The translations under genes and the position numbers were made by a program. A DNA stretch of 64,000 bases from Bacteroidales bacterium (GTDB taxonomy: Bacteria > Bacteroidota > Bacteroidia > Bacteroidales > WCHB1-69), in contig JAKSMC010000010.1 in NCBI GenBank assembly GCA_024400835.1, positions 3,071 through 67,070 of the forward strand, written 5' to 3'. A model generated the notes under the pieces. It had not been told where the DNA came from, did no database searches, and saw only the letters and a program-made list of their open reading frames with translations. Shown here piece by piece: positions 1 through 64,000 of the stretch; position 1 is the first letter of the stretch, and each line of letters starts with the position of its first letter.

Positions 1-364
1 TGCCGGCAGGAACGGAACTGATGCCGAAGTCGTTGGCCAGTTGGTTGCCGGCTTCCGTGCGGAAGTCGTACGGAAAGCTCATCGTGGTGTTGGCCAGTGC
101 GGTGGCGTGGATGCCCACGGTGATCAATGTGTCTTGGAAAATTCCGTGCAACTCTTCCAACTTCTGGTGTGCGCTCGGACAGTTCACACAGCGGTGTCCG
201 GTGTATTCTTCCAAAAGAACCTTGCGGTAAACGCCGCCGTCTATTTCCGGAAAATCAACTGTTACGGCTTCACGGCCGGAAGAAACAACGTATGGTCCTT
301 CGATTTTATCGCAACTTACCAACAAAGCTGCGATTGCTATAATGAGTGTTGTGATTTTTTTCAT
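1..364 (-). CDS. Thioredoxin-fold CxxC lipoprotein (Omp28-related-like); 3' end cut by window edge
   Basis: Absent from the ORF track because no stop lies inside the window. Manual minus-strand translation from ATG 364-362 gives MKKITTLIIAIAALLVSCDKIEGPYVV...LLEEYTGHRCVNCPSAHQKLEEL... It has a lipobox (LVSC) and a CxxC motif. The family name is from recall. Confidence 0.7.
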   Translation of the reverse strand, partial: MKKITTLIIAIAALLVSCDKIEGPYVVSSGREAVTVDFPEIDGGVYRKVLLEEYTGHRCVNCPSAHQKLEELHGIFQDTLITVGIHATALANTTMSFPYDFRTEAGNQLANDFGISSVPAG

Positions 365-403
365 AATGATAACTCTTAATTCTTAACTCTTAACTATTAA
401 CTT

Positions 404-2128
404 TTAGAAGGAAGTTGTCAATGACAAACCTACGCCGTAAGAAGCAGGTACTGCACGGCAGACGCCGCCGATGCAGAGAATGCCTTCTTGGGTTTTGCCG
501 AAGTTAAGGGCAATACGAGTGGTGTTCCATACAAAGGCTCCTGCGATGTTGTAGTAGTGCAGACGCATGTTTGGGTCGGCATTGCCGTAGTTCCACTGGT
601 CACCGACGGAAATGAACCAACGCGGGCTGATGGAGTATTCCAACATTCCGTAAACCCAGCTGCCTTTGTCATCCTTGGTGTAAAGATGTTGTGCTTCCAA
701 ACGCAGGGAGTGCTTGGTGTTGACTTTGTAGGTGAGGTCGGCAGCGACCAAATGACCGCGCATCATGCCGCCGTGGCCTTGCAATTCGGTAAGGTTGTAG
801 GTGATGTAATTGTATGCCAAGATGAGTTTCCACTGCTTGGTGAAACGGTGGCTGATTTCCAAACCGATGTCTTGGTAGAGCAGCTCGGGACCGAATTTGA
901 AGAAGGAGGAGGTGTAGCCGTCTGTGCCGGCCATGGTGCCGTATTCAAGAGCGGCGTCAACAGGTTGTTGGTCGGTGTTGTGGAAACGAGAGTAGTTGAA
1001 GGTGAGGTCGGTTCCGTATTTGCCACCGAGTTTGCTCTTCTTCGGAATCTGGTAGTTGACTTGGATTTGTGCGCCAATCTGGCTGTTGGGCTGGGAAGCG
1101 TAACTGTAGTTGCCAATCAACTGATAGGAGTACTGACGGTTGATGGCCGGGATGTTGTTGATGAAAAGCAGGGAGTTCTTGTTCTGCATGCGCTGGCTGC
1201 GGAAGTCCATGTTGTCTGCGCGGATGAAGGAGGCTGCTACGCCGAAGCCTTTCATGGAATATGTTGCAGAGAGGAACAAAGCGTCGCCTTTCTTGTAGAT
1301 GTATCCGTTGGTGATGTTGGGATCGTTCATCTTCTGGGCATATTCACCATCCAGACGGAAACCTTTGTATCCGAAGCTCAGGCGGGTGGCCCAAACGGGA
1401 ACGTTTTGCGGAATCTTGTCCGTGGTGATGGTTCCTGCGGTGCGGTTGGCGGTGTCGTCAGGGAACAATGTGACGTTGATTTCGTCACTGGCCTTTTCGA
1501 ACTTGCTGACAAAGGAAGCACCGATGTTGGCGGTGAAACCCTTTTCCTGCATCTTGGGGATGAGTTCGCCTAAGGCAACTTCGCCGTCCAAACCGCGGAC
1601 ATAGTCGTTACGGCCGGCATAACTTTCGAAGTTCAGTCTTTCAATACCCCAGACTCCTTTGATGTAAATACCCTTGTATGGGGTCACTTTGACACGCGCG
1701 CCCAAAAGACTGTTGTCGATACCTAACTGACGGTCTTCGTATGCGCGAAGGGTCAGTCCGTTACCGAACTGGTCGTAGAAATTACCGGTGGTGACTTGGA
1801 TGAAGCTGTTTTTGTAGTCTGCGAAGAAATATCTGACGCCTTGGCCTTTGTAGTCGATTTTTTCAAAGTCTAACAAAGGGAACTGGTAGTACTCGTAACG
1901 GACACCGGCAGAAAAGCCGCCGTTGGAGTAAAGCAGGTTGATGAAGGCATTGGCACGCACTTTGGAATCTACGGGCTCTGCTCCGATGAGGGAGTCGGGG
2001 ATGTAGTACATGCCGTTAAAACCGAAATCGCCGCTGATGCGGCTGTTGCCGAGCTGGTGCTGAGCCATTGACGTGGTCAGCGAACATAACAGCAACCCTA
2101 ATGCTATAATGCGTAATTTTTTACTCAT
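404..2128 (-). CDS. Predicted outer-membrane beta-barrel protein (DUF6029-like)
   Basis: ORF 404..2215. I moved the start to the internal ATG that gives the signal peptide MSKKLRIIALGLLLCSLTTSMAQ. The sequence is Gly/Tyr/Asn-rich with an alternating pattern and a C-terminal ...LTTSF. The family name is from recall. Confidence 0.75.
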   Translation of the reverse strand: MSKKLRIIALGLLLCSLTTSMAQHQLGNSRISGDFGFNGMYYIPDSLIGAEPVDSKVRANAFINLLYSNGGFSAGVRYEYYQFPLLDFEKIDYKGQGVRYFFADYKNSFIQVTTGNFYDQFGNGLTLRAYEDRQLGIDNSLLGARVKVTPYKGIYIKGVWGIERLNFESYAGRNDYVRGLDGEVALGELIPKMQEKGFTANIGASFVSKFEKASDEINVTLFPDDTANRTAGTITTDKIPQNVPVWATRLSFGYKGFRLDGEYAQKMNDPNITNGYIYKKGDALFLSATYSMKGFGVAASFIRADNMDFRSQRMQNKNSLLFINNIPAINRQYSYQLIGNYSYASQPNSQIGAQIQVNYQIPKKSKLGGKYGTDLTFNYSRFHNTDQQPVDAALEYGTMAGTDGYTSSFFKFGPELLYQDIGLEISHRFTKQWKLILAYNYITYNLTELQGHGGMMRGHLVAADLTYKVNTKHSLRLEAQHLYTKDDKGSWVYGMLEYSISPRWFISVGDQWNYGNADPNMRLHYYNIAGAFVWNTTRIALNFGKTQEGILCIGGVCRAVPASYGVGLSLTTSF

Positions 2129-2246
2129 ATACTGTTGTTTAATGATTATCAAATAATTGTATTCTATAAACGACTTAATGCATCCCTCAAACACGTTGGT
2201 GTCCGGGGGATGCACATAGGTCTTGTGTCCAATTTATGTTCAGCCT

Positions 2247-2771
2247 CTATTTTTCAGCGGCGAGACCTTTGATGATTTCGTAAACTTCGTTCTCACTGCC
2301 TGGAGCATAGGATGTATGTTGCCATACAATCTCGCCCTTGCCGTTCAAAATGCACATGTAGGGTACGTCGTTGACGTTCATGGCACGCTTGAAATCTGAG
2401 TTCACGTCAAGAAGCACTTCGTATTCCCAGCCTTTGCCGTTGACAAACGGTGCGACGCGTGCTGATGTCTTGGCGTCGTCAATTGCGATAGCATAGAGTT
2501 TCACGCCGGTTTCTTCAACCCAGTCCTCATATTCGTCAGCAATAGCTAATAATTCTGCGATGCAGGGCTTGCACCAGGTAGCCCACAAACTGACGATGAT
2601 GGGCTTGCCGTCGTTCTGGATGTCTTTGGTGTTGAAGATTTTTCCGTCAACAGTCTGGATGTCCACTGCTGGAAGTTTTGCCAGATGCTGGTCTTTTGCA
2701 GGTTCTGCGTTCTGTGCGCTTAAGGCAAAGCATGCAATCAATGCGATTGCTAACAAGATTGTCTTTTTCAT
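2247..2771 (-). CDS. TlpA-like periplasmic thiol:disulfide oxidoreductase
   Basis: Signal peptide MKKTILLAIALIACFALSAQ and thioredoxin active site WATWCKPC. Confidence 0.9.
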   Translation of the reverse strand: MKKTILLAIALIACFALSAQNAEPAKDQHLAKLPAVDIQTVDGKIFNTKDIQNDGKPIIVSLWATWCKPCIAELLAIADEYEDWVEETGVKLYAIAIDDAKTSARVAPFVNGKGWEYEVLLDVNSDFKRAMNVNDVPYMCILNGKGEIVWQHTSYAPGSENEVYEIIKGLAAEK

Positions 2772-2783
2772 ATTCGTTGGTTT

Positions 2784-4235
2784 TTATTGTTTATTTCTAA
2801 TAAAAGGATTGTCTTCTTCTTCTTGTATGTTAATAGGATAATGTTTCTGCAGGTAGTCATACAGACCATCTTCCGGGAAAGGTATGTAGCGGTCGATGAT
2901 TTGCCCGTTGTCCTTCATTATCATATATTCTGGCAGTGTCTCTATGCCGTTCTCCATCAGCCAGTCGTAGTTGCCGTCAAAGTGAAGTATCGGCCAGGTG
3001 AACATCTCTTCGTATTTCTTGCAGAATTTCTCGTATTGCTCGCGGTCCGGATCGATGCTGATACTGATGAAATGCAACTTCTCGCCGTAGCGTTTTTGAA
3101 ATTCCTGCATGATGATCATTTCACGGATACAGTCAATGCAGTCACTTTGGAAAAGCTGGACATAGATGTCTTTTCCTTCGAATTGTTTAAGGGAAGTCTT
3201 CTTTCCCTTGCTGTTTTTTAAAGAAAGGCTACGGTCTATCTCCAGATTTGGTGTGAAACGAGCTAATGCGTTGTCAATGTAGATGATGTGTTCTGGGAAA
3301 TGTGAAGAAGCCTTGATGTATTGCAGCAGTTTGACGGTGTTGCCGGCGTCAAATTCTTCGTTGTCATGAAGCTCGATGAGGTTGAGGATGAGCACGAGTT
3401 CGCGGATACGTTCGTTGGTCAACATAGGGTCACGTCCCGTCTCGTTGAACAGTGTCAGATAGTCAGGCTCCTCGTTGATGGTCCTGGACAGGAGGTCTTT
3501 GCTGATGTATCTGGAGTTGTACAGATAACCGCTGTAGTTTTCGGCAAACAACATCATGTATGCCGGGTTGTTGTACAAAATGTAGTCGTTGTCGAAATAT
3601 TTCTGATAGAATTGGCGGCTCTCTTTGGAAAGACAGAGTTTGTCAAGCATTCCGCAGGTGTAGTAGGCGTAAGACTGATAGAAGTTCAGCGGGTTGTACT
3701 GTATGTCGAAATGGTTGTGCAGCAAGTCGGTCAGCGTGTCGTATGCGGCCATGTCGTGGTCATAAGTGATGCGGAATCCGTAGTAGTTCATGGCGCGGCT
3801 GAAGTAGTTGCTGAACCGGTTGATTTTGTAATTGAGGTCGTTTGTGTCGGTGTTGTCCGTGGTGATTTGCAGATAGCCGCCGTATTTTTCAGGATTGACG
3901 AGTTGGAAAAGTACAGTGTCCACGGTGATATGGAAGTTGTAGGAGTTGTTGGGCACCACGAAGAATTCGGCTTTTGTAGTTCTGATGGCGAGTTGCGCCA
4001 TTTTAATCTGTTTGGTGGAGTAGGAGAGTTTGAATTTTCCGTTTTTGTCAATCTTGTCGGAGGAAACTACTGTCGGGATGTTGTTGAGAAGGTCATCGAA
4101 AATAAGCAGCCGGATTTCCTCATTGGCGGCAAACGGGGCGTCACCGGTAATGGTCACGGGCTGTTGGGCCTGCACCAGCCGGGGGGCGATGAACAGACAA
4201 ATCAACAGCATAATATGAGTGACACGGAAACGCAT
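2784..4235 (-). CDS. Exported protein with C-terminal thioredoxin-fold domain
   Basis: ORF 2784..4334. The start is set at MRFRVTHIMLLICLFIAPRLVQAQ (ATG 4235-4233), which overlaps the coaD stop as TAATG. The C-terminal part has a redoxin-like pattern: YVQLFQSDCIDCIREM. Confidence 0.8.
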   Translation of the reverse strand: MRFRVTHIMLLICLFIAPRLVQAQQPVTITGDAPFAANEEIRLLIFDDLLNNIPTVVSSDKIDKNGKFKLSYSTKQIKMAQLAIRTTKAEFFVVPNNSYNFHITVDTVLFQLVNPEKYGGYLQITTDNTDTNDLNYKINRFSNYFSRAMNYYGFRITYDHDMAAYDTLTDLLHNHFDIQYNPLNFYQSYAYYTCGMLDKLCLSKESRQFYQKYFDNDYILYNNPAYMMLFAENYSGYLYNSRYISKDLLSRTINEEPDYLTLFNETGRDPMLTNERIRELVLILNLIELHDNEEFDAGNTVKLLQYIKASSHFPEHIIYIDNALARFTPNLEIDRSLSLKNSKGKKTSLKQFEGKDIYVQLFQSDCIDCIREMIIMQEFQKRYGEKLHFISISIDPDREQYEKFCKKYEEMFTWPILHFDGNYDWLMENGIETLPEYMIMKDNGQIIDRYIPFPEDGLYDYLQKHYPINIQEEEDNPFIRNKQ

Positions 4236-4702
4236 TACAGGGGCAATTCTGGGAGTTGGTAGGACAGGAATCTTGAATAATCGGCTTTCAGCGACCAGAG
4301 CTCTCGAACTAAGGATGATGAGACTGCGGCCCATTCAGCGGAAGCAGGAATGAAGACGGTTTCCACTTCGGGGCAGAGCGTCTTGTTGGCGAGGCGCATT
4401 TCTTCTTCCAGCGCGTAGTCTGAGGCGTTGCGAAGCCCTCGAATGAGATACTGGGCCCTGGCCTTTCTGCATAAGTCGACAGTAAGTCCTTGATAGGACG
4501 TTACTTCGATTTTTTCGTTGCCGTTGTAGATTTGTTTTATCCATTCCATGCGCTGCTCAACGGGGAAGACGTCTTTTTTATTGTAGTTGTGTCCGATGGC
4601 GATAATGATGCGGTCGAAAAGCGGGAGGGCTTTCTTGACGATGTCCTCGTGCCCTTTGGTGAACGGGCAGAACGAACCGGCGAATACAGCGATGGTTGGC
4701 AT
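4235..4702 (-). CDS. coaD: Phosphopantetheine adenylyltransferase
   Basis: 155 aa. N-terminal AVFAGSFCPFTKGHEDIV matches the CoaD GSFDPxTxGH nucleotidyltransferase motif. Confidence 0.9.
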   Translation of the reverse strand: MPTIAVFAGSFCPFTKGHEDIVKKALPLFDRIIIAIGHNYNKKDVFPVEQRMEWIKQIYNGNEKIEVTSYQGLTVDLCRKARAQYLIRGLRNASDYALEEEMRLANKTLCPEVETVFIPASAEWAAVSSSLVRELWSLKADYSRFLSYQLPELPL

Positions 4703-4706
4703 GGCG

Positions 4707-5270
4707 TTAGTCTCTTAAAACAGTGAAATTATAATCGTCGAGGAACTTGATAAGACGTGATGGATTGGCATTGAACGAGGTGTCGAATTCCTGCGGCACG
4801 ACGTAGTCCATTTGGTCGAGGATGGCAGGGGAGATGTCGTGGAAGGTTTGCGGCGTGGGCTCGCCTGCCACATTGGCGGAAGTGGAGACGATGGGATGCC
4901 CCAAGGCGCGGATGAGCTTCTGACAGAATTCCTGCTGCACAATGCGGATGGCTATGGTCCCGTCAGCATGAGCTAATTTATCCGGCAGGTTCTTGGCTGT
5001 AGGGTATATGAATGTGGTTGGGCGTGACACGTGGGGAATGAGGTCCCAGGCAATCATAGGTATTTTATCAACGTACATGGGCAGACGTTCTGCAGCATCC
5101 AGAAGGATAATCATACTCTTCTTCTCGTTACGTTGCTTGATTTGGTAGATTTTCATCAAAGCCTCTTCGTTAGTGGCATCACAGCCAATGCCCCAGACCG
5201 TGTCAGTCGGGTAAAGCAATACTTTTCCGGCTCGCAACAGCTCCGCACATTTTTCTATTTCCTGTTCCAT
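4707..5270 (-). CDS. tsaC: L-threonylcarbamoyladenylate synthase (YrdC/TsaC family)
   Basis: LLYPTDTVWGIGCDATNEEA and STSANVAGEP are YrdC-family motifs. The start is moved to MEQEIEKC (ATG 5270) because the longer ORF start lies inside the putative -7 box. Confidence 0.8.
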   Translation of the reverse strand: MEQEIEKCAELLRAGKVLLYPTDTVWGIGCDATNEEALMKIYQIKQRNEKKSMIILLDAAERLPMYVDKIPMIAWDLIPHVSRPTTFIYPTAKNLPDKLAHADGTIAIRIVQQEFCQKLIRALGHPIVSTSANVAGEPTPQTFHDISPAILDQMDYVVPQEFDTSFNANPSRLIKFLDDYNFTVLRD

Positions 5271-5291
5271 CTTAATTGAAATTCGAGGGCG

Positions 5292-5299
5292 CAAAAATA
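5292..5299 (-). promoter_or_regulatory. Putative Bacteroidota -7 box (TAnnTTTG) for tsaC-coaD operon
   Basis: TATTTTTG on the minus strand, 22 nt upstream of ATG 5270. Confidence 0.5.
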
Positions 5300-5424
5300 C
5301 AAAAATATGTGCTTATTTTGTCATCTTCACTATCCTATATGCATTGCTTTTCTTTATTTTCAACCATGGGATTGTATATGGTAAAAACATGCTGTCTGAA
5401 ATAGCGTTTTATGGCATTTTTTTG

Positions 5425-5432
5425 TACTTTTG
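5425..5432 (+). promoter_or_regulatory. Putative -7 box for the C25 peptidase gene
   Basis: TACTTTTG, 57 nt upstream of ATG 5489. Confidence 0.5.
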
Positions 5433-5488
5433 CCAACTTTATGTTTTTGAATATTCTAAAATAATAATCTATTAATAATAAAGTGTTT

Positions 5489-8400
5489 ATGAGAAAAAAC
5501 CTTTTGATGCTAGGAATCGTGCTGATGCTTGTCTCAAGTACTTTCGCACAACATTTCAATGTTACTCGCAATGACTACGAACAAGTAAACATCTCTTTTA
5601 CTGCCGCAGACATTCAGACTGCTGTTGAAAAAACGCAGCATGGAACCTTTACCAAAATTGAAATGGAAGACTACGGCCTTTCTACCGAAGTGGGCAAACC
5701 GCAGCTTCCCGTCATGTCCAAATTGCTCGAAATCCCCGTCTGTGACTCTGTGATTGCCACGGTGACCAATGCTCAGTATGTGGAAATGGATGCTGCTGAA
5801 TTGGGCATCAATAACATTTTGTACCCGGCACAACCTTCTTACCCGAAATCTTTTGTCGGTGAGAAACAATTCGTGCTCAACAACGATGTCTACGCAAGAA
5901 ACGCTTTCTATTCCGCACCCCTGGTCCGCGTGGAAAAGACTGGCATCATGCGTGATGTTTGTCTGGCTAACATCTACGTTTCTCCGGTTGCATACAATCC
6001 CGTGACCAAGAAAATTCGCATTTACCGCAACGTTGAGGTCGAGGTTTCCTATGTGAACGCTAATATCCCGGCCACATACGAATTGAAAACCAAATATGGC
6101 AGCCCGATGTTCCAAAGCGCTGCTGAGGTGGTTGCGAACCCGATGCCGAGAACTCGTGACGAATTCAACGGTTCTCCTATCAAATATCTCATCGTCGCTC
6201 ACTCTATGTTCCAAAACAATACTGATTTGCAGAACTTTGTAAACTGGAAAAAACGCCTTGGCTATCTCGTCGAGGTTGCCTATACCAGTGATCCTAATGT
6301 GGGAACTACGAATACTTCTATCAAAAACTTCGTCAAGTCCAAATATACGAATGCCACAGCTGAAGATCCGGCTCCGACCTTCCTCTTGCTGATTGGCGAC
6401 CACGCTCAGGTTCCGGCTACTTCCAGTACAGAACAGAACTCTCATGTGACGGACCTCTATTTCGCAAGCTGGACCGCCGGCGACAATATCCCCGATTGCT
6501 ATTACGGCCGTTTCTCCGCTGAAAATGTGGATCAGTTGTCTCCGCAAATCGAAAAGGCTTTGATGTATGAACAATACACCATGTCTGATCCTTCCTATGT
6601 GGGAAAAGCTGTCCTGATTGCAGGTACCGATAGCTATTGGTCTTCTTCTCATGCAGATGGACAAATCAATTACATTTATAACAACTATGTAAACACAACA
6701 AGCACTACCCACAATTACAGCACGGTGTACAAACACAATTACAACAGTTCTTCACAGGCTGCAACTATCCGTGGCGAAATCGGCGCCGGCTGTGGCTGGG
6801 CCAATTATACGGCGCATGGTAGTGAAACAGGTTGGTACGATCCCGAATTCAGCAATTCCCAAGTTTCTGCTATGGGCAATGAAGGTAAATATGGTCTGAT
6901 GATCGGCAACTGCTGTCTTACAGGTAAGTTCAATTACAGCAGCCCCTGCTTCGGCGAAGTCTTGTTGAGAACACCGAAGAAGGGTGCTATGGCCTACATC
7001 GGTGCCTCCGAAGTTTCCTATTGGGACGAGGATGCTTACTGGGCTGTCGGTGTCCGCAGCAACGTGAACGCCAATATGACTTACAATGCGGCCAACCTCG
7101 GTGCATACGACAGAATCTTCCATACACACGATGAAGCTCATGCCAATTGGTGTACAACTTTGGGCGGATTCATGACGGCTGGTAACCTCGCTGTTCAGTC
7201 TTCCAGCAGTTCGAGAAAGAAATACTATTGGGAAATCTACCACATCTTCGGTGATCCCTCCATCAAACCGTATTTGGGCATGCCTTCTACAATGTCAGTC
7301 TCTTCTGATGACGTCATTATGATAGGATCCAATACTTACCAAGTCAATGCTGCCCCGTATGCTTATGTGGCATTAACTTTGAACAATGAATTTGTGGCTG
7401 CTGCCTTTGCAGATGCTTCTGGCGCAGCAACACTCACATTGCCCACTTTGACTCCTGGCGAATATGAACTGGCAGTTGGCGCTCAAAACTACGTACAATA
7501 TTTCAAAACGGTGAATGTCATCGTTCCTTCCGGCCCGTATGTCGTAGCTAAAGGCATTGAGATTGCCAATGGCGAGAATCCTATCAATGGTACTACATTC
7601 CATTATGACCTTACTCTTGAAAACCTGGGCGTCGACGCTGCTACTAATGTCTCTGCTACAATGACCTCCTTGACTAGCGGCTACACAGTAACTCAAGGTA
7701 CTGCTACAGTCGGCAATATGGCGGTGGGACAAGTTTCCAATGTTGCCAACGCATTTGCTATTTCCATCCCGCAAAGTGCAATTGACCACGAACATGCCAC
7801 CTTCAGAGTTGACGTTAGTTGGCAGGGCGGCAGCTGCTCTAAAGAGGTCGTCCTCACTGTTGTCGCTCCCGATGTGCGTGTCACTTCCGAGGAAATTCGT
7901 CCGGTTGCAGGTACTGCACCTAACTTCGCTCCTGGTGACCAGGCTGTTGTCGCAGTTACTCTTGCCAATCTCGGCCACGCTGATGCTCAGAATATAGTTC
8001 TTGACGTGACTTGTAACTATTCCGGTGTCGTTGTGTCTTCTCCTTCCCAACAGGTTAGCTATCTGGCACAATCTTCCAATACTGCTATTTCATTCGACAT
8101 CCAAATCAGCGCAGATGTCCCAACCGTATCTTTCGTTCCGCTTTATGTACATACCTTATATAATGGCAATCACTTCATTGATACTATTATGCTGACCGTC
8201 GGTAATGCTATGGAAACTTTCGAAACCGGTGATTTCAGCCTGTTCAATTGGAATACTAGCAGTTCTAATCCGTGGCAGATCACGAATAGTGCACCGTATG
8301 CAGGCACGTATTGCGCACGCTCTAAGCAAAGCTTGGCAAACAGTTCGAATTCCCAATTGACTATTACGATGACGGCTACGATTGCCGGTGACATCTCCTT

Positions 8401-8911
8401 CTTCAGAAAAGTATCATCCGAAGATGGGTATGATAAATTCATTTTCTCCATTGATGGTTCTAAGAAAGATGAAATCTCCGGTACGGAAAGCTGGGCACAG
8501 GTCTCTTTCCCTGTCTCTGCCGGTACTCATACTTATAAGTTCAGCTACGAAAAAGACTATAGCCAGTCCTATGGTAGCGACTGTGCTTGGATTGATAATA
8601 TTTCATTCCCGGGCATGGGCAATGTCGTGACTGAAGATGTCCAAGATCCGGTTGGCATTGCTGAATACGACAACATGAGCAATTTGTCCGTTTATCCTAA
8701 TCCGACAACGGGACAAGTCACAATCTGCAATGCTCAAAACTTTTTGCGCAATGTTAATGTGTATGATGTTTACGGCAAATTGGTATTGAGCGAAAACGTG
8801 AACGCTGAAACCGCAGTCATCAATTTGTCCAACATGCCGAGCGGCCTTTACATCGTTAAGGCTGTTGATGGCAACAACAATATTTCAACTTCTAAAATCA
8901 TCAAACGATAA
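5489..8911 (+). CDS. Gingipain-like cysteine peptidase (family C25) with T9SS C-terminal sorting domain
   Basis: Signal peptide MRKNLLMLGIVLMLVSSTFAQ. The propeptide-like N-terminus contains GKPQLPV. The catalytic His/Cys context ANYTAHGSETGW...MIGNCCLTGKF resembles gingipain NYTGHGSETAW...ACVNGDF. The C-terminus YPNPTTGQVTI...VYDVYGKLV...GLYIVKAV is a typical T9SS CTD. The ORF-track start at 5483 is GTG; ATG 5489 is preferred. Confidence 0.85.
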   Translation: MRKNLLMLGIVLMLVSSTFAQHFNVTRNDYEQVNISFTAADIQTAVEKTQHGTFTKIEMEDYGLSTEVGKPQLPVMSKLLEIPVCDSVIATVTNAQYVEMDAAELGINNILYPAQPSYPKSFVGEKQFVLNNDVYARNAFYSAPLVRVEKTGIMRDVCLANIYVSPVAYNPVTKKIRIYRNVEVEVSYVNANIPATYELKTKYGSPMFQSAAEVVANPMPRTRDEFNGSPIKYLIVAHSMFQNNTDLQNFVNWKKRLGYLVEVAYTSDPNVGTTNTSIKNFVKSKYTNATAEDPAPTFLLLIGDHAQVPATSSTEQNSHVTDLYFASWTAGDNIPDCYYGRFSAENVDQLSPQIEKALMYEQYTMSDPSYVGKAVLIAGTDSYWSSSHADGQINYIYNNYVNTTSTTHNYSTVYKHNYNSSSQAATIRGEIGAGCGWANYTAHGSETGWYDPEFSNSQVSAMGNEGKYGLMIGNCCLTGKFNYSSPCFGEVLLRTPKKGAMAYIGASEVSYWDEDAYWAVGVRSNVNANMTYNAANLGAYDRIFHTHDEAHANWCTTLGGFMTAGNLAVQSSSSSRKKYYWEIYHIFGDPSIKPYLGMPSTMSVSSDDVIMIGSNTYQVNAAPYAYVALTLNNEFVAAAFADASGAATLTLPTLTPGEYELAVGAQNYVQYFKTVNVIVPSGPYVVAKGIEIANGENPINGTTFHYDLTLENLGVDAATNVSATMTSLTSGYTVTQGTATVGNMAVGQVSNVANAFAISIPQSAIDHEHATFRVDVSWQGGSCSKEVVLTVVAPDVRVTSEEIRPVAGTAPNFAPGDQAVVAVTLANLGHADAQNIVLDVTCNYSGVVVSSPSQQVSYLAQSSNTAISFDIQISADVPTVSFVPLYVHTLYNGNHFIDTIMLTVGNAMETFETGDFSLFNWNTSSSNPWQITNSAPYAGTYCARSKQSLANSSNSQLTITMTATIAGDISFFRKVSSEDGYDKFIFSIDGSKKDEISGTESWAQVSFPVSAGTHTYKFSYEKDYSQSYGSDCAWIDNISFPGMGNVVTEDVQDPVGIAEYDNMSNLSVYPNPTTGQVTICNAQNFLRNVNVYDVYGKLVLSENVNAETAVINLSNMPSGLYIVKAVDGNNNISTSKIIKR

Positions 8912-9468
8912 TGGCAAACACATCCGAACAATACGATGAGATCATCAAACAGTGCCAGGATATCTTTTCCAAAAAGGCATACGATTACGGTACGGCTTGG
9001 CGCATTCTCCGTCTGCCTTCCCTGACAGACCAGATTTACATCAAGGCCAACCGCATTCGCAGCATTCAGGAAAAGGGCGAGGCCAAAGTCGCTGAAGGCA
9101 TTATTCCGGAATTCATCGGAATAGTCAACTATTCAGTGATGGCCCTCATCCAACTCGAAGTCGGTGTCGCCAATGATGCCGAACATCTCGAGATGCCGCC
9201 CGCTCAGGCTGTCGAGTTATACAATAAATATATAAATGCAGCCAAGAGCCTCATGATGAACAAAAATCATGATTACGACGAGGCTTGGCGCCAGATGCGT
9301 ATCAGCTCTTTGGATGACATCATCCTGATGAAATTGTTCCGTATAAAATCCATTGAGGATCATAAGGGCAACACCATCATTTCCGAAGGCCTCGATGCGA
9401 ACTATTATGATATTATCAATTATTCTATGTTCGCACTTATTCGTCTGGTCCTTGAAAAAGAATCCTAA
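8911..9468 (+). CDS. DUF1599 domain protein (two tandem DUF1599 repeats)
   Basis: KAYDYGTAWRILRLPSLTDQIYIKANRIRSIQ is repeated as NHDYDEAWRQMRISSLDDIILMKLFRIKSIE. The start ATG overlaps the upstream stop (TAATG). Confidence 0.8.
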   Translation: MANTSEQYDEIIKQCQDIFSKKAYDYGTAWRILRLPSLTDQIYIKANRIRSIQEKGEAKVAEGIIPEFIGIVNYSVMALIQLEVGVANDAEHLEMPPAQAVELYNKYINAAKSLMMNKNHDYDEAWRQMRISSLDDIILMKLFRIKSIEDHKGNTIISEGLDANYYDIINYSMFALIRLVLEKES

Positions 9469-9479
9469 ATTTTACCATT

Positions 9480-10661
9480 ATGAATATCAATAAAGAACCT
9501 GTTTGGCTGAAAATTATCCGCATATTGCTCGGATGCTTGTTCCTCTTTTCCAGTTTCACCAAGGCTGTGGACCCGGTGAACTTCGGGATCACGATGAATG
9601 ACTATTTCGTCTCTTTCCGAATGGGCTTCCTGCACCCGTTGGCTCAGTTTGCTGCCGTCTGCGCTATTGCCGCTGAGTTTGTCTTAGGTTGCATGATGCT
9701 GCTTCGCGTGCGCCCGAAACTGGCTCCGTGGGGTTATCTCATCTTTATGACCTTCTTCTTCTTCCTCACCATGTGGCTCGCCATTGCCGAATATCTGGAA
9801 GTCAACAATATCAAGTACTTCGGCGTAGTTCACGACTGCGGCTGCTTCGGTCAGGCCGTGAAACTCTCCAACCTCGGTACTTTCCTGAAGAATGTCGTCA
9901 TCATCATCCCGACAATCATCGTCTTTATCAATCGTAAAAGAATTCCGGATATCCGCCTCACAGTCCTCGGACAATGGGTGGCTATAGTTATCTTTGCTGT
10001 CATTACGGTGCTGTTCCAATTGTATTGCATTCGCCACCTGCCTCTCATTGATTTCACAGACTGGAAGAAGGGCAACGATGTGGTGAAAGCCTTTATCGAC
10101 CAACCCGGCGAAAAGGAATCTGTCTTCATCTATAAAAGCAATGCCGACGGCAAGGAGGTGACGCTTAATGAAGATGAACTGATGGAACAAGACCCTGATT
10201 TCTATGACAACTATGAATATGTGGACCGCAAGGACAGAGAAATCACGAAGGGTCGAAAACCGGAAATCGATGGTTTCAATATGCTGGATTCCAATGGCGC
10301 CGACCACGCTTACGACTACTTCAGTTATGACAATAAAAAGGATGTTTACGTTCTTTTTATGAACGATTTGAAGGAAACTAAAATCAAAGGTCTGGAAAAG
10401 GCTAAATTGCTGGCCGCCGATTGTGATAAACACGATATCGAGTTCGTGGCTATTACCAACAGTCCGCAAGAGGATATTGACAAGTTTATGAACAAATACG
10501 AATTGGAATTCCCATTGTATCACAATCCTATAGATCCGGTTCACGGACCGTTTATGGTGCGTGACGCCGTGCGTTCCAACCCCGGTATCATCAAAATCAA
10601 CAAGGGCGTTGTTGCCGGCAAGTGGGCTTGGCGCGATTTTCCTGCTAAAGTTGACGAATAG
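9480..10661 (+). CDS. Membrane protein: DoxX-like N-terminal domain fused to a thioredoxin-fold C-terminal domain
   Basis: The first ~190 aa contain 4-5 hydrophobic helices and the C-terminal domain looks soluble. This gene commonly follows the DUF1599 gene in Bacteroidota (recall). Confidence 0.7.
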   Translation: MNINKEPVWLKIIRILLGCLFLFSSFTKAVDPVNFGITMNDYFVSFRMGFLHPLAQFAAVCAIAAEFVLGCMMLLRVRPKLAPWGYLIFMTFFFFLTMWLAIAEYLEVNNIKYFGVVHDCGCFGQAVKLSNLGTFLKNVVIIIPTIIVFINRKRIPDIRLTVLGQWVAIVIFAVITVLFQLYCIRHLPLIDFTDWKKGNDVVKAFIDQPGEKESVFIYKSNADGKEVTLNEDELMEQDPDFYDNYEYVDRKDREITKGRKPEIDGFNMLDSNGADHAYDYFSYDNKKDVYVLFMNDLKETKIKGLEKAKLLAADCDKHDIEFVAITNSPQEDIDKFMNKYELEFPLYHNPIDPVHGPFMVRDAVRSNPGIIKINKGVVAGKWAWRDFPAKVDE

Positions 10662-10722
10662 AAACCTCTCTGAAACCAATGCTGCTTGCCTGCGTTGGTG
10701 CTCTAACATCTGATTATATGCT

Positions 10723-11604
10723 ATGTTAATATCAGAAATATCCAAAACTATAACGAACAGTTTGCAGCCGCTTTACGATGCCCGTGAGGCGGCTGCAATT
10801 GCAAAGTACTATTTAGAGGAACGGTTGCACTGCCAGGCATACGAACTTGCCTTGCGGGGTAGGGAATCCTATCCAGAAGCACTCTTGGAAATCTTCAATA
10901 CGGATTTGGAAAAGCTGAAGACGGGCTGCCCCTTGCAGTATGTGCTGGGAACGGCTGAGTTTTATGGCCGGCAGTTTGACGTGTCTCCGGCCACATTGAT
11001 TCCGCGCCCCGAAACGGAAGAGCTGGTGATGCGCGTGGTTGGGGAGTGCCTGGATGCTGAATTTCCGATGCCGCATCCTGTAATCTGGGATGTGGGCACG
11101 GGCAGCGGCTGCATTGCCATAACGCTGGCCTTGGAAATCCCTGGCGCAACGGTTTTTGCTACCGATATTTCCGCTGAGGCCTTGGCCGTGGCCCGACGCA
11201 ATGCCGAGAAATTAGGCGCCAAGGTCGTTTTTGCTCAGCACGACATGAGGGATGTGGCGCATTTGCCTTTTGGAAACCAGCGCTTTGACTATATTGTGAG
11301 CAACCCTCCCTATATTCCCGCATCGGTGCGTGACCAAATGCACGCCAATGTCCGCGAGTTTGAACCCGCCACCGCTCTTTTTGTCCCTGATGAGCGCCCG
11401 CTTATTTTCTACGAGGCACTGGCCGACCTCTCCTCTGTGGTTTTAAAACCGGGCGGATATTGCCATTGCGAGACCTATGACGATTTTCACGAAACCTTGA
11501 CCGATATGTTTCTGCACAAAGGCTTCAGCGCTGTTGAGTCATTCTTAGATCTTAACGACCGTCCCCGCGGCATATGCGCGGTGAAGAATGGACAAGAGCA
11601 TTGA
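10723..11604 (+). CDS. prmC: Release-factor glutamine N5-methyltransferase
   Basis: SAM motif VWDVGTGSGCIA and catalytic VSNPPYIP. Confidence 0.9.
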   Translation: MLISEISKTITNSLQPLYDAREAAAIAKYYLEERLHCQAYELALRGRESYPEALLEIFNTDLEKLKTGCPLQYVLGTAEFYGRQFDVSPATLIPRPETEELVMRVVGECLDAEFPMPHPVIWDVGTGSGCIAITLALEIPGATVFATDISAEALAVARRNAEKLGAKVVFAQHDMRDVAHLPFGNQRFDYIVSNPPYIPASVRDQMHANVREFEPATALFVPDERPLIFYEALADLSSVVLKPGGYCHCETYDDFHETLTDMFLHKGFSAVESFLDLNDRPRGICAVKNGQEH

Positions 11605-11688
11605 CCTTTGTGATTTGAGACTTTCAGCCATTAGCCGATAGCCGTTGGCTGTTTCCTCATCAGTTATATTTTTCCAGATCAGCTTTAA

Positions 11689-11727
11689 CAAAAACGGGCC
11701 GCCAATGCAGCCCGTTTTTGTTTTTTA
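11689..11727. terminator. Bidirectional intrinsic terminator between convergent prmC and the T9SS cargo gene
   Basis: AAAACGGGC-loop-GCCCGTTTT is flanked by an A-run on the left and TTTGTTTTTT on the right. Confidence 0.7.
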
Positions 11728-11742
11728 TTATGTTCGGAAACA

Positions 11743-12537
11743 CTATTTCTTCACCACTTTGACAGTATTGCTGTTGAAGCGTACGAAATAAATGCCAGCG
11801 GTGCAGTCTTCAAAATTGATGCGGATTTGGTCGGTGTCTGCAAACACTGGGGCATTTACGAGGCGGCCGTTCATATCATATACGTTCACGGAAGCGGCAT
11901 TTTCTACAGAAGCTGAAATGGTTACTTCGTTGACGACGGGATTAGGGTATGCTACCACCTGAGGAAGTTCGTTGTCGCGGATGCCGGTGCCAGTGCTGCC
12001 TGCGGCAATTGGTGTGTTTGGAGTAGTTTCGTAGGCGCATTGCAACCATTGAATTTGCAGGCCTGTGGAGACAGTGCCGGACACGTGAACTTTGGCCCAG
12101 CCGTAGTGGGTGTTTCCATTGATTTTAATACGGAAACCGATGTAGCTGTCGGCGTCGCTTGGGAAAAGTGTTTCGTCTAAGTAGTTGACGAGGTATGCAT
12201 CACCTTGTGCCTCCCAGTTGCCATTGGAACCGATTGAGGTGCCTGCTGTGAGGGGCTTGACATCATCCCAACCGCCAGCGTCTAAGGTGCCGTTAGTCCA
12301 GATGTTGTTGCCATTTTCCGACCAGGAGAACATCAACATCGCGTTGGTATGCGTAACCTCAAAGCCGGCGTCACGAATATAGAATTCGGCAGTGCCGTCA
12401 TTGTTGAAATCAATGCCGTAGGAACCTTCAAAATTGCCCAAAGTACCAGTTACGATGGAAGCGTGAGAGATTATTGCGGTGCCGCAGAAGATCAGCATCA
12501 AGATAAAGAGTTTGGAAAAACAAGTAGATTTTTTCAT
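11743..12537 (-). CDS. Secreted protein with T9SS C-terminal sorting domain
   Basis: It has a signal peptide. The C-terminus AYPNPVVNEVTI...VYDMNGRLV...GIYFVRFNSNTVKVVKK is a Por_Secre_tail-like pattern. Confidence 0.8.
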   Translation of the reverse strand: MKKSTCFSKLFILMLIFCGTAIISHASIVTGTLGNFEGSYGIDFNNDGTAEFYIRDAGFEVTHTNAMLMFSWSENGNNIWTNGTLDAGGWDDVKPLTAGTSIGSNGNWEAQGDAYLVNYLDETLFPSDADSYIGFRIKINGNTHYGWAKVHVSGTVSTGLQIQWLQCAYETTPNTPIAAGSTGTGIRDNELPQVVAYPNPVVNEVTISASVENAASVNVYDMNGRLVNAPVFADTDQIRINFEDCTAGIYFVRFNSNTVKVVKK

Positions 12538-12570
12538 AGGATTTGTTTTTAATGAATGATAATTTAGTTA

Positions 12571-12625
12571 GGGCCGCAAAAATAAAAAAAAACAAAAAAA
12601 CCGCTCCCAAATGGAAGCGGTTTTT
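12571..12625 (-). terminator. Intrinsic terminator of gdhA
   Basis: The minus-strand RNA folds as CCGCUUCC-auuu-GGGAGCGG (one G-U pair), followed by U8-G-U9. Confidence 0.8.
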
Positions 12626-12650
12626 AATATTGTCGAAGTATAATCTACTA

Positions 12651-13994
12651 TTAGATGATACCTTGAGCGAGCATAGCTTTAGCAACGCGCATGAAACCAG
12701 CGATGTTAGCGCCCTTAACATAGTTGATAGAGCCATCAGCTTGTTTACCATATTCAACACACATATCATAAATGTCGTTCATGATCTTGTGCAATTTAGC
12801 GTCAACTTCAGGAGCAGTCCAGTTGATGTGACCTGCGTTCTGGCAGATTTCAAGACCGGAGGTAGCAACACCACCAGCGTTTACAGCCTTACCAGGAGCG
12901 AAAGGAATGCCAGCGTTTTGGATAGCTGCGATAGCGCCAGGTTGGCAACCCATGTTGGAAACTTCAGCAACATATTGTACGCCGTTAGCGAGCAATTCTT
13001 TAGCGTCTTCTTCAGCCATTTCATTTTGGAAAGCGCAAGGGCAAGCGATGTCACACTTAACCGTCCAAGCCTTCTTACCAGGAGTGAAGATAGCTTTGCC
13101 AGGGAATTTGTCAGCCATATCTTGAACTTTGTTACGACGAGAGTCGCGCATAACGAGCATATAGTCGATCATTTCTTTGTTTACGCCTTCAGGAAGTTCG
13201 CAAACGCCATCAGGACCAGAGAGAGCAACTACTTTAGCGCCGAGTTCGGTAGCCTTTGTAGCAGCGCCCCAAGCAACGTTACCGAAGCCAGAGAGAGCGA
13301 TTCTCTTGCCTTCCATTTTGTCGCCGTTTTGTTTTACCATGCGTTCAACATAGTAAATAGCGCCGAAACCGGTAGCTTCCGGACGGATGAGGGAACCACC
13401 CCAACCATAGGATTTACCTGTCAAAGCGCCCGTGCTGTGTTCGCGAGCGAGTTTCTTGTAAGCACCGTAGAGGTAACCGATTTCACGACCGCCAACGCCT
13501 ACGTCGCCTGCAGGGCTGTCTTGGTCAGCACCGATGTTGCGCCACAATTCATACATGAAAGCTTGGCAGAAACGCATGATTTCAGCATCAGATTTGCCTG
13601 TAGGATCGAAATCAGCACCACCCTTGCCACCACCGAGAGGCAGATTGGTCAAAGAGTTTTTGAAGATCTGTTCGAAACCTAAGAACTTCAACATTGAAAC
13701 GTTTACTGCAGGGTGGAAACGGAGACCGCCTTTGTATGCACCGAGAGCAGCATTGTATTGTACACGGTAACCTAAGTTCGTGCAAACTTCACCTGCATCG
13801 TTTACCCAAGTAACGCGGAATGTGAAGATACGATCCGGTTCAACAAGACGTTCGATGATTCTTGCTTTTTCGAATTCAGGATGTTGGTTGTAAACGTCTT
13901 CGATAGTTACGAGGACTTCTTCTACAGCCTGCAAATACTCTTTTTCGCCTGGATGTTTGGCTTCCAGGTTAGCCATGATTTCACTTACTTTCAT
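12651..13994 (-). CDS. gdhA: NAD(P)-specific glutamate dehydrogenase
   Basis: 447 aa. KGGLRFHP and LPLGGGKGG Glu/Leu/Phe/Val dehydrogenase signatures, plus the dinucleotide fold GFGNVAWG. Confidence 0.95.
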   Translation of the reverse strand: MKVSEIMANLEAKHPGEKEYLQAVEEVLVTIEDVYNQHPEFEKARIIERLVEPDRIFTFRVTWVNDAGEVCTNLGYRVQYNAALGAYKGGLRFHPAVNVSMLKFLGFEQIFKNSLTNLPLGGGKGGADFDPTGKSDAEIMRFCQAFMYELWRNIGADQDSPAGDVGVGGREIGYLYGAYKKLAREHSTGALTGKSYGWGGSLIRPEATGFGAIYYVERMVKQNGDKMEGKRIALSGFGNVAWGAATKATELGAKVVALSGPDGVCELPEGVNKEMIDYMLVMRDSRRNKVQDMADKFPGKAIFTPGKKAWTVKCDIACPCAFQNEMAEEDAKELLANGVQYVAEVSNMGCQPGAIAAIQNAGIPFAPGKAVNAGGVATSGLEICQNAGHINWTAPEVDAKLHKIMNDIYDMCVEYGKQADGSINYVKGANIAGFMRVAKAMLAQGII

Positions 13995-14054
13995 TTTACT
14001 ATAATTTTTTAATAAGGTTAGTAAACTGTTTTTGTGCTTTTTTCAAAGCGGCTG

Positions 14055-14062
14055 CAAAGGTA
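14055..14062 (-). promoter_or_regulatory. Putative -7 box for gdhA
   Basis: TACCTTTG on the minus strand, 61 nt upstream of ATG 13994. Confidence 0.5.
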
Positions 14063-14182
14063 TAAAATTTATCTTCATCCGCAACCACAAAAAAACAACA
14101 ATATCGCAAGCAATCGAAAATATTTTTGCGATGCAGTTTTATAGGTTTTATTATCGGATAAGGAACTGATTTGTAGGATTTA

Positions 14183-15079
14183 CTATTTCGTGTATTCGTA
14201 ATAGAGAACATCCATTCCTTCAAATTCGCCAGTCACGGATGTGCCTACGCGCTTGGTCGGATACTTGCCATCATATTCGTATGTGTAGGTCATTGTGTCC
14301 GTCATCTGCTCGGTTTGTCCTCCCCAGATTACCAATTCCATTGTGGTGATGACCTTTGTGAAGTTGTTTTTGCTCAAGTTCATATCCAGACCGACGGCCA
14401 AGGTGCTCAGCATATTGGTCTGGTCGCTGAACTCTGCCCAAGAACAACAGGTCGGGTTGAGCATGTTGTCGTATTCAAACGTGCAAGTGAGGAAGTCCAT
14501 AACTGTTCCGTCGTTGGGGTCCTTGATTTCGCAGGTCATCTTTGTGACATTGTCGCCTGTCCATTCGAAGCGGTAAATCAATTCCATCCACAGTTTGGCG
14601 TTGCTGTGTTCTTTGATCATACGGAAGGCTTTGTCGGCTACATTTTTGGGAAACAGCCTACGCATCAGTTTTGCATTGTATTCGGGAGCACCCGTCATTG
14701 AGATTTCGGAAATTTTGCCATTCTTATGGGTGACTTTTCCTTGAGACACGGAAACGCCGTCGTTCAAATGCCAGATGATTTCGGACAGGAACTTGCCGTC
14801 GTATTTGTATTCGGCGTATGAGCCGTCGCTTTCATTCACGCGAACGATGCGGTTGCCGTCGTATTCCGGTGTCAGAACCACGTCATTGATACTGCCGTCA
14901 GGATCATAGAACTTCTCGTAGGCGAGTTTGTTGCCGTCCCAGACATATTCCATAATCGGCTGCTGGCTTTCACCGGCGCGAATCATACTGATTTTTCTTT
15001 TGGGATTGAAAACACCCTCTTTTTCACAGGAGCAGCAAAGCAATACGGCTGCCAATAAAGCAAAAGCTATTTTTTTCAT
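14183..15079 (-). CDS. Lipoprotein, distant (fifth) paralog of the 42.2-46.5 kb tandem family
   Basis: The lipobox LLCCSC is followed by EKEGVFNPKRKIS (tandem genes: SACNKEGVYTPKKKLS). Shared blocks are WDGNKL, YDGNRIVRV, YKYDGKFL, HKNGKISEI, WTGDNV, YDNMLNP, LSKNNFT, YEYDGKYP, and the ending YYEYTK. Confidence 0.8.
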   Translation of the reverse strand: MKKIAFALLAAVLLCCSCEKEGVFNPKRKISMIRAGESQQPIMEYVWDGNKLAYEKFYDPDGSINDVVLTPEYDGNRIVRVNESDGSYAEYKYDGKFLSEIIWHLNDGVSVSQGKVTHKNGKISEISMTGAPEYNAKLMRRLFPKNVADKAFRMIKEHSNAKLWMELIYRFEWTGDNVTKMTCEIKDPNDGTVMDFLTCTFEYDNMLNPTCCSWAEFSDQTNMLSTLAVGLDMNLSKNNFTKVITTMELVIWGGQTEQMTDTMTYTYEYDGKYPTKRVGTSVTGEFEGMDVLYYEYTK

Positions 15080-15322
15080 TCTTTAAAAACTTTTAGATTA
15101 GTAAATTATGATATTTTTTGATGATTCAATTTAGCATTCGACGCTGTCAGTACTCTTCATCCATTTTTCTTCCGTGAGCCTCTTTTCCTGTATGTTGATG
15201 TCTATTATCTAAAACTTCAGACTAATATACTATTATTGTATATGCCACCATTCTGACGGGCACAATTGGTGTTTATATGTTTTCCAAAAGTCGTCAAATC
15301 AGTTCGTTTTCCGAAAGGCGTG

Positions 15323-15330
15323 CAAAAGTA
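15323..15330 (-). promoter_or_regulatory. Putative -7 box for lipoprotein paralog 14183..15079 (long leader)
   Basis: TACTTTTG on the minus strand, 244 nt upstream of ATG 15079. It is the only such box in this spacer on that strand. Confidence 0.35.
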
Positions 15331-15448
15331 CAAAAATTATACTCAAACTCAGTTTGCGGTCAGCCGCATTACGTAAAAGCAAACTTGTCCGATAATGGAT
15401 ATGGACTCAATTGTCTCTGATTTTTTTGGTCGGAAGAATGTTTATTAG

Positions 15449-15456
15449 TATTTTTG
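15449..15456 (+). promoter_or_regulatory. Putative -7 box for maf
   Basis: TATTTTTG, 22 nt upstream of ATG 15478. Confidence 0.5.
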
Positions 15457-15477
15457 CCGCCTTAAAATTTCGATGTT

Positions 15478-16074
15478 ATGATATTAGAAAAACTGGAGAA
15501 CTACAAGATATTCTTGGCTTCCAAATCTCCGCGCCGCCGCGAACTGCTCCAAGATATGGGCATATCTTACGAAATTATTTCCACGGATGTGGAAGAGAAC
15601 TTCGATCCTTCGCTTTCTCCCGAAGATGTGGTAATGTTCCTTTCCAAACTGAAACTTTCCCCCATTGATATGTCGCAATATCCTGACAACACGATCTTCA
15701 TCGCTTGTGATACCATTGTGGTAATGGACGGGCAGATTTTGGGCAAACCTAAGAACTCCGAGGATGCAGTGCGCATGGTCCGTGCCCTCTCCGGACGCAC
15801 GCACGTCGTCTATAGCGGTCTTACCGTGGCTACCCCGAAACGCACGCTGACAGACTACCGCGCTACGGATGTCTCCTTCGCCGAACTCACGGAAGAGGAA
15901 ATCGAGTACTATGTCCGCCAATACCAGCCCCTCGACAAGGCAGGTGCCTATGGCGTTCAGGAATGGATCGGCTGCGTCGGCATCAAGTCCATTAGCGGCT
16001 CTTTCTATAATGTGATGGGACTGCCCACCCGCCTGCTCTGGCAGATGCTGAAGGAGGTGACGGAGGAGATTTGA
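15478..16074 (+). CDS. maf: Maf-like nucleoside triphosphate pyrophosphatase
   Basis: ILASKSPRRRELL, DTIVV and KAGAYGVQE motifs. Confidence 0.9.
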   Translation: MILEKLENYKIFLASKSPRRRELLQDMGISYEIISTDVEENFDPSLSPEDVVMFLSKLKLSPIDMSQYPDNTIFIACDTIVVMDGQILGKPKNSEDAVRMVRALSGRTHVVYSGLTVATPKRTLTDYRATDVSFAELTEEEIEYYVRQYQPLDKAGAYGVQEWIGCVGIKSISGSFYNVMGLPTRLLWQMLKEVTEEI

Positions 16075-16172
16075 CGTTGACTTTGACTGTTGACATTGAC
16101 TTTGACATTAGCCGTTAGCTCTTCCCCCTCCCTCTCTACTATTCTACCTCTCTACCTCATCTACCTCTCTAC
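16071..16172 (+). repeat. Short-period degenerate tracts starting in the maf stop codon
   Basis: The tract is (TTGACn)x6 at 16071-16108, then CATTAGCCGTTAGC at 16106-16119, then (TCTACCTC-like)x5 at 16133-16172. Confidence 0.8.
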
Positions 16173-16209
16173 TTTTAAACCGTAAACTTTAAATATTAAA
16201 CTTCACCTG

Positions 16210-17703
16210 ATGGACTTACTGCTGAATATTTCCTTTGAGGATGTTGTTTCCAAAATCTCCGGTTGGGTATGGAGCCCGCCGTTGGTTATTTTGTGCCTGT
16301 GCGCAGCGCTCTACTTTTCGCTTCGCACGCGCTTTGTGCAGGTTCGCAGAATAGGCGAGATGTGCCGACTGCTGTTCAGAAACGATAAGGCCAACAACAC
16401 GGGCATAACCTCGTTCCAGGCCTTTTGTCTGGCCTTGTCCGGACGTGTGGGCACCGGAAACATCGTTGGCGTGGCCACGGCCATCGGCTATGGCGGACCA
16501 GGCAGCATTGTCTGGATGTGGATCATTGCCTTCTTAGGTGCCGGCTCCGCTTTTGTGGAAGCCACGTTGGCCCAAATATTTAAGGAAGAGCATAACGGGC
16601 AGTTCCGCGGCGGCCCTTCGTACTATATAGAAAAAGGATTGAAATGCAAATGGCTGGCGGTCGTCTTTGCCGTGGTCGCCTTTGTCGTCTGCGGTTTCCT
16701 GCTGGCTCCGGTTCAGAGTAACGGCATTGCCATTGCTTTCGCCAATTCGTTACATATTAAGCCGATTTACGTGGGCATCGTGATTGCCGTCTTGCTGGGA
16801 TTGATTGTCATTGGCGGCGTGAAACGTATAGCGTACGTTGCTGAAATCATGGCTCCGCTGATGGCTATTCTATATATAATATTGTCTCTTATCGTCTTGT
16901 GTTGCAATGCCTCTGCTATTCCGGCTGTTTTTATGGATATGATAAAGGGCGCTATGGGTACGCATGAAATTTTCGGCGGCATTATAGGCAGTACGATTGC
17001 GTGGGGTGTGAAACGCGGCATCTATTCCAATGAGGCAGGGCAGGGCACGGGGCCAATCGTGGCCGGCGCCGCAAAAGTTTCTCATCCTGTCAAGCAAGGC
17101 TTAGTACAGGCTTTCTCGGTATATGTCGATACGCTGTTGGTGTGTACCGCTACCGCGGTGATGATTTTAGCAACGAAAACGTATAACGTCGTAGATGCCG
17201 CAACCGGACAACATCTGTTCACCTCTCCGTATGCGCTGGGCGACCCTGACGTTTCGTATACGGCAACGGCCATTGGCACGCTGATAGGTAGCAATGCCGG
17301 CAATCTGGTGGTGGCCGTCGCACTGGCTTTCTTCGCTTTCACGTCGATTATGGCTTATTATTACTATGCGGAAACCAGCATCGTCTATCTTTGCGGAAAG
17401 GGGAAAAAGGAAAATATCATGGTCTGGGTGCTGCGCATCGGCATCCTGGCTGCTGTCGTCTATGGTTCTACCAAGACCGCCAAAACGGCTTGGGACTTGG
17501 GCGATATCGGCGTCGGAACGATGGCGTGGATCAATATCATAACTATTTTGTTACTCAGTCCGAAAGCACTGAAACTGCTGCGCTCGTATGAGAAACAGGA
17601 GAAGTCAGGGAAAGAACCTGTTTTCAATCCCAAGGAGTTCGGCATTGAGAATGCGGATTTTTGGGAGAAGAAAGCTGAGACAGATACGGACGAAGCAAAT
17701 TAG
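16210..17703 (+). CDS. Alanine/glycine:cation symporter (AGCS family)
   Basis: About 11 TM segments. GYGGPGSIVWMWIIAFLG and SNEAGQGTGP are typical of AGCS. Confidence 0.85.
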   Translation: MDLLLNISFEDVVSKISGWVWSPPLVILCLCAALYFSLRTRFVQVRRIGEMCRLLFRNDKANNTGITSFQAFCLALSGRVGTGNIVGVATAIGYGGPGSIVWMWIIAFLGAGSAFVEATLAQIFKEEHNGQFRGGPSYYIEKGLKCKWLAVVFAVVAFVVCGFLLAPVQSNGIAIAFANSLHIKPIYVGIVIAVLLGLIVIGGVKRIAYVAEIMAPLMAILYIILSLIVLCCNASAIPAVFMDMIKGAMGTHEIFGGIIGSTIAWGVKRGIYSNEAGQGTGPIVAGAAKVSHPVKQGLVQAFSVYVDTLLVCTATAVMILATKTYNVVDAATGQHLFTSPYALGDPDVSYTATAIGTLIGSNAGNLVVAVALAFFAFTSIMAYYYYAETSIVYLCGKGKKENIMVWVLRIGILAAVVYGSTKTAKTAWDLGDIGVGTMAWINIITILLLSPKALKLLRSYEKQEKSGKEPVFNPKEFGIENADFWEKKAETDTDEAN

Positions 17704-17723
17704 CTGGGTCTGTAAGGAAAACA

Positions 17724-17753
17724 AAACAGGGTGACCGTTTGGCCACCCTGTTT
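17724..17753. terminator. Hairpin between the convergent symporter and T9SS cargo genes
   Basis: AAACAGGGTG.CC-gttt-GG.CACCCTGTTT. Confidence 0.6.
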
Positions 17754-17771
17754 GATTATGTAAGAATCTGT

Positions 17772-19538
17772 TTATTTGATAACAACTTTGCGAACTGCCG
17801 TGCCGGCGTCGGAAGACACTCGTACCATATAGGTGCCAGCTGTAAAGCTGCCGACGGGGATGGTGATGTTGTTGTCGTTGTATGTCCCGTTGAACACTTT
17901 CTGGCCTGCCATATTGAAGATTTCCACAGCTGTGATCTGTTCGGAAGTGATGTTGATGTTCTCAGTGGCGGGGTTCGGGGCAAGTGTGATTTCGATTTGG
18001 TTGTAGTCGTTGATGCCGACATTGACGAAAGTGACGTCGATGTTTATTTCAATTTCTGGATGTTCGAAATCATTGGAATAGATGTGCAGTGCGCCGGTTC
18101 TGTTGCCGAGTGCGTTGTTGCCGGCAAGGCCCACATTTATATTCTGGTTGTCGGTGGCAATCACGGTGCCTGTTGTCATAGACGGAGCAATCCAACGGGT
18201 GATGGGCGTGCCGTCAACGATGACTTTGATGTTCCAGTTGTAGGGAAGGTCTGCGTTGTTTTCGGAAAGTCTGTACCAGGAAGGACCGCTCTTCGTCCAG
18301 TTGCCGTAGTAGTCGGCTTGGTAGGAATCGTCGCAGCCGACGCCGCCGCCATCAACGGGTTGGTCGATCCAGACAGAAGCCCAGAGGTCGCCGCCGTCAA
18401 TGACGACGGGAGTGTTGAGGGTGACGTTGTTCCAGCCGTCAACCGGGTAGAAATCCTGTTCGTAAATCATCTCGCCAGGGCCTTCCGTAATGAGGTTCCC
18501 CATTTTGTAGATTCTGATTTTGGCCGTGGTGATGGCGGTGTTGCTGAGTCTGACCTGCACTTGGTTGATGGACCGGCCTATGTGGTTGATGAGGTCCTCG
18601 GCCGGCACGCCGATGGCTGCTTCCCATTGTGCGCCGCTGGTGAAATTGATGCTGGTGTATTCATCTAAGTCGTAGGAGAAAGTGGATGCGCCAGTGGATG
18701 TGTTATTCGGCACGGGAATGTCGTATGTGGGCACGATGCGGAAGGACAGGGGGGCGTCGCCGGTGTTGTTGATGGAGAAACTGTAGTTGGTGGTAGTGGT
18801 GAAGTCGAGATCTGTCAAGACGATGTCCTCGTCGGGGGTGACCACGATGTTCGGGGCGGCTGCGGCTGTCAGTTCTGTGACGGAGAAGTTATCGACGTAG
18901 TAGGTCCCGGTGCCGTTGTTAGGAGCGCCGGCATAGAAGTTGATGGAGCCTAACTGGTTGATGCCGCCAGTGGTGCTGCTCTGCTGGTAACTGAACGGCC
19001 AGACTGCCACAACGACGTCGTTGATGATGAGTTTTGCGGAGTCCAAGTCCAAGTCTATGTCGTTTTCGACGTGGAACCACGTGTTGGCAGGGTAGGAGAA
19101 GGAGTGTTCAACGCCGCCGACGGAGAGGTAGCCGCTGCCGTTGTTGTAGAAGTAGCATTCGAGGGCCCATTGGGTGCCGGGTGCGTAGTAGTGCTGGATG
19201 TTGAAATAGGCGCCGCTGCCGCTTGATGGCACGTAGTAGTCGTACTCGATTTTGTAGTGGCCGGATGTTTGGTTGGCAAACGGATAGATGATGTCATTGC
19301 TGCCGGTGATGTACAGGGAGTTCGGTGCCGATGCGGCCTGTGTGGAAGAGATGGCGGCGTCTTCGGCACTGCCGGGAGCGTTGCTCCAAGTGGTCCACGC
19401 TGCCGTGCTGGTTTGCGCGAGGCGTGAGCCTGCCGTGTAGGAATCAAAATTGTCGCTGAATACGACGGTTTGTGCCATGGTCCAAGACAAAGCGGCAACA
19501 AACAATGCTGTAAGGAATAAAGACTTTTTCATAATCAT
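17772..19538 (-). CDS. Secreted protein with jelly-roll/LamG-like N-terminal region and T9SS C-terminal sorting domain
   Basis: Signal peptide MKKSLFLTALFVAALSWTMAQ. The C-terminus LAPNPATENINI...IFNMAGQKV...GTYMVRVSS...KVVIK is CTD-like. Confidence 0.8.
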   Translation of the reverse strand: MIMKKSLFLTALFVAALSWTMAQTVVFSDNFDSYTAGSRLAQTSTAAWTTWSNAPGSAEDAAISSTQAASAPNSLYITGSNDIIYPFANQTSGHYKIEYDYYVPSSGSGAYFNIQHYYAPGTQWALECYFYNNGSGYLSVGGVEHSFSYPANTWFHVENDIDLDLDSAKLIINDVVVAVWPFSYQQSSTTGGINQLGSINFYAGAPNNGTGTYYVDNFSVTELTAAAAPNIVVTPDEDIVLTDLDFTTTTNYSFSINNTGDAPLSFRIVPTYDIPVPNNTSTGASTFSYDLDEYTSINFTSGAQWEAAIGVPAEDLINHIGRSINQVQVRLSNTAITTAKIRIYKMGNLITEGPGEMIYEQDFYPVDGWNNVTLNTPVVIDGGDLWASVWIDQPVDGGGVGCDDSYQADYYGNWTKSGPSWYRLSENNADLPYNWNIKVIVDGTPITRWIAPSMTTGTVIATDNQNINVGLAGNNALGNRTGALHIYSNDFEHPEIEINIDVTFVNVGINDYNQIEITLAPNPATENINITSEQITAVEIFNMAGQKVFNGTYNDNNITIPVGSFTAGTYMVRVSSDAGTAVRKVVIK

Positions 19539-19569
19539 TTATTTTGGTTAGTAATACATTTGAATGGTG

Positions 19570-19577
19570 CAAAGGTA
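19570..19577 (-). promoter_or_regulatory. Putative -7 box for T9SS cargo gene 17772..19538
   Basis: TACCTTTG on the minus strand, 32 nt upstream of ATG 19538. Confidence 0.5.
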
Positions 19578-19585
19578 TAATTTTT

Positions 19586-19593
19586 TATTTTTG
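19586..19593 (+). promoter_or_regulatory. Putative -7 box for 19634..20017 (back-to-back with previous)
   Basis: TATTTTTG, 41 nt upstream of ATG 19634. Confidence 0.45.
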
Positions 19594-19633
19594 CAACACA
19601 AAATAATGGGAAATTTTAAAAAAAAATTTTTTT

Positions 19634-20017
19634 ATGGAAAGAATTACACCACAATGGATTGACACGTTGAAACCCAATGAAATCTTTGTATTCGGCAGCA
19701 ATTTGGCTGGTGCGCACGGCGGTGGCGCCGCCCGTGTGGCCATGAACAAGTTCGGTGCCGTGTGGGGCCAGGGCGTGGGTCTGCAAGGACAGAGCTATGC
19801 CATCCCGACAATGCACGGCGGCCCGAGACGCATCCAGCCGTATGTGGACGAGTTTATCATCTTTGCCGAAGAACACCCTGAATTGAACTTCTTGGTGACA
19901 CCCATCGGCTGCGGCATTGCCGGCTTCACGCCCGAGGACATAGCCCCGCTCTTCGCCCGTGCCAAGGACCTTGAGAACGTTTGGCTCCCAGAAGATTTTA
20001 GAAAATTATACGAATAA
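19634..20017 (+). CDS. Small conserved protein, resembles the family labelled A1S_2505 phage non-structural protein
   Basis: 127 aa with the motif NEIFVFGSNLAGAHGGGAARVA...GQSYAIPT. The family assignment is from memory of that motif only. Confidence 0.5.
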   Translation: MERITPQWIDTLKPNEIFVFGSNLAGAHGGGAARVAMNKFGAVWGQGVGLQGQSYAIPTMHGGPRRIQPYVDEFIIFAEEHPELNFLVTPIGCGIAGFTPEDIAPLFARAKDLENVWLPEDFRKLYE

Positions 20018-20022
20018 TCGTA

Positions 20023-20045
20023 GAGACGCGCCAACGGCGCGTCTC
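20023..20045 (+). terminator. Perfect 10-bp GC-rich hairpin just after stop of 19634..20017
   Basis: GAGACGCGCC-aac-GGCGCGTCTC. There is no U-run, so terminator function is uncertain. Confidence 0.45.
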
Positions 20046-20089
20046 ATTACGATAATTCGCGTTCGTCATTTTTCAAAAACCGAATAATT

Positions 20090-20434
20090 ATGATAAAACA
20101 TAAAAACGAAATCGAGACCGTCACGGTCGAAAACCAAGGCAACATTGCCGGTATTATCAACAAAGAAGTGATTCTGACGCCTGCCGAAATGTTGGACAAG
20201 GCCTATATGTTCAACGTCATCAACCTTCCTTCGGGGAGCCAGATCAAGGAGCACCCGCACTTTCCGGATGCGGAGATTTACTATATTCTGGAAGGCGAAG
20301 TTGTGGTCACGGACAATGACAAGCGCGAGGTGCTGCACGCCGGTGACGTGGTCTTCACGGGCAACGGCGACCGCCACAGCGTCAGCAACGAGAGCGGCCA
20401 CGATGCGAAGTTCTTGGCCTGCATTTTGAAGTAG
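20090..20434 (+). CDS. Cupin-domain protein
   Basis: The cupin motifs are GSQIKEHPHFPDAEIYYILEG and GDVVFTGNGDRHSVSN. Confidence 0.75.
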   Translation: MIKHKNEIETVTVENQGNIAGIINKEVILTPAEMLDKAYMFNVINLPSGSQIKEHPHFPDAEIYYILEGEVVVTDNDKREVLHAGDVVFTGNGDRHSVSNESGHDAKFLACILK

Positions 20435-20457
20435 AGGACCACAAGGGCAGCCTTTGT

Positions 20458-21549
20458 CTATTTTCCCGATTTCCGGCGGTTGCACTCGCGACAGAGCATC
20501 TGGCAGTTTTCGGCAACGGTTCTTCCGCCTTCGTGCCACGGCGTGATGTGGTCGGCCTCCATCTGATTCAACTCAAAATGTTTGTGGCAGTGCGGGCAGA
20601 TGCCAAACTGGTTTTCGTAGGCCGCCAACTTCTGTGCCTCGCTAAAAGCACGAATAGATAGGAATTTCTCTTTGCGCGTCAAGATGTAAGGATAGATGCC
20701 CGTCTTCTTGGTCACGTCGTCGTCCAATATCAACTTCTTAACCTCTTCGTCCACGGCATTGCTGTCGATGACGCTGTCTTTGAACTCCTTGTACAGCGAG
20801 CCCCAGTCGATGCCCTTCATGATTTTCTTGCGTTCTTTGGTTGGATGAAATGAGCTTTCTATCCACGTGATGACCGATTGGAAGAACTGCCACAATGGAG
20901 CGGAACTGGCGTCGTGTTGGTGATTGGACATATAGACATTGATGTTGCCGTCCGAAATCCAGGAGATGGCCGTTTCCAGGTAGTCCTGCCGGATGGCGGA
21001 TCCCGTCAGAAAGTCGGAGGCAATCTTGCTGGCCACGCAGCCGGGTTTGCTGAAGTAGCGCTTGGCATCACTCACCCACGAGCCCGCATACACGGCGTTG
21101 CGCAACTCCTGATCTGTCAACTCCTCGCCCGCGATGTTGATGGTTTGGAACCACTTGAGTTTCTCGCTGTCGCTGCCGCTGCAGATATAGACGTTGAGCT
21201 CGTAGTCCAGAATCTGCTGCTGCTCGTCGGGCTGCAGGTTGTGGAAATAGCGGAACAGGTAGGCGAAGTCGCCGTTCACGTACTGGCAGATGCTGATGGT
21301 GCGCTGCTGTCCGTCGATGATCTCGTAGGTGCCGTCGTCGCGCACAGCCCAGTACATCACGTTGAGCGGAAATCCTCGTGTGAGTGTGTCAATGACGGCA
21401 TCGCGCTGTTTGTCCTTATATACAAACTCGCGCTGGTAAGGCGGGCGCACATCAAGTCGGCCGCCGTAGGCGCGTACACCGTTTTCGGCATTGTCCTCGT
21501 AACCTTGTGTCAGGTCGCGGACGGTAATTTTGTGTAGTTCTATCTGCAT
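20458..21549 (-). CDS. DUF262 (ParB/Srx-like NTPase) - HNH endonuclease fusion, GmrSD/SspE-like architecture
   Basis: The N-terminal PPYQREFVYKDKQRDAVIDTLTRGFPLN...IIDGQQRTISI matches DUF262. The C-terminal CPHCHKHF...ADHITPWHEGGRTVAENCQMLCRECNRRK is a canonical HNH with two CxxC pairs. The start is set at MQIELHK (ATG 21549). Confidence 0.85.
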   Translation of the reverse strand: MQIELHKITVRDLTQGYEDNAENGVRAYGGRLDVRPPYQREFVYKDKQRDAVIDTLTRGFPLNVMYWAVRDDGTYEIIDGQQRTISICQYVNGDFAYLFRYFHNLQPDEQQQILDYELNVYICSGSDSEKLKWFQTINIAGEELTDQELRNAVYAGSWVSDAKRYFSKPGCVASKIASDFLTGSAIRQDYLETAISWISDGNINVYMSNHQHDASSAPLWQFFQSVITWIESSFHPTKERKKIMKGIDWGSLYKEFKDSVIDSNAVDEEVKKLILDDDVTKKTGIYPYILTRKEKFLSIRAFSEAQKLAAYENQFGICPHCHKHFELNQMEADHITPWHEGGRTVAENCQMLCRECNRRKSGK

Positions 21550-21574
21550 AATGGTTGGTATTTGTTCTTGTGAG

Positions 21575-21617
21575 CCCCAGGTTGCGGTCGTCACTGCGTT
21601 CCTCTCCCCAGGTTGCG
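21575..21617. repeat. Direct duplication of CCCCAGGTTGCG (31-nt spacing) in the GC-rich methyltransferase/HNH spacer
   Basis: The copies lie at 21575-21586 and 21606-21617. A third near-copy, CACCAGGTTGCG, lies at 22982-22993. Confidence 0.7.
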
Positions 21618-21681
21618 CCCTCCATTTCATTCCGGGCTTACTTGGGGTTACCGAGGTCTTGTCCCTCCGGGACTGCTCAAG

Positions 21682-21703
21682 GTACGGCTTCGCCGTGATG
21701 TTT
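21682..21703. repeat. 22-nt exact inverted match to the core of the 45283-45435 element
   Basis: GTACGGCTTCGCCGTGATGTTT is the reverse complement of 45329-45350 (AAACATCACGGCGAAGCCGTAC). It contains the hairpin ACGGC-gaa-GCCGT. Confidence 0.8.
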
Positions 21704-21712
21704 TATATGTTG

Positions 21713-22771
21713 TTATTGCTTCTCATTATATTTCGTTTCTTCCTCCGCGGCCAATGGCAGGGTGCCTTCCTGCTGCACATACTGAGTAGCTGGCTGCCGC
21801 CGACGGATGAGGATACGGGAATACATTCTTTTTCCATTTATATATCCTCTATCGTATTTTTCTGCTCCATCTATATAAATGGTCCTGAGATAATCTGCTT
21901 TCTCAGTTATTCCGATAATTTCAAATTGTTCTGGATTATATTTATCCAAAAATGTGATTGGCACGCCTATTACGCCGTTGTAATCAGCAGGAATATCAGC
22001 GGTTTTATCCACATTGATGGCATCGTAATTGTCATATTGGGGATATTCTTCAGGTGAGTATTTTTTGAAAAGGATCAAATTTTCGTGGCGCTTGTTTATT
22101 TCAAGATTTGTAAACCAATTAACTCCAGAAACACGAATCATTCCTTCCCTATGATCACCTGCTGTAGCAGTGTCCTTATACTTACTAATAAAATGTCCTG
22201 CTCCTCCTTTAAATCCGTAGCCTAACCAAATTCTATTTTCCTTGATGAGAGGAAAAATTTCGCGATATGTAATTGCATTTTGATGTCCCACAATCACAAA
22301 CTTCTTCTCATACTCAATCAACTGTGCCACATATTCCCTAAATAGTGAAAATGGCGGATTGGTAACCACAATGTCGGCTTGTTTCAATAGTTCAATGCAT
22401 TCTTTTGAGCGGAAATCGCCATCACCTTGAAAATAGTTGATGCCGATTTCGTTCGGGTCGGGAACGCGGTTGTTGTTTTTATCACCGTTGTATTCCAACC
22501 AGATGGCCCGTTCCGAATTGTTTTGTGAAAACAGGTCCCGCTCCTGGTTTTTGTAACAGGTGGTAATCAGTTTCTTCAGTCCTAATTTTTCAAAATTATA
22601 GCTGAAGTAATGAAAGAAATTGCTTACGCGCGGGTCGTCGCAGTTGCAAAGCACCACCTTGTCTTTGAAATGCTCTTTGTAATGTTTCAGTTCGTTTTCT
22701 ATATCGACAAGCTGCGTGTAGAACTCGTCTTTTTTGGCGTTCTTCGCCTGGTTAAGGTTCTTGTTTGCCAT
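21713..22771 (-). CDS. EcoRI-methylase-like N6-adenine DNA methyltransferase
   Basis: DEFYTQ near the N-terminus and catalytic IVVTNPPFSLFREY (NPPF). The gene is AT-rich relative to its neighbours. The start is set at MANKNLNQAK (ATG 22771). Confidence 0.8.
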   Translation of the reverse strand: MANKNLNQAKNAKKDEFYTQLVDIENELKHYKEHFKDKVVLCNCDDPRVSNFFHYFSYNFEKLGLKKLITTCYKNQERDLFSQNNSERAIWLEYNGDKNNNRVPDPNEIGINYFQGDGDFRSKECIELLKQADIVVTNPPFSLFREYVAQLIEYEKKFVIVGHQNAITYREIFPLIKENRIWLGYGFKGGAGHFISKYKDTATAGDHREGMIRVSGVNWFTNLEINKRHENLILFKKYSPEEYPQYDNYDAINVDKTADIPADYNGVIGVPITFLDKYNPEQFEIIGITEKADYLRTIYIDGAEKYDRGYINGKRMYSRILIRRRQPATQYVQQEGTLPLAAEEETKYNEKQ

Positions 22772-22775
22772 ATTT

Positions 22776-22805
22776 GATTGATAGTTTTTTGCAATGCTAT
22801 CAATC
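22776..22805. promoter_or_regulatory. 9+9 bp inverted repeat (candidate operator) immediately upstream of the methyltransferase start
   Basis: GATTGATAG-n12-CTATCAATC, 5-34 nt upstream of ATG 22771. Confidence 0.4.
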
Positions 22806-23013
22806 TTAAATACGGATAAAAAGAAAGGTGCAGACCTTTCTATCTTGTCCACGAGGAGCTTCGCACGAACCCCGTTACTCATCTAGATTAGCCCACACCT
22901 TTTTGGTGTAAGCATTAACATTATGATGAGTAACAGAGAGCAAAGCTCAAGTGGGTTAGCATTTATCCGATAATATCAAATCACCAGGTTGCGAAGCTTT
23001 TGATTTGGACAAG

Positions 23014-23075
23014 AATAATAGCTAATGCGTTATTTTATAATATGTTATTTTAAATTTTCTTTTTCTGTTGTTATG
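23014..23075. repeat. Copy A of a ~50-60-nt direct repeat flanking the AlbA_2-wHTH gene
   Basis: AATAATAGCTAATGCGTTAT...GTTATTTTAAATTTTCTTTTTCTGTTG. Copy B lies at 24476-24527. Confidence 0.7.
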
Positions 23076-23087
23076 TTTTTTTATATG

Positions 23088-24449
23088 TTATCTTTCTTGT
23101 TCATTTTTCACCACTTCCCAATGTCCACCGTTGTCGGGTCCGATGCGAATAACGAGCCCTTTTTCTTGAAGGCTTTTGATATGTTTGGCAACGGCTCTCC
23201 GTGAAATTCCAAGTTCTTCGGCAAGTTCATCAGTTGTTATATTTGTGTTCTTTGATATTAAATCAATAATTTTCTGTGAACTTTTCTGTGAACTTTTCTG
23301 TGAACTTTTCTGTGAACTTTTTTCATTGACCATTTCCTGATTATTGTTACGGGAAATAATCACATTCAATCCGCCGCTATTGATGGAAAATTGTGGCAAT
23401 TCAATATTTGAATCGCTGAATGCACGACAGACTTTTTCAATGCCCCTGCCCCAGGATTCAATAAACCCTGCTTTGTAAAAGGCGTTGGAAATTAATGGAT
23501 TGCGTGGTTTTGACTTGTGCTTTTGCAGGAGATTTTCAATAGTGACACCCTCCATCAAATCACCATCGTTCCACAATTCGATGTATTGGTCGAAAATTTT
23601 CATCTGAATGGTCGATCCCATGTAATCCTTGTGGCAAATGGCATTGTAAATCAATTCCCGCAAGGCATCTTCCGGAATTTCCAATTCTTCTACCCGTTGC
23701 ATACCCTCGTATCTGATGTATGAAAGCAAATATTTCTGGCGCAAAAGTTCAACCACTTTTTCGGCCATTTGAATGATGTTGCCTGAAACCACATCCTGAC
23801 TCCACAAGTCGCTGTCGGAAAATCCGAATCTGCCGATTTTGAATTCCGCAGTTGGAAAATAGCGTTGAGGATTGTTCCCGAACAGTAAAATTGCAGCGTA
23901 TTTCAATTTTCCATCATCCGTTATCAGATTCAAATTTTCAAGCACGGTTTCTGTCGAATCAGACAAAGCACTTGTTGGTAAACGCCGCGCCCGAACAGCA
24001 TGTTGCAGGTAATAGTCAATGGCATTTCTGTTAATTCGTTCCAAAGTTGCGGTTTCGTGCGGTATATCATCCCACGAACGCCCCATTTTTTTCAGAAGGA
24101 ATTGCTGCAACGCGGCACCTTTCAGCTCTTGCTTGGTGCTTCCGCTTCTGTAGTGATATTTGCCCTGAAAATTGATAGGGACATTGCTCGGCTCAACGAT
24201 GATTTCAATATAATCCAAGTCATCTCTCTTCAAAAGGTTTGTTTCGCACACTATGCCCAAATAATTTACGATCTTGTTCGGAATGTCCTCGCCTAACTTA
24301 TGGGCGTTTTTCAAGCCGATGACCTCACCGCTGTCATTCACACCAATGTACAAAACACCGCCTTTGGCGTTTGCAAAGCCGCAAATCCATTTCAGGTACT
24401 CGTCGCGCCACGATTCCTTGTATTCGGTGTTTTGAGTTTCGTTGTTCAT
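23088..24449 (-). CDS. AlbA_2 (Schlafen-like) + HATPase_c_4-like + C-terminal winged-HTH protein
   Basis: The N-terminal ETQNTEYKESW...FANAKGGVLYIGV matches AlbA_2. The central region has ALRELIYNAICHKDY. The C-terminal wHTH is ITTDELAEELGISRRAVAKHIKSLQEKGLV. A (SSQK)x4 linker joins them. Confidence 0.8.
   Translation of the reverse strand: MNNETQNTEYKESWRDEYLKWICGFANAKGGVLYIGVNDSGEVIGLKNAHKLGEDIPNKIVNYLGIVCETNLLKRDDLDYIEIIVEPSNVPINFQGKYHYRSGSTKQELKGAALQQFLLKKMGRSWDDIPHETATLERINRNAIDYYLQHAVRARRLPTSALSDSTETVLENLNLITDDGKLKYAAILLFGNNPQRYFPTAEFKIGRFGFSDSDLWSQDVVSGNIIQMAEKVVELLRQKYLLSYIRYEGMQRVEELEIPEDALRELIYNAICHKDYMGSTIQMKIFDQYIELWNDGDLMEGVTIENLLQKHKSKPRNPLISNAFYKAGFIESWGRGIEKVCRAFSDSNIELPQFSINSGGLNVIISRNNNQEMVNEKSSQKSSQKSSQKSSQKIIDLISKNTNITTDELAEELGISRRAVAKHIKSLQEKGLVIRIGPDNGGHWEVVKNEQER
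23271..23318 (-). repeat. Perfect 4 x 12-nt tandem repeat inside the AlbA_2-wHTH CDS
   Basis: On the coding strand, (AGTTCACAGAAA)x4 encodes (SSQK)x4 in the linker before the wHTH. Confidence 0.9.
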
Positions 24450-24475
24450 TTTACGCCTTTTTGTTTTGAATGTGA

Positions 24476-24527
24476 AATAATAGCTAATGCGTTATGTTAC
24501 TTTAAATTTCTTTTTCGCTGTTTCTTA
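24476..24527. repeat. Copy B of the direct repeat flanking the AlbA_2-wHTH gene
   Basis: AATAATAGCTAATGCGTTATGTTACTTTAAATTTCTTTTTCGCTGTT. The first 20 nt are identical to copy A. The remainder is similar, apart from a 10-nt insertion in A. Confidence 0.7.
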
Positions 24528-24545
24528 CAATGCCTTTTACGTGAG

Positions 24546-24570
24546 AATTTCCAGCAGGCTGCTGGAAATT
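24546..24570. promoter_or_regulatory. Perfect 10+10 bp palindrome (candidate operator) in the AlbA_2-wHTH leader
   Basis: AATTTCCAGC-aggct-GCTGGAAATT lies between the putative -7 box and the start codon. Confidence 0.45.
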
Positions 24571-24579
24571 TTTAAAGCG

Positions 24580-24587
24580 CAAAAGTA
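24580..24587 (-). promoter_or_regulatory. Putative -7 box for the AlbA_2-wHTH gene
   Basis: TACTTTTG on the minus strand, 131 nt upstream of ATG 24449. Confidence 0.4.
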
Positions 24588-24754
24588 CAACAAAAAAGAA
24601 CACCACACTTCGTGTTCGTTGTTTTCTTTTAGGTTCCCGATGACATAAAAGATATAGGCTCCATAAACAGCCCCATTTTGCAACAACTAAGAGGGTTTTA
24701 TCGAAATAGAGAATTTTTTTTGCGCTTTTGTCAAAAGTTGTCAGCCGTGCTTCG

Positions 24755-24762
24755 TATTTTTG
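24755..24762 (+). promoter_or_regulatory. Putative -7 box for rmuC
   Basis: TATTTTTG, 34 nt upstream of ATG 24796. Confidence 0.5.
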
Positions 24763-24795
24763 CCGCCGAAAAGAGAAACATAAAAAGACATTCCT

Positions 24796-26076
24796 ATGCA
24801 GACACAAATTCTAATTCTTATCATTGTATCGGTACTCAATCTTGTGGCGATTGTCGTTGCAGCAGTTGCTGTTGTCCGCCGTTTGTCGCGGGATAACAGT
24901 CAGGAACTGATGGAGCAATTTGCGCGCAAACTTTCAGAAGAGGGCCGAAACCAACGTGAGGAAATCCAACATTTGGCAGAGCATCTGCGACAAGAAACAG
25001 CCTTGCAGGCGCGTGCCCAAAGGGACGAGTTTTCCGCTTCTGTCACGCGCTTTCAAGATGCTTTTGATAAAAATACGCAGCGCCTGGTAGATGCACAAAA
25101 AGAGCAGTTTGCCCAAATGAACCAACGCCAAAAGGAATTGGTGGATACGACCGAACGCAAGTTGGAGGAGATGCGCAGCACGGTGGATGAAAAACTACAG
25201 AAGACTCTGAACGAACGCATTGGACAGTCGTTCCGCTTGGTAAGCGAACAATTGGAAAGTGTTCAAAAAGGCTTGGGCGAAATGAAATCCTTGGCCACGG
25301 ATGTCGGCGGACTGAAAAAGGTGCTCAGCAATGTGAAAGTCAGGGGCACCTTCGGGGAACTGCAACTGCAGCACCTGCTCGAACAGATGATGTCGCCGGA
25401 ACAATATGAGACTAATGTGCGCACGGCACACACGGGTAGCGAGCGTGTGGAATTTGCCATTAAACTGCCAGGCAAGGAAGAGGGTGACGGCTTTGTCTAT
25501 CTGCCGATAGATTCTAAGTTTCCGAAAGATGTGTATGAAGATTTTGCCGAAGCGCAGGAGTCGGGAGATACGGCTACTGCGGAGGAAAAGTCGAAACTGC
25601 TGGAAACGGTCATCAAGAAGATGGCAAAAGACATTCATGACAAATATCTTGATCCGCCATATACCACTGACTTTGCGATTATGTTCCTGCCGTTTGAAAA
25701 CATCTATGCGGAGGTGATTCGGCGTACCACGCTGATGGAGGAACTCCAGCGCACGCACCATGTGATGGTTACTGGTCCGACCACGTTGGGCGCTTTGCTG
25801 AGCAGTCTCCAGATGGGTTTCAGAACGCTTGCTATCCAAAAGCGCAGTAGTGAGGTTTGGAAGACTTTGGGCGTGGTAAAAGCGCAGTTTGAAAAATTCG
25901 GTGGGCTGTTAGACAAGGCTCAGCGCAACTTGCAGCAGGCCACTACGGCCATTGACACGCTGAAGGGAACGCGTACCAATGCCATCATACGTTCTCTTAA
26001 AGAGGTTGAAACCCTGCCGTTGGGCGATGAAGATGCGGTGAATATCCTTCCCATCCTCGATGATGACGACGTTTAG
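24796..26076 (+). CDS. rmuC: DNA recombination protein RmuC
   Basis: An N-terminal TM helix is followed by a long coiled-coil and then a C-terminal nuclease-like region: FAIMFLPFENIYAE...GPTTLGALL. Confidence 0.85.
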   Translation: MQTQILILIIVSVLNLVAIVVAAVAVVRRLSRDNSQELMEQFARKLSEEGRNQREEIQHLAEHLRQETALQARAQRDEFSASVTRFQDAFDKNTQRLVDAQKEQFAQMNQRQKELVDTTERKLEEMRSTVDEKLQKTLNERIGQSFRLVSEQLESVQKGLGEMKSLATDVGGLKKVLSNVKVRGTFGELQLQHLLEQMMSPEQYETNVRTAHTGSERVEFAIKLPGKEEGDGFVYLPIDSKFPKDVYEDFAEAQESGDTATAEEKSKLLETVIKKMAKDIHDKYLDPPYTTDFAIMFLPFENIYAEVIRRTTLMEELQRTHHVMVTGPTTLGALLSSLQMGFRTLAIQKRSSEVWKTLGVVKAQFEKFGGLLDKAQRNLQQATTAIDTLKGTRTNAIIRSLKEVETLPLGDEDAVNILPILDDDDV

Positions 26077-26310
26077 CCCACAGATTTTATTTGCTTTCCT
26101 ATTAGTCCATAGTTATCTTAGCATAGTGTTGAAGTTTGGAACTGATATTACTGAATAGTGAAGCAATCTTGTTTTCAAATATGGTTTAATATTTGAAATG
26201 AGGAAATCATCTTTCTGATAATGTACAAACCTACAGCAAACCGGCGGAAAAGCACTCAAAAAAATCACAATAAAAAAATCACGACATTCGTATTTGTGAG
26301 TAAAAAATAG

Positions 26311-26318
26311 TATTTTTG
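26311..26318 (+). promoter_or_regulatory. Putative -7 box for the Abi_2 gene
   Basis: TATTTTTG, 99 nt upstream of ATG 26417. Confidence 0.45.
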
Positions 26319-26376
26319 CCGCGTCATAAGTGCCAGTGTTCACAAGCTGTACATTTGCACTATAAAATGGACTTAT

Positions 26377-26405
26377 AGGATACTCAATGCGAGTATCCTT
26401 TTTTT
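26377..26405 (+). terminator. Terminator-like hairpin plus U-run inside the Abi_2 leader
   Basis: AGGATACTC-aatgc-GAGTATCCT is followed by TTTTTT. It lies between the putative -7 box (26311) and ATG 26417, and the alternative ATG 26387 sits in its loop. Confidence 0.5.
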
Positions 26406-26416
26406 ATCAGAGCACT

Positions 26417-27274
26417 ATGAAACTAGCAACAACCATACAAGAACAAATCCAATTGCTTCAAAACAGAGGAATGGAAATATCTGACATTCAAAAAGCTGGT
26501 GAGATTTTATCAGATATTGGCTATTACCGTTTGGGATTCTATTGGTTCCCTATGGAAAAGAATGTAAAAGGGGTCAGAAATCATCTTTTTAAGCAAGGCA
26601 CAAGATTTGAATCTGCAGTGGAGTTGTACTATTTCGATAATGATTTGAGAAAACTGCTCCTCCCGTATATCCTACGAGTAGAGGTTAATTTTAGAACACA
26701 TCTCATTTACCTTGCTTCTAATCAGTATAAGAACGAACCGACTTGGTTTGTTGATCCCAGGTATGTAAATCAAAAATACATCAATGAGTTTCTGGTAACA
26801 TATTTAGATATTAAAAAGAATACCATTATTCAAAAGCATCATAGAAAATACCCACATGACACTTATGCGCCAGCTTGGAAAACTCTTGAATATGCAACTT
26901 TCGGTCAAATAACTTTACTGTATCAATCGCTTAATGATAAAAGCCTGCAAAATGATCTCGCTTGGCAATATAATATTAGGAACCTGAAAGTATTTCGTAG
27001 TTATCTGACGACAATTCGTTATTTGCGAAACATTTGCGCGCATGGTCATACCTTGTACGATGTGCAGTTGCCGCAAAGTATTCTTACAGGTCCATTAGAA
27101 CTGCATAACGATGACACGCATAATCTGGTTGGTGCAATAAAAGTGCTTGAATACCTTTTACAGAGCATATCCCTAAACAGAGCGTCTGACTTGAAAAGTG
27201 ACATTGTCAAACTTCTTGATGCTGCAAGTCCGGAAATATTCTCCTTGGTTTCTTATTTAAGAGGCATTATATAA
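26417..27274 (+). CDS. Abi_2 (AbiD/AbiF-like) abortive-infection family protein
   Basis: IGYYRLGFYWFP, LRKLLLPYILRVEVNFRT and YLRNICAHGHTLYD are typical Abi_2 blocks. The gene is AT-rich. The ORF track starts at 26387, inside a hairpin loop; MKLATT (26417) is preferred. Confidence 0.8.
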   Translation: MKLATTIQEQIQLLQNRGMEISDIQKAGEILSDIGYYRLGFYWFPMEKNVKGVRNHLFKQGTRFESAVELYYFDNDLRKLLLPYILRVEVNFRTHLIYLASNQYKNEPTWFVDPRYVNQKYINEFLVTYLDIKKNTIIQKHHRKYPHDTYAPAWKTLEYATFGQITLLYQSLNDKSLQNDLAWQYNIRNLKVFRSYLTTIRYLRNICAHGHTLYDVQLPQSILTGPLELHNDDTHNLVGAIKVLEYLLQSISLNRASDLKSDIVKLLDAASPEIFSLVSYLRGII

Positions 27275-27476
27275 ACTTCCGGTATGCCATTTTTACATTA
27301 TTTTGATTTACAATAGCATATCTTAAGGTTGTGTCTATTCTTACATGGCCAAGCAGTCTTTGCACCTGCTCAATCGGCATACCTTTGTCAATAGCCATCG
27401 TCGCCAATGTTCTTTTGAATTTATGAGGATGTACCTAGTCTATGCCGAATTGCTTTCCAAGTAGTTTTAGCAAAAT
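27267..27476 (-). pseudogene. 3' fragment of a tyrosine recombinase (integrase) gene with an in-frame stop and no N-terminal part
   Basis: Manual minus-strand translation gives ...LLKLLGKQFGID*VHPHKFKRTLATMAIDKGMPIEQVQRLLGHVRIDTTLRYAIVNQNNVKMAYRKFI*. It carries the HxxR, LLGH and catalytic-Tyr (TTLRY) boxes. The TAG lies at 27437-27435. Nothing integrase-like is visible further upstream. Confidence 0.7.
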
Positions 27477-27537
27477 TCAACTCCACCTATAGTCAACCGA
27501 TTAGGTGAATCTTTATGTAACGTCTCTCTCCCCAAAG

Positions 27538-28011
27538 TTATTCACCCTCCGCTTTGCATCCGTGGAAGTGCCACTCTTCTGCGGCCTTTTCTGGCGTGAT
27601 GAAGGCGTAGGTCAGTTTCCCGACGGAGCAGAGCACGCCTTCGTCATTGTATAGCGAAACCTCGATATAGGCCAGATGCCGGCGCGTTTCCAGAAGGTGC
27701 GCCCGCAAGGTGATGGGCTTGCTGGTCATCATTACGGGCTTCTTGTAGCGGACCTCCAAATTGGCAGTAACGCCCGTGGTCTGCAATTTGCGGTTCACGA
27801 CCCATTCGGCAATCTCGTCGATGAGCGCCGCCTGGATGCCGCCGTGCAAGGTGTTTACCCAGCCTTGGAAATGGTCGCGGGGATTCCAAACGGAGACAAT
27901 GTCTTCACCGTCTTCGTAAAATTCCATCCGTAGTCCGCCTTCGTTTGTCGGACAACAGCCAAAGCAATAGTAACCTTCAAGTCCTTCCCAGGGATTTTGC
28001 AAACGCTTCAT
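27538..28011 (-). CDS. PaaI/hotdog-fold thioesterase
   Basis: 157 aa with N-terminal CFGCCPTNEGGLRM and the hotdog core LHGGIQAALIDE. Confidence 0.75.
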   Translation of the reverse strand: MKRLQNPWEGLEGYYCFGCCPTNEGGLRMEFYEDGEDIVSVWNPRDHFQGWVNTLHGGIQAALIDEIAEWVVNRKLQTTGVTANLEVRYKKPVMMTSKPITLRAHLLETRRHLAYIEVSLYNDEGVLCSVGKLTYAFITPEKAAEEWHFHGCKAEGE

Positions 28012-28154
28012 AGTCGTGAATTAATGTGAGTGTGATATGATTATTTGAAAATGAATAATATAACGATGTCGTATGTGTGCTTGTGGTACTCAGTCGAAAT
28101 ATAAATCGTTATGTTAGCCGATGGTAAAAATGCCGGAACCAGGTGCCTAATATA

Positions 28155-28412
28155 TTATTGTTTGTTGAGGAAATCGACGATGTGTCGGAGTACCTTCCGT
28201 TGTCGGTTGATGATGAGGTGGTTCTCGCCGTGTACGAGATGAAACTCTGGAGCAGGGTAGAGGTCGCGATACTTCTCGCTGCACCACAGGGGCACAATGC
28301 CATCGCGGTCGCCGTGGATGATGCAGGCGGGTCCCTGTAGTTTGGCGGTTTGACAGGAAGAAAAAGATACTGCTATCAGCGTTATGGAAATCAAAAAAGA
28401 CAATATACGCAT
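28155..28412 (-). pseudogene. Remnant of an alpha/beta hydrolase: lipoprotein signal peptide fused directly to the C-terminal ~60 aa
   Basis: MRILSFLISITLIAVSFSSC is followed by IIHGDRDGIVP...HGENHLI, which holds the acid and His of the triad. There is no GxSxG nucleophile region. The ORF is only 85 aa. Confidence 0.55.
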
Positions 28413-28424
28413 AAGGATAGGGTT

Positions 28425-30356
28425 TTAGTTGTCGTTTCTTACGATTACCGTCTTTATGTTGGAGTCGAACGCGGCGCGCTGCCCCTCCGTCATAAATTCG
28501 CGAATGACCATACGGTCGGCGACGAAGTCCAGCTCGTTGCGCTTCACCTCGGTGAGCGTGCCGTCGGGATTCAGCGTGCCCGCGTAGTGCTTCGGCGCGC
28601 GGATGAGCGTGGCCAAGTAGATGCACTCCGGCATCGTGAGCTCGTAGGGACGCTTGTGGAAGTAGAACTCGGCGGCCTCGCCAATGCCGATGACCCCGGG
28701 CGCCCATTCCACGATGTTGACGTAAATTTCAAACATCCTCTCCTTGCTGATGAGGTGCTGGTCCTCAATCAGCCACACCAACAGTATCTCTTCGAATTTG
28801 CGGGTGAGCACTTTCTTTCTGCTTAAGAATAGATTCTTTACCAACTGCTGCGTAATGGTGCTGCCGCCGCGACGCATCTTGCCGGCCTTGATGTCGGCTG
28901 CCAACGCGTTCTCCATTGCGGACTTGCAGAATCCGTTGTGCACGAAGAAGGCACCGTCTTCCGATGCCAGGATGGCCTGCTTCAGCAACTCTGGAATTTC
29001 GTACGAAGGACAGAAGTAGGGGTTGTTAGGTCCGATCCACAACGAGCGCACGGGCTCGCCGTTGTCGTAAAACGTGTATTCGAATTGGTCGTTGAAACGT
29101 GTGATCTCGCCTAAGCCCTCGGCAACGCGTACCGAACGCTGGCTGTTTACGAAGTTGAAGTCGAAATCCAAACTGTCAACACACCCGAAATCACAATCGA
29201 ACAGGCAGTTGAAGCCCATCTTGCCCGTGACTTTCATGTTGGGGATGACTTGGAACAGGTCGGCAGGCAGGGAGGCGAACAGCGGTTCTGCATCACGGTC
29301 TTTTTCGTTGATTTTGAAAACAATGCGTTTGCTCTTGTCATTGGAAAACCGGACGTAGGGGTGCAGCGTTGCGCGGTTGAGCTTCACCACGGAGGTGGAA
29401 TCCAGCTCTATGGCTTTGGCGAAGACCGACATCTTGAGGTCGGCCCCGACGGAGTCGATGCGCACGGGCACATCGGCGATGTAGTGGTGCTCGCACTGCA
29501 GCCCGCGGATAGTGCCCGACAGCGTGCAGTCGGTGTGCTTCTTGTTGGATTTCAGCAGGGTGAACTGCCCCTTGGCTTCGTGCAACTGCACATCCAGTTC
29601 CTCGAAAACCTTCAGGAAGGGTAGGGACCCGACGGTTTGCGCACCGCCCTCCCGGACTAACTCGCCGCCGTATTGCTGCTTCTTTCTGTCAACATTGCAG
29701 GCGATGGACCACGATTCGGGACGCGCGCTGCCGTCTTGCACAACCGCTCTGCCCGTGCCTTTGCCGTTGCGCATCTCCCAGTCCGTGATGGTGTAGCGAA
29801 CGTGCGAGGTGTCAATGTCCGTGACGGCTGTGAGCTTGTCGATTTCCATATGTGTGGGACAGATATCACTGACTTTGCCTAACAACTTCGTAACCAGTTT
29901 CTGATAGTTGCGTTCGGACTTGGTGCCGTCGCCCTTGCTTTTGATGAAATTGTAATTGCATTTCCCATTTTGCTTTACCGCATGGATGTTCAGATTGTTG
30001 GCTTCAATATCTTTAATAATGAGCGTGCGTTTGAAGCCTTTCCAGACCTGCACTTTGGTGCGGATTTTGTCGGAGTGGAGAAACGGTTCAGAGGCTTTCT
30101 TGTCCTGCACGGTGAGATCGTTGATGCGGATGTCGAAAGTGCCGAAGATCGAGTAGTGGACGATTTTCAACTGGCCTATATCGATGTTGACGTTGCGTTC
30201 CTGTTCCACTTTGGCGATTTTTTTATGGATGGCCTGTTTTGCGAAAACAGTAACTAACAGGCCAAGCGTGATGAGCAACACTAAAATTGCACTGCCAACG
30301 GCAATGCTGACTTTGCCTTTTTTAGAAGAAAGTTTTTTGAAAAAATGCCAATTCAT
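28425..30356 (-). CDS. Peptidoglycan glycosyltransferase (GT51 transglycosylase domain) with long N-terminal membrane-anchored extension
   Basis: The C-terminal ASEDGAFFVHNGF and RRGGSTITQQLVKN are GT51 motifs. The start is set at MNWHFFKKLSSKKGKVSIAVGSAILVLL (ATG 30356). Confidence 0.85.
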   Translation of the reverse strand: MNWHFFKKLSSKKGKVSIAVGSAILVLLITLGLLVTVFAKQAIHKKIAKVEQERNVNIDIGQLKIVHYSIFGTFDIRINDLTVQDKKASEPFLHSDKIRTKVQVWKGFKRTLIIKDIEANNLNIHAVKQNGKCNYNFIKSKGDGTKSERNYQKLVTKLLGKVSDICPTHMEIDKLTAVTDIDTSHVRYTITDWEMRNGKGTGRAVVQDGSARPESWSIACNVDRKKQQYGGELVREGGAQTVGSLPFLKVFEELDVQLHEAKGQFTLLKSNKKHTDCTLSGTIRGLQCEHHYIADVPVRIDSVGADLKMSVFAKAIELDSTSVVKLNRATLHPYVRFSNDKSKRIVFKINEKDRDAEPLFASLPADLFQVIPNMKVTGKMGFNCLFDCDFGCVDSLDFDFNFVNSQRSVRVAEGLGEITRFNDQFEYTFYDNGEPVRSLWIGPNNPYFCPSYEIPELLKQAILASEDGAFFVHNGFCKSAMENALAADIKAGKMRRGGSTITQQLVKNLFLSRKKVLTRKFEEILLVWLIEDQHLISKERMFEIYVNIVEWAPGVIGIGEAAEFYFHKRPYELTMPECIYLATLIRAPKHYAGTLNPDGTLTEVKRNELDFVADRMVIREFMTEGQRAAFDSNIKTVIVRNDN

Positions 30357-30428
30357 TGCACCGAATTTATGAGGGTGCAAAAGTGCATTTTTTTTCTTTT
30401 TTTGTACACGGTTGAGCAATAACATTTG

Positions 30429-30436
30429 TACTTTTG
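30429..30436 (+). promoter_or_regulatory. Putative -7 box for lipoprotein gene 30469..31218
   Basis: TACTTTTG, 33 nt upstream of ATG 30469. Confidence 0.5.
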
Positions 30437-30468
30437 CGTTCCTTTCGCTTTATCATAATATCCTGCCT

Positions 30469-31218
30469 ATGAAATTGTCTACGTACTCCTATTGCTTCTT
30501 GTTTTTATTGTTATCTGTAATGGCCACGAGTTGCCGAGCCGGCAATGCGCCCGAAGACTCCATCCCTCATCCGATGATGGCCAAGGTGGATTCCACCAAG
30601 CATCTCTATTTTTACAAACCGGACCAGTACCATATGGACATTGTCTGCGGCGAGCGGCCCGATACGTTGGATAACAATGTCATCTTCTGTGCGGAAGCGG
30701 CGTTTACTGGAAAAATCGTGGACTCTTTCTACCATACCAATATCGCTGGCAACCACGTCTGTGGCGGCGAATTTCACAAAGGTTACGAGTGCAAGGCCAA
30801 TTCCGGTGGCTTTATCTTCTATAAGGATAACCATTGGGCTTTCTTGAAAAAGGCCGACTACAACGCCAAGTTGAAGGATACGAACATACAATGCGCCTAC
30901 GAACAGGCTATGGTCGTCAACAATGGGGTGGTCTATCACCCCTATTTGATGAAGCCCGAGCGCCAGGAGATTTATCGTGCTTTGTGCGAGAACAAAGACG
31001 GCGAACTGATGGTGGTGACGGCCAAAGAGGACATCGCCTACGAGAAATTCGTGCAGGCATTGGTCAGCGAGTTGGATGTCAGAAACGCCCTCTATATGGA
31101 TATGGGCATTGGCTGGAACTATTCGTGGTACCGCAACGAGGATTCCACGTTTACGTCCTATTTTCCGATGGCCAAGTGGACGCAGTATCAGACAAATTGG
31201 CTGATCTTCAAAAGGTAG
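30469..31218 (+). CDS. Lipoprotein, possibly phosphodiester-glycosidase-like
   Basis: The start is set at MKLSTYSYCFLFLLLSVMATSC (lipobox). The block YRALCENKDGELMVVTAKEDIAYEKFVQALVSELDVRNALYMDMG loosely resembles the DUF2233 pattern. The function is uncertain. Confidence 0.6.
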   Translation: MKLSTYSYCFLFLLLSVMATSCRAGNAPEDSIPHPMMAKVDSTKHLYFYKPDQYHMDIVCGERPDTLDNNVIFCAEAAFTGKIVDSFYHTNIAGNHVCGGEFHKGYECKANSGGFIFYKDNHWAFLKKADYNAKLKDTNIQCAYEQAMVVNNGVVYHPYLMKPERQEIYRALCENKDGELMVVTAKEDIAYEKFVQALVSELDVRNALYMDMGIGWNYSWYRNEDSTFTSYFPMAKWTQYQTNWLIFKR

Positions 31219-31344
31219 CAGGTGACTATTAACTTCTTGCCACTGCTGTGGTTGGGGATTCCGCTGCACTCCCTCCAGTCGCTTGCGGAATGGTGGGGCT
31301 TTTCGGGTGGGAAGACCGAATGGGCGGTGGCGCGCCCCATTCCG

Positions 31345-31395
31345 CAAGACCGACGGCAGGAGGTCGAAGCGGAATCTCCACAATATACTGTTGAG
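31345..31395 (+). repeat. Copy 1 of a 51-nt direct repeat bracketing the FISUMP gene pair
   Basis: CAAGACCGACGGCAGGAGGTCGAAGCGGAATCTCCACAATATACTGTTGAG differs from 37861-37911 by 2 mismatches. It is preceded by two hairpins with ATTCCGC/GCGGAAT stems (31259-31290 and 31339-31375). Confidence 0.8.
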
Positions 31396-31461
31396 AATTG
31401 ATAATGGGGATTCGTGTGTTTTTTTTAGGTCAACTTGTATATAGTTATACGATTTTTTCAC

Positions 31462-31469
31462 TATGTTTG
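31462..31469 (+). promoter_or_regulatory. Putative -7 box for the FISUMP gene pair (long leader)
   Basis: TATGTTTG, 235 nt upstream of ATG 31704. Confidence 0.3.
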
Positions 31470-31703
31470 CGGCTTTATTGATAAAAACTATCGGTATTGC
31501 GGAAATGTACTTATAACTTATTGATTAGTTATCCTCTATACGTGTCGGCATGCTGTGCTCGCAGTCGTTGTGGGGTAGGTGGTGTTTTGTCCGGAATTTT
31601 CCCAAAAGTTCAAAATCTCAAAGTTTTAGATTTCAGGGCTCAGATTCCCATTTCCAAATTTTCACATTGAACAAAGATTAATTATTATCATAAATTACTA
31701 AAA

Positions 31704-32924
31704 ATGAAAAAGATATTCCTCGCTTTAGTCTTGTTGGCAGCCGTTATGCAAGTGACATTCGCGCAGTGTGGATTTGTGACCGTTGCCTACGATGACGACG
31801 TCACGCGCAGCGCCGCGTCGGTGGGCCAGATGTTCACCTTAGGCATCTCCAATGACGGCAACTATGCTAACGAAGGCCTCCAGCAGTCGTTCCTCTACCG
31901 TGGCAACGACACGCTGCTCTACGAGAACAGCAGCTACCCCGTGGCCTATCGACCGGCCGAACGCATTCCGGCAGGCAATCCGCTGAATGTGGAAGTCGGC
32001 GAGACGCCGGTCTATCTGCTGCCCACGCAGGGCCTCGACTCCCTGATCAGCGTGATGGCCTACGGTGTGACCTTTGTCAACGACACCACTGTGGTGGCTC
32101 CTTACAACGTGTGCGAGCACAACTTCGGCTTGCAGCAGCCCTTAGTGCTGCCCGACGGCTCCGTGCCGCCTGTGCAATATAGCAATAATAAACCCGCCAC
32201 GTACCCCGTGGGCGCTGCCACTTCCGTGACCTGGAACTTCAGCGTGGCCGACAAGTCACTGACCGATATCCAGCAGGTGAACGTCAAGTTCCCACCCTGC
32301 GGCACGGACAATTTCAATGCTGACATTGCCAATTATCCGTATTCCACCACTTTGCCGGATCCTTTTGTGGCCACCGACTTTGAAAACAACGAGTACAGCA
32401 CGGTGCGCATCGACTGCTACTGCTGGACGGCTGAGAACCTGAAATCCACGAAGTACGCTGACGGAGAAAACATTTCCAATCCTATGGCATACGTGAGTGC
32501 TGAGCACCCTGATGCGGCCGCCAACGTGGCCCGCTATGGTTATCTTTACAACTGGGATGACGCAGTGCGCGCGCCCCTCGCTCCTGAAGCCACCGAAGTG
32601 CAGGGTGTCTGCCCCGATGGCTGGCATCTGCCCACGGAGGCAGAGTTCGCAAGTCTGGCCAACCACTCCGCCTTCGAACTGATGTCAACCACGGACTGGC
32701 TTAGCGGCGAGGGTACTAACGCTACGGGCTTCACCGCGCTGCCCGCCGGCAAATATACAGACGTCCGTTTCGAGAACCTCTTGGGCGAAACCCACTTCTG
32801 GACCGAGACTTCCGTGTCAGCCACCATCGCCCGCTACTGCTCCCTGATGCACGGCTGCTCTGAACTCGCCAACTACAACGGCAACAAGGTGAACGGAAAA
32901 AGCGTCCGCTGCCTGAAAAATTAG
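31704..32924 (+). CDS. Secreted protein with one C-terminal FISUMP (Fibrobacter succinogenes major paralogous) domain
   Basis: Signal peptide ending FAQ. The C-terminal YSTVRIDCYCWTAENLKSTKY...YGYLYNWDDAV...GVCPDGWHLPTEAEF...GFTALPAGKY...FWTETS...SVRCLKN has the TIGR02145-like pattern. Confidence 0.8.
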   Translation: MKKIFLALVLLAAVMQVTFAQCGFVTVAYDDDVTRSAASVGQMFTLGISNDGNYANEGLQQSFLYRGNDTLLYENSSYPVAYRPAERIPAGNPLNVEVGETPVYLLPTQGLDSLISVMAYGVTFVNDTTVVAPYNVCEHNFGLQQPLVLPDGSVPPVQYSNNKPATYPVGAATSVTWNFSVADKSLTDIQQVNVKFPPCGTDNFNADIANYPYSTTLPDPFVATDFENNEYSTVRIDCYCWTAENLKSTKYADGENISNPMAYVSAEHPDAAANVARYGYLYNWDDAVRAPLAPEATEVQGVCPDGWHLPTEAEFASLANHSAFELMSTTDWLSGEGTNATGFTALPAGKYTDVRFENLLGETHFWTETSVSATIARYCSLMHGCSELANYNGNKVNGKSVRCLKN

Positions 32925-33002
32925 GGCTCAGAAATTAGGGTTCAGGGCTTAGGGCTTAGGGATGTCTACTAATCTACTAATCTACATCTCTACCCATCTA
33001 CA
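32921..33002 (+). repeat. TTAGGG-like G-tract (G3N4 x4) followed by TCTACnnn x5 tract, starting in the FISUMP-1 stop codon
   Basis: The GGG runs are at 32924, 32938, 32945, 32952 and 32959. The TCTAC-period-8 tract spans 32965-33002. Confidence 0.85.
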
Positions 33003-33036
33003 TAGCTTAATATTGTAATAACTCAATAATTTAACA

Positions 33037-36000
33037 ATGAAAAAAATCTTACTAACATTAGTTTTGCTGATAGGCATTGTGGTCGGGCTGTTTGCCCAGA
33101 AGCTGACCTATCAGGCGGTTATTCGAGACAATAACCAGCAATTAGTGGTGAACACGGCCGTGAAGGCAACCGTCACCATCACATTCACCACGGGCGTTCC
33201 GTACGCTGAGGAGGTGAACGGCAGTACTAATATCCACGGTCTGCTCTCCTTCGAGTTTGGAGACGAAACGCTGGCCGGACGCGACTGGACGGGTGCGACC
33301 ATCGCCGTGAAGGTGGTGAACGCAGCCACACCAAGCACGGTGTATGTGAACGACGAGGCGCGTCCCGTTTCCGCAGTGCCTTACGCACTGAACGTGAACG
33401 GACAGTCTATCCAAAACTACCTGACAGAGCACAATTATGTGGATGAAACGGAATTGGACAGCCGCCACTATCTGACCTCTGATAGCGCTGTGATTACCAC
33501 GATGCAAGGCAACATTGCGAATCTGACGCAGCACACCACCAAAAGCGCCATCCGCGACAGCGTGGCAGGCCAGATTCATGACAGCATTTCTAATATGGCG
33601 AATGTTTCCCATATCCACACCAATAAGGATTTGCTTGATACATACAACCAAACTAACGCCGACTTGGCGGATGCCGTAGCCAAAAAGCACGCGCACGACA
33701 ATGCCGCTGTTTTAGCTGCGACCACAGCACCATACACCGATGCCGACAGTATCAAATTGAAGGGTATTGCAGAAGGTGCTGAAGTGAATGTGCAGGCTGA
33801 CTGGAACCAGAGCACTACCACAGCTGATGACTACATCAAGAACAAGCCGACGATTCCGACGGTTCCGACCAATGTTTCTGCCTTCAACAACGATGCCGGT
33901 TATATCACCGCCACGGACGTTCCCGCACAGGTGAACGCTGATTGGAATGCCACAAGCGGAACGGCACAAATATTAAACAAACCGGAACTCTTCAGCGGCA
34001 ACTACAATGATTTGTCCAACAAACCGACGATTCCTGCCGCAGCCAACAACGCGACACTGACCATCCAGAAAAATGGAACTTCTGTGGGCACCTTTACCGC
34101 CGACGCCTCTTCTGACAAGAGCATAAACATCACGATACCTACCACCACGAGCGAGTTGACGAACAACAGCGGGTTCATTACCACTGCCAATGTTCCTACC
34201 AATGTGAGCCAGTTGAACAACGATGCAGGCTATGTGAGCAACAGCAACTGTCCGACGGTTGACCTTTGCGAATTATATAATATGATGACGTCTTTGCAAA
34301 ATACTATTGCCCGTCAGGACAGCATGATCAACGCGCTGAACAACGAACACCATTCGTTCACCTGCGGCACCTCTACGGTTTCCGACCACGAAGGCAATGT
34401 GTATAACACCGTGAAGATAGGCACCCAGTGCTGGATGGCCCAGAACCTGAGAACTTCTACAAATGCCGCAGGTGCAGGCAATATTTACACTCCTACAGCT
34501 TCTGAAGTGCCTGGTTATGACGTAAACACCTACGGCCGCCTCTATGACTGGGCAGCCGTGATGCAGGGCGCTTCATCCAGTGATGCTGTTCCTTCTGGTG
34601 TGCAGGGCATCTGTCCTACCGGCTGGCACGTGCCAAGCGACGCGGAGTGGACGCAGCTTACCACCTACGTGAAAAGCAAGTCCGAGTATCAATGTGACGG
34701 CGCTGACAATATTGCCAATGCGTTGTCCGCTGCCATAGGGTGGAGTTACAATACCAGCGAAGGTTGTTATGCGGGCAGTATCAGTAGCACAATAAACCTC
34801 ACAGGTTTTTCGGCCGTTCCCGCCGGCTTATACAATGTCCGTTCCTTAGATTTTAGCCACAGCGCCTTCTTTTGGAGTACTACCGAGTCCGATAGCAACA
34901 ACGCGTACTACCGTAACCTGAGCAGCAATGACGCCGAAGTGTCCCGCTGGGACTTCTCTAAGGATTACGGTCACTCTGTCCGCTGTCTCCGCGATGCGAG
35001 CATTGGCGGTGGTGATAACCCTTCCGAACCGGCAACGATGAGCTGTGAACAGGTGATGGAATGTATGGGCGACACCCTCGGCCAACTCAACGCGAAGATA
35101 GAAGCACAGGGTGCTGAAATTGAAACACTGAATGGCACTGTAACCTCACAAGGCAACACCATTGACAGCCTCGCTCACTTGGTTGACTCCCTCTCCAACC
35201 TTCCACACGGCGGCAACACTCCAGCCACATTCACCTGCGGTTCTTCCAAGGTCAAGGACGTTGACAACAACGAATACAACACCGTGGCCATCGGCAACCA
35301 GTGCTGGCTGAAGGAGAATCTGAGAACGAAGACACTTCAATACGGCCAAGTATGGACTAAAACAGATGTGGATTCCGCAATCTACGGTCGCTACTATGAT
35401 TGGCAAGCCGCAATGCAGATTGAACAAGGTAATAGTACGAGTTATACCGCAGGAGATAAGCATCGCGGCATCTGTCCTGCCGGCTGGCACGTGCCGAGCG
35501 ATGCGGAGTGGACTGCACTGACCGACTACGTGAAAAGCAAGTCCGAGTATCAATGCGGCGGCAATGCTGCAAATATCGCCAAGGCGTTGTCCCAACCTAC
35601 GGGGTGGAGCAATACTGATACAGGTTGCAATGCGGGCAACACGGGCGACAAAGCGAACGCCACCGGCTTTTCGGCTGTTCCCGCAGGTCTTTGCTTCTAC
35701 GGCAGTTTCGAAGATTTCGGCGACGACGCCTGCTTCTGGAGTGCTACCCAGGACGATGACTTCGACGCTTGGTGTCGGAGCCTGTACAGCAACGCCTCCT
35801 ACGTGGTCAGTAGATCCGCCACTGGGGAGTACGGTTTTTCCGTCCGCTGTCTCCGCGATGCGGGCGTGGGCGGCACGCCGGGCGAAAACGAGACTGGTGG
35901 CACAACGCCCTCCGCACCGGCAATGATGAGCTGCGAGCAGGTGATGGAATGTATGGGAGACACCCTCGGCAGACTCAACGCGAAGATAGAGGCACAGGGC

Positions 36001-37740
36001 AATACTATCGACTCTCTCGCCAACTCGGTTGACTCCCTCTCCCGCCTCATCCCTGACTCGCCCGGCATCCCGACTGACACGTTCATCTGCGGCACCTCTA
36101 CTGTGACGGACCACGAGGGCAACGTCTATAACACGGTGCAGATTGGCGACCAGTGCTGGACGAGGGAGAACATGCGCTGTACGACCTCCCCGAGCACGGG
36201 TACCAACATCCTGGAGTTTCCTGCCAGCAGTTACACGTATTCAGGCAAGAAGGCGTACTACCCGAATGACGACGCCTCCAATGTGGCCACATACGGTCTG
36301 CTATACAACTGGAATGCCGCAGTGGATACCTTCAACACGGCGTATGGAGAGACGAGCACAAATACCAGTTTAAGCAATGCGGTAAGTGTTACGTTCAGTG
36401 GCAACCGCAGAGGCATCTGCCCCGTTGGCTGGCACGTGCCGAGCGATGCGGAATGGACACAGCTGACCACGTATGTGGGCAGCCAGAGCGAATACGTGTG
36501 CGGCAGCGACAACACGAACATTGCCAAGGCCTTGGCCTCCACCACGGGCTGGAGCAGCAATTCTAACGATTATGTTCCAGGCAACGACCCATCAACGAAC
36601 AACGCCACCGGCTTTTCTGCCGTTCCCGCTGGCAACTATAGCGGTAGCTACCTCGCTTTCGGCAACTACGCGTATTTCTGGTCCGCTACCCGGAGCACTA
36701 GCAACACCGCCTACAACCGAACCTTGTACTACAATAACGCCAACGTGAACAGCGGCTACCACGCTAAGTACTACGGCTACTCTGTCCGTTGTCTTCGCGA
36801 TGGCGGCGTTGGTGGTGCGCCTGCGACCAACGAGAGCGGCAGCGCGGGCAACGCCGGTGGCAGTCCCGACAGCGGCTGCTGCACCGAGCTTGGCGCACGC
36901 ATGGACAGCCTGCAGAACGTGATTGATGGATTGCAGAATACCGTCTCTTCCCAGGACAGCGTGATCAACGCACTGAACAACGAACTCCACCCATTTGTCT
37001 GCGGCACCTCCAAGGTGACGGACCACGAGGGCAACGTCTATAACACGGTGCAGGTAGGCGACCAGTGCTGGACGAAGGAGAATATGCGCTGCACGACCTC
37101 TCCGAGCACGGGAACCAGCATATTGGAGTATCCTGCCAGCAGTTATTCCTACACGGGAAAGAATGCGTACTACCCGAATGACAACGCCTCCAATGTGGCC
37201 ACCTACGGTTTGTTGTACAACTGGTGTGCTGCGGTGGATACGTTCAACACGGCGTATGGGGAGACGAGCACGAACACTGAGTACAGCAATGCGCCAAGCG
37301 TTACGTTTGGCGGCAACCGCAGAGGCATCTGCCCCGTTGGCTGGCACGTGCCGAGCAATGCAGAGTGGGACACACTGACCAGCTATGTAAAGTCACAATC
37401 GCAATATGTAAGCGAAGGTTGTACGGGTACGGATAATGCTAATAGTACCTATTGCATAGCCAAGGCGTTGGCTTCCACCACGGGCTGGAGCAGCAATTCT
37501 AACGATTATGTTCCAGGCAACGACCCATCAACGAACAACGCCACCGGCTTTTCTGCCGTTCCCGCTGGCGTCTACGGCGGCAGCTACGGCCGTTTCGGCA
37601 ACGACGCGTATTTCTGGTCCGCTACCCAGAACTCTAGCAGAAACGCGTACGACCGCGGCCTGGACTATGGCACCACCCTCGTGGACCGCTACGGCAGCAG
37701 TAAGTTCCTCGGCTTTTCCGTCCGCTGTCTCCGCGATTAG
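33037..37740 (+). CDS. Giant (1567 aa) secreted fibre-like protein with four FISUMP lectin-like modules
   Basis: A signal peptide is followed by the N-terminal KLTYQAVIRDNN module. A tail-fibre-like region follows (SHIHTNKDLLD, KHAHDN, NKPTIP..NNDAGYIT repeats). Four modules of the form F.CG.S.V.D..GN.YNTV.IG.QCW...VRCLRD then lie at nt 34357-34995, 35230-35859, 36082-36801 and 36994-37737, separated by coiled-coil-like linkers. Confidence 0.85.
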   Translation: MKKILLTLVLLIGIVVGLFAQKLTYQAVIRDNNQQLVVNTAVKATVTITFTTGVPYAEEVNGSTNIHGLLSFEFGDETLAGRDWTGATIAVKVVNAATPSTVYVNDEARPVSAVPYALNVNGQSIQNYLTEHNYVDETELDSRHYLTSDSAVITTMQGNIANLTQHTTKSAIRDSVAGQIHDSISNMANVSHIHTNKDLLDTYNQTNADLADAVAKKHAHDNAAVLAATTAPYTDADSIKLKGIAEGAEVNVQADWNQSTTTADDYIKNKPTIPTVPTNVSAFNNDAGYITATDVPAQVNADWNATSGTAQILNKPELFSGNYNDLSNKPTIPAAANNATLTIQKNGTSVGTFTADASSDKSINITIPTTTSELTNNSGFITTANVPTNVSQLNNDAGYVSNSNCPTVDLCELYNMMTSLQNTIARQDSMINALNNEHHSFTCGTSTVSDHEGNVYNTVKIGTQCWMAQNLRTSTNAAGAGNIYTPTASEVPGYDVNTYGRLYDWAAVMQGASSSDAVPSGVQGICPTGWHVPSDAEWTQLTTYVKSKSEYQCDGADNIANALSAAIGWSYNTSEGCYAGSISSTINLTGFSAVPAGLYNVRSLDFSHSAFFWSTTESDSNNAYYRNLSSNDAEVSRWDFSKDYGHSVRCLRDASIGGGDNPSEPATMSCEQVMECMGDTLGQLNAKIEAQGAEIETLNGTVTSQGNTIDSLAHLVDSLSNLPHGGNTPATFTCGSSKVKDVDNNEYNTVAIGNQCWLKENLRTKTLQYGQVWTKTDVDSAIYGRYYDWQAAMQIEQGNSTSYTAGDKHRGICPAGWHVPSDAEWTALTDYVKSKSEYQCGGNAANIAKALSQPTGWSNTDTGCNAGNTGDKANATGFSAVPAGLCFYGSFEDFGDDACFWSATQDDDFDAWCRSLYSNASYVVSRSATGEYGFSVRCLRDAGVGGTPGENETGGTTPSAPAMMSCEQVMECMGDTLGRLNAKIEAQGNTIDSLANSVDSLSRLIPDSPGIPTDTFICGTSTVTDHEGNVYNTVQIGDQCWTRENMRCTTSPSTGTNILEFPASSYTYSGKKAYYPNDDASNVATYGLLYNWNAAVDTFNTAYGETSTNTSLSNAVSVTFSGNRRGICPVGWHVPSDAEWTQLTTYVGSQSEYVCGSDNTNIAKALASTTGWSSNSNDYVPGNDPSTNNATGFSAVPAGNYSGSYLAFGNYAYFWSATRSTSNTAYNRTLYYNNANVNSGYHAKYYGYSVRCLRDGGVGGAPATNESGSAGNAGGSPDSGCCTELGARMDSLQNVIDGLQNTVSSQDSVINALNNELHPFVCGTSKVTDHEGNVYNTVQVGDQCWTKENMRCTTSPSTGTSILEYPASSYSYTGKNAYYPNDNASNVATYGLLYNWCAAVDTFNTAYGETSTNTEYSNAPSVTFGGNRRGICPVGWHVPSNAEWDTLTSYVKSQSQYVSEGCTGTDNANSTYCIAKALASTTGWSSNSNDYVPGNDPSTNNATGFSAVPAGVYGGSYGRFGNDAYFWSATQNSSRNAYDRGLDYGTTLVDRYGSSKFLGFSVRCLRD
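36082..37737 (+). repeat. Recent tandem duplication (period ~912 nt) forming FISUMP modules 3 and 4
   Basis: 36082-36801 and 36994-37737 are near-identical over their first ~340 nt and over the block CCATCAACGAACAACGCCACCGGCTTTTCTGCCGTTCCCGCTGGC. They diverge in the last ~170 nt. The linkers at 35038-35112 and 35927-36001 are also near-identical. Confidence 0.85.
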
Positions 37741-37775
37741 ACAAATCGATAATTGACAATTGAGAATTGACAATA

Positions 37776-37810
37776 GGGCTTCGTGCGTGTTTCGTGCGAA
37801 GCCCTTTTTC
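37776..37810 (+). terminator. Intrinsic terminator of the giant FISUMP gene
   Basis: GGGCTTCGTGCG-tgttt-CGTGCGAAGCCC (two G-U pairs), followed by TTTTTC. Confidence 0.7.
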
Positions 37811-37860
37811 TTGATCGGCAGTGCATCGTCATTCCGTGGCGATGCGGAGGAATCTCTTGA

Positions 37861-37911
37861 CAAGACCGACGGCAGGAGCTCGAAGCGGAATCTCCACAAT
37901 ATACTGCTGAG
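37861..37911 (+). repeat. Copy 2 of the 51-nt direct repeat bracketing the FISUMP gene pair
   Basis: CAAGACCGACGGCAGGAGCTCGAAGCGGAATCTCCACAATATACTGCTGAG. Confidence 0.8.
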
Positions 37912-37973
37912 TTGATTCGAAAGACGAGAAGAATGGCAATGAATATTATTTACCGCCTTATCACAATTTTTGA

Positions 37974-37981
37974 TATTTTTG
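37974..37981 (+). promoter_or_regulatory. Putative -7 box for ispD
   Basis: TATTTTTG, 23 nt upstream of ATG 38004. Confidence 0.5.
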
Positions 37982-38003
37982 CGCTCTTTTGAAATTTTCA
38001 GCT

Positions 38004-38690
38004 ATGAAGAATGTTGCGATTTTAATGGCGGCGGGCAAAGGCACCCGTATGGGCAGCGAGGTCCCCAAACAGTTTGTGGCAGTAAACGGGAAGATGTTGA
38101 TGGAGTACTCATTGCAAGTTTTCCAGGATCATCCGCGCATTGACGAGATTGTGGTGGTGCTTCCCGCCGACTATCTGGAAGTGGAGGAAGTGCTGACCTA
38201 TCTGTTCACCTACTATCCCAAGGTCACGCAGGTGCTGGCCGGAGGCAAGGAACGCTTCGAGTCGTCCTGGGCGGCCATCCAGTGGTTCGTCGAGCGCCGT
38301 GACGACAACCTCTTGCTGCACGACGCGGCCCGCCCCGGCATCACTTCACGCATCATTGACGACTTGCTGGACACCTTGCAGCACGAGCAGGCGGCTGTTA
38401 CCGCTATGCCCGCTACCGACACGGTGCTGCGCGTCGGCGCCGACGGCAGCCTTGTGGAGACACTCAACCGCAGCGAACTCTTTTACGCCCAGACACCCCA
38501 GGCTTTCCGCGCCGGACTGCTCTACGATTGCTTTATCGATTTGATAGAAAAAGACGATGGCTTCGTGCCTACCGACGAGAGCGGGGTGGTGGCCCATTAC
38601 CGTCCGGATGTGCCCATCAAAATCGTACATGGCGACTCCCGGAATTTCAAAGTCACCTATGCTGAAGACGTTCAGCGTATCTTGGACTAA
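38004..38690 (+). CDS. ispD: 2-C-methyl-D-erythritol 4-phosphate cytidylyltransferase
   Basis: AILMAAGKGTRMGSEVPKQF and AQTPQAF motifs. The ORF-track start (37989) is TTG; ATG 38004 is preferred. Confidence 0.9.
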   Translation: MKNVAILMAAGKGTRMGSEVPKQFVAVNGKMLMEYSLQVFQDHPRIDEIVVVLPADYLEVEEVLTYLFTYYPKVTQVLAGGKERFESSWAAIQWFVERRDDNLLLHDAARPGITSRIIDDLLDTLQHEQAAVTAMPATDTVLRVGADGSLVETLNRSELFYAQTPQAFRAGLLYDCFIDLIEKDDGFVPTDESGVVAHYRPDVPIKIVHGDSRNFKVTYAEDVQRILD

Positions 38691-38714
38691 TTATTAAGAA
38701 ATCTATGTTTATTA

Positions 38715-38740
38715 CAAAGCCATAGCATTCTATGGCTTTG
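38715..38740 (+). terminator. Hairpin after ispD
   Basis: CAAAGCCATA-gcattc-TATGGCTTTG. Confidence 0.55.
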
Positions 38741-38753
38741 TGTCTATTTTGCG

Positions 38754-38761
38754 TACTTTTG
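38754..38761 (+). promoter_or_regulatory. Putative -7 box for the SulP transporter gene
   Basis: TACTTTTG, 19 nt upstream of ATG 38780. Confidence 0.5.
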
Positions 38762-38779
38762 CGCCCTAAATTTTAACTC

Positions 38780-40504
38780 ATGAATAAACTCTCAACTACA
38801 AATCTCAAAGGAGATATTTTTGGAGGCATCACGGCGGGCATAGTTGCCCTTCCGTTGGCCTTGGCGTTTGGTATTCAAGCATTTGGTGTAATTGACGTAC
38901 AAGACGTCCCCAATATCGGGGCGGTCGGCGCGCTCGCCGGCCTTGTCGGTGCGATGATGATCGGCTTCTTCGCCGCACTCTTCGGCGGAACACCGTCGCA
39001 AATCAGCGGCCCCACCGGCCCGATGACCGTGATTACGGCAACTTTGATCTCCGGAATCTGGTCGTCAACCACATCCCCGACTATCGAATCAGTCCTCATC
39101 ACTATGTCTGTGGCCGGTATGCTGTGCGGCCTTTTCCAAATGCTGTTCGGCTTCCTGAAAATCGGGAAATACATCCGATACATTCCCTATCCGGTGCTCT
39201 CCGGCTTTATGAGCGGTATCGGCATCATCATCATCCTGCAGCAGATTTACCCGCTTTTCGGTATGAAATCGCCTGTGCTGATTGTGGATATGATCACGCA
39301 ACTCCCCGCCAAAATCGGCGGCTACGACTTGTACGCGCTGCTGTTCGGCCTGGCCACGATTGCCATCATCTATCTCTTCCCCTTGATAACCAAAAAGGTG
39401 CCGGCAACATTAGTAGCTCTGATTGTGGTTACCGTTGTTTCCGTCTTTGTCAAGAACTTCAATCCGGCCCTGACCATTGGCGAAATCCCGTCGGGCTTGC
39501 CGCTGCCGGTCTTTGCCCAGTTCTCCTTGAAGGGCGTTGCGTGGGGCACCGTGCTGAAAACGGCTGCCATTCCGGCCCTGACACTGGCTGGTTTGGGCTC
39601 TATTGACACACTGCTCACTTCTGTGGTCGCCGACAATATTACGAAAACCAAGCACAATAGCAACAAGGAACTCATCGGCCAGGGTGTCGGCAACTTCTTC
39701 GCCGGTCTGTTCTGCGGCATTGGTGGCGCCGGTGCTACGATGAGAACGGTAGTGAATGTGAAAAGTGGCGGTCGTACGCGCCTGTCCGGTATTGTCCACG
39801 CACTGTTCCTGTTAGCCATCCTGCTCGGCCTCGGCCGCTTCGTGAAGTACGTGCCCCTGTCTGTGCTCTCCGGTATCCTGATCACTGTCGGTATCGGCAT
39901 TATCGACTTCAAAGGCCTGAAAGACCTGCCCAATATCCCGCGTGCTGACGCCGTGGTCCTCCTCACCGTCCTGTTCCTCACCGTGTTCGTCGATTTGCTC
40001 GTGGCTGTCGGCATCGGTATGATTATTGCCTGTGTGCTCTTTATGAAGCGCGCCGGCGACTTGGTGGAAAGCGGCTACAACGCCGGCGAAATCACTAAGT
40101 TCGATAAGGAACTTCCATGGGAAGATGAACAGGGACTGACGGATGAAATCAAACATCAGATTTACATCCAACGTTTGAACGGGCCTATCTTCTTCGGCTC
40201 AATCACTCGTTTCCAGGAAGTTATGCACGACGTTCCCGACAATGTCAAAGTCGTCATTATCCGTATGCGCCTGGTCAGCTTTATGGACCAATCCGGCTTG
40301 TATGCGATGGAAACAGCCATCAAGGATTTGCAGGAAAAAGGCGTTGAGGTGCTGATGACGATTATCCAACCGCAGCCGATGTATATGCTGACAAAGATGA
40401 ACGTGATACCGGCCATCGTTCCTCAAGAACACACTTTCCCGACGTTTGAGGACTGTACTGTCTATCTGGAACAAAAATTCAATCTGTCACGTAACAAAAA
40501 CTGA
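38780..40504 (+). CDS. SulP-family anion transporter with C-terminal STAS domain
   Basis: A polytopic N-terminal domain is followed by a STAS-like C-terminus: IYIQRLNGPIFFGS...VVIIRMRLVSFMDQSGLYAME. Confidence 0.85.
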   Translation: MNKLSTTNLKGDIFGGITAGIVALPLALAFGIQAFGVIDVQDVPNIGAVGALAGLVGAMMIGFFAALFGGTPSQISGPTGPMTVITATLISGIWSSTTSPTIESVLITMSVAGMLCGLFQMLFGFLKIGKYIRYIPYPVLSGFMSGIGIIIILQQIYPLFGMKSPVLIVDMITQLPAKIGGYDLYALLFGLATIAIIYLFPLITKKVPATLVALIVVTVVSVFVKNFNPALTIGEIPSGLPLPVFAQFSLKGVAWGTVLKTAAIPALTLAGLGSIDTLLTSVVADNITKTKHNSNKELIGQGVGNFFAGLFCGIGGAGATMRTVVNVKSGGRTRLSGIVHALFLLAILLGLGRFVKYVPLSVLSGILITVGIGIIDFKGLKDLPNIPRADAVVLLTVLFLTVFVDLLVAVGIGMIIACVLFMKRAGDLVESGYNAGEITKFDKELPWEDEQGLTDEIKHQIYIQRLNGPIFFGSITRFQEVMHDVPDNVKVVIIRMRLVSFMDQSGLYAMETAIKDLQEKGVEVLMTIIQPQPMYMLTKMNVIPAIVPQEHTFPTFEDCTVYLEQKFNLSRNKN

Positions 40505-40522
40505 TTTTTTGCGTTACGCAAA

Positions 40523-41026
40523 ATGCTTTTTTTAAATATGATAAAGAATAATATTTCGGAAGAAGACAGGAAGTTTATGCAGATGGCTATTGACCTCTCC
40601 GATAGCAATGTGGATGCCGGAGGAGGTCCTTTCGGTGCGGTCATCGTGCGCGAGGGCGAGGTGATTGCCGCTTCTGGCAATCGCGTGGTGCCCAACAACG
40701 ATCCTACCGCCCACGCGGAGGTTATGGCCATTCGCGAAGCCTGTCGGAAACTCGGCACATTCGACTTGAAAGGCTGCACGATTTATGCCTCCTGCGAGCC
40801 CTGCCCGATGTGCCTCAGCGCTATCTACTGGGCCGGCATTTCCAAAATCTATTATGCCAACACCAAGGCTGATGCCGCTGACATCGATTTCGACGACTCC
40901 TTCATTTATGACCAACTCGACCTTCCGATGGAGGAACGCTCCATTCCCTGTGTCCAAATGATGCGCGATGTAGCCATTCCTGTTTTTAGAAAATGGCGTG
41001 AAAAACCCGATAAAGTTGAATATTAG
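40523..41026 (+). CDS. CMP/dCMP-type zinc nucleoside deaminase (guanine/tRNA-adenosine deaminase-like)
   Basis: Zinc-binding motifs HAEVMAI and CEPCPMC. Confidence 0.8.
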   Translation: MLFLNMIKNNISEEDRKFMQMAIDLSDSNVDAGGGPFGAVIVREGEVIAASGNRVVPNNDPTAHAEVMAIREACRKLGTFDLKGCTIYASCEPCPMCLSAIYWAGISKIYYANTKADAADIDFDDSFIYDQLDLPMEERSIPCVQMMRDVAIPVFRKWREKPDKVEY

Positions 41027-41097
41027 TCTGATTTATTATAGGGCGAAATCAATATAGAACAGATAGAAAGTTATAAGGAAAAAGGATAACGCAGCAG

Positions 41098-42156
41098 ATG
41101 AAGATACTCAGCATTATAGGGGCGCGTCCCCAGTTTGTAAAGGCCGCCATGGTCAGTGCGGAAATTGACCGCGCAGACGGCGTGGAAGAGGTTCTGGTGC
41201 ACACGGGCCAGCATTTCGACGCCAATATGTCGCAGCTCTTCTTTGACGAGATGGGCATGCGTGAGCCGGATTACAACCTGGGCGTCCATTCGCTGCCCCA
41301 CGAGGAACTTGTCGCCCAGATGCAGGCCAAAATCGAGGCCGTCATCGCTGAGGTACACCCCGACTGGGTACTGGTCTATGGCGACACCGACTCTACTTTG
41401 GCGGGCGCGCAGGCCGCCCACGCTTGCGGCATCCGACTCTGCCACGTGGAGGCAGGGCTTCGCTCGTTCAACAACCAGATGCGCGAGGAGTATAACCGCA
41501 TTCAGACCGACAAACTCAGCGATGTCCTTTTTGTCCCTACTCGCCGCGCCATCCTGAATCTTCAAAATGAGGGCATTGACGACAGCAAAATCGTGCCGAC
41601 GGGCGATGTGATGAAGGATGCGGCCCTGTATTTCGCACAAAAGATGCGCAAACCCCAAGTGGATTTGCCCGAGCGCTTTGTCCTCTGCACGATGCACCGC
41701 GCTGAAAACACCGACAATCCCGACATTTTGAAGGAGTTGCTTCTGGCTTTGGAGATGATGTGCAACAGCATTCCGGTGGTGCTGCCCCTGCACCCGCGCA
41801 CGCGCCAGAAGATGCAGGCCATTGGCTACCCGATGGAGCAGTCGCCGATTACTTTCATAGAACCCGTGGGCTACTTGGAAATGCTCTATCTTCTGCACCA
41901 CTGCGCCCTGGTGATGACCGATAGCGGCGGCGTGCAGAAAGAGGCCTATTTCGCTCACAAATACTGCCTCACCCTCCGCGAAGAGACCGAATGGATGGAA
42001 CTTTGCGCCCGAGGCTACAACCATCTGTTAGGGCACAATCATGTGAATATCGTTTCCACTGCCCAAATGATTTTGGAATTGCCTCCCTTGTTTGCTGACG
42101 ACCTGTACGGCGACGGCCATGCGGCCCGCACCATCGTGGAAACCTTAATGAAATAA
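41098..42156 (+). CDS. wecB: UDP-N-acetylglucosamine 2-epimerase (non-hydrolysing)
   Basis: MKILSIIGARPQFVKAAMV, HVEAGLRSFN and TDSGGVQKEAYF are typical epimerase_2 blocks. Confidence 0.85.
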   Translation: MKILSIIGARPQFVKAAMVSAEIDRADGVEEVLVHTGQHFDANMSQLFFDEMGMREPDYNLGVHSLPHEELVAQMQAKIEAVIAEVHPDWVLVYGDTDSTLAGAQAAHACGIRLCHVEAGLRSFNNQMREEYNRIQTDKLSDVLFVPTRRAILNLQNEGIDDSKIVPTGDVMKDAALYFAQKMRKPQVDLPERFVLCTMHRAENTDNPDILKELLLALEMMCNSIPVVLPLHPRTRQKMQAIGYPMEQSPITFIEPVGYLEMLYLLHHCALVMTDSGGVQKEAYFAHKYCLTLREETEWMELCARGYNHLLGHNHVNIVSTAQMILELPPLFADDLYGDGHAARTIVETLMK

Positions 42157-42252
42157 GCTCAATATCACGAATGTGAAAGAACATTTTAGATTCGCCTGAA
42201 CGCAGAATAAATATTAATAATCATCATATAAAAACTATAAACAAATTTCAAA

Positions 42253-43176
42253 ATGAAAAAACTTTTATTAGCATTAGTCGCGCTGACCTTCCTTTTCAGC
42301 GCCTGTAACAAAGAGGGTGTCTATACCCCGAAAAAGAAACTTTCCGCTGTTTATTATCAAGCAACCGGCAGTGATCAAAAAAAACTTTATGAAGAGTATG
42401 TGTGGAATGGAGACCTGCTGAAAGAGAAATTGTTCTATGCTTCTATCGTAGATGGATATCTTGGCAATTTAGATTTTGTCCCTACATACGAAGGCAAGCG
42501 TGTGGTTCGTGTGGATGAGAAATTATCAGGAGAATATGTGGACTATTTCTATGATGGAAAATTCCTCACCCACTTGACCTATCATTTTGGAGATTGGGTC
42601 TCTGAGGTGGACGTAGAACATAAAGATGGAAAAATATCCAAGATTTCCTTCCACGCCGATACGCTGATGGGCAATGCCGGTGCTGAAAAACTATTAAGTA
42701 AGTTCGTTTCTCAAGACGAAATGAACCATATTAAAAAGATTATGAAACAGAACTCAAAGTACATGGGTGCTGGTGTGGTATCTTTTGACTTGTCATACAC
42801 TTGGAAAGGAGATAATGTGGCTCAAGCAACGATGGATTTATATCAATTGGGAGAATTGGCCCTCAAACAAATTGTGGAGTATCAATATGATGAGATGCTC
42901 AATCCGTATGCAATAACCTGGTCTGATTTCGGTTCGGAGTTCCAACTGGTACAAAATGCCGTCGAACTCAGATTGTTGTCTATGAGCAAGAACAATTTCA
43001 CTCAGTACAAGCGTGAGGAAATATACTATATCGAAGGAGAAGAGGCTTTCCGTCAAGAATATGTAAACAATGTTACATACGAATATGAAGGCAAGTACCC
43101 TGTCAAAGCCGTTCAAAACTATCATTACATAGATGATCCAATTTATGAAGACGTATTCTATTACGAATACAAGTAG
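42253..43176 (+). CDS. Lipoprotein, tandem paralog 1 of 4 (uncharacterised family with YD-repeat-like periodicity)
   Basis: MKKLLLALVALTFLFSACNKEGVYTPKKKLS. The recurring blocks are WNGD, YEGKRVVRVDE, YFYDGKFL, HKDGKISKI, WKGDNV, YQYDEMLNPY and YEYEGKYPVKA. It ends YYEYK. Confidence 0.85.
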   Translation: MKKLLLALVALTFLFSACNKEGVYTPKKKLSAVYYQATGSDQKKLYEEYVWNGDLLKEKLFYASIVDGYLGNLDFVPTYEGKRVVRVDEKLSGEYVDYFYDGKFLTHLTYHFGDWVSEVDVEHKDGKISKISFHADTLMGNAGAEKLLSKFVSQDEMNHIKKIMKQNSKYMGAGVVSFDLSYTWKGDNVAQATMDLYQLGELALKQIVEYQYDEMLNPYAITWSDFGSEFQLVQNAVELRLLSMSKNNFTQYKREEIYYIEGEEAFRQEYVNNVTYEYEGKYPVKAVQNYHYIDDPIYEDVFYYEYK

Positions 43177-43236
43177 TGAACTGTGACCGAAAATGGTCAG
43201 TATTAGATTTTAACACGAAATATAAATAACCTAATT

Positions 43237-44148
43237 ATGAAAAAACTCTTATTAGCATTAGTCGCGCTGGCATTCCTGTTCAGTGCCTGCAACAAAGAGG
43301 GTGTCTATATTCCGAAGAAGAAACTTTCCACCGTTTATTATCAAAAAGCCGGCAGTGAACAAAAAGATCTTTATGAAGAGTTCCTGTGGAACGGCAACAA
43401 GTTGGCGAGCAGAATATCCAAAGGCTCGTTGATTGATATGTATTTCCACGATGTTGAATTGGTCCCCACTTACGAAGGCAAACGTATTGTTCGCGTGGAT
43501 GAAAAGATAGCCGGTGAGTATGTCGATTATTTCTATGATGGGAAACTGCTCACCAAACTTGTTTATCACGCCGGCAATATGACCGCCGAAGCTACTGTTG
43601 AACATAAGGATGGTAAACTCTCTCGTGTCTTTTTCCCAAAAGCTAAAGCAACGGGCGAGGATGTAATTGCAAAATTGATGGGTGTGTTTGTCCCTCAAGA
43701 GCAAATCCAAGATATGTACAAAGTGTTAAAGCAGAATGCCAAATCCCTTTCCGCTGTGGATGCTGAAGTGTTATGGACCTGGGATGGTGACAATGTCGTG
43801 GAGGTCACTTATAACCTTTATAATGAAGATGGAACTCCTGTCACCAATTATGTTGCCAAATTAACACACGACAACAATCTTAATCCGTATGCTATCAGTT
43901 GGGCCGATTTCGGTTCTGAATCCCAAATCAAGCAGCAAAGTTATGGTTGTACCTATTTTACTTTGAGCAAGAACAATATAGTTCGAATTGAGCATACATA
44001 TACAATCAATATGCCAGCTCCGCTTGAATCTTATTATTATCAGTCTGTGGAAGAGATTACATACGAATATGACGGCAAGTATCCTGTCAAGGCCACTCGT
44101 ACGGAAGAAGGAGAGGTTACAGGAACATTTTATTACGAATACAAATAG
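43237..44148 (+). CDS. Lipoprotein, tandem paralog 2 of 4
   Basis: By eye it is nearly 90 percent identical to paralogs 3 and 4, with the same lipobox and the same YYEYK end. Confidence 0.85.
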   Translation: MKKLLLALVALAFLFSACNKEGVYIPKKKLSTVYYQKAGSEQKDLYEEFLWNGNKLASRISKGSLIDMYFHDVELVPTYEGKRIVRVDEKIAGEYVDYFYDGKLLTKLVYHAGNMTAEATVEHKDGKLSRVFFPKAKATGEDVIAKLMGVFVPQEQIQDMYKVLKQNAKSLSAVDAEVLWTWDGDNVVEVTYNLYNEDGTPVTNYVAKLTHDNNLNPYAISWADFGSESQIKQQSYGCTYFTLSKNNIVRIEHTYTINMPAPLESYYYQSVEEITYEYDGKYPVKATRTEEGEVTGTFYYEYK

Positions 44149-44208
44149 TGAACTGTGACCGAAAATAGTCAGCATTAGATTTTAACACAAAATTACAAAA
44201 ACATAATT

Positions 44209-45117
44209 ATGAAAAAACTCTTATTAGCATTAGTCGCGCTGACATTCCTTTTCAGCGCGTGTAACAAAGAGGGTGTCTATACCCCGAAAAAGAAACTTTC
44301 CACCGTTTATTATCAAAAAGCCGGCAGTGAACAAAAAGATCTTTATGAAGAGTATCTGTGGAACGGCAACAAGTTGGCGAGCAGAATATCCAAAGGCTCG
44401 TTGATTAGCCAGTTTTTCCACGATGTTGAATTGGTCCCTACTTACGATGGCAAACGTATCGTTCGCGTGGATGAGAAGATCTCTGGCGAGTATGTCGATT
44501 ATTTTTATGAAGGAAAACTGCTCACCAAACTTGTTTATCACGCCAGCAATATGACCGCCGAAGCTACGGTGGAACATAAGGATGGTAAACCCACTCGTGT
44601 CTTTTTCCCAAAAGCAAAAACAACGAGTGAGGATGTAACCGCAAAATTGATGAGTGTATTTGTCCCTCAAGAGCAAATCCAAGATATGCACAAGGTGTTA
44701 AAGCAGAATTCCAAATCCCTTTCCGCTGTGGATGCTGAAGTGTTATGGACCTGGGATGGTGACAATGTCGTGGAGGTCACTTCTAACCTTTATAATGAAG
44801 ATGGAACTCCTGTCACCAATTATGTTTCCAGATTAACATATGACAACAATTTTAACCCGTATGCTATCAGTTGGGCCGATTTCGGTTCTGAATCCCAAAT
44901 CGTGCAGCAAAGTTATGGTTGTACTTATTTTACTTTGAGCAAGAACAATATTGTTCGAATCGAGCACACGAATACGATTACTATGTCTATTCTGCCTGAA
45001 CCTATAGTTTCTCAGTTTGCCGAAGAAATCACATACGAGTATGACGGCAAGTATCCTGTCAAGGCCACTCGTACGGAAGAAGGAGAGGTTACAGGAACAT
45101 TTTATTACGAATACTAA
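44209..45117 (+). CDS. Lipoprotein, tandem paralog 3 of 4; last codon replaced by the stop of an inserted element
   Basis: It ends YYEY-TAA where the TAA is the first triplet of the insertion. The displaced original end (YYEYQ-TAG) sits at 45510-45530. Confidence 0.85.
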   Translation: MKKLLLALVALTFLFSACNKEGVYTPKKKLSTVYYQKAGSEQKDLYEEYLWNGNKLASRISKGSLISQFFHDVELVPTYDGKRIVRVDEKISGEYVDYFYEGKLLTKLVYHASNMTAEATVEHKDGKPTRVFFPKAKTTSEDVTAKLMSVFVPQEQIQDMHKVLKQNSKSLSAVDAEVLWTWDGDNVVEVTSNLYNEDGTPVTNYVSRLTYDNNFNPYAISWADFGSESQIVQQSYGCTYFTLSKNNIVRIEHTNTITMSILPEPIVSQFAEEITYEYDGKYPVKATRTEEGEVTGTFYYEY

Positions 45118-45512
45118 TGTTGCGATAAATTTTGAAAAAATCTTATAAGTTATTGATATAATATAAAATACAAACATTATTTGATTTTTTGATTTGAAAA
45201 ACACTATTTGTTCATTTCTCAAAGGCGCAAGGTTATTATCATCACACATTAAGCGCAAAAGCAAATTTTGCGCGATCATAAATTCCCCTTCTTTTAGAAG
45301 GGGTGCCCGTAGGGCAGGGTAGTGGCATAAACATCACGGCGAAGCCGTACATTATTATCCGTTATATAAAGGTTGCTTCGCAAACACCCATATCACTACC
45401 CCGGCTTTCAGCCACCCCTTCTAAAAGAAGGGGAATGGGCGCCTCCGTTCGGGCAGGCCCGACGGGAATAGAACAGATATATTGGCATTCGAAATTTATC
45501 GCATCAGTAGTA
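45115..45512. mobile_element. MITE-like non-autonomous insertion (about 0.4 kb) with terminal inverted repeats and flanking direct repeat
   Basis: The TIRs are TGTTGCGATAAATTTTG (45118-45134) and the reverse complement of CGAAATTTATCGCATCA (45490-45506), matching 15/17 (21/24 if extended outward). The flanking direct repeat TATTACGAATAC lies at 45103-45114 and 45513-45524. There is no ORF of transposase size inside. Confidence 0.65.
45283..45435. repeat. 153-bp palindromic element with 42-nt inverted arms, nested in the insertion
   Basis: The left arm is TTCCCCTTCTTTTAGAAGGGGTGCCCGTAGGGCAGGGTAGTG (45283-45324). The right arm (45394-45435) is its imperfect reverse complement. Each arm contains an 8-bp hairpin CCCCTTCT/AGAAGGGG and a 4-bp hairpin (GCCC-gta-GGGC versus GGCT-gaa-AGCC). 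Confidence 0.75.
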
Positions 45513-45589
45513 TATTACGAATACCAATAGTGAACTGTGACCGAAAATGGTCAGTATTAGATTTTACACGAAATATAAATAACCTAATT

Positions 45590-46507
45590 ATGAAAAAACT
45601 CTTATTAGCATTGGTTGCGCTGACCTTCCTTTTCAGTGCCTGTAACAAAGAGGGTGTCTATACTCCGAAAAAGAAACTTTCCGCCGTTTATTATCAAAAA
45701 GCCGGCAGTGAACAAAAAGATCTTTATGAAGAGTATCTGTGGAACGGCAACAAGTTGACGAGCAGAATATCTAAGGGCTCTTTGATCAATCAGTATTTCA
45801 ATGATGTTGAGTTGGTGCCTACTTACGAAGGCAAACGTGTTGTCCGCGTTGATGAAAAGGTGTCTGGTGACTATGTCGATTATTACTATGATGGAAAATT
45901 GCTCACCAAGCTTGTTTATCATTCCGGCAATATGACCGCTGAAGCTACGGTGGAACATAAGGATGGAAAAATATCCCGAGTCTTTTTCCCAAAAGCTAAA
46001 GCAACGGGCGAGGATGTAATGGCAAAATTGATGCGTGTATTTGTCCCTCAAGAGCAAATTCAAGATATGCACAAGGTGTTAAAGCAGAATGCCAAATCCC
46101 TTGCTGCTGTAGATGTTGAAATGTTATGGACCTGGGACGGTGACAATGTTGTGGAGGTTGTTTCTAACCTTTTTGATGAAGAAGATGATGAAATTCCTGT
46201 CACCAATTATGTTTCCAGATTAACACACGACAACAATCTTAACCCGTATGCTATCAGTTGGGCTGATTTCGGCTCTGAATCCCAAATCGCGCAGCAAAGT
46301 TATGGTTGTACATATTTTACTTTGAGCAAGAACAATGTTGTTCGAATTGAGCACACGAATACGATTACTATGTCGTTTCTGCCTGAACCTATTGTTCAAC
46401 AGTTTGTGGAAGAGATTGCATACGAATATGACGGCAAGTATCCTGTTAAGGCCACTCGTACGGAAGATGGAGAAGTTTCCGAAACATTTTATTACGAATA
46501 CAAGTAG
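45590..46507 (+). CDS. Lipoprotein, tandem paralog 4 of 4
   Basis: The ORF-track start at 45482 reads through non-coding sequence. The conserved MKKLLLALVALTFLFSAC begins at ATG 45590. Confidence 0.85.
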   Translation: MKKLLLALVALTFLFSACNKEGVYTPKKKLSAVYYQKAGSEQKDLYEEYLWNGNKLTSRISKGSLINQYFNDVELVPTYEGKRVVRVDEKVSGDYVDYYYDGKLLTKLVYHSGNMTAEATVEHKDGKISRVFFPKAKATGEDVMAKLMRVFVPQEQIQDMHKVLKQNAKSLAAVDVEMLWTWDGDNVVEVVSNLFDEEDDEIPVTNYVSRLTHDNNLNPYAISWADFGSESQIAQQSYGCTYFTLSKNNVVRIEHTNTITMSFLPEPIVQQFVEEIAYEYDGKYPVKATRTEDGEVSETFYYEYK

Positions 46508-46609
46508 TGAACTGTGATTGGTGCTCAGTGACCAGATTTGATAAGTTGCTATACAATAAGATTTACTGAATAAACAAGTCTGTCATTCTGGTCATTTGAC
46601 AATATATCC

Positions 46610-46650
46610 AAAGTCCCGAAGAAACGCATTAGTTCCTTCGGGACTTTTAT
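46610..46650 (+). terminator. Terminator-like hairpin downstream of the tandem lipoprotein array
   Basis: AAAGTCCCGAAG-n14-CTTCGGGACTTT, followed by TATTAT. Confidence 0.6.
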
Positions 46651-46929
46651 TATGATGAATACCATCAGTGCAGTTTGAACAATTCTCCAAATCATCATCT
46701 TCCTACTGTGCGGGAGGTGCGCTGATGGCGGCGAAAATCACTTTTGATACAAATTCTCGAACCTCTTTTTCTGGGATAAGTTTCCAAAGGCGTGCTTTTA
46801 GTTCATTTTGATAGACTTTAACGGAAGGTGTTTTCACCGCGCTACCGGAAAGATACCACGTAAGATGATCTACTAACTTCCAATTTCTGAGAAGTGAATT
46901 CCGCAAATCTACACATTGCCATATTGTCC

Positions 46930-47793
46930 CTATTCTGGCAATGTATCGTAAGGATTGACGTTCCGCCTCGAGTTTTTGAGACTTGCATCGATACTGCCGT
47001 TTACATATTTCCAGTACTTTTTAGGCAGAGACGCATATTCCGAATAGTAAATGTCTTTGAATGCTCCGACGCGCAATAAGACGTTGTTGCCCAATAACAC
47101 GGCATCCTTGTCCAAGACAGAGATTCGTTTGTTGTGAAAACGAGAATATATAAAGAACTCGGGCGTGGCCATCGGCAAATCTATGTCGAAAACATTGGAT
47201 GAAGGACTATTAATATTATAATCCAAGGTCAAATGCGGGATTTCCGCTTGGTCGCTTACCGAATACACCTTCACGGTGTAATACATAAGTTCCTTGGTTG
47301 GCTTGGGTATGGATAGCGTGACATCATCCGTATAATAGGCCTTGATGTTCGGATCGTTTTCAACATACGAGTTGCGTAGGGCTTCCCATTCGGCGGAGTC
47401 GGGCATCAAATACAGGATGACTTGGAAAAAAATCCAATCGTCCTTTATGCGATCTTTGTTGTTTGGATGTGGTATGTGGAAACGGAAGGTAAGACTGTCG
47501 TTGTCGCAGACGGACTCGCGGGCGTGTTGTTCGCGACGATGGTATTGTAAAGATTTATCGGAAAAAAGGTAGTAGCTGCTGGAATCTTTTTCATAGGTGC
47601 CGAAACTTTGCACATTGCCGGGTGTCAGTCGAGGACAGATGTCGCACGGCCAAAGCACATATTTGTAAGTGCCGTCGGCATAAAATGTTATGATTTGATC
47701 GTTTTTTTTATATACCACGCTGTCACCGTGCTGTGCGGAAAGCGTGCAGGCGGTGGCAAAAAGGATGAGCAATAGGGTGCAAAGTCTGTTCAT
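46930..47793 (-). CDS. Hypothetical secreted protein
   Basis: The start is set at MNRLCTLLLILFATACTLSAQ (signal peptide). I recognise no motif. Confidence 0.6.
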   Translation of the reverse strand: MNRLCTLLLILFATACTLSAQHGDSVVYKKNDQIITFYADGTYKYVLWPCDICPRLTPGNVQSFGTYEKDSSSYYLFSDKSLQYHRREQHARESVCDNDSLTFRFHIPHPNNKDRIKDDWIFFQVILYLMPDSAEWEALRNSYVENDPNIKAYYTDDVTLSIPKPTKELMYYTVKVYSVSDQAEIPHLTLDYNINSPSSNVFDIDLPMATPEFFIYSRFHNKRISVLDKDAVLLGNNVLLRVGAFKDIYYSEYASLPKKYWKYVNGSIDASLKNSRRNVNPYDTLPE

Positions 47794-47846
47794 ATTAGGA
47801 TGTTTGAAAAGGGGTGCAATACAAAAAAACATTTCCAAATGCTTTT

Positions 47847-49199
47847 TCATCTCGTCAGTTCTTCATCGACACCGAAGAGTTTGGCGATGGCGAAGGCTTC
47901 CATGGGGACCTCGTCCGCATCGGTTTCCACCAAGGAATAGTCCATGTAGTCGCTGATGTTGCCGACGGTGAGGGCTTGGTTTTCGTGCAGTTGTAGGCCT
48001 TTGACGCGGAGGCGGCGGCAACTGGCGTCAATGCCGCTGTAGTGCGTAGTTACCAATGCGGTGATGCCCAACTTCTGCGTCAGGCGGATGAAGTTGCCGA
48101 CCAATCGTTTGCCCTCCTCGGGGTTCGTGGTGCGGGCAAGCTCGTCCACTAAGGCAAGCACCTTGCTTCCGGCGCGGCCCTGCTTGATAATCTTGTCGAT
48201 GGTGAGGATCTCTACCGCGAAGGAGGATAGGCCGCTGATTTCGGACTGCTTGTCGCCGATGCTGCTGATAACCTCATCCACCACGGCGAGCGTGGCTTGT
48301 GCGGCGGGCACGTAAAAGCCGAATTGGCACAGGTACTGCGCCAAGGCGACGGTCTTGAGCAGCACCGACTTGCCTGCCATGTTGGCACCCGTCACGAGGA
48401 TGGTCTCGCGGTTGAAGCGGATATCCACAGGTTGGAAGGTACGGCCCTTTTCAGACAGGGCGGCGGCCACTTCGGGGTTGAAAAGCCCCAGCAGCTCGGT
48501 GTGGTCCGAGAGGGTGGGACGGCAGGCGTGCCAGTCGATGGCGAGACGCGCTTTGGCTAAGACGAGGTCGAAGTGCGCCAAGGTGTCCAAGTTCCGGCGG
48601 ATGGCGTCCCCGTGGGGCTGGAGTTGTGCTGTGAGTTGTGCGCGAACCTTGTCTTCCACTTTCTGTGCCTGGAATCGGAACTCTTCGGCTTCCTGCACGC
48701 TCTGCGCATTCTGGATGCGCTCGCGCCATTTGGCCAACTCGGGGTCGTAGGCGGCGTAGATGTAGAAGTGCGGAATGTTGGTATGCTCGGGGTCCAATAA
48801 GGAGACTACGGCGTCCATCTCCTCCAAGGGGAAGAAGTCGCAGCCGATGGCACGGAAGTCCTCAGCAATGCGGCGCGTTAGGATGGCCGTCTTCTTGATT
48901 TCGAACAGCTGGATGTCGTCCAAAACCACATCTCCCGAGTGCAAGGCGTCGAGAGTGGGACGGATGTCGTTGATTTGGTGCAGATGGTTGCGTATGTGCT
49001 GCAACTTGGTGCGGCAGTTGTCGTCTTGCACCAAGGCCAATGTCTTCTCCAAGAGGTCGAATTCCTTTTCCAAAAGCGCGGCATCATTGCAGAAAGGCAG
49101 CTCCAACAGGTAGTGACGCCCGAGGTTGGAGGTCAGTTGGAGGTGCTCGTAAACGTAATGGAGCGCGGGAATTGGTTCAAAGGTATGTCTGAAAAGCAT
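47847..49199 (-). CDS. MutS-related ATPase (MutS domain V; MutS2-like without recognisable Smr)
   Basis: Walker A TGANMAGKSVLLKT and Walker B ALVDELARTTNPEEG. Confidence 0.75.
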   Translation of the reverse strand: MLFRHTFEPIPALHYVYEHLQLTSNLGRHYLLELPFCNDAALLEKEFDLLEKTLALVQDDNCRTKLQHIRNHLHQINDIRPTLDALHSGDVVLDDIQLFEIKKTAILTRRIAEDFRAIGCDFFPLEEMDAVVSLLDPEHTNIPHFYIYAAYDPELAKWRERIQNAQSVQEAEEFRFQAQKVEDKVRAQLTAQLQPHGDAIRRNLDTLAHFDLVLAKARLAIDWHACRPTLSDHTELLGLFNPEVAAALSEKGRTFQPVDIRFNRETILVTGANMAGKSVLLKTVALAQYLCQFGFYVPAAQATLAVVDEVISSIGDKQSEISGLSSFAVEILTIDKIIKQGRAGSKVLALVDELARTTNPEEGKRLVGNFIRLTQKLGITALVTTHYSGIDASCRRLRVKGLQLHENQALTVGNISDYMDYSLVETDADEVPMEAFAIAKLFGVDEELTR

Positions 49200-49222
49200 A
49201 ATCGGAGTTTAAAGGATTAAGG

Positions 49223-50542
49223 CTAAGCTCTTTTAAGCCAGCGGAATATTTCGCGCCAGCTGTTTTTCTTGCCGTACATAAGGATGCCGACGCGGTAGAT
49301 TTTGGCGGCGGCCCAGATGCAGAACAGCAGGAAGAGCACGGCTACTCCCATAGAGGTGAGCAACTGCCAGATCGGCACGCCTGCCGGAAGTCGCACCATC
49401 ATGATGATGGGGGAGGTGAGTGGTATCATCGAAAACCAGAAGGCTAATTGCCCGTTCGGGTTGGTGGATATCGAAGGTATCAGGATGATGGACAAAATCA
49501 ACGGGATGGTCACCGGCATGGTGTACTGCTGGGAGTCGCTTTCGCTGTCGACGACAGAGCCGGTGGCTGCATAGAGGGTTGCGTAGATGAGGTATCCGAC
49601 TACGAAAAAGAAGAAGAAGCAGAGTATGATTTCCGTGAAGGATATCGGGAAGTAGTTGTTGATTTGCTGGAAGATGCTGAGGCCTTGGACTTGGCCGGTG
49701 GCGGAAGCGCCTTCGGCAACGATTTCGGTGGCTTCGGAGCCGCTTAACAAGTCGGGAGCGGCGAGCCCCACGGCGGATACGATGCCCACCGTAAGCACTA
49801 CCCAGATGAGGAACTGCGTGATGCCCACCAATGCGATGCCCACGATTTTGCCCGTCAGCAGCTGGATGGGTTTGACGGAGGAGATGAGCACCTCCACAAT
49901 GCGGTTGCTCTTCTCTTCCAAAACACCGCGCAACACTTGGCTGGCAAAGATGATGATGATGAAGTAGATGAAGAATCCGCACATCATGCCGATGATTTCG
50001 TTCATCTCGGCAATGTTCTCGCGCTCTTTGCCTTCGTCGTCAACTTGGATGGTGGTGATGTCGGACTTGGTGAGTTCCTGCAACTTTTCGAACCGGGCGG
50101 GCTGGATGTTGAAGGAGTCTTGCAACATACGGTCGAAGAAGATTTCGTCCATCTGGCTCTCTAAGTTGGATTGCAGTCCGGAGGGCAGGTCTTTGCGGTA
50201 ATATAGATTTGATTTGAGGCCTTGGCTGTTATTCAGGATGTGGAATACGCAGTCATATTTTTCATTGTCGAAAGCATCCTTTTTCAAGAAGTCGATATCG
50301 CCGGAAGAGTAACTGAATGTTGTGTTGTCGGTGTTTTCAAAGGAGTTGATGAACAATTCGGTATCATCCACCACTAAGACGTTAGCGTGTTGGCCTTTTT
50401 CGCTGTGCATGACGAGGAGCACGGGTAGGACGATGATGGCTGCGATGAGAATCGGCAGCAGGATGGTGAGGATGATGAATGACTTCTTGCGCACACGGGT
50501 GGTGTACTCGCGGGCTATGATGAGGAATGTGTTATTTTTCAT
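49223..50542 (-). CDS. ABC-2 type transporter permease (NatB-like)
   Basis: An N-terminal TM helix is followed by a large extracytoplasmic loop and then 5 C-terminal TM segments. ATG 50542 overlaps the ATPase gene end by 11 nt. Confidence 0.8.
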   Translation of the reverse strand: MKNNTFLIIAREYTTRVRKKSFIILTILLPILIAAIIVLPVLLVMHSEKGQHANVLVVDDTELFINSFENTDNTTFSYSSGDIDFLKKDAFDNEKYDCVFHILNNSQGLKSNLYYRKDLPSGLQSNLESQMDEIFFDRMLQDSFNIQPARFEKLQELTKSDITTIQVDDEGKERENIAEMNEIIGMMCGFFIYFIIIIFASQVLRGVLEEKSNRIVEVLISSVKPIQLLTGKIVGIALVGITQFLIWVVLTVGIVSAVGLAAPDLLSGSEATEIVAEGASATGQVQGLSIFQQINNYFPISFTEIILCFFFFFVVGYLIYATLYAATGSVVDSESDSQQYTMPVTIPLILSIILIPSISTNPNGQLAFWFSMIPLTSPIIMMVRLPAGVPIWQLLTSMGVAVLFLLFCIWAAAKIYRVGILMYGKKNSWREIFRWLKRA

Positions 50543-51470
50543 GGCGATGCTCTTTATTGAAAGTTTCAACTTGTTCGATGAAGATTTCGTTCATGGAAGG
50601 AAGCACTTCGCGGAAGGCTGTGATGTTGGCAAACGGCATGACGGCCCCTAAGAGGTCATTGGCCTGCAGGTCGGCGGCGATGCGGATGTCATACTGCGTG
50701 GAGTGCGACAGCGTGCGTTGCTCTAACAATTCGAAATTGTTCTTGATGAGGCTGTTGAGCGCTAAGTTCTCTTCTTGGACTTCGATGCTGTAGATGTTCT
50801 TCTTGAACTGCATCTTGATGTCGTAGATGTTGCCTTCCAAGATTTTCTGAGATTGGTTGATGAGGGCGATTTCATCGCAGATTTCCTCTACAGATGCCAT
50901 GTTGTGCGTGGAGAGAATGATGGTTGTGCCCTCCTGCTTGAGTTTCAGAATCTCTTCTTTCAGCAAGTTGGCGTTGATGGGGTCGAAACCGCTGAACGGC
51001 TCGTCTAAGATCAGGAACGAAGGCCTGTGCAGGATGGTGGTGATGAACTGCAGTTTCTGCTGCATACCTTTGGAGAGCTCTTCCACGGGGCGGTTCCACC
51101 AGTCTAGGATGTCGTACTGTTTGAACTTGACGCGCAACCGCTCGTAGGCCGTCTTGCGGTCGAGACCCTTGAGCTGGGCAAGATACATGGCCTGCTCGCC
51201 GGCTTTCATCTTCTTATACAGCCCGCGCTCTTCTGGAAGATATCCGATTTGTCGGACGTCTTCTGCCTTGATCGGTTGACCTTTGAAAAGGACTGTTCCG
51301 GAATCCGGGAATGTGATCTGGTTCAGAATGCGGATAAGCGTGGTCTTGCCCGCGCCGTTAGGACCGAGCAAACCGAAAATGACTCCCTCCTTGACGGAAA
51401 GGGAGACATTGTCCAAAGCCACGTGGTTGGAAAACCGCTTGGTGATGTCTTGAACTTCTATTATGTTCAT
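50532..51470 (-). CDS. ABC transporter ATP-binding protein (NatA-like)
   Basis: Walker A GLLGPNGAGKTT, signature LSKGMQQK and Walker B FLILDEPFSGFD. Confidence 0.9.
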   Translation of the reverse strand: MNIIEVQDITKRFSNHVALDNVSLSVKEGVIFGLLGPNGAGKTTLIRILNQITFPDSGTVLFKGQPIKAEDVRQIGYLPEERGLYKKMKAGEQAMYLAQLKGLDRKTAYERLRVKFKQYDILDWWNRPVEELSKGMQQKLQFITTILHRPSFLILDEPFSGFDPINANLLKEEILKLKQEGTTIILSTHNMASVEEICDEIALINQSQKILEGNIYDIKMQFKKNIYSIEVQEENLALNSLIKNNFELLEQRTLSHSTQYDIRIAADLQANDLLGAVMPFANITAFREVLPSMNEIFIEQVETFNKEHRHEK

Positions 51471-52136
51471 CTATAAAGTATTGGCTGTTTTTTTCTTTTT
51501 TTTCTTCTTCTTTTTCTTCTTCTTGGCCGGAGTGACGTAGAAGGAAGGATTGCTGTTCACGGTGTGAAGCAGTTTTTTGGTGTCAGTGAATTCGAAATCC
51601 TCGGAAACGGAAAGGACACCGTCAGAGAGCTCAGCAATCTGTTTGGCGATGAGTTTGTCGTTGACGGAATCGCGGTTGTAGGTGAGGTACATCATCTTCA
51701 AGTCGTTGGCTAACAGTTTGGCCATGCGGCTGCGGGCAGGCTCCGGGTAAGAGGAGACTTCCTTGATGACGTTCTCCATGTTGCGCCCGTAGGTGCGGTA
51801 TTTGATTTTGTGCTTGTTGTAATCGGGCTTGACAACTTCTTTTTCCGTGGTGTCGGGCATCGGCTTCGGGAATGGGCTGTCGATGTCCAATTGGTAGTTG
51901 GACATGATGAACAGATGGTCCCATAGCTTGTGCCAATAATCCAGTGATTCCTGTTTGGTGACGGTGGCGGGGTCTTTTACCTCGTTGAGTTGCGCCATGA
52001 CACGAACGATGGCGCGAGCGGTTTCGTTTCGCTTCTCTCGATCTTCTATAGCAAGAGCCTCTTCAACCATTTTCTGGACATTACGGCCGTACTCACGGAT
52101 GATGAGCTTGCTGCGTTTGGTATTGTAGTCGTTCAT
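51471..52136 (-). CDS. DUF4290 domain protein with C-terminal poly-lysine tail
   Basis: MNDYNTKRSKLIIREYGRNVQKMVEEA matches my recollection of DUF4290. The tail is PA-K12-TANTL. Confidence 0.75.
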   Translation of the reverse strand: MNDYNTKRSKLIIREYGRNVQKMVEEALAIEDREKRNETARAIVRVMAQLNEVKDPATVTKQESLDYWHKLWDHLFIMSNYQLDIDSPFPKPMPDTTEKEVVKPDYNKHKIKYRTYGRNMENVIKEVSSYPEPARSRMAKLLANDLKMMYLTYNRDSVNDKLIAKQIAELSDGVLSVSEDFEFTDTKKLLHTVNSNPSFYVTPAKKKKKKKKKKKKTANTL

Positions 52137-52164
52137 TGTTAACGGAGTGTTTTCAAAAAGTCTG

Positions 52165-52180
52165 CAAAAATACAAAAATA
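52165..52180 (-). promoter_or_regulatory. Two tandem putative -7 boxes for the DUF4290-ABC operon
   Basis: TATTTTTG occurs twice on the minus strand (52165-52172 and 52173-52180), 29-37 nt upstream of ATG 52136. Confidence 0.5.
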
Positions 52181-52185
52181 AATCA

Positions 52186-52222
52186 ACCTTTCATCCCTTC
52201 ATCATTTCATCTCTTCATCCTC
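52186..52222 (-). repeat. GATGAAGR-type tract containing the stop codon of membrane protein gene 52202..54043
   Basis: The minus strand reads GAGGATGAAGAGATGAAATGATGAAGGGATGAAAGG, the same words as after uvrA. Confidence 0.8.
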
Positions 52223-54043
52223 AACAACGGCAAGGCTGTCGTTGGCTTGTCGGCGGAGTGTGCCGAAGGAATTTTCGTAAAATGCTACGATGGGCTTGGT
52301 TTCGAGGCGGAGGGTCCGCAATGTGCTGTCGGTCGGCCAGGTGCCGTTGCGAAGCTGTGCTGCCGGTATTTCATGGCAGAAGTCGATATAGAAATCCCAC
52401 GTTGTGTCGGCTGCATTGAACGGAGCGTGCACCATTACCATGTTCGTGTCGCCGGCGAAAAACAGACCGCATGCCGCATTGCCGTTGGTGGCGACAACGT
52501 ACTTCTCGTTGGTCGCGTGCTGCCCGATTTCCTCGCGATACAGGTAGTCTTTCAACCACAGGCAGGCGTTTTTGTTGGCATTGTCGTAAATGCCCAACTC
52601 GTACTTGGCGTAGGCATTGTGCAGACCGCCTGATATCTCGTTGAAGTAAATGGATGTGAAGGGTTGGTTGAAAGCGATGTGTCGGATGGGCATGAAGGAA
52701 AGCAGCGCAATGAGGCACAACACCACGAAGTTCGTGTATTTGTCGCTGATACTCCGTAACGTGCACTCAATGCCGCTGACGGATATCAAGATGAATAGCG
52801 GATAGATGCAGTAGTAGATGGACCACATGGTGTCGGGGTTCATGTAGTTGGACCGCACTTTGTGGATGCAGAAGAAGAACGAGTATAGGAATATGAAGAT
52901 GGAGTATGGCTTTAGGGCCTTCACTGCTGTTTTGAAAAATACGAAGAACAGCAGGAATCCGATAAGCACTATCGTTGGGATGGTGATGAACAGATATTTT
53001 GCCAAATAGTATCTCGGGAAGTTGTCCGGACCGATGATATGGCCTTCGAACAGCTGGTTCTGGGCGAACGGGTAGTTGATGGTGAGTAACTCGAAGGCGT
53101 CGCGCGGAGCCACGGCCGAACGTACTAAAAACATGGTGCCGATGGCATGAACGGCGTAAATGAAAACGTAGAATCCGAGTATCATCAGACACAAAGTGCC
53201 GAGGGTCTTCAGATATTCCAGTTTATAGAACCTCCTCAGCGGGTTGTAGAGTATGAAGTTCAGAATGACGAAGAAGGTGAAGAAGTTCAGCAAGATGAAT
53301 CCGGCGTTCGAAATCGACAGCGCCAACAGCATGCCCAATACGATTTTCACCATCCGGTATATTCGGATGACGGGCAGCTCCCGGCAGAAGTAGTACATCT
53401 GCGTGATGGTGAAGATGAAGCCGAAGGCAAAGGTCACATCAACAACGTTGCTGACGGAATATCCTACAAACCGTGGAGATATAAATAGCAGGAAGGCAGT
53501 GAAAAATGCCGCTCGCCAACTGAAGGCTTTGAGAATCAAGATGCTGAGGTAAACAATCAGCAGCCATCCGAAAATGGCGCTCACCAAGTGCTTGAGCAAA
53601 AAGATGTCTTGCACGTGCAGACTCTTACCGATGGAGTAGAGCATCACATCAATGTACTGGGCCTGTGCGGATGCGTATGGGTGCGCTTTGAATTCGCCGT
53701 CATCACCGATATGATGGAAATGGTTGTACACCAACTCGGAGTAGTGGTTCTGCTCGATCTCGCGTGTGGAAATGCCCACGTGCCGGCTCATCAGAACCAT
53801 GGACACTAACATGACTATCAGTGATATCCATAGCAGATACTTGAAGATGTCGTCGGAATTTTTCAGGGATAGGCTGAAAGTCTTCTTTTCAATGGTGTAC
53901 CGCTTGTGGGGTTGGTGGAGCTTGGAGAAACGAACGTGCCAGATCTCTTCGTCAAAAAGGTCCTGCGAATAGGTTATCCTATTGAGGAACTGCTTGACGT
54001 AGTGATAGATTTTGTCTGCGAAGTTCAGGTTTTCTGTGCTCAT
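52202..54043 (-). CDS. Polytopic membrane protein (possibly GT-C/ArnT-like glycosyltransferase)
   Basis: About 12 hydrophobic segments and a soluble C-terminal domain. It is adjacent to, and overlaps by 4 nt, a WbqC-family gene. The function is an inference only. Confidence 0.6.
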   Translation of the reverse strand: MSTENLNFADKIYHYVKQFLNRITYSQDLFDEEIWHVRFSKLHQPHKRYTIEKKTFSLSLKNSDDIFKYLLWISLIVMLVSMVLMSRHVGISTREIEQNHYSELVYNHFHHIGDDGEFKAHPYASAQAQYIDVMLYSIGKSLHVQDIFLLKHLVSAIFGWLLIVYLSILILKAFSWRAAFFTAFLLFISPRFVGYSVSNVVDVTFAFGFIFTITQMYYFCRELPVIRIYRMVKIVLGMLLALSISNAGFILLNFFTFFVILNFILYNPLRRFYKLEYLKTLGTLCLMILGFYVFIYAVHAIGTMFLVRSAVAPRDAFELLTINYPFAQNQLFEGHIIGPDNFPRYYLAKYLFITIPTIVLIGFLLFFVFFKTAVKALKPYSIFIFLYSFFFCIHKVRSNYMNPDTMWSIYYCIYPLFILISVSGIECTLRSISDKYTNFVVLCLIALLSFMPIRHIAFNQPFTSIYFNEISGGLHNAYAKYELGIYDNANKNACLWLKDYLYREEIGQHATNEKYVVATNGNAACGLFFAGDTNMVMVHAPFNAADTTWDFYIDFCHEIPAAQLRNGTWPTDSTLRTLRLETKPIVAFYENSFGTLRRQANDSLAVVEDEEMK

Positions 54044-54684
54044 TGTTGACGGCCTAAAGAGGCTTTGAAATGTTCGTGTGCTTTTTGCAGATAGTGGATG
54101 GCATCAGGCCCTAAGTTGAAAAGCAGGTCAATGACAGACAGCCCGGGGGTGAATCCGAACTTGTCGCTGAAGACTTGATAGTAGGGCTCGTCATACCGCA
54201 GTGGGTAGTCGGGTTCGTACTTGCGGCGGGGATGGATGAGTGCCCGCAGGTCATGCTCCTGCATCGGCTCGAAATCCTCCGTGCGGCGGATCTCCGGCTT
54301 CATGTTGAGCAGCCGGAGCAGCGTCTTCGTGAGCTGGGTGTTGAACTCGAACAGGGAACTGAAAGGCTGCTCGTAGAACGGACGCAGCATGTCCTGGTAA
54401 TACAGAAAGTACGGGCTGCTCCCGTAGGCGGATTCGATGGCCCTCCAGTGGGTGCGCTGCCAGGGTGTGATGTTCTTGATCTGTGTCTCTGAGATAAGTT
54501 CCTTCTCGTGGTGGATCACCGGAATGGATAGCACCAGCGGACCGTTGGCCGTGAGAATGACAGCTCTGGAACGGAAGCTCTGCTTCTGGAAATGTTCGCA
54601 ATACTCCAGCCTGATTTCGTCTTCGGTGAGGAATGCGAAATATTCGATAGGGGGCAGGTATGCAGTGGAGAGTAGCGGAGCCAT
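54040..54684 (-). CDS. WbqC-family protein
   Basis: The N-terminal LSTAYLPPIEYFAFL...HFQKQSFRSRAVILTANGPLVLSIPV is a WbqC-like pattern (recall). Confidence 0.7.
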   Translation of the reverse strand: MAPLLSTAYLPPIEYFAFLTEDEIRLEYCEHFQKQSFRSRAVILTANGPLVLSIPVIHHEKELISETQIKNITPWQRTHWRAIESAYGSSPYFLYYQDMLRPFYEQPFSSLFEFNTQLTKTLLRLLNMKPEIRRTEDFEPMQEHDLRALIHPRRKYEPDYPLRYDEPYYQVFSDKFGFTPGLSVIDLLFNLGPDAIHYLQKAHEHFKASLGRQQ

Positions 54685-54719
54685 GGCGTTCGCCTTTCAG
54701 AACACGATATAGGGACGAA

Positions 54720-56375
54720 TTATTTGGCAATCACCATCTTGGATTTGTAGATGTGATTGTCGCTGATGATTTCAACGAAGTAGGTGCCGTTGGGCAGGTC
54801 TCTGAAATTCATGTTGATAGAGGGTTCCAGAATGACTGTGGTGCTGCTGATCAGTTTGCCCATCATATCATAGACGTTGCAGATACCGGAGTTGGAATCG
54901 AAAGCGCCCTTGATGTTGACGTTGCCGAAGGAAGGATTCGGGGCAATGGTGAGGTTCTGGACAGGTTGTGCGACGGAAGCGATGCCGACAGCGGGCGAGC
55001 CGTTGTAGTGCATGCCGTCCATTATGAGCGTGCCCGTGTTGTCCGGGTCGAGCCACGGTTGGAGTTTCTTGGCATTGCTGCTGTTATTGTTGTTGGTCCA
55101 TGACCAGGAGAACTTACCATAGTTGTCGTAGCCGCTGGTATATTCGCAGGATGATGAACCCGTGCTGAGGTCACCGATGATACGGCCGTTGGCGTTGAAC
55201 AGCGGGGAGCCGGAGGAACCTTGTTCTGTGACGCCCTTGTTGTTGCTGCCTGTGTACCAATAGGTCTTCCAGTATTTGTTGGAAGAGGTTACTTGTCTCG
55301 GGAAACTGATTTTCTTGTAGTCACCGCCGGGGTGGTGAATGCCTGCGCCCACGGAACCAGCGCCAGTAGCGTCCCAGCCGGCAAACACGATGGAGTCAGC
55401 GTACAGGTTGCTGATGTTGCCGGTGATGCGCAGCAAAAGGAAGTCAGAACTGCTGTTAAGGTTGGCAGTTGCACAAACCGTACCGCCGTTGGCTCTGTAC
55501 AATGGGGAAATGGAAGCGGGCTCGTTGTTACAGGTCGGAGATTGGTAGTTGAAGTAGAATTTGAATGTACAGTTGTTGTCGTCGTTGAGGCAGTGGTTGG
55601 CGGAGAGCACGTACGGGGTCTTGTCTTGGCGGACATTGTTGATCATAGCGCCGGAGCAGAGGAAGTCAGCACCTTCAGCCGGGCTGTGGATGCTGATGCA
55701 GACCACGGAGTTCACTTGGTTGCGCCAGGGGTTGGCGATAGGGCAGGCTACGTTGATGTGGCAGTCGCCTTCGGAATCTCCGATGTTGCCTTTGGCTTCG
55801 CGGGAGTAAGCTGCGATGTCTCTGTAAATGTGGCTGATATGGTCGATTTCGAAAGTGCCGTGGAAGAGCACGTCTGCCGGCTCGTAGTATTCGAACGTGA
55901 TTTCATCACCCATGATGTCTTCGGAAACAAGCCATCCGTTTTGTTCCTGCACGTCTTCAGCAGTGTATTTGCCCGTGAGCTGGCTGAAGTCGCCGCTGTA
56001 AATGTAGAAACTTGCTTCTTCCGGGATGTTGAAATTGGAAATGTATGCGCAAAGCATCAATGCATCCGGAGATTTCACTGTGACACGCCACAAACGGTCG
56101 CCGTTCGGCAGAATGTCGGTACGGCCGCTGTTCTTTGTGTTTAACTTGACGATTTCTGAAACGCCTACACGCATAGGCTTTCCGTCCTTCACGAAGTTGA
56201 TGGCATCTTCGTTTATCAACTTCTGGTGGTCTTGGGCCGGAAGTTCGATGCGGTCGACATTCTGGGAAATGTTGTTGTGAGTGAAACTGTAAGGCTTGCC
56301 AACGACCTCTTTTTGAGCAAATGCGGGCACAATGGCGAGCAAAACAAAGGCAATGAGGATGATTGATTTTTTCAT
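54720..56375 (-). CDS. Trypsin-fold (S1) serine endopeptidase, lysyl-endopeptidase-like, with T9SS C-terminal sorting domain
   Basis: It has a signal peptide. The catalytic His context is VLSANHCL and the Ser context is GSSGSPLF. The C-terminus IAPNPSFGNVNI...VYDMMGKLI...GTYFVEII...MVIAK is CTD-like. Confidence 0.8.
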   Translation of the reverse strand: MKKSIILIAFVLLAIVPAFAQKEVVGKPYSFTHNNISQNVDRIELPAQDHQKLINEDAINFVKDGKPMRVGVSEIVKLNTKNSGRTDILPNGDRLWRVTVKSPDALMLCAYISNFNIPEEASFYIYSGDFSQLTGKYTAEDVQEQNGWLVSEDIMGDEITFEYYEPADVLFHGTFEIDHISHIYRDIAAYSREAKGNIGDSEGDCHINVACPIANPWRNQVNSVVCISIHSPAEGADFLCSGAMINNVRQDKTPYVLSANHCLNDDNNCTFKFYFNYQSPTCNNEPASISPLYRANGGTVCATANLNSSSDFLLLRITGNISNLYADSIVFAGWDATGAGSVGAGIHHPGGDYKKISFPRQVTSSNKYWKTYWYTGSNNKGVTEQGSSGSPLFNANGRIIGDLSTGSSSCEYTSGYDNYGKFSWSWTNNNNSSNAKKLQPWLDPDNTGTLIMDGMHYNGSPAVGIASVAQPVQNLTIAPNPSFGNVNIKGAFDSNSGICNVYDMMGKLISSTTVILEPSINMNFRDLPNGTYFVEIISDNHIYKSKMVIAK

Positions 56376-56401
56376 ACTAATTATTGATTTTTTCGGGGCG
56401 G

Positions 56402-56429
56402 CAAAAGTATAAAAAAAATTGTACCTTTG
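56402..56429. promoter_or_regulatory. Back-to-back putative -7 boxes (S1 protease on minus, rsfS on plus)
   Basis: The minus-strand TACTTTTG (56402-56409) is 27 nt from ATG 56375. The plus-strand TACCTTTG (56422-56429) is 24 nt from ATG 56453. Confidence 0.5.
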
Positions 56430-56452
56430 CCACCCAAAATTAAAACCATACT

Positions 56453-56833
56453 ATGGCAACTAGAAAAAAAGTGAAATTTGAAGGCACCCCTTACGAGGGG
56501 AACATTGAAGAACTTATCATTCAAGCTCTTATTGAAAAACAAGGTGTTGATATACAATGTATAAACTTGAAAAAACTCAACCACGTGTATTTTGATTACT
56601 TCATCGTTTGTACGGGAAATTCCAAACCACATGTGGAAACTCTTTGCGATTACGTGCAGGAACAGACCAAACGCGTGGCCAACACCAATCCCATCCATAT
56701 CGAAGGCCTTGAAAACAAAGAGTGGATACTCCTTGACTATTTCAACGTCCTGGTTCACATCTTCCAACCCGAAGCCCGCGAATTCTACAACATCGAGGCT
56801 TTGTGGAGCGATGCTGACATCCAAAAATTCTAA
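56453..56833 (+). CDS. rsfS: Ribosome silencing factor
   Basis: YFIVCTGNSKPHV and WILLDYFNVLVHIFQPEAREFYNIEALW. Confidence 0.9.
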   Translation: MATRKKVKFEGTPYEGNIEELIIQALIEKQGVDIQCINLKKLNHVYFDYFIVCTGNSKPHVETLCDYVQEQTKRVANTNPIHIEGLENKEWILLDYFNVLVHIFQPEAREFYNIEALWSDADIQKF

Positions 56834-56899
56834 CCCTTTGGCATGAATTTTGCCATGGATTGATGCGTATCCGTATATTTACTAACCCGAAAATCATTT

Positions 56900-58951
56900 A
56901 TGCCGACAAATACTAAAAACAAAAATTCCAATTCAAAGGGGAACTCTCCTTTTGGAAACAACAAGAAGGATAAGTCCCCTGCCGAAAAGATTTTCTCCCG
57001 ATTTGGACTTGTGTACCTCATTATTTTTGTGGCACTTATAGCTTATTGGATGATGTCCAGTAAGGATATGCGTGCGCTCGAAATCGACAACACGCAGTTC
57101 AAACAGATGGTCCAAAACCAGGAGATCGAGCACGTCGAGTTCATCCGCAAAAACGACCGCGTGAACATTTTCCTCAAAACCGATGCTCTTGACAAATCCG
57201 TTCATGAGAAGGTTCAGACTAATGTCGACGGCCCTCAGTATTTCCTCTCTACTGATCTCGAACAGTTCAGCAAGGATTTTGACAAGGCCAAGGAAGATGC
57301 CATCCGCAAGGCGTTAGCCAAAGACACTACCTTGGTGGAAACCGATATTATGGATGCCTATGACTTTCCTGTGAAACAGGACAACACCAAAAGCTGGGGC
57401 GTTGACATTATACTCTGGTTCCTGCCCTTGATACTGATTATCGTGTTCTTCACGGTGATGTCCCGTCGTATGGGCGGTGGCGCCGGTATGGGTGGCGGAG
57501 GAAATATTTTCAACATTGGCAAGTCCAAAGCCCAGGAGTTCGATGAAAAATCCGGACAATTGGTGACCTTCAAGGACGTTGCCGGTCTGGAAGGCGCCAA
57601 GTTCGAAATCGAAGAAGTGGTGGATTTCCTGAAGAATCCTAAAAAATATACGGTCTTGGGTGGAAAGATTCCAAAGGGCGTGCTGCTGGTAGGCCCTCCG
57701 GGAACCGGTAAGACCCTCCTGGCCAAGGCTGTGGCCGGTGAAGCCAAGGTGCCGTTCTTCTCCCTGTCCGGTTCTGACTTTGTGGAGATGTTTGTCGGCG
57801 TCGGCGCTTCCCGCGTACGAGACCTCTTCAAGACTGCCAAGGAGAAGGCCCCGTGCATCATCTTCATTGATGAGATTGATGCTATCGGCCGTGCCCGTGG
57901 CAAGAGCGCCGTTTCCAATGCCAATGACGAGCGCGAAAGCACGCTCAACCAGCTGCTCACCGAAATGGACGGCTTCTCTACCAATGCCGGTGTCATCATC
58001 ATGGCGGCTACTAACCGCGCCGACATCCTTGACCGCGCACTCCTGCGCGCCGGCCGCTTCGACCGCCAAATTGCTGTGGAACTCCCGAACCTCAACGAGC
58101 GCCGCGGCATCTTCGGCGTACATGTCCGCAAACTCAAACTCGGCCCTGATGTCGATCTGGACTTCTTTGCGAAACAGACCCCCGGCTTCTCTGGCGCCGA
58201 TATCGCCAACGTATGTAACGAGGCTGCTTTGATTGCTGCCCGCAATGAAAAAAAACAGATTGAGAAGGAAGACTTCCTGGCGGCTGTTGACCGTATCATC
58301 GGAGGCCTCGAGCGCCGCGGCAGCGTCTTCACCCCCGAAGAGAAAAAGGCCATCGCCTACCACGAGTCAGGCCACGCCACCGTTAGCTGGCTGCTAAAGT
58401 ACGGCTCCCCGTTGGTGAAAGTCACCATCGTGCCGCGCGGCAAAGCCCTCGGCGCCGCCTGGTACCTGCCCGAAGAACGCCAACTCACCAACTATGACCA
58501 ACTGGTCGACGAGATGACCTCCCTGTTGGGTGGCCGCGCCGCTGAAGAAGTCGTCTTCGGCACCGTCTCCACAGGCGCCCTCAATGACCTTGAACGTACT
58601 TCCAAACTGGCCTACGCCATGGTCGTCTATTACGGCCTCGACAAGAAAATCGGCAATGTCAGCTACTACGATTCCACAGGCCAACAGGAATACAGCCTGC
58701 AGAAACCTTATAGCGAGAAGACGGCCCAGGCTATCGACGAACAGGTCCACGACTTAATCGAGTCCTGCTACGCCAAGGCCAAGGCTATTCTTTCCGAACA
58801 CAAGGCTCAGCTCGACGAACTCGCCCAAATCCTGCTCGAACGCGAAGTCATCTTCGCGGAAGATGTGGAACGCATCCTCGGCAAGCGCCCCTTCGCTCCG
58901 GCAGAACCCGAAACGCCCACAGAGAAAAACGATGATTCGATAATCTGTTAA
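56900..58951 (+). CDS. ftsH: ATP-dependent zinc metalloprotease FtsH
   Basis: Walker [14 protein letters not shown], the SRH region, and the zinc site HESGHA. Confidence 0.95.
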
Positions 58952-58986
58952 TTCGATATCCATATATTCATATAATCCAATCATCC

Positions 58987-59787
58987 ATGGAAAATCGCAT
59001 ACTTGACCCCCAACTGATAACCGATAAGGAGAATATCCGCAAAAATATTCGCAACGGTCTCGCTGCCAAACGTCCGGCCCCTCTTTATGGAAAGGACGCT
59101 GCCGACAGCATGCCGGAACCCATCAATGATCTTTTTGTAGAGTTCATCGATCGTTTTAGAGCTGCGGGTGGTAAATATATACCTTGCAATCCCCAAAATA
59201 TGGTTCAGTATTTTGTGAAGATTGCCAAAGGCCAGCAATATCAGACGGTACTCAACACCAGCCCCAATTTGGGCAAGTTCCTTGACAAATACCAAGTCCG
59301 TCATGTGAATGCCATCAATCCCAAAGAACCGGTGGATGCCGCTATATTTTTCACCGATGTTCTGATTGCCAGAACGGGCGCTGTCGGTTTCACACAGGCT
59401 GTGGACCAGTATGCTTCCGTGAAGAACATGGCCAAAGACATCATTGTGGTTTCCCGAGAACGCTGCATTTTCCAAGATTTGGAAGACGCTTTGGAATACC
59501 AACGCCAACGCAACGGCGGCACGGCTTACCCGTTGACGGAATTCGTCGTTCCTACCAAACCCGAGGAAATCAATGGCAAACCGGTGTTCTCACCGCGCGA
59601 GCCTCGCATCATCCTGATGCTCATCGAGGAACCCAAGGCCGCACCGCAACCCGTGGAACAGCCGGCTGAACAACCCGCTGAACAACCCGCAGAGCAACCT
59701 GCAGAACAAATTGCTGAACAACCTCAAACTGACACTCCCGAAACTCCTGCCAACAATGAGCCCGAAAACCAAGAATCTATTGACTAG
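58987..59787 (+). CDS. LUD (LutC-like) domain protein with low-complexity QPAE-repeat tail
   Basis: The body resembles the DUF162/LUD family (recall). The C-terminal (EQPA)n repeats are encoded by six 12-nt units at 59656-59727. Confidence 0.65.
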   Translation: MENRILDPQLITDKENIRKNIRNGLAAKRPAPLYGKDAADSMPEPINDLFVEFIDRFRAAGGKYIPCNPQNMVQYFVKIAKGQQYQTVLNTSPNLGKFLDKYQVRHVNAINPKEPVDAAIFFTDVLIARTGAVGFTQAVDQYASVKNMAKDIIVVSRERCIFQDLEDALEYQRQRNGGTAYPLTEFVVPTKPEEINGKPVFSPREPRIILMLIEEPKAAPQPVEQPAEQPAEQPAEQPAEQIAEQPQTDTPETPANNEPENQESID

Positions 59788-60625
59788 AACTGCATCGGGT
59801 GCCGTTTACATTGCCTTGATGATTGCCGGCGTCTTCATGCCGCCATTCATGGCAATGCTTATGTGCTTGGTCTCTGTCATCGGTGTTTACGAATTCTGCG
59901 AGATGACGTCGGGGCCCCTCGACCGCCTGTCTGAAGCGTTGATGATGCTGCCGGCCTTTATGTTGGGTATCTGCATCATTCATATCGAAATGGGCCTCTC
60001 TTCGTGGACTACGCCGGGCACCAGTGTCGCTGTCTCCTTGCTCATGACTTTTTACGTGATTTTTTACGTGATGGTTATGTCGGTGGCAGAACTCTTCCGC
60101 CGCCGTCCCTGTCCTATAGAACAGATAGGCAAAGGCATCTTCGGACTGCTTTGGATTGTTCTCCCATTAGGACTGTTGGCTGCGATGACATTCCCTTTCC
60201 CGAAATTGATTTTGGCATTCCTGCTGATGATTTGGGGCAATGACACGTTTGCCTACCTTGGCGGTTCTACCTATGGAAAGCACAAGATGTTCGAACGTAT
60301 TTCTCCGAAGAAAACTTGGGAGGGGACGTTGACCGGTGTGGTAATGACGGTGGTTATGGCCGTGCTGTTTTGGAAAATCCCCTTCTTCGCTGACAACGGT
60401 CTTCTTTTCAGTTGTCCCCAGTGGATAATACTTGCCCTGCTGGTATCCGTTTTCGGAACTTTGGGCGATTTGCTGGAATCTCTTTTCAAACGCAATGCCG
60501 GCATCAAGGACAGCGGCAAAATCATGCCCGGCCATGGCGGCATTTTGGATCGTTTTGACTCTATATTATTCTCGGCAACGCCGGTGTGCATATATTTCTT
60601 TTTACTTTATTGCTCAGGCTTCTAA
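59756..60625 (+). CDS. cdsA: Phosphatidate cytidylyltransferase
   Basis: SPKKTWEG and [11 protein letters not shown] signatures. The start is set at [11 protein letters not shown] and overlaps the upstream gene by 32 nt. Confidence 0.85.
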
Positions 60626-60637
60626 TATTTCTTATTG

Positions 60638-63466
60638 ATGAAGAATGAATTGATTTCCATACGAGGCGCGAAGGTCAACAATCTGAAGAACATAGACCTT
60701 GACATCCCACGTAACAAGCTGGTGGTTATCACCGGATTGTCCGGCTCGGGCAAGTCGTCATTGGCATTCGACACGCTCTATGCCGAGGGCCAGCGTCGTT
60801 ATGTGGAAAGCCTGAGCTCCTATGCCCGTCAGTTTATGGGCAAGATGCACAAACCGGAGGTGAAGTCTGTGACGGGCATTCCGCCGGCCATTGCCATCGA
60901 GCAGCATGTGATGTCCAACAACCCTCGTTCAACGGTGGGCACGGTGACGGAAATCTACGATCACCTCAAGTTGTTGTTCGCCCGCGTGGGCCATACCTTC
61001 TCGCCCGTCAGCGGTCGGGAAGTCCGCCGTGACGATCTTGCAGACGTCATCCGTTACGTCCAGAAAGTGGAACCCGGCATGCGCGTCTATGTGCTCGCCC
61101 CGGTGGTGATCCCCGAGGGGCGCACTTTGCTGGAACAACTCTCCATCTTGAGCCAACAGGGCTTCAGCCGCGTGGTCTATGGCCGCAAACTGTTCGAAAT
61201 CGACGAGTTCCTGAAAGGCAAAAAGGCCACCCGCGTCAATGACATGTTCGTGGTCGTCGACCGCTTCAAGTCCGAAAAGATTGCCGACAACATGGACCGA
61301 CTGAAGGATTCCGTGAGCACGGCACTGGCTGAAGGCAAGGGCGTGTGCGTCATCCAAACGGAAGACGAAAGCGCGTCCGTCTCCCAGAAGACTTTCAGCA
61401 ACCGCTTTGAGGCTGACGGCATTACCTTTGAGGAACCGTCCGTCAACCTCTTCAGCTTCAACAACCCTTACGGTGCCTGCAAAACCTGCTTGGGCACGGG
61501 CATGATTGAGGGCGTTGACCCCGACTTGGTGATTCCCAATAGAAATCTGTCTGTGGCTGACGGCGCCGTCGCCTGCTGGCATGGCGACGTCCTCGGCGAA
61601 TGGAACCGCCAGTTTATGAAACAGGCCCTCAAACTGGACTTCCCAGTGTACCGCGCTATCGAGGACCTCACCGACGAGGAGTTCAACCTCCTTTGGTACG
61701 GTGACCCCAAACACCATGTGGAGGGCGTCGTGCAATTTTTCAACTTCGTAGCTTCTAATACCTATAAGATACAGTTCCGCGTGTTGCAGGCTCGCTACCG
61801 CGGTAGGGAACTGTGCCACGACTGCCACGGCACGCGCCTCCGCAAGGATGCCGGCTATGTGAAGGTCGGCGGCAAGTCCATTACCGAACTATTAGCCATG
61901 CCGGTCAGCGACTTGCAGGTCTTCTTGGAGCACCTCAAGTTCACCAATCGCAACGAGCAGGAAATCTCGCGCAACATTTTGAAGGAACTGAAAACGCGTG
62001 TCGCACTCTTGAATGAGGTGGGCCTCGGCTACCTCACATTGGATAGAACCGCCGGCACACTGTCCGGTGGCGAATCCCAGCGCATCAACTTGGCAACCTC
62101 TTTGGGCAGCAGTCTCGTCGGCTCTCTCTACATCTTGGACGAGCCCAGCATCGGCCTGCACCCCCGCGATACCGAAAACCTTATCCGTGTGCTCAAACAT
62201 CTCCGCGATATCGGCAATACCGTGGTGGTCGTTGAACACGACGAGTCCATCATCCGCGCCGCCGACTACATCATCGACATTGGCCCGCGCGCCGGACAAT
62301 GGGGTGGGGAAGTGGTCTTCACCGGCAACTTCGACCAACTCCTGCAGGTGGATGACAATCTGACGGCTTCTTATCTCCGCGACATGGTCGGCGGATTTCC
62401 GGCCGAGCAGTGCCGCCATATCCCCGTGCCCACGCACCGCCGCAAATGGCGCAACTATATCGAAATCTTGGGCGCACGCGAACACAACCTTAAGAATATT
62501 GATGTTAAAATACCCTTGGAATGCCTTACGGTGGTTACCGGCGTCAGCGGCTCCGGCAAGAGCAGCCTTGTGGCCAACATCCTCTATCCCAGCCTGCTCC
62601 GCCTGCTCGACAAGAACGGCCCGAAACCCGGCCGCTGCAGTTCCGTGGACGCGGACATGACGAAGATTTCCGATGTCGTCATGGTGGACCAGGATCCCAT
62701 CGGTCGCTCCTCACGCTCCAACCCCGTGACGTACGTCAAGGCATACGACTATATCCGCGACTTGTACGCCAGCCAGCCGCTGGCCAAACAACGCAACTAC
62801 AAGCCGAGTTTCTTCTCTTTCAACGTGGCCGGCGGCCGCTGCGAAGAGTGCGAAGGCGAAGGCGTCATCCATATCAACATGCAGTTCATGGCCGATGTGG
62901 AGATGACTTGCCCCTCATGCAACGGACAGCGCTTCCGTGATGAGGTCCTCGACGTAAAGGTTAAAGATACTACGGTGACCGACATCCTCAACATGACGGT
63001 GGACGATGCTGTTGAGTTCTTCCGCCAGTTGCCGGCCACTGACCAAATTAAGAACATTATACGCAGACTGCTTCCGCTGCAGGATGTGGGACTCGGCTAC
63101 CTCGTGCTGGGACAGCCCTCCTCCACCTTGTCAGGCGGTGAGGCCCAGCGCGTGAAATTGGCATACTATTTGTCTTTAGATGACGATGAACAAAACAAGA
63201 TCTTCATCTTCGACGAACCGACCACGGGCTTGCATTTCCACGATATCAGCAAACTCTACCGCTCGTTCACCAGACTTATCGAACGCGGCAACACTATCGT
63301 GGTCATCGAGCACAACACCGAGGTCATCAAGTGCGCCGACTGGATAATAGACATGGGACCCGAGGGCGGCGAGGCCGGCGGCAAAGTCGTCTTTGAGGGA
63401 ACCCCGGAGAAGCTGCTGGAACGCAAGCGCTCCTACACCGCGCAAGCCCTGCAGGGGAAAATTTGA
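60638..63466 (+). CDS. uvrA: Excinuclease ABC subunit A
   Basis: Two ABC modules ([14 protein letters not shown] and [11 protein letters not shown]), zinc-finger Cys clusters, and LSGGE signatures. The ORF-track start (60635) is TTG; ATG 60638 is preferred. Confidence 0.95.
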
Positions 63467-63519
63467 AATGATGAAGGGATGAAGAGATGAAGGGATGAAG
63501 AGATTGACGGAGGGACCCA
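63464..63519 (+). repeat. GATGAAGR period-8 tract starting in the uvrA stop codon
   Basis: TGAAATGATGAAGGGATGAAGAGATGAAGGGATGAAGAGATTGACGGAGGGACCC. The tract resumes at 63562-63592 after the solo 42-nt arm. Confidence 0.85.
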
Positions 63520-63561
63520 TTCCCCTTCTTTAAGAAGGGGTGCCCGTAGGGCGGGGTAGTG
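63520..63561 (+). repeat. Solo copy of the 42-nt arm downstream of uvrA
   Basis: TTCCCCTTCTTTAAGAAGGGGTGCCCGTAGGGCGGGGTAGTG matches 45283-45324 with 2 substitutions. Confidence 0.8.
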
Positions 63562-63635
63562 AGATGAAGAGATGGAGAGATGAAATGATGAAAATATTTT
63601 AATAAAAAACATATTAACCCCAAAAATTTAATGAT

Positions 63636-63878
63636 ATGAAAGCTTCAGAAATTTTAGCATTCGCTGCTGGTGCAGCTGCTGCTGTTGGTGTAACCCTGCT
63701 GTTCACAACCGACAAAGGTAAAGAACTCCGCGAGAAGGTATCTTCTAAGATGACCAAGGAGGAAATTGACAAACTTATTGAAAAGCTGAAACGCAAACGC
63801 GCTGAGGCTGGTGACAATGCCGAAATCAATATCGATGATGTCATCGAGGAAATTGAAGACGAAGAAATCACCGAATAA
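63636..63878 (+). CDS. YtxH-domain protein
   Basis: 80 aa. An N-terminal hydrophobic helix (ILAFAAGAAAAVGVTLLF) is followed by a charged helical tail. Confidence 0.7.
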   Translation: MKASEILAFAAGAAAAVGVTLLFTTDKGKELREKVSSKMTKEEIDKLIEKLKRKRAEAGDNAEINIDDVIEEIEDEEITE

Positions 63879-63888
63879 CTGATTCGAC

Positions 63889-64000
63889 ATGAATCTGATA
63901 GACAAACTGACCCAACGGTCGCCGCGTAACGCTCGGACAGCCAAGGACCTTAGGACCTACCTGTCCCAGCGTTACGATTTGCTCAAACTGGAACTCTTGG
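63889..64000 (+). CDS. 5' part of a small membrane protein gene (holin-family/DUF1469-like?), cut by window edge
   Basis: Manual translation from ATG 63889 gives MNLIDKLTQRSPRNARTAKDLRTYLSQRYDLLKLELL... It is open to the window end. The family guess comes from the usual neighbour of ytxH-like genes. Confidence 0.4.
   Translation, partial: MNLIDKLTQRSPRNARTAKDLRTYLSQRYDLLKLELL

Follow-up and report, generated by a model that had tools for sequence, protein, structure and literature searches.

The subject of this analysis is a giant open reading frame (ORF) in the genome of an uncultured herbivore-gut Bacteroidales bacterium, studied here within a stretch of 64,000 nucleotides (the window). 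Its product is best read, with a probability of about 0.8, as a secreted, probably trimeric fibre adhesin that bears four FISUMP heads, at least two of whose tips were written by a diversity-generating retroelement (DGR) with its cassette missing in the window's strain. According to this explanation, a signal peptide would be followed by a beta-rich domain like that of mosaic adhesive trimer (MAT) fibres, which keeps the fibre on the cell, and a stalk of phage-tail-fibre-like repeats would carry the four lectin-like heads, spaced by short coiled coils. In at least heads 3 and 4, and probably in head 2, the final ~45 codons would be DGR variable regions (VRs): a reverse transcriptase (RT) would copy a template repeat (TR), making errors at its adenines, and the resulting cDNA would replace the stretch between the DNA coding for GFSAVPAG and that coding for SVRCLRD, with ~20 surface codons rewritten (AAC to NNC) and the scaffold left untouched. 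Recombination at conserved motifs and linkers would separately shuffle segments and modules. In the window's strain, the cassette would have been deleted and the tips frozen.

The two-gene locus and the exported fibre

The features of the locus are as follows (window positions; strand).

31345-31395 (strand not assigned): 51-nt repeat 5' of the gene pair; partner copy at 37861-37911
31704-32924 (+): upstream partner gene, 406 aa, with signal peptide and a single C-terminal FISUMP domain
33037-37740 (+): giant ORF, 1567 aa, frame intact and stop-free
33037-33096 (+): signal peptide, aa 1-20, read from sequence
33097-33411 (+): beta-rich N-terminal domain, aa ~21-125, of putative Bdello_MAT_N type (NF053851)
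33412-34248 (+): stalk, aa 126-404, with HIHTNKDLLD, KHAHDN and NKPTIP...NNDAGY repeats
34249-34356 (+): linker before module 1, aa 405-440, coiled coil beginning with the Cys pair CPTVDLCEL
34357-34995 (+): FISUMP module 1, aa 441-653
34996-35229 (+): linker 2, aa 654-731, with Gly-rich hinge, SCEQVMECMG Cys motif and five clear heptads (SlyX-like)
35230-35859 (+): FISUMP module 2, aa 732-941
35689-35826 (+): probable variable region of module 2, type-2 skeleton xCFxGxFxxFG...
35860-36081 (+): linker 3, aa 942-1015, of the same type as linker 2
36082-36801 (+): FISUMP module 3, aa 1016-1255
36634-36768 (+): variable region of module 3, aa 1200-1244, read as written from TR1
36802-36993 (+): linker 4, aa 1256-1319, with Gly/Ser hinge, CCTELG motif and heptads
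36994-37737 (+): FISUMP module 4, aa 1320-1567, a mosaic paralogue of module 3
37570-37704 (+): variable region of module 4, aa 1512-1556, skeleton as in module 3
37741-37775 (+): empty site, 35 nt between stop codon and terminator hairpin
37776-37810 (+): intrinsic terminator hairpin, GGGCTTCGTGCG...CGTGCGAAGCCC, then a T run

The giant ORF thus reads, in order, as signal peptide, MAT-like N-terminal domain, phage-fibre-like stalk and four FISUMP modules with coiled-coil linkers between them, and, at the length of 1567 aa given by an earlier note on this DNA, it runs without an internal stop. The partner gene is co-conserved with it in five of five related loci. Because the FISUMP tail of the partner is static, its differences between strains lying mostly at third codon positions (5/5/15 by position against L005), it can serve as an internal control for a tail that evolves normally. 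The neighbours of the giant gene are housekeeping genes, namely those for a PBP-type transglycosylase, ispD, a SulP permease and a deaminase, and no phage genes surround it; together with the signal peptide, this makes it a cellular gene. A prophage tail fibre was considered and rejected on the same grounds, since only the stalk repeats resemble tail fibres. The two copies of the 51-nt repeat are 96% identical, further matches of 34-51 nt occur on five other contigs, and contigs L001 and L003 terminate at such repeats; the repeat is an interspersed element and not a boundary specific to a cassette.

Export of a fibre-like protein, which the note had proposed, is supported by the signal peptide and by the stalk, which matches annotated phage tail fibres over aa ~226-340 (tblastn). 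The likely signal peptidase I site reads LFA/QK, and the AF2 model has an N-terminal helix at aa 4-12. There is no lipobox, since the N-terminus (MKKILLTLVLLIGIVVGLFA/QK) has no Cys; none occurs at the end of the signal peptide or anywhere in aa 1-400. Neither T9SS C-terminal domain profile (TIGR04183, type A; TIGR04131, type B) matched the protein at E<=0.1, so that the lack of both signals, also claimed previously, holds. The genome does encode SprA and ~98 proteins with such a domain; none of the ~98 genes found by the genome-wide TIGR04183 search lies within C2:36107-40810, the interval of the giant gene. The fibre is presumably located at the surface, where the MAT-like domain would hold it on the cell.

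That N-terminal domain had been overlooked by the note. It resembles the type found in Bdellovibrio MAT fibres: 11 of 12 family members match NF053851, with a best E of 2.5e-12, all of them below the NCBIfam cut-off of 60 bits, and the window's own domain scores 21.9 bits (E 1.2e-4). As the scores fall under this cut-off, MAT membership is not established. The AF2 model of the domain is beta-rich, with six strands and pLDDT values of 86-94 over aa 21-110. No PDB homologue of the domain was found by sequence search and none that was significant by Foldseek with the model, nor did a sequence search of solved structures with the whole protein give a match.

The motifs noted earlier in the N-terminal third are all present, with HIHTNKDLLD, KHAHDN, two copies of NKPTIP and two of NNDAGY. 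The tblastn matches of the stalk (aa ~226-340) are to annotated tail fibres of Dulem virus 41 (5e-20) and of Synechococcus phages S-H34 (1e-11) and S-B68 (1e-7), and the stalk also matches phrog_38190 (E 6e-6). The same repeats recur in many giant proteins of the genus.

Mosaic heads and their linkers

Four stretches of the protein match TIGR02145 (440.6 bits against a cut-off of 41.65; E 6e-133) and PF09603 (431.8 bits against 33.9; E 4e-130), so that the four FISUMP modules described before, each ending in SVRCLRD, are borne out by the profile search that the note had proposed. Module 3, predicted singly, gives an AF2 model with pLDDT 97.4. In Foldseek, this model has no PDB match at E<=0.001, its best and weak matches being the Bd2740 lectin tip (E 0.17) and snake C-type lectins; there is also a weak sequence match to Lcl_C/DUF1566 (E 8e-4). 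With no significant solved homologue, a C-type-lectin fold is not established here.

Modules 3 and 4 had been regarded as a recent duplication that is near-identical outside its last ~55 codons. The tail is indeed exceptional, with 72% nt identity over 56 codons and a dN/dS of ~1 overall and 1.8 in its core; however, other segments have diverged too, the two modules being 79% identical and mosaic. Segment A (110 codons) has 87% nt identity, a dS of 0.56 and a dN/dS of 0.15; segment B has no detectable nt homology and an 8-codon indel; segment C (38 codons) has a dS of 0.11 and includes a 114-nt patch that is 97% identical. A dS of 0.56 in segment A is not that of a recent duplication; within the mosaic, one patch has been replaced, another homogenised, and the tail is hypervariable. 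No genomic donor for the divergent patches was found by blastn of the genome, which holds ~31 FISUMP ORFs. Beyond this pair, the first 126 codons of module 3 have 98% nt identity with module 2 of L001, linkers 2 and 3 share a 92-nt stretch that is 90% identical, the end of the module-1 linker is 92% nt identical to that of linker 4, and the counterpart of linker 4 stands before the second module in L001. The number of FISUMP modules, which the note expected to vary among strains, is 2, 3 or 4 in proteins from different strains whose N-terminal regions are closely related and whose genes lie in the same two-gene locus. Since the best-matching sequence changes from segment to segment, dS differs sharply between segments and module number ranges from 2 to 4, homologous recombination at conserved motifs and linkers, as read from these comparisons, shuffles segments and whole modules and would yield fibres with 2-4 heads.

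The linkers between the heads have the heptad-like character previously ascribed to them, with I/V at position a and L/Q at position d and a SlyX-type coiled-coil match of 30.4 bits. Collagen tracts of at least 7 G-X-Y triplets occur in 18 of 120 homologues, 14 of which have the same N-terminal domain. From the heptad linkers and these collagen tracts, the fibre is probably trimeric.

Two alternatives bear on this architecture. The protein might be a monomeric, 'beads on a string' multi-lectin at the surface or in the periplasm, in which the heptad linkers act as flexible helical spacers; the FISUMP model, a single-chain prediction only, folds confidently as one chain, and the MAT N-domain score lies below the curated cut-off, which together make this a possibility of some substance. 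We nevertheless consider it doubtful, given the I/V residues at heptad position a, the collagen tracts in homologues with the same N-terminal domain, the homology across the family to an N-domain whose fibres are demonstrably trimeric, and the tail-fibre-like stalk repeats. The order of the four modules could, on the other hand, be an assembly artefact, with paralogous modules from a strain mixture mis-joined from short reads and the true heads fewer or reordered. Every comparison locus is a short-read metagenome contig in which repeated modules can be mis-joined, the contigs of relatives break at nearby repeats, and the modules have stretches of 92-117 nt in common that are 90-100% identical. 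Such an error is quite improbable: typical read pairs are longer than the identical patches, two contigs, the longer of 83.7 kb, carry the exact 1567-aa protein, the reading frame is open over every junction, and independent assemblies contain intact versions with two or three modules and the same kinds of junction. A four-headed, probably trimeric fibre is the preferred reading.

Adenine-directed change and the missing cassette

Module 3 carries the footprint of a DGR. Its VR differs from the allele in module 2 of L001 at 35 bases, distributed 15/17/3 over codon positions 1/2/3; 20 NNC/NNT codons are changed, twelve of them at both positions 1 and 2, and not one change within the VR is synonymous, whereas the 378 nt before it have 98% identity. 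Between 30 and 33 of the 35 differences fall on the TR adenines of four congeneric DGRs (p 1e-14 to 1e-16). Compared with its cognate template, TR1 of contig L125, the module 3 VR has 18 of 20 mismatches from A and 98.4% identity at 126 non-A positions (Fisher p 1.7e-8), and module 2 of L001 has 22 of 23 mismatches from A and 99.2% identity at 126 non-A positions (Fisher p 8.8e-12). These VRs thus differ from the TR, which comes from another strain, almost only at TR adenines.

The remaining heads carry the pattern to different degrees. In module 4, 37 of the 49 differences from the module 3 VR lie on TR-A sites, and 32 of 44 mismatches to TR1 are from A, with a non-A identity of only 90.5%; its VR would be older, or written from a drifted template. 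The module 2 VR has 92-95% identity to the L002 and L003 alleles at non-A sites against 47-53% at TR-adenine sites; relative to the remnant TR of L002, itself drifted, 27 of 40 mismatches are from TR-A and non-A identity is 90%. Modules 2 and 4 show the same contrast, with identities of 0.90-0.95 at non-A sites and 0.40-0.53 at A sites. The tail of module 1 (34828-34962) is the L001 allele but for one base and bears no DGR signature, its non-A identity to TR1 being 78%. Two template families thus meet in one protein: the VRs of modules 3 and 4 belong to type 1, that of module 2 to type 2. From these patterns, the tips of at least modules 3 and 4 are read as DGR-rewritten, and that of module 2 probably is as well. 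The earlier view of the module tails as a diversified part of the protein is supported; the tails presumably also bind ligands, as that view had it.

The cognate TR was located through a protein-database search with an inferred TR translation, which picks up TR pseudo-ORFs. Contig L125 (2.4 kb) begins with the end of a FISUMP gene (13 nt), followed by a spacer of ~80 nt (14-95), ~170 nt and TR1 (269-453); a bAvd-like gene and an RT come next, before the terminator hairpin of the window, L125 2332-2376 matching window 37769-37809. The spacer after the stop codon is the one behind the giant gene in L001 and L002, and the hairpin is common to the window, L001, L003 and the 3' end of L125; the tie between L125 and the giant gene rests on this shared spacer and terminator and not on one continuous assembly, no longer contig that joins the RT to a full target gene being on record. 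L125 is present in SRR21150901 and in three other runs. Other searches for the cognate TR were negative. A scan with the type-1 skeleton pattern gave nothing in genome, viral or metagenome contigs; one with the type-2 skeleton gave nothing in metagenome contigs and, among genome contigs, only VR alleles from horse-faeces MAGs. BLAST of the inferred TRs over 55 genus and 152 family genomes recovered several true FISUMP-targeting DGRs and no cognate TR, identity at non-A sites being ~0.8. In the four congeneric DGRs, A accounts for 84-100% of the mismatches between TR and VR, an RT lies adjacent, and the target is a FISUMP protein. Relatives of the module in IMG/VR are distant only (<=40% identity), and one of them, L099, carries a DGR.

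The locus is seen in four states, with a complete cassette in L125, only a template remnant (of type 2, at the same place behind the gene) in L002, only the spacer in L001, and nothing in the window. The window's genome, a 60-contig draft of 98% completeness, yielded no PF00078 match for an RT and no tblastn match to the RT or Avd of L125. It also contains no TR, a whole-genome scan for repeats with A-biased mismatches having returned unrelated interspersed repeats only. One AAC/AAT-rich genomic stretch was rejected as a TR, being the tail of an Asn/Gly-rich lipoprotein, and three matches to PF05635 (Avd-like) were rejected as unrelated, the best of them lying in an exporter operon. With neither TR nor RT in the genome of the target, both being present at the homologous site in L125, the variable regions are orphaned. 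The cassette was presumably lost here rather than gained by the L125 strain. With the cassette presumably deleted and no RT in the genome, mutagenesis of the four tips most likely lies in the past and has left them frozen.

Two further explanations concern the origin and the present state of the tips. The first dispenses with a retroelement and invokes point mutation under strong diversifying selection together with gene conversion among paralogous FISUMP modules. The tail dN/dS of ~1-1.8 against 0.15 elsewhere accords with it, recombination among modules is clearly active, and the many FISUMP ORFs of the genome are potential donors. Yet this account is hardly credible, because it would need twelve codons changed at positions 1 and 2 in a VR free of synonymous change over a background divergence of ~2%, the altered sites coincide with TR adenines, and the genome holds no donor for the divergent patches; the discovery, behind the same spacer, of a template with AAC at exactly those codons and then an RT already contradicts it. 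The tail changes, which the note had described as sharp divergence, are not ordinary divergence, given the adenine-directed pattern and a TR and RT behind the spacer of the same gene in another strain. The second explanation accepts the DGR and holds that the VRs are still being rewritten in the window's strain by a trans-acting element on a phage, plasmid or conjugative element, either unbinned or visiting. A draft in 60 contigs might miss an unbinned mobile element of this kind, remote DGR targets are known and under-detected in metagenomes (PMC8144416), every module retains the 5' (GFSAVPAG) and 3' (SVRCLRD) homology that bounds TR1, a FISUMP-targeting DGR is found on the viral contig L099, and the diversification of module 3 postdates a split since which the adjoining DNA has diverged by only ~2%. 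We regard ongoing rewriting as unlikely all the same. The assembly is 98% complete and without RT, Avd or TR; module 1 (window and L001) and module 3 (L002 and L003) are identical or one base apart between samples, which speaks against constant hypermutation; and 10% of the non-A sites are not the same in modules 3 and 4, differences that a shared active template would erase. Frozen tips, at least two of them written by a DGR presumably lost since, remain the preferred reading.

A more tentative extension, with perhaps one chance in a few of being right, is that one cassette, either behind the gene or on a mobile element, rewrites several heads including internal ones, with the DNA coding for GFSAVPAG and SVRCLRD as universal homing borders. 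If so, cassette and module shuffling together would generate a combinatorial, multivalent adhesin repertoire on MAT-type fibres of herbivore-gut Bacteroidales, and chromosomal orphan tips would stay live landing pads for horizontally circulating DGRs.

Relation to DGR targets, phage tail fibres and MAT fibres

In the prototype DGR, that of Bordetella phage BPP-1, the order of elements is mtd-avd-TR-brt, and DGR targets are usually described as having a single C-terminal variable region beside the retroelement. Unlike such targets, the window protein has several VRs, from two template families and with two in internal modules, and the window's strain is without any cassette. As in DGRs with C-type-lectin-like targets, the TR-to-VR differences are adenine-specific and the template is AAC-rich, the C-terminal end of the binding domain holds the VR, with TR/VR homology stopping exactly at the last codon, and TR, bAvd-like gene and RT follow the target in that order (L125). 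A previous study reported 43 proteins in which FISUMP (Fib_succ_major) is the domain targeted by a DGR (PMC11661182). As this use of FISUMP and orphan DGR regions are both already known, the present finding is a refinement rather than a new principle. What it adds is one fibre with four lectin-like heads, of which at least two and probably three tips have DGR footprints, from two template families and with two inside the gene. The four states of the locus form a natural series that bears on how DGR targets become orphaned, on whether internal modules accept homing, and on how hypermutation and recombination jointly vary the adhesins of gut Bacteroidales.

Among the closest counterparts are two congeneric single-head DGR-target fibres, L025 (G003, 1117 aa) and L027 (G002, 1738 aa), both of which have a TR and an RT of their own next to them. 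Like the window protein, they have a signal peptide, a YQAVVR-type N-terminal domain and a C-terminal FISUMP domain with the VR as its tail; the stalk of L025 shares the motifs DWNQ...DDYIKNKP and HDSI with the window, and L027 has collagen tracts and NKP(T/S)/NDAG(Y/F) motifs. They combine one head with a complete DGR, whereas the window protein has four heads and no DGR, and their TRs have only ~0.65-0.8 identity to the window tails at non-A sites. Likeness to phage tail fibres and receptor-binding proteins extends to the stalk repeats, which match tail-fibre genes, and to mosaic evolution by segment exchange, and FISUMP domains do occur in large phage proteins (BFVD E 7e-15; IMG/VR loci); the housekeeping neighbours, the signal peptide and the lack of surrounding phage genes set the window protein apart.

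The MAT fibres of Bdellovibrio bacteriovorus consist of a signal peptide, a beta-rich domain of ~130 aa, a trimeric fibre and a swappable tip, and one MAT tip is a C-type-lectin trimer that resembles the DGR target Mtd (Caulton et al. 2024, PMC10769870); Bacteroidetes are not mentioned in the supplements to that work that were consulted. The window protein shares with them a long fibre region, modular and swappable adhesive C-terminal parts and no obvious anchor, and the top, though weak, Foldseek match of its FISUMP model is the Bd2740 tip. A profile search gave no match to Peptidase_S74, and with a FISUMP domain at its C-terminus the protein would be of the NS74 type. It differs from MAT fibres in phylum and lifestyle, in bearing heads in series rather than one tip, in having coiled-coil linkers in place of beta-prisms, and in tips that appear DGR-diversified. 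The N-terminal domain, if shared, would nevertheless tie a large, uncharacterized family of Bacteroidales FISUMP fibres to the experimentally studied MAT fibres, and by analogy it would suggest that both are mounted on the outer membrane in a common way, without lipid anchor or T9SS signal.

The fibre gene and its surroundings

The giant fibre gene encodes every tail-fibre-type motif that an earlier note, in describing a fibre-like protein with a signal peptide, had listed (HIHTNKDLLD, KHAHDN, NKPTIP and NNDAGY). Because the N-terminus of the product reads MKKILLTLVLLIGIVVGLFA/QK and no cysteine precedes residue 405, the signal peptide is of the signal-peptidase-I type and a lipobox is absent. 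A T9SS sorting domain, also missing according to the note, was not found in the protein; the genome itself encodes SprA and ~98 proteins with such a domain. The four FISUMP modules are recovered, far over cut-off, as four domains each by PF09603 (Pfam, 431.8 bits) and TIGR02145 (NCBIfam, 440.6 bits). The linkers are indeed heptad-like, with clean heptads (e.g. IEAQGAE IETLNGT VTSQGNT IDSLAHL VDSLSNL) and a SlyX coiled-coil match barely over threshold. Each coiled-coil linker opens with a conserved cysteine motif, and disulfide bonds between these motifs might staple the chains together where each coil starts.

Giant gene, FISUMP modules and linker cysteine motifs
33037-37740, +, giant fibre gene, uninterrupted open reading frame of 1567 codons
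aa 441-653, module 1 (Pfam and NCBIfam), ending in SVRCLRD
aa 732-941, module 2 (Pfam and NCBIfam), ending in SVRCLRD
aa 1016-1255, module 3 (Pfam and NCBIfam), ending in SVRCLRD
aa 1320-1567, module 4 (Pfam and NCBIfam), ending in SVRCLRD
34249-34275, CPTVDLCEL
35038-35067, SCEQVMECMG
35926-35955, SCEQVMECMG
36874-36885, CCTELG

The genome, a 60-contig draft of 3.0 Mb that is 98% complete, contains ~31 FISUMP-domain open reading frames, one of which (31704-32924) lies directly 5' of the giant gene. The other neighbours are housekeeping genes, and therefore the giant gene is not in a prophage. The upstream gene encodes 406 aa, comprising an unknown N-terminal half and one FISUMP domain, and adjoins the giant gene in 5/5 related loci, including those with different outer flanks; its product may work together with the fibre. 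A TTAGGG-like run (TTAGGGCTCAGAAATTAGGGTTCAGGGCTTAGGGCTTAGGG, 32921-32961) begins at its stop codon, followed by short repeats of the CTAATCTA/CATCTAC type and then the start of the giant gene. Direct repeats of 51 nt (31345-31395 and 37861-37911) flank the pair; they are copies of an interspersed element, which has additional matches of 34-51 nt on five more of the genome's contigs, and L001 and L003, metagenome contigs from other strains, end exactly at them. A conserved ~80-nt intergenic repeat (GGGGACTTCTATT...AAAATTCAAAG) also occurs at several gene starts of the genome (C6:856-955, C35:2170-2263 and C45:100179-100260); as a candidate template repeat (TR) it was a false positive of the A-biased repeat scan.

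Segment shuffling and head number

The giant-protein family is very large, with 2409 matches among 8000 candidates scored, every named source being an uncultured Bacteroidales. The same two-gene locus is present on five contigs; the N-terminal region is near-identical to the window's in L001-L004 and more diverged in L005 (protein P0012; ~83% DNA identity). Since the flanks of L001 and L003 are 94-97% identical to the window's, these are alleles of one locus. Head number, which the note had proposed comparing across strains and whose invariance would have told against its reading, varies: two in P0003 (L001), three in P0004 (L002), P0005 (L003) and P0012, and four in the window.

Modules 3 and 4 are 79% identical overall, spread unevenly by segment.

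Modules 3 and 4 compared by segment
Segment A, first 110 codons: 87% nt identity, dS 0.56, dN/dS 0.15
Segment B, ~25-33 codons after GICPxGWHVPS: DNA homology undetectable, 8-codon indel
Segment C, 38 codons up to NATGFSAVPAG: dS 0.11, first 114 nt 97% identical
Tail, last 56 codons: 72% nt identity, dS 0.38, dN 0.37, core dN/dS 1.8

The note had read the two as a recent duplication in which only the tail diverged. The tail is exceptional, but the duplication is not recent, given dS in segment A, and other segments have been replaced or homogenized. When 401 modules taken from 120 homologues are compared by segment, each window module has different closest relatives in different segments. In module 3, the best matches are module 2 of P0003 for segment A (98% identity), module 1 of P0004 for segment B (100%) and, for segment C, module 4 of the window itself (100%); the tail has ≤64% identity to anything but a strain-level allele. 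Judging from these sequences, further parts of modules 3 and 4 were replaced or homogenized by recombination, with the two most conserved motifs as its sites.

Adenine-specific rewriting of the tails and its template

As FISUMP is a reported target domain of diversity-generating retroelements (DGRs; PMC11661182), the tails were inspected codon by codon. Module 3 and module 2 of L001 are 98% identical over the first 378 nt, and their tails (aa 1200-1244) differ at 20 codons (15 changes at first, 17 at second and 3 at third codon positions), with no synonymous change. The changes fall in NNC/NNT-type codons (e.g. AAC/CTC, AGC/TAC, GGC/ACC). Stepwise point mutation cannot explain this tail, since twelve double hits stand against ~2% background divergence. 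Bona fide DGRs targeting FISUMP tails, with 84-100% of template-to-variable-region (TR-to-VR) mismatches from adenine, were found near congeneric reverse transcriptases (RTs) and related matches (L025, L027, L030, L052, L053, L054 and L122). The 35 differences between module 3 and the L001 allele fall on TR adenines of aligned congeneric DGRs in 30-33 cases (Fisher p 1e-14 to 1e-16), and the 49 between modules 3 and 4 do so in 37. Across the five loci, many pairs of tails show 0.90-0.97 identity at non-adenine sites versus 0.40-0.53 at adenine sites, including the module 2 tail, which has a second skeleton (type 2) common to L002 and L003. As for three controls, module 1 differs between the window and L001 by one base only, L002 and L003 have near-identical third modules, and the upstream FISUMP gene's tail diverges mostly at third codon positions.

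Three further same-genus DGRs (L024, G013:C21; L026, G011:C21; L029, G012:C178) have 93-100% of mismatches from adenine and targets without a match to the FISUMP profile used; L024 has two VRs for one template. The type-2 skeleton also recurs in L115-L118, where eight FISUMP modules of the horse-faeces Bacteroidales MAGs JAKSMG01 and JAKSMD01 agree with it base-for-base at the positions that a 35-nt pattern holds fixed; the two MAGs are assigned to different genera, which suggests that one template family circulates across genera.

An RT is present in 10 of 24 congeneric genomes searched, and none was found in the window's draft. Pattern scans and BLAST with inferred templates returned only non-cognate TRs or more VR alleles. 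The cognate TR was found by a protein-database search with the translated inferred type-1 template, which returned short Asn-rich pseudo-ORFs, including P0122 on L125, a contig of 2446 nt present in four samples.

Features of L125
1-13, end of a FISUMP gene (...CCTCCGCGATTAG)
14-95, spacer
269-453, TR
543-1235, bAvd-like ORF (PF22296, E 2e-4)
1235-2389, RT (PF00078, E 6e-18)
2332-2376, terminator hairpin

L125 TR against tails (identity over 126-127 non-A positions; mismatches from TR adenines; Fisher p)
Window module 3: 98.4%; 18/20; 1.7e-8
L001 module 2: 99.2%; 22/23; 8.8e-12
Window module 4: 90.5%; 32/44; 1.3e-10
Window module 1: 78%; 29/57; 3e-4

TR and VR are homologous from the codons for GFSAVPAG through to the final SVRCLRD codon. 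By this sequence evidence, DGRs wrote the tails of modules 3 and 4 at least, and probably that of module 2. Because the L125 spacer matches DNA 3' of the giant gene's stop codon (L001, 87%; L002, 89%) and its terminator matches that 3' of the giant gene in the window, L001 and L003, four states of one locus can be distinguished.

States of the locus
L125: complete cassette
L002: type-2 TR remnant without Avd or RT
L001: spacer only
Window 37741-37775: neither spacer nor cassette

The called 110-aa 'FISUMP fragment' gene 3' of the giant gene in L002 (6938-7270) was rejected as such, being an Asn-rich pseudo-ORF of the TR remnant; it is followed by a terminator and a thioredoxin gene, and is best read as a half-decayed DGR. 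The L125 RT and Avd gave no tblastn match in the window's genome, whose strain would have lost the cassette, rather than L125 having gained one; the window protein's tips would now be static.

The fibre among known systems

The ~105 residues directly following the signal peptide match NF053851 (NCBIfam), the N-terminal domain of the mosaic adhesive trimer (MAT) fibres of Bdellovibrio. Of 12 diverse family members, 11 show this match (best E 2.5e-12), all of them under the curated cut-off of 60 bits; the window's protein scores 21.9. AF2 predicts a beta-rich domain (pLDDT 86-94 over aa 21-110), and no PDB homologue was found; the MAT domain is likewise beta-rich and without a PDB homologue, per its authors (PMC10769870). 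The defining parts of a MAT are a signal peptide, a beta-rich domain of ~130 aa, a fibre that is trimeric and an adhesive tip that can be exchanged (PMC10769870). The stalk (aa ~226-340) matches annotated phage tail fibres, and trimers in the family are argued from the collagen tracts in 18 of 120 homologues, 14 of them behind the same N-domain. The single-module prediction that the note had called for is confident (module 3, 36082-36801; pLDDT 97.4). The model has no significant match among solved structures, its best Foldseek matches, Bd2740 tip and snake C-type lectins, being weak, and the lectin fold is therefore a lead and not a result; predicted phage FISUMP proteins match well, and the domain family appears to be without an experimental structure. 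The fibre would be a surface-mounted trimer held by the N-domain, with ~20 rewritten residues per head as the putative ligand-binding face.

The MAT tip Bd2740 is a C-type-lectin trimer whose sole trimeric match is Mtd, the prototype DGR target (PMC10769870). Within the genus, the DGR targets of L025 and L027 share the window protein's N-domain, the former also having stalk motifs in common with it and the latter carrying collagen tracts and NKPT-type repeats; both differ in having a single head and an intact DGR. DGRs, FISUMP as their target and orphan variable regions were already known. What is unusual is the combination: a single MAT-like fibre bears several VRs of two template families, two of these VRs lie inside the giant gene, and one locus displays four stages of apparent cassette decay.

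Follow-up and report, generated by a model that had tools for sequence, protein, structure and literature searches.

A chimeric MITE with IS4-family ends and a palindromic core at the end of a tandem lipoprotein gene in an uncultured Bacteroidales bacterium

Members of the IS4 family possess a single ORF for a DDE transposase that carries a Y(2)R(3)E(6)K signature and has its catalytic residues spaced as D(60-110)D(100-150)E, and they duplicate about one helix turn of target DNA (8-13 bp), as against 4-6 bp for IS701, ISH3 and IS1634 (PMC2266710). The IS231-derived cassette MIC231 of Bacillus cereus (cited in PMC2266710) consists of IS4-family ends around an unrelated interior and, in common with bacterial MITEs (PMC3184786), is short, bounded by terminal inverted repeats (TIRs), free of a transposase and flanked by target site duplications (TSDs) of the length made by the parent IS. 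An element sharing all of these characters lies in a Bacteroidales DNA stretch of 64,000 nucleotides (hereafter the window), and in its logic it appears closest to the IS231-derived cassettes. However, the host belongs to another phylum and the ends to another IS4 lineage, and the interior is a palindromic doublet with no passenger gene; moreover, mobilisation in trans has been shown for MIC231 and is inferred for the window MITE.

Within the Bacteroidales, the MITEs of Porphyromonas gingivalis (BrickBuilt/MITEPgRS, PMC4596501) likewise have an interior that holds another repeat, although there it is a tandem minisatellite and in the window MITE an inverted doublet of a two-hairpin unit. The core of the element, taken by itself, recalls REP/REPIN sequences (Bertels and Rainey 2011; PMC3116915, PMC3337134), in which an inverted palindromic pair and its spacer form one long hairpin, but differs in that its unit has two adjacent hairpins; REPINs are well described in groups that do not include the host of the window, and they occur in tens to hundreds of copies per genome with an associated RAYT gene. 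Bacteroidales invertons resemble the core in being short, flanked by inverted repeats, seen in either orientation and situated beside surface-protein genes.

The window holds four tandem lipoprotein paralogs (42253-43176, 43237-44148, 44209-45117 and 45590-46507, with paralogs 3 and 4 on the + strand), which have the signal sequence MKKLLLALVALTFLFSAC and no assigned Pfam family. Paralogs 2, 3 and 4 are 84-88% identical to one another, and paralog 1 is ~49% identical to these three. The gene ends of the array align as ...TATTACGAATAC-(AAG/AAA/CAA)-TAG-TGAACTGTGA..., followed by a spacer of ~60 nt, and the array appears to form a single transcription unit; the sole good terminator-like hairpin found lies after paralog 4 (46631-46645). 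Paralog 4 (45590-46507, + strand), however, starts 472 nt past the stop codon of paralog 3 instead of the usual ~60 nt, in agreement with the ~470 nt given in a preliminary description of this DNA, which had attributed the excess to a MITE-like insertion with TIRs and a target duplication. That attribution is supported by copies elsewhere, by an IS partner and by empty sites, as set out below, and to the right of the insert the sequence can be aligned, nucleotide by nucleotide, with a normal gene end and its ~60-nt spacer.

The borders of the MITE follow from its alignment to two complete copies of the IS and to 10 further left ends. In the aligned left ends, homology always starts at TAC TA(G/A) TGTTGCGATAAATTTTG, regardless of the flank, which fixes the start of the element at 45112 and gives a MITE of 401 bp (45112-45512, + strand) rather than the 398 nt first reported, with ends TACTAATGTTGCG... 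and ...CGCATCAGTAGTA, no transposase, and the same orientation as the IS (left end first) and as the paralog genes. A repeat search returned the left TIR (TACTAATGTTGCGATAAATTTTGAA, 45112-45136, + strand) as part of an inverted repeat with 26-nt arms that are 88% complementary (45111-45136 and 45488-45513); the right TIR (45488-45512, - strand; reverse complement TACTACTGATGCGATAAATTTCGAA) resembles the IS right ends TACTACTGTTGCGATAA and TAGTACTGTTGCGATAA. The inverted-repeat character of the ends, as first described, stands, while their extent changes from 15/17 or 21/24 to 23/26 matching positions. The 17-mer of the TIR has two sites only in the 64-kb window, namely the two MITE ends, against a chance expectation of 0.32.

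The 12-mer TATTACGAATAC at 45103-45114 is repeated at 45513-45524, and when extended the direct repeat reads TATTACGAATAC(T/C)AAT. Neither the 12-bp duplication originally proposed nor the 7-bp variant that accompanied the extended TIRs is upheld by the left-end alignment and the IS copies, which together give a TSD of 9 bp, TATTACGAA; the TAC that completes the 12-mer belongs to the element (its terminus) at the left junction and to the gene (its next codon) at the right. The left TSD copy (45103-45111, + strand) comprises the codons Y-Y-E of paralog 3, and the identical right copy (45513-45521, + strand) precedes the displaced 3' end of the gene, TAC CAA TAG (45522-45530), after which comes the usual spacer. 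The left junction reads ...TTT TAT TAC GAA TAC TAA TGT TGC GAT AAA TTT TG... and the right junction ...CGAAATTTATCGCATCAGTAGTA TATTACGAA TAC CAA TAG TGAACTGTGACC... A target preference is apparent in the flanks, with A at position 8 of the 9-mer in 12/12 left flanks read.

The insertion point falls between GAA and TAC of ...Y-Y-E-Y-Q-stop. Because the element starts with TAC-TAA, the Tyr codon is restored by chance and followed by an immediate stop, and the terminal Gln/Lys alone is lost; paralog 3 (44209-45117, + strand) encodes 302 aa, one residue shorter, and ends ...YYEY-TAA, as compared with ...YYEYK in paralog 4. The clipping of the last codon and the supply of a new stop by the insert, both put forward in the preliminary description, were thus confirmed, the loss being exactly one residue (Q/K), and to the TAA (45115-45117, + strand) can be added the preceding Tyr codon TAC (45112-45114) as element-derived. 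The 60 nt upstream of paralog 4 are unchanged by the insertion. Being strongly structured, the insert may have a polar effect; alternatively, transcription towards paralog 4 might be driven from its IS-derived left end. No motif speaks for either effect: neither strand of 45000-45620 contains a Bacteroidetes-type TAnnTTTG box, and sigma-70-like and terminator-like matches in promoter and terminator scans were at chance level.

Relatives of paralog 3 (75-96% identity) mostly end ...YYEYK, with a few ending YYEYMK or YYEYVK, which bears on the earlier suggestion to look for uninterrupted alleles. At four loci of these relatives (L001, L002, L004 and L006) the gene ends are uninterrupted, and the spacer is ~60 nt where another array copy follows; array copy number varies among relatives. 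Together with the three other paralog ends in the window these constitute the empty sites, which are non-orthologous in that none represents the strictly orthologous spacer between paralogs 3 and 4 of the same strain. In look-ups for exact products, the truncated paralog 3 and the deaminase of the window were not on record, and paralogs 2 and 4 were represented by gene-catalogue entries only, without flanks.

The left 88 nt of the MITE (45112-45199, + strand) are IS-derived and correspond to the part of the IS that precedes the transposase start codon (90.9% identity to positions 3-90 of the IS copy L030, 93.3% to L108 and 88% to L107), the last ~25 nt are the IS right terminal repeat, and the ~290-nt interior has no similarity to the IS. 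On these alignments the MITE is a chimera, in which the IS left end and right repeat enclose ~290 foreign nucleotides. The interior consists of an AT-rich part (45200-45281, + strand) with the hairpin GCGCAAAAGCAAATTTTGCGC at 45253-45273, which is ~86% identical in the copy L112 and present in L113; a palindromic core; and a right part (45437-45487, + strand) with the hairpin CCGTTCGGGCAGGCCCGACGG (45445-45465), which is kept in L058, L112 and L113. No transposase-sized ORF is present, as had been stated, the longest ORFs inside or overlapping the MITE being 26-75 aa and matching spurious ORFs of other copies only. The MITE folds far better than shuffled controls on either strand (z about -10 to -11), as predicted from its inverted repeats. 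By its structure (less than ~600 bp, no transposase, TIRs and TSD length shared with the IS, and copies elsewhere), the window element is classed as a MITE. In Rfam, the stretch 44900-45700 had no match at E<=1 and the complete window had none at gathering thresholds; blastn of the insert gave no match in the plasmid collection. In viral contigs the two-TIR gapped pattern had no match, the single-TIR pattern 13 chance matches, none extending beyond ~21 nt, and the hairpin pattern one chance match.

An autonomous partner with the same TIRs, which the preliminary description had proposed seeking, was found in related Bacteroidales assemblies as an IS of ~1325 bp encoding a 390-aa IS4-family transposase. 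Copies with the 390-aa ORF were located in L030 (1-1327), L108 (1202-2526) and L107 (7624-8950). The ORF in L030 begins at position 127, after the shared left end, and the L108 and L107 copies, recovered in a metagenome scan, are complete with both flanks and 89% and 80% identical to L030, respectively. The transposase matches DUF4372 (2.5e-28) and DDE_Tnp_1 (2.1e-27) in Pfam, with PF01609 above its cut-off, and scores 239 bits on the NCBIfam model NF033592 'IS4 family transposase', for which the cut-off is 115. Its catalytic residues D129, D195 and E299 give D(65)D(103)E, and the Y(2)R(3)E(6)K signature (YREK motif) is present as YRHRWDIEVFFKWIK at residue 292. Perfect 9-bp TSDs flank L108 (TGTCATCAA) and L107 (TTTCATGAA), the contig ends L068 and L030 share a matching 9-mer (ATTGACAAT), and the IS targets are part-palindromic and AT-rich (TTTCATGAA, ATTGACAAT). 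The duplication is therefore of equal length in the MITE and its parent IS, and at 9 bp it is within the IS4-family range of 8-13 bp.

In all of the features tested, namely the single-ORF DDE transposase, the D(65)D(103)E spacing, the YREK motif, the size of ~1325 bp, the TIRs and a duplication of about one helix turn, the partner is assigned to the IS4 family, although it has an N-terminal DUF4372 and termini reading TACTAGTGT..., and the window element itself differs in being without a transposase. Comparison with Table 1 of PMC2266710 by size, 5'-TA (NA) ends and the 9-bp duplication suggests that the nearest IS4 subgroup is IS4Sa-like. The best annotated relatives of the transposase in the plasmid collection were an unnamed IS4-family protein of Prevotella nigrescens (61%) and ISGme2/ISPosp4-like proteins (~40%). 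The pair of MITE and IS4-family IS, from uncultured gut or rumen-type Bacteroidales, appears to be undescribed. The 64-kb window contains no transposase gene, and none of its ~45 long ORFs encodes a transposase, recombinase or Y1 protein.

Further copies, which the preliminary description had suggested looking for, were also present: MITE-type copies or remnants occur at the unrelated loci L092, L113, L112/L114, L058, L020 and L074. When one genome per species was scanned with the pattern TGNTGCGATAAATTTYGAA, 86 matches were obtained, mostly by chance, from which BLAST of the insert then picked relatives; the true relatives were all in Bacteroidales MAGs. Seven copies, each at a contig end and sharing this left end, belong to a single human-gut sample and two MAGs (HGM05159 and HGM05636). 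The L092 copy matches at 100% over 100 nt, 10 MITE-specific bases among them, and stops at the contig end; L058 is 84% identical over 219 nt of the MITE right half, with its core arranged as in the window; and L020 and L074 are left-end remnants in the MAG that also holds L113. More copies, L112 and L113 among them, came from a search of a protein collection with the spurious ORFs of the element. Only the window copy is a complete MITE with both TIRs and a TSD, the others being contig-cut, truncated or fused, and no second identical full copy was recovered among the collections searched. In metagenome contigs, the 20-mer of the MITE right end had no match, and that of the shared left end found three IS copies and no MITE. 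It was also considered whether L092 and L112 represent one locus; this was rejected, as they have only ~100 nt beside the MITE in common, and their neighbouring 305-aa ORFs are unrelated. The 305-aa gene adjoining the L112 copy was tested for membership of the lipoprotein family and is not a member.

The palindromic core (45282-45436, no strand assigned) is 155 bp long and consists of two inverted 43-nt 'U' units (45282-45324 on the + strand and 45394-45436 on the - strand) around a 69-nt loop (45325-45393), the units scoring 70-74 bits with R1, a covariance model derived from an alignment of ten U units. The core is bounded by the perfect 24-nt inverted repeat ATTCCCCTTCTTTTAGAAGGGGTG. The U unit reads ATTCCCCTTCT-nnn-AGAAGGGG-TG-(4-bp stem with triloop)-GGGGTAGTG and contains two hairpins. 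Across 11 U units hairpin 1 is invariant, and the stem of hairpin 2 is kept via double (compensatory) changes at 2/4 pairs (GCCCGTAGGGC, GGCTGAAAGCC and GGCCGAAGGCC). A solo U unit occurs in the window at 63519-63561 (+ strand; 71.3 bits), downstream of a uvrA-like gene, and L115 and L116 carry solo units in unrelated intergenic DNA.

The core is arranged differently among the copies. In L112, of which the left end is truncated, the arms align to the minus strand of the window and the core to the plus strand at 94%, as compared with 85-86% for the arms, and flipping 45282-45436 in silico raises the identity to L112 from 76% to 88%, with a core identity of 94-95.5%. The near-complete copy L113 fits best with the 69-nt loop alone flipped (80% vs 71-72%), which implies a second breakpoint at GGGGTAGTG/CACTACCCC. 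L114, the L112 locus in another sample, has one 19-nt hairpin and is without exactly the ~130 bp between the two hairpins; since solo U units always carry the 19-nt hairpin, the most plausible interpretation is that the DNA between the palindromes was deleted, and not that L114 is an empty insertion site. A palindromic core that is flipped or deleted in other copies is a mildly unusual feature. To judge from these alignments, the core behaves like a long hairpin recombining with itself, and the rearrangements most likely arose when its own palindromic arms recombined or allowed template switching between them, and not from a programmed switch; small hairpin-loop inversions are a common passive event. 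We consider it highly probable that a chimeric, IS4-derived MITE jumped into the end of paralog 3, with its palindromic core passively rearranged elsewhere.

The core might instead be a small mobile element in its own right, of REP/REPIN type and dependent on a Y1/RAYT-like transposase, that was nested in or captured by the MITE, in which case its orientations would represent independent insertions. In layout, with two inverted 43-nt palindromic units on either side of a spacer, it agrees with a REPIN (PMC3337134), GTAG is present in every U unit as in REPINs, and outside IS4-type MITEs there are solo units, which REPs also have in intergenic DNA, and a partial doublet-like copy (window 63519-63561, L115 and L116). 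However, the core is at exactly the same MITE position in the window, L058, L112 and L113, for which one acquisition with in-place inversion is a simpler explanation than repeated insertion. The density of copies is also very low, the covariance model finding 3 units in the 64-kb window and only known copies in ~160 kb of other loci, and there is no Y1 transposase (RAYT) among the ~45 long ORFs of the window. A REPIN-type origin of the core is rather unlikely.

A programmed inverton carried on the MITE, with a site-specific recombinase flipping the core and phase-varying transcription of the downstream lipoprotein gene, is less probable, and we regard it as improbable. In its favour are the perfect 24-nt inverted repeat at the core borders, the three arrangements and one deletion among the copies, the stronger conservation of the core (94%) relative to the arms of the MITE (85-86%) when the window is compared with L112, and the compensatory changes that maintain the hairpin 2 stem; the element is also placed between surface-lipoprotein paralogs of a Bacteroidales genome, a placement for which invertible promoters are known. 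The low rating follows from three observations: the Bacteroidetes promoter motif is absent from both strands of the core, a recombinase gene is absent from the window, and two orientations at one locus in one sample were not seen, the orientations in the assemblies differing between loci and organisms. The U unit, moreover, also occurs singly, where inversion is impossible, and the breakpoints vary between copies (the outer hairpins in L112, GGGGTAGTG/CACTACCCC in L113), a pattern more easily explained by recombination at any point of a long hairpin stem than by a single fixed crossover site. A shade less probable again is the proposal that the core is a functional, recombinase-driven switch, invertible or excisable, that hitch-hikes on the IS4-derived MITE, so that transposition would seed new phase-variable control points beside surface-lipoprotein genes of Bacteroidales.

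An origin of the insert by recombination between paralog 3' ends, for instance as a decayed fifth array member, with the flanking repeat being the shared gene end, was raised in the preliminary description against its own reading and has next to no chance of being correct, because the insert resembles nothing in the paralog array: all family members share the 3' end ...TATTACGAATAC and array copy number is variable among relatives, but the insert has only chance 9-23-mers in common with array DNA, its sole protein-level match (23 bits) is antisense and in a stretch that matches the left end of the IS at 91-93% identity, the same termini recur at many unrelated loci, and the IS copies have 9-bp duplications of unrelated sequence.

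Under the favoured reading, that of transposition of an IS4-derived MITE, a transposase acting in trans would have bound the two terminal repeats of ~25 bp, as expected from the behaviour of the family. The 401-bp element would then have been excised and pasted into a 9-bp staggered cut at TATTACGAA in the last codons of paralog 3, and repair of the gaps would have produced the 9-bp duplication.

A MITE insertion on its own is routine mobile DNA. The insertion described here documents recent transposition inside a tandem surface-lipoprotein array of variable copy number, and the clean termini, TSD length and target preference can be used to annotate this IS/MITE family in metagenomic data, in which assemblies are broken by its copies. 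The MITE also carries a second, palindromic repeat, which in different copies is inverted at two different breakpoints or deleted, and in this it provides a compact case, from nature, of rearrangement mediated by hairpins; were the inversion programmed, the element would offer a route for spreading switches.

Two short stretches elsewhere in the window resemble the core of the MITE, the 401-bp element without a transposase that lies in the last codons of paralog 3. The first (25 nt, window 21679-21703) shows 96% identity to the hairpin in the loop of the core (ACGGCTTCGCCGT plus flanks), lies in the gap separating the methylase and GmrSD genes, and may be a further fragment of the same repeat family. 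The second is a solo copy of the U unit, the repeat whose two inverted copies flank the loop in the core, at window 63519-63561, downstream of a uvrA-like gene and embedded in short GATGAAG(R)GAT repeats (window 63460-63600). Because its left flank, ACGGAGGGACCC, is similar to the right interior of the MITE, this unit together with its flank looks like a fragment of the core in the orientation seen in L112, a MITE copy in which the whole core is inverted.

Rearranged and partial copies were also present in other assemblies. In contig 70 of MAG JAZRYC01 (L113, 1-600), successive MITE units are joined in head-to-tail order through the AAAATTTAT core common to both TIRs, and this tandem-like array extends up to the contig end. 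Left ends of the IS/MITE type occur alone, over about 70 nt and with the right end absent, at L020 2473-2544 and L074 1824-1960, one of which has a recF-like gene immediately downstream. A stretch of approximately 100 nt (89% identity) adjoins the MITE copies at L092 2100-2201, L112 3311-3412 and L114 2680-2728; L092 otherwise has no homology to L112 and L114, which represent the same locus, and the stretch may represent a further small repeat or else an alternative end of the MITE.

The lipoprotein family extends beyond the tandem array, with a divergent fifth member (window 14183-15079; 34% identity to paralog 3, E 7e-47) on the opposite strand and 27 kb distant; its C-terminus likewise reads ...YYEY plus 1–2 further residues, with TATTACGAATAC at window 14192-14203. 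Between the window (42253-46507) and the insert-free arrays of relatives (L001, L004, L006), copy number ranges from 2 to 4 and placement relative to the UDP-GlcNAc 2-epimerase gene differs, this gene having three lipoprotein copies upstream in L004.

In a defence-like islet (window 20458-27274), a single GmrSD_N + HNH endonuclease and an EcoRI-like adenine methylase are encoded alongside RmuC, a Schlafen/AlbA_2-HATPase_c_4-HTH protein and an Abi_2 protein. Several Por_Secre_tail proteins, cargo of type IX secretion and including a gingipain-like C25 peptidase, are encoded at window 5483-8911, 11743-12537, 17772-19538 and 54720-56375, consistent with a Bacteroidota host.
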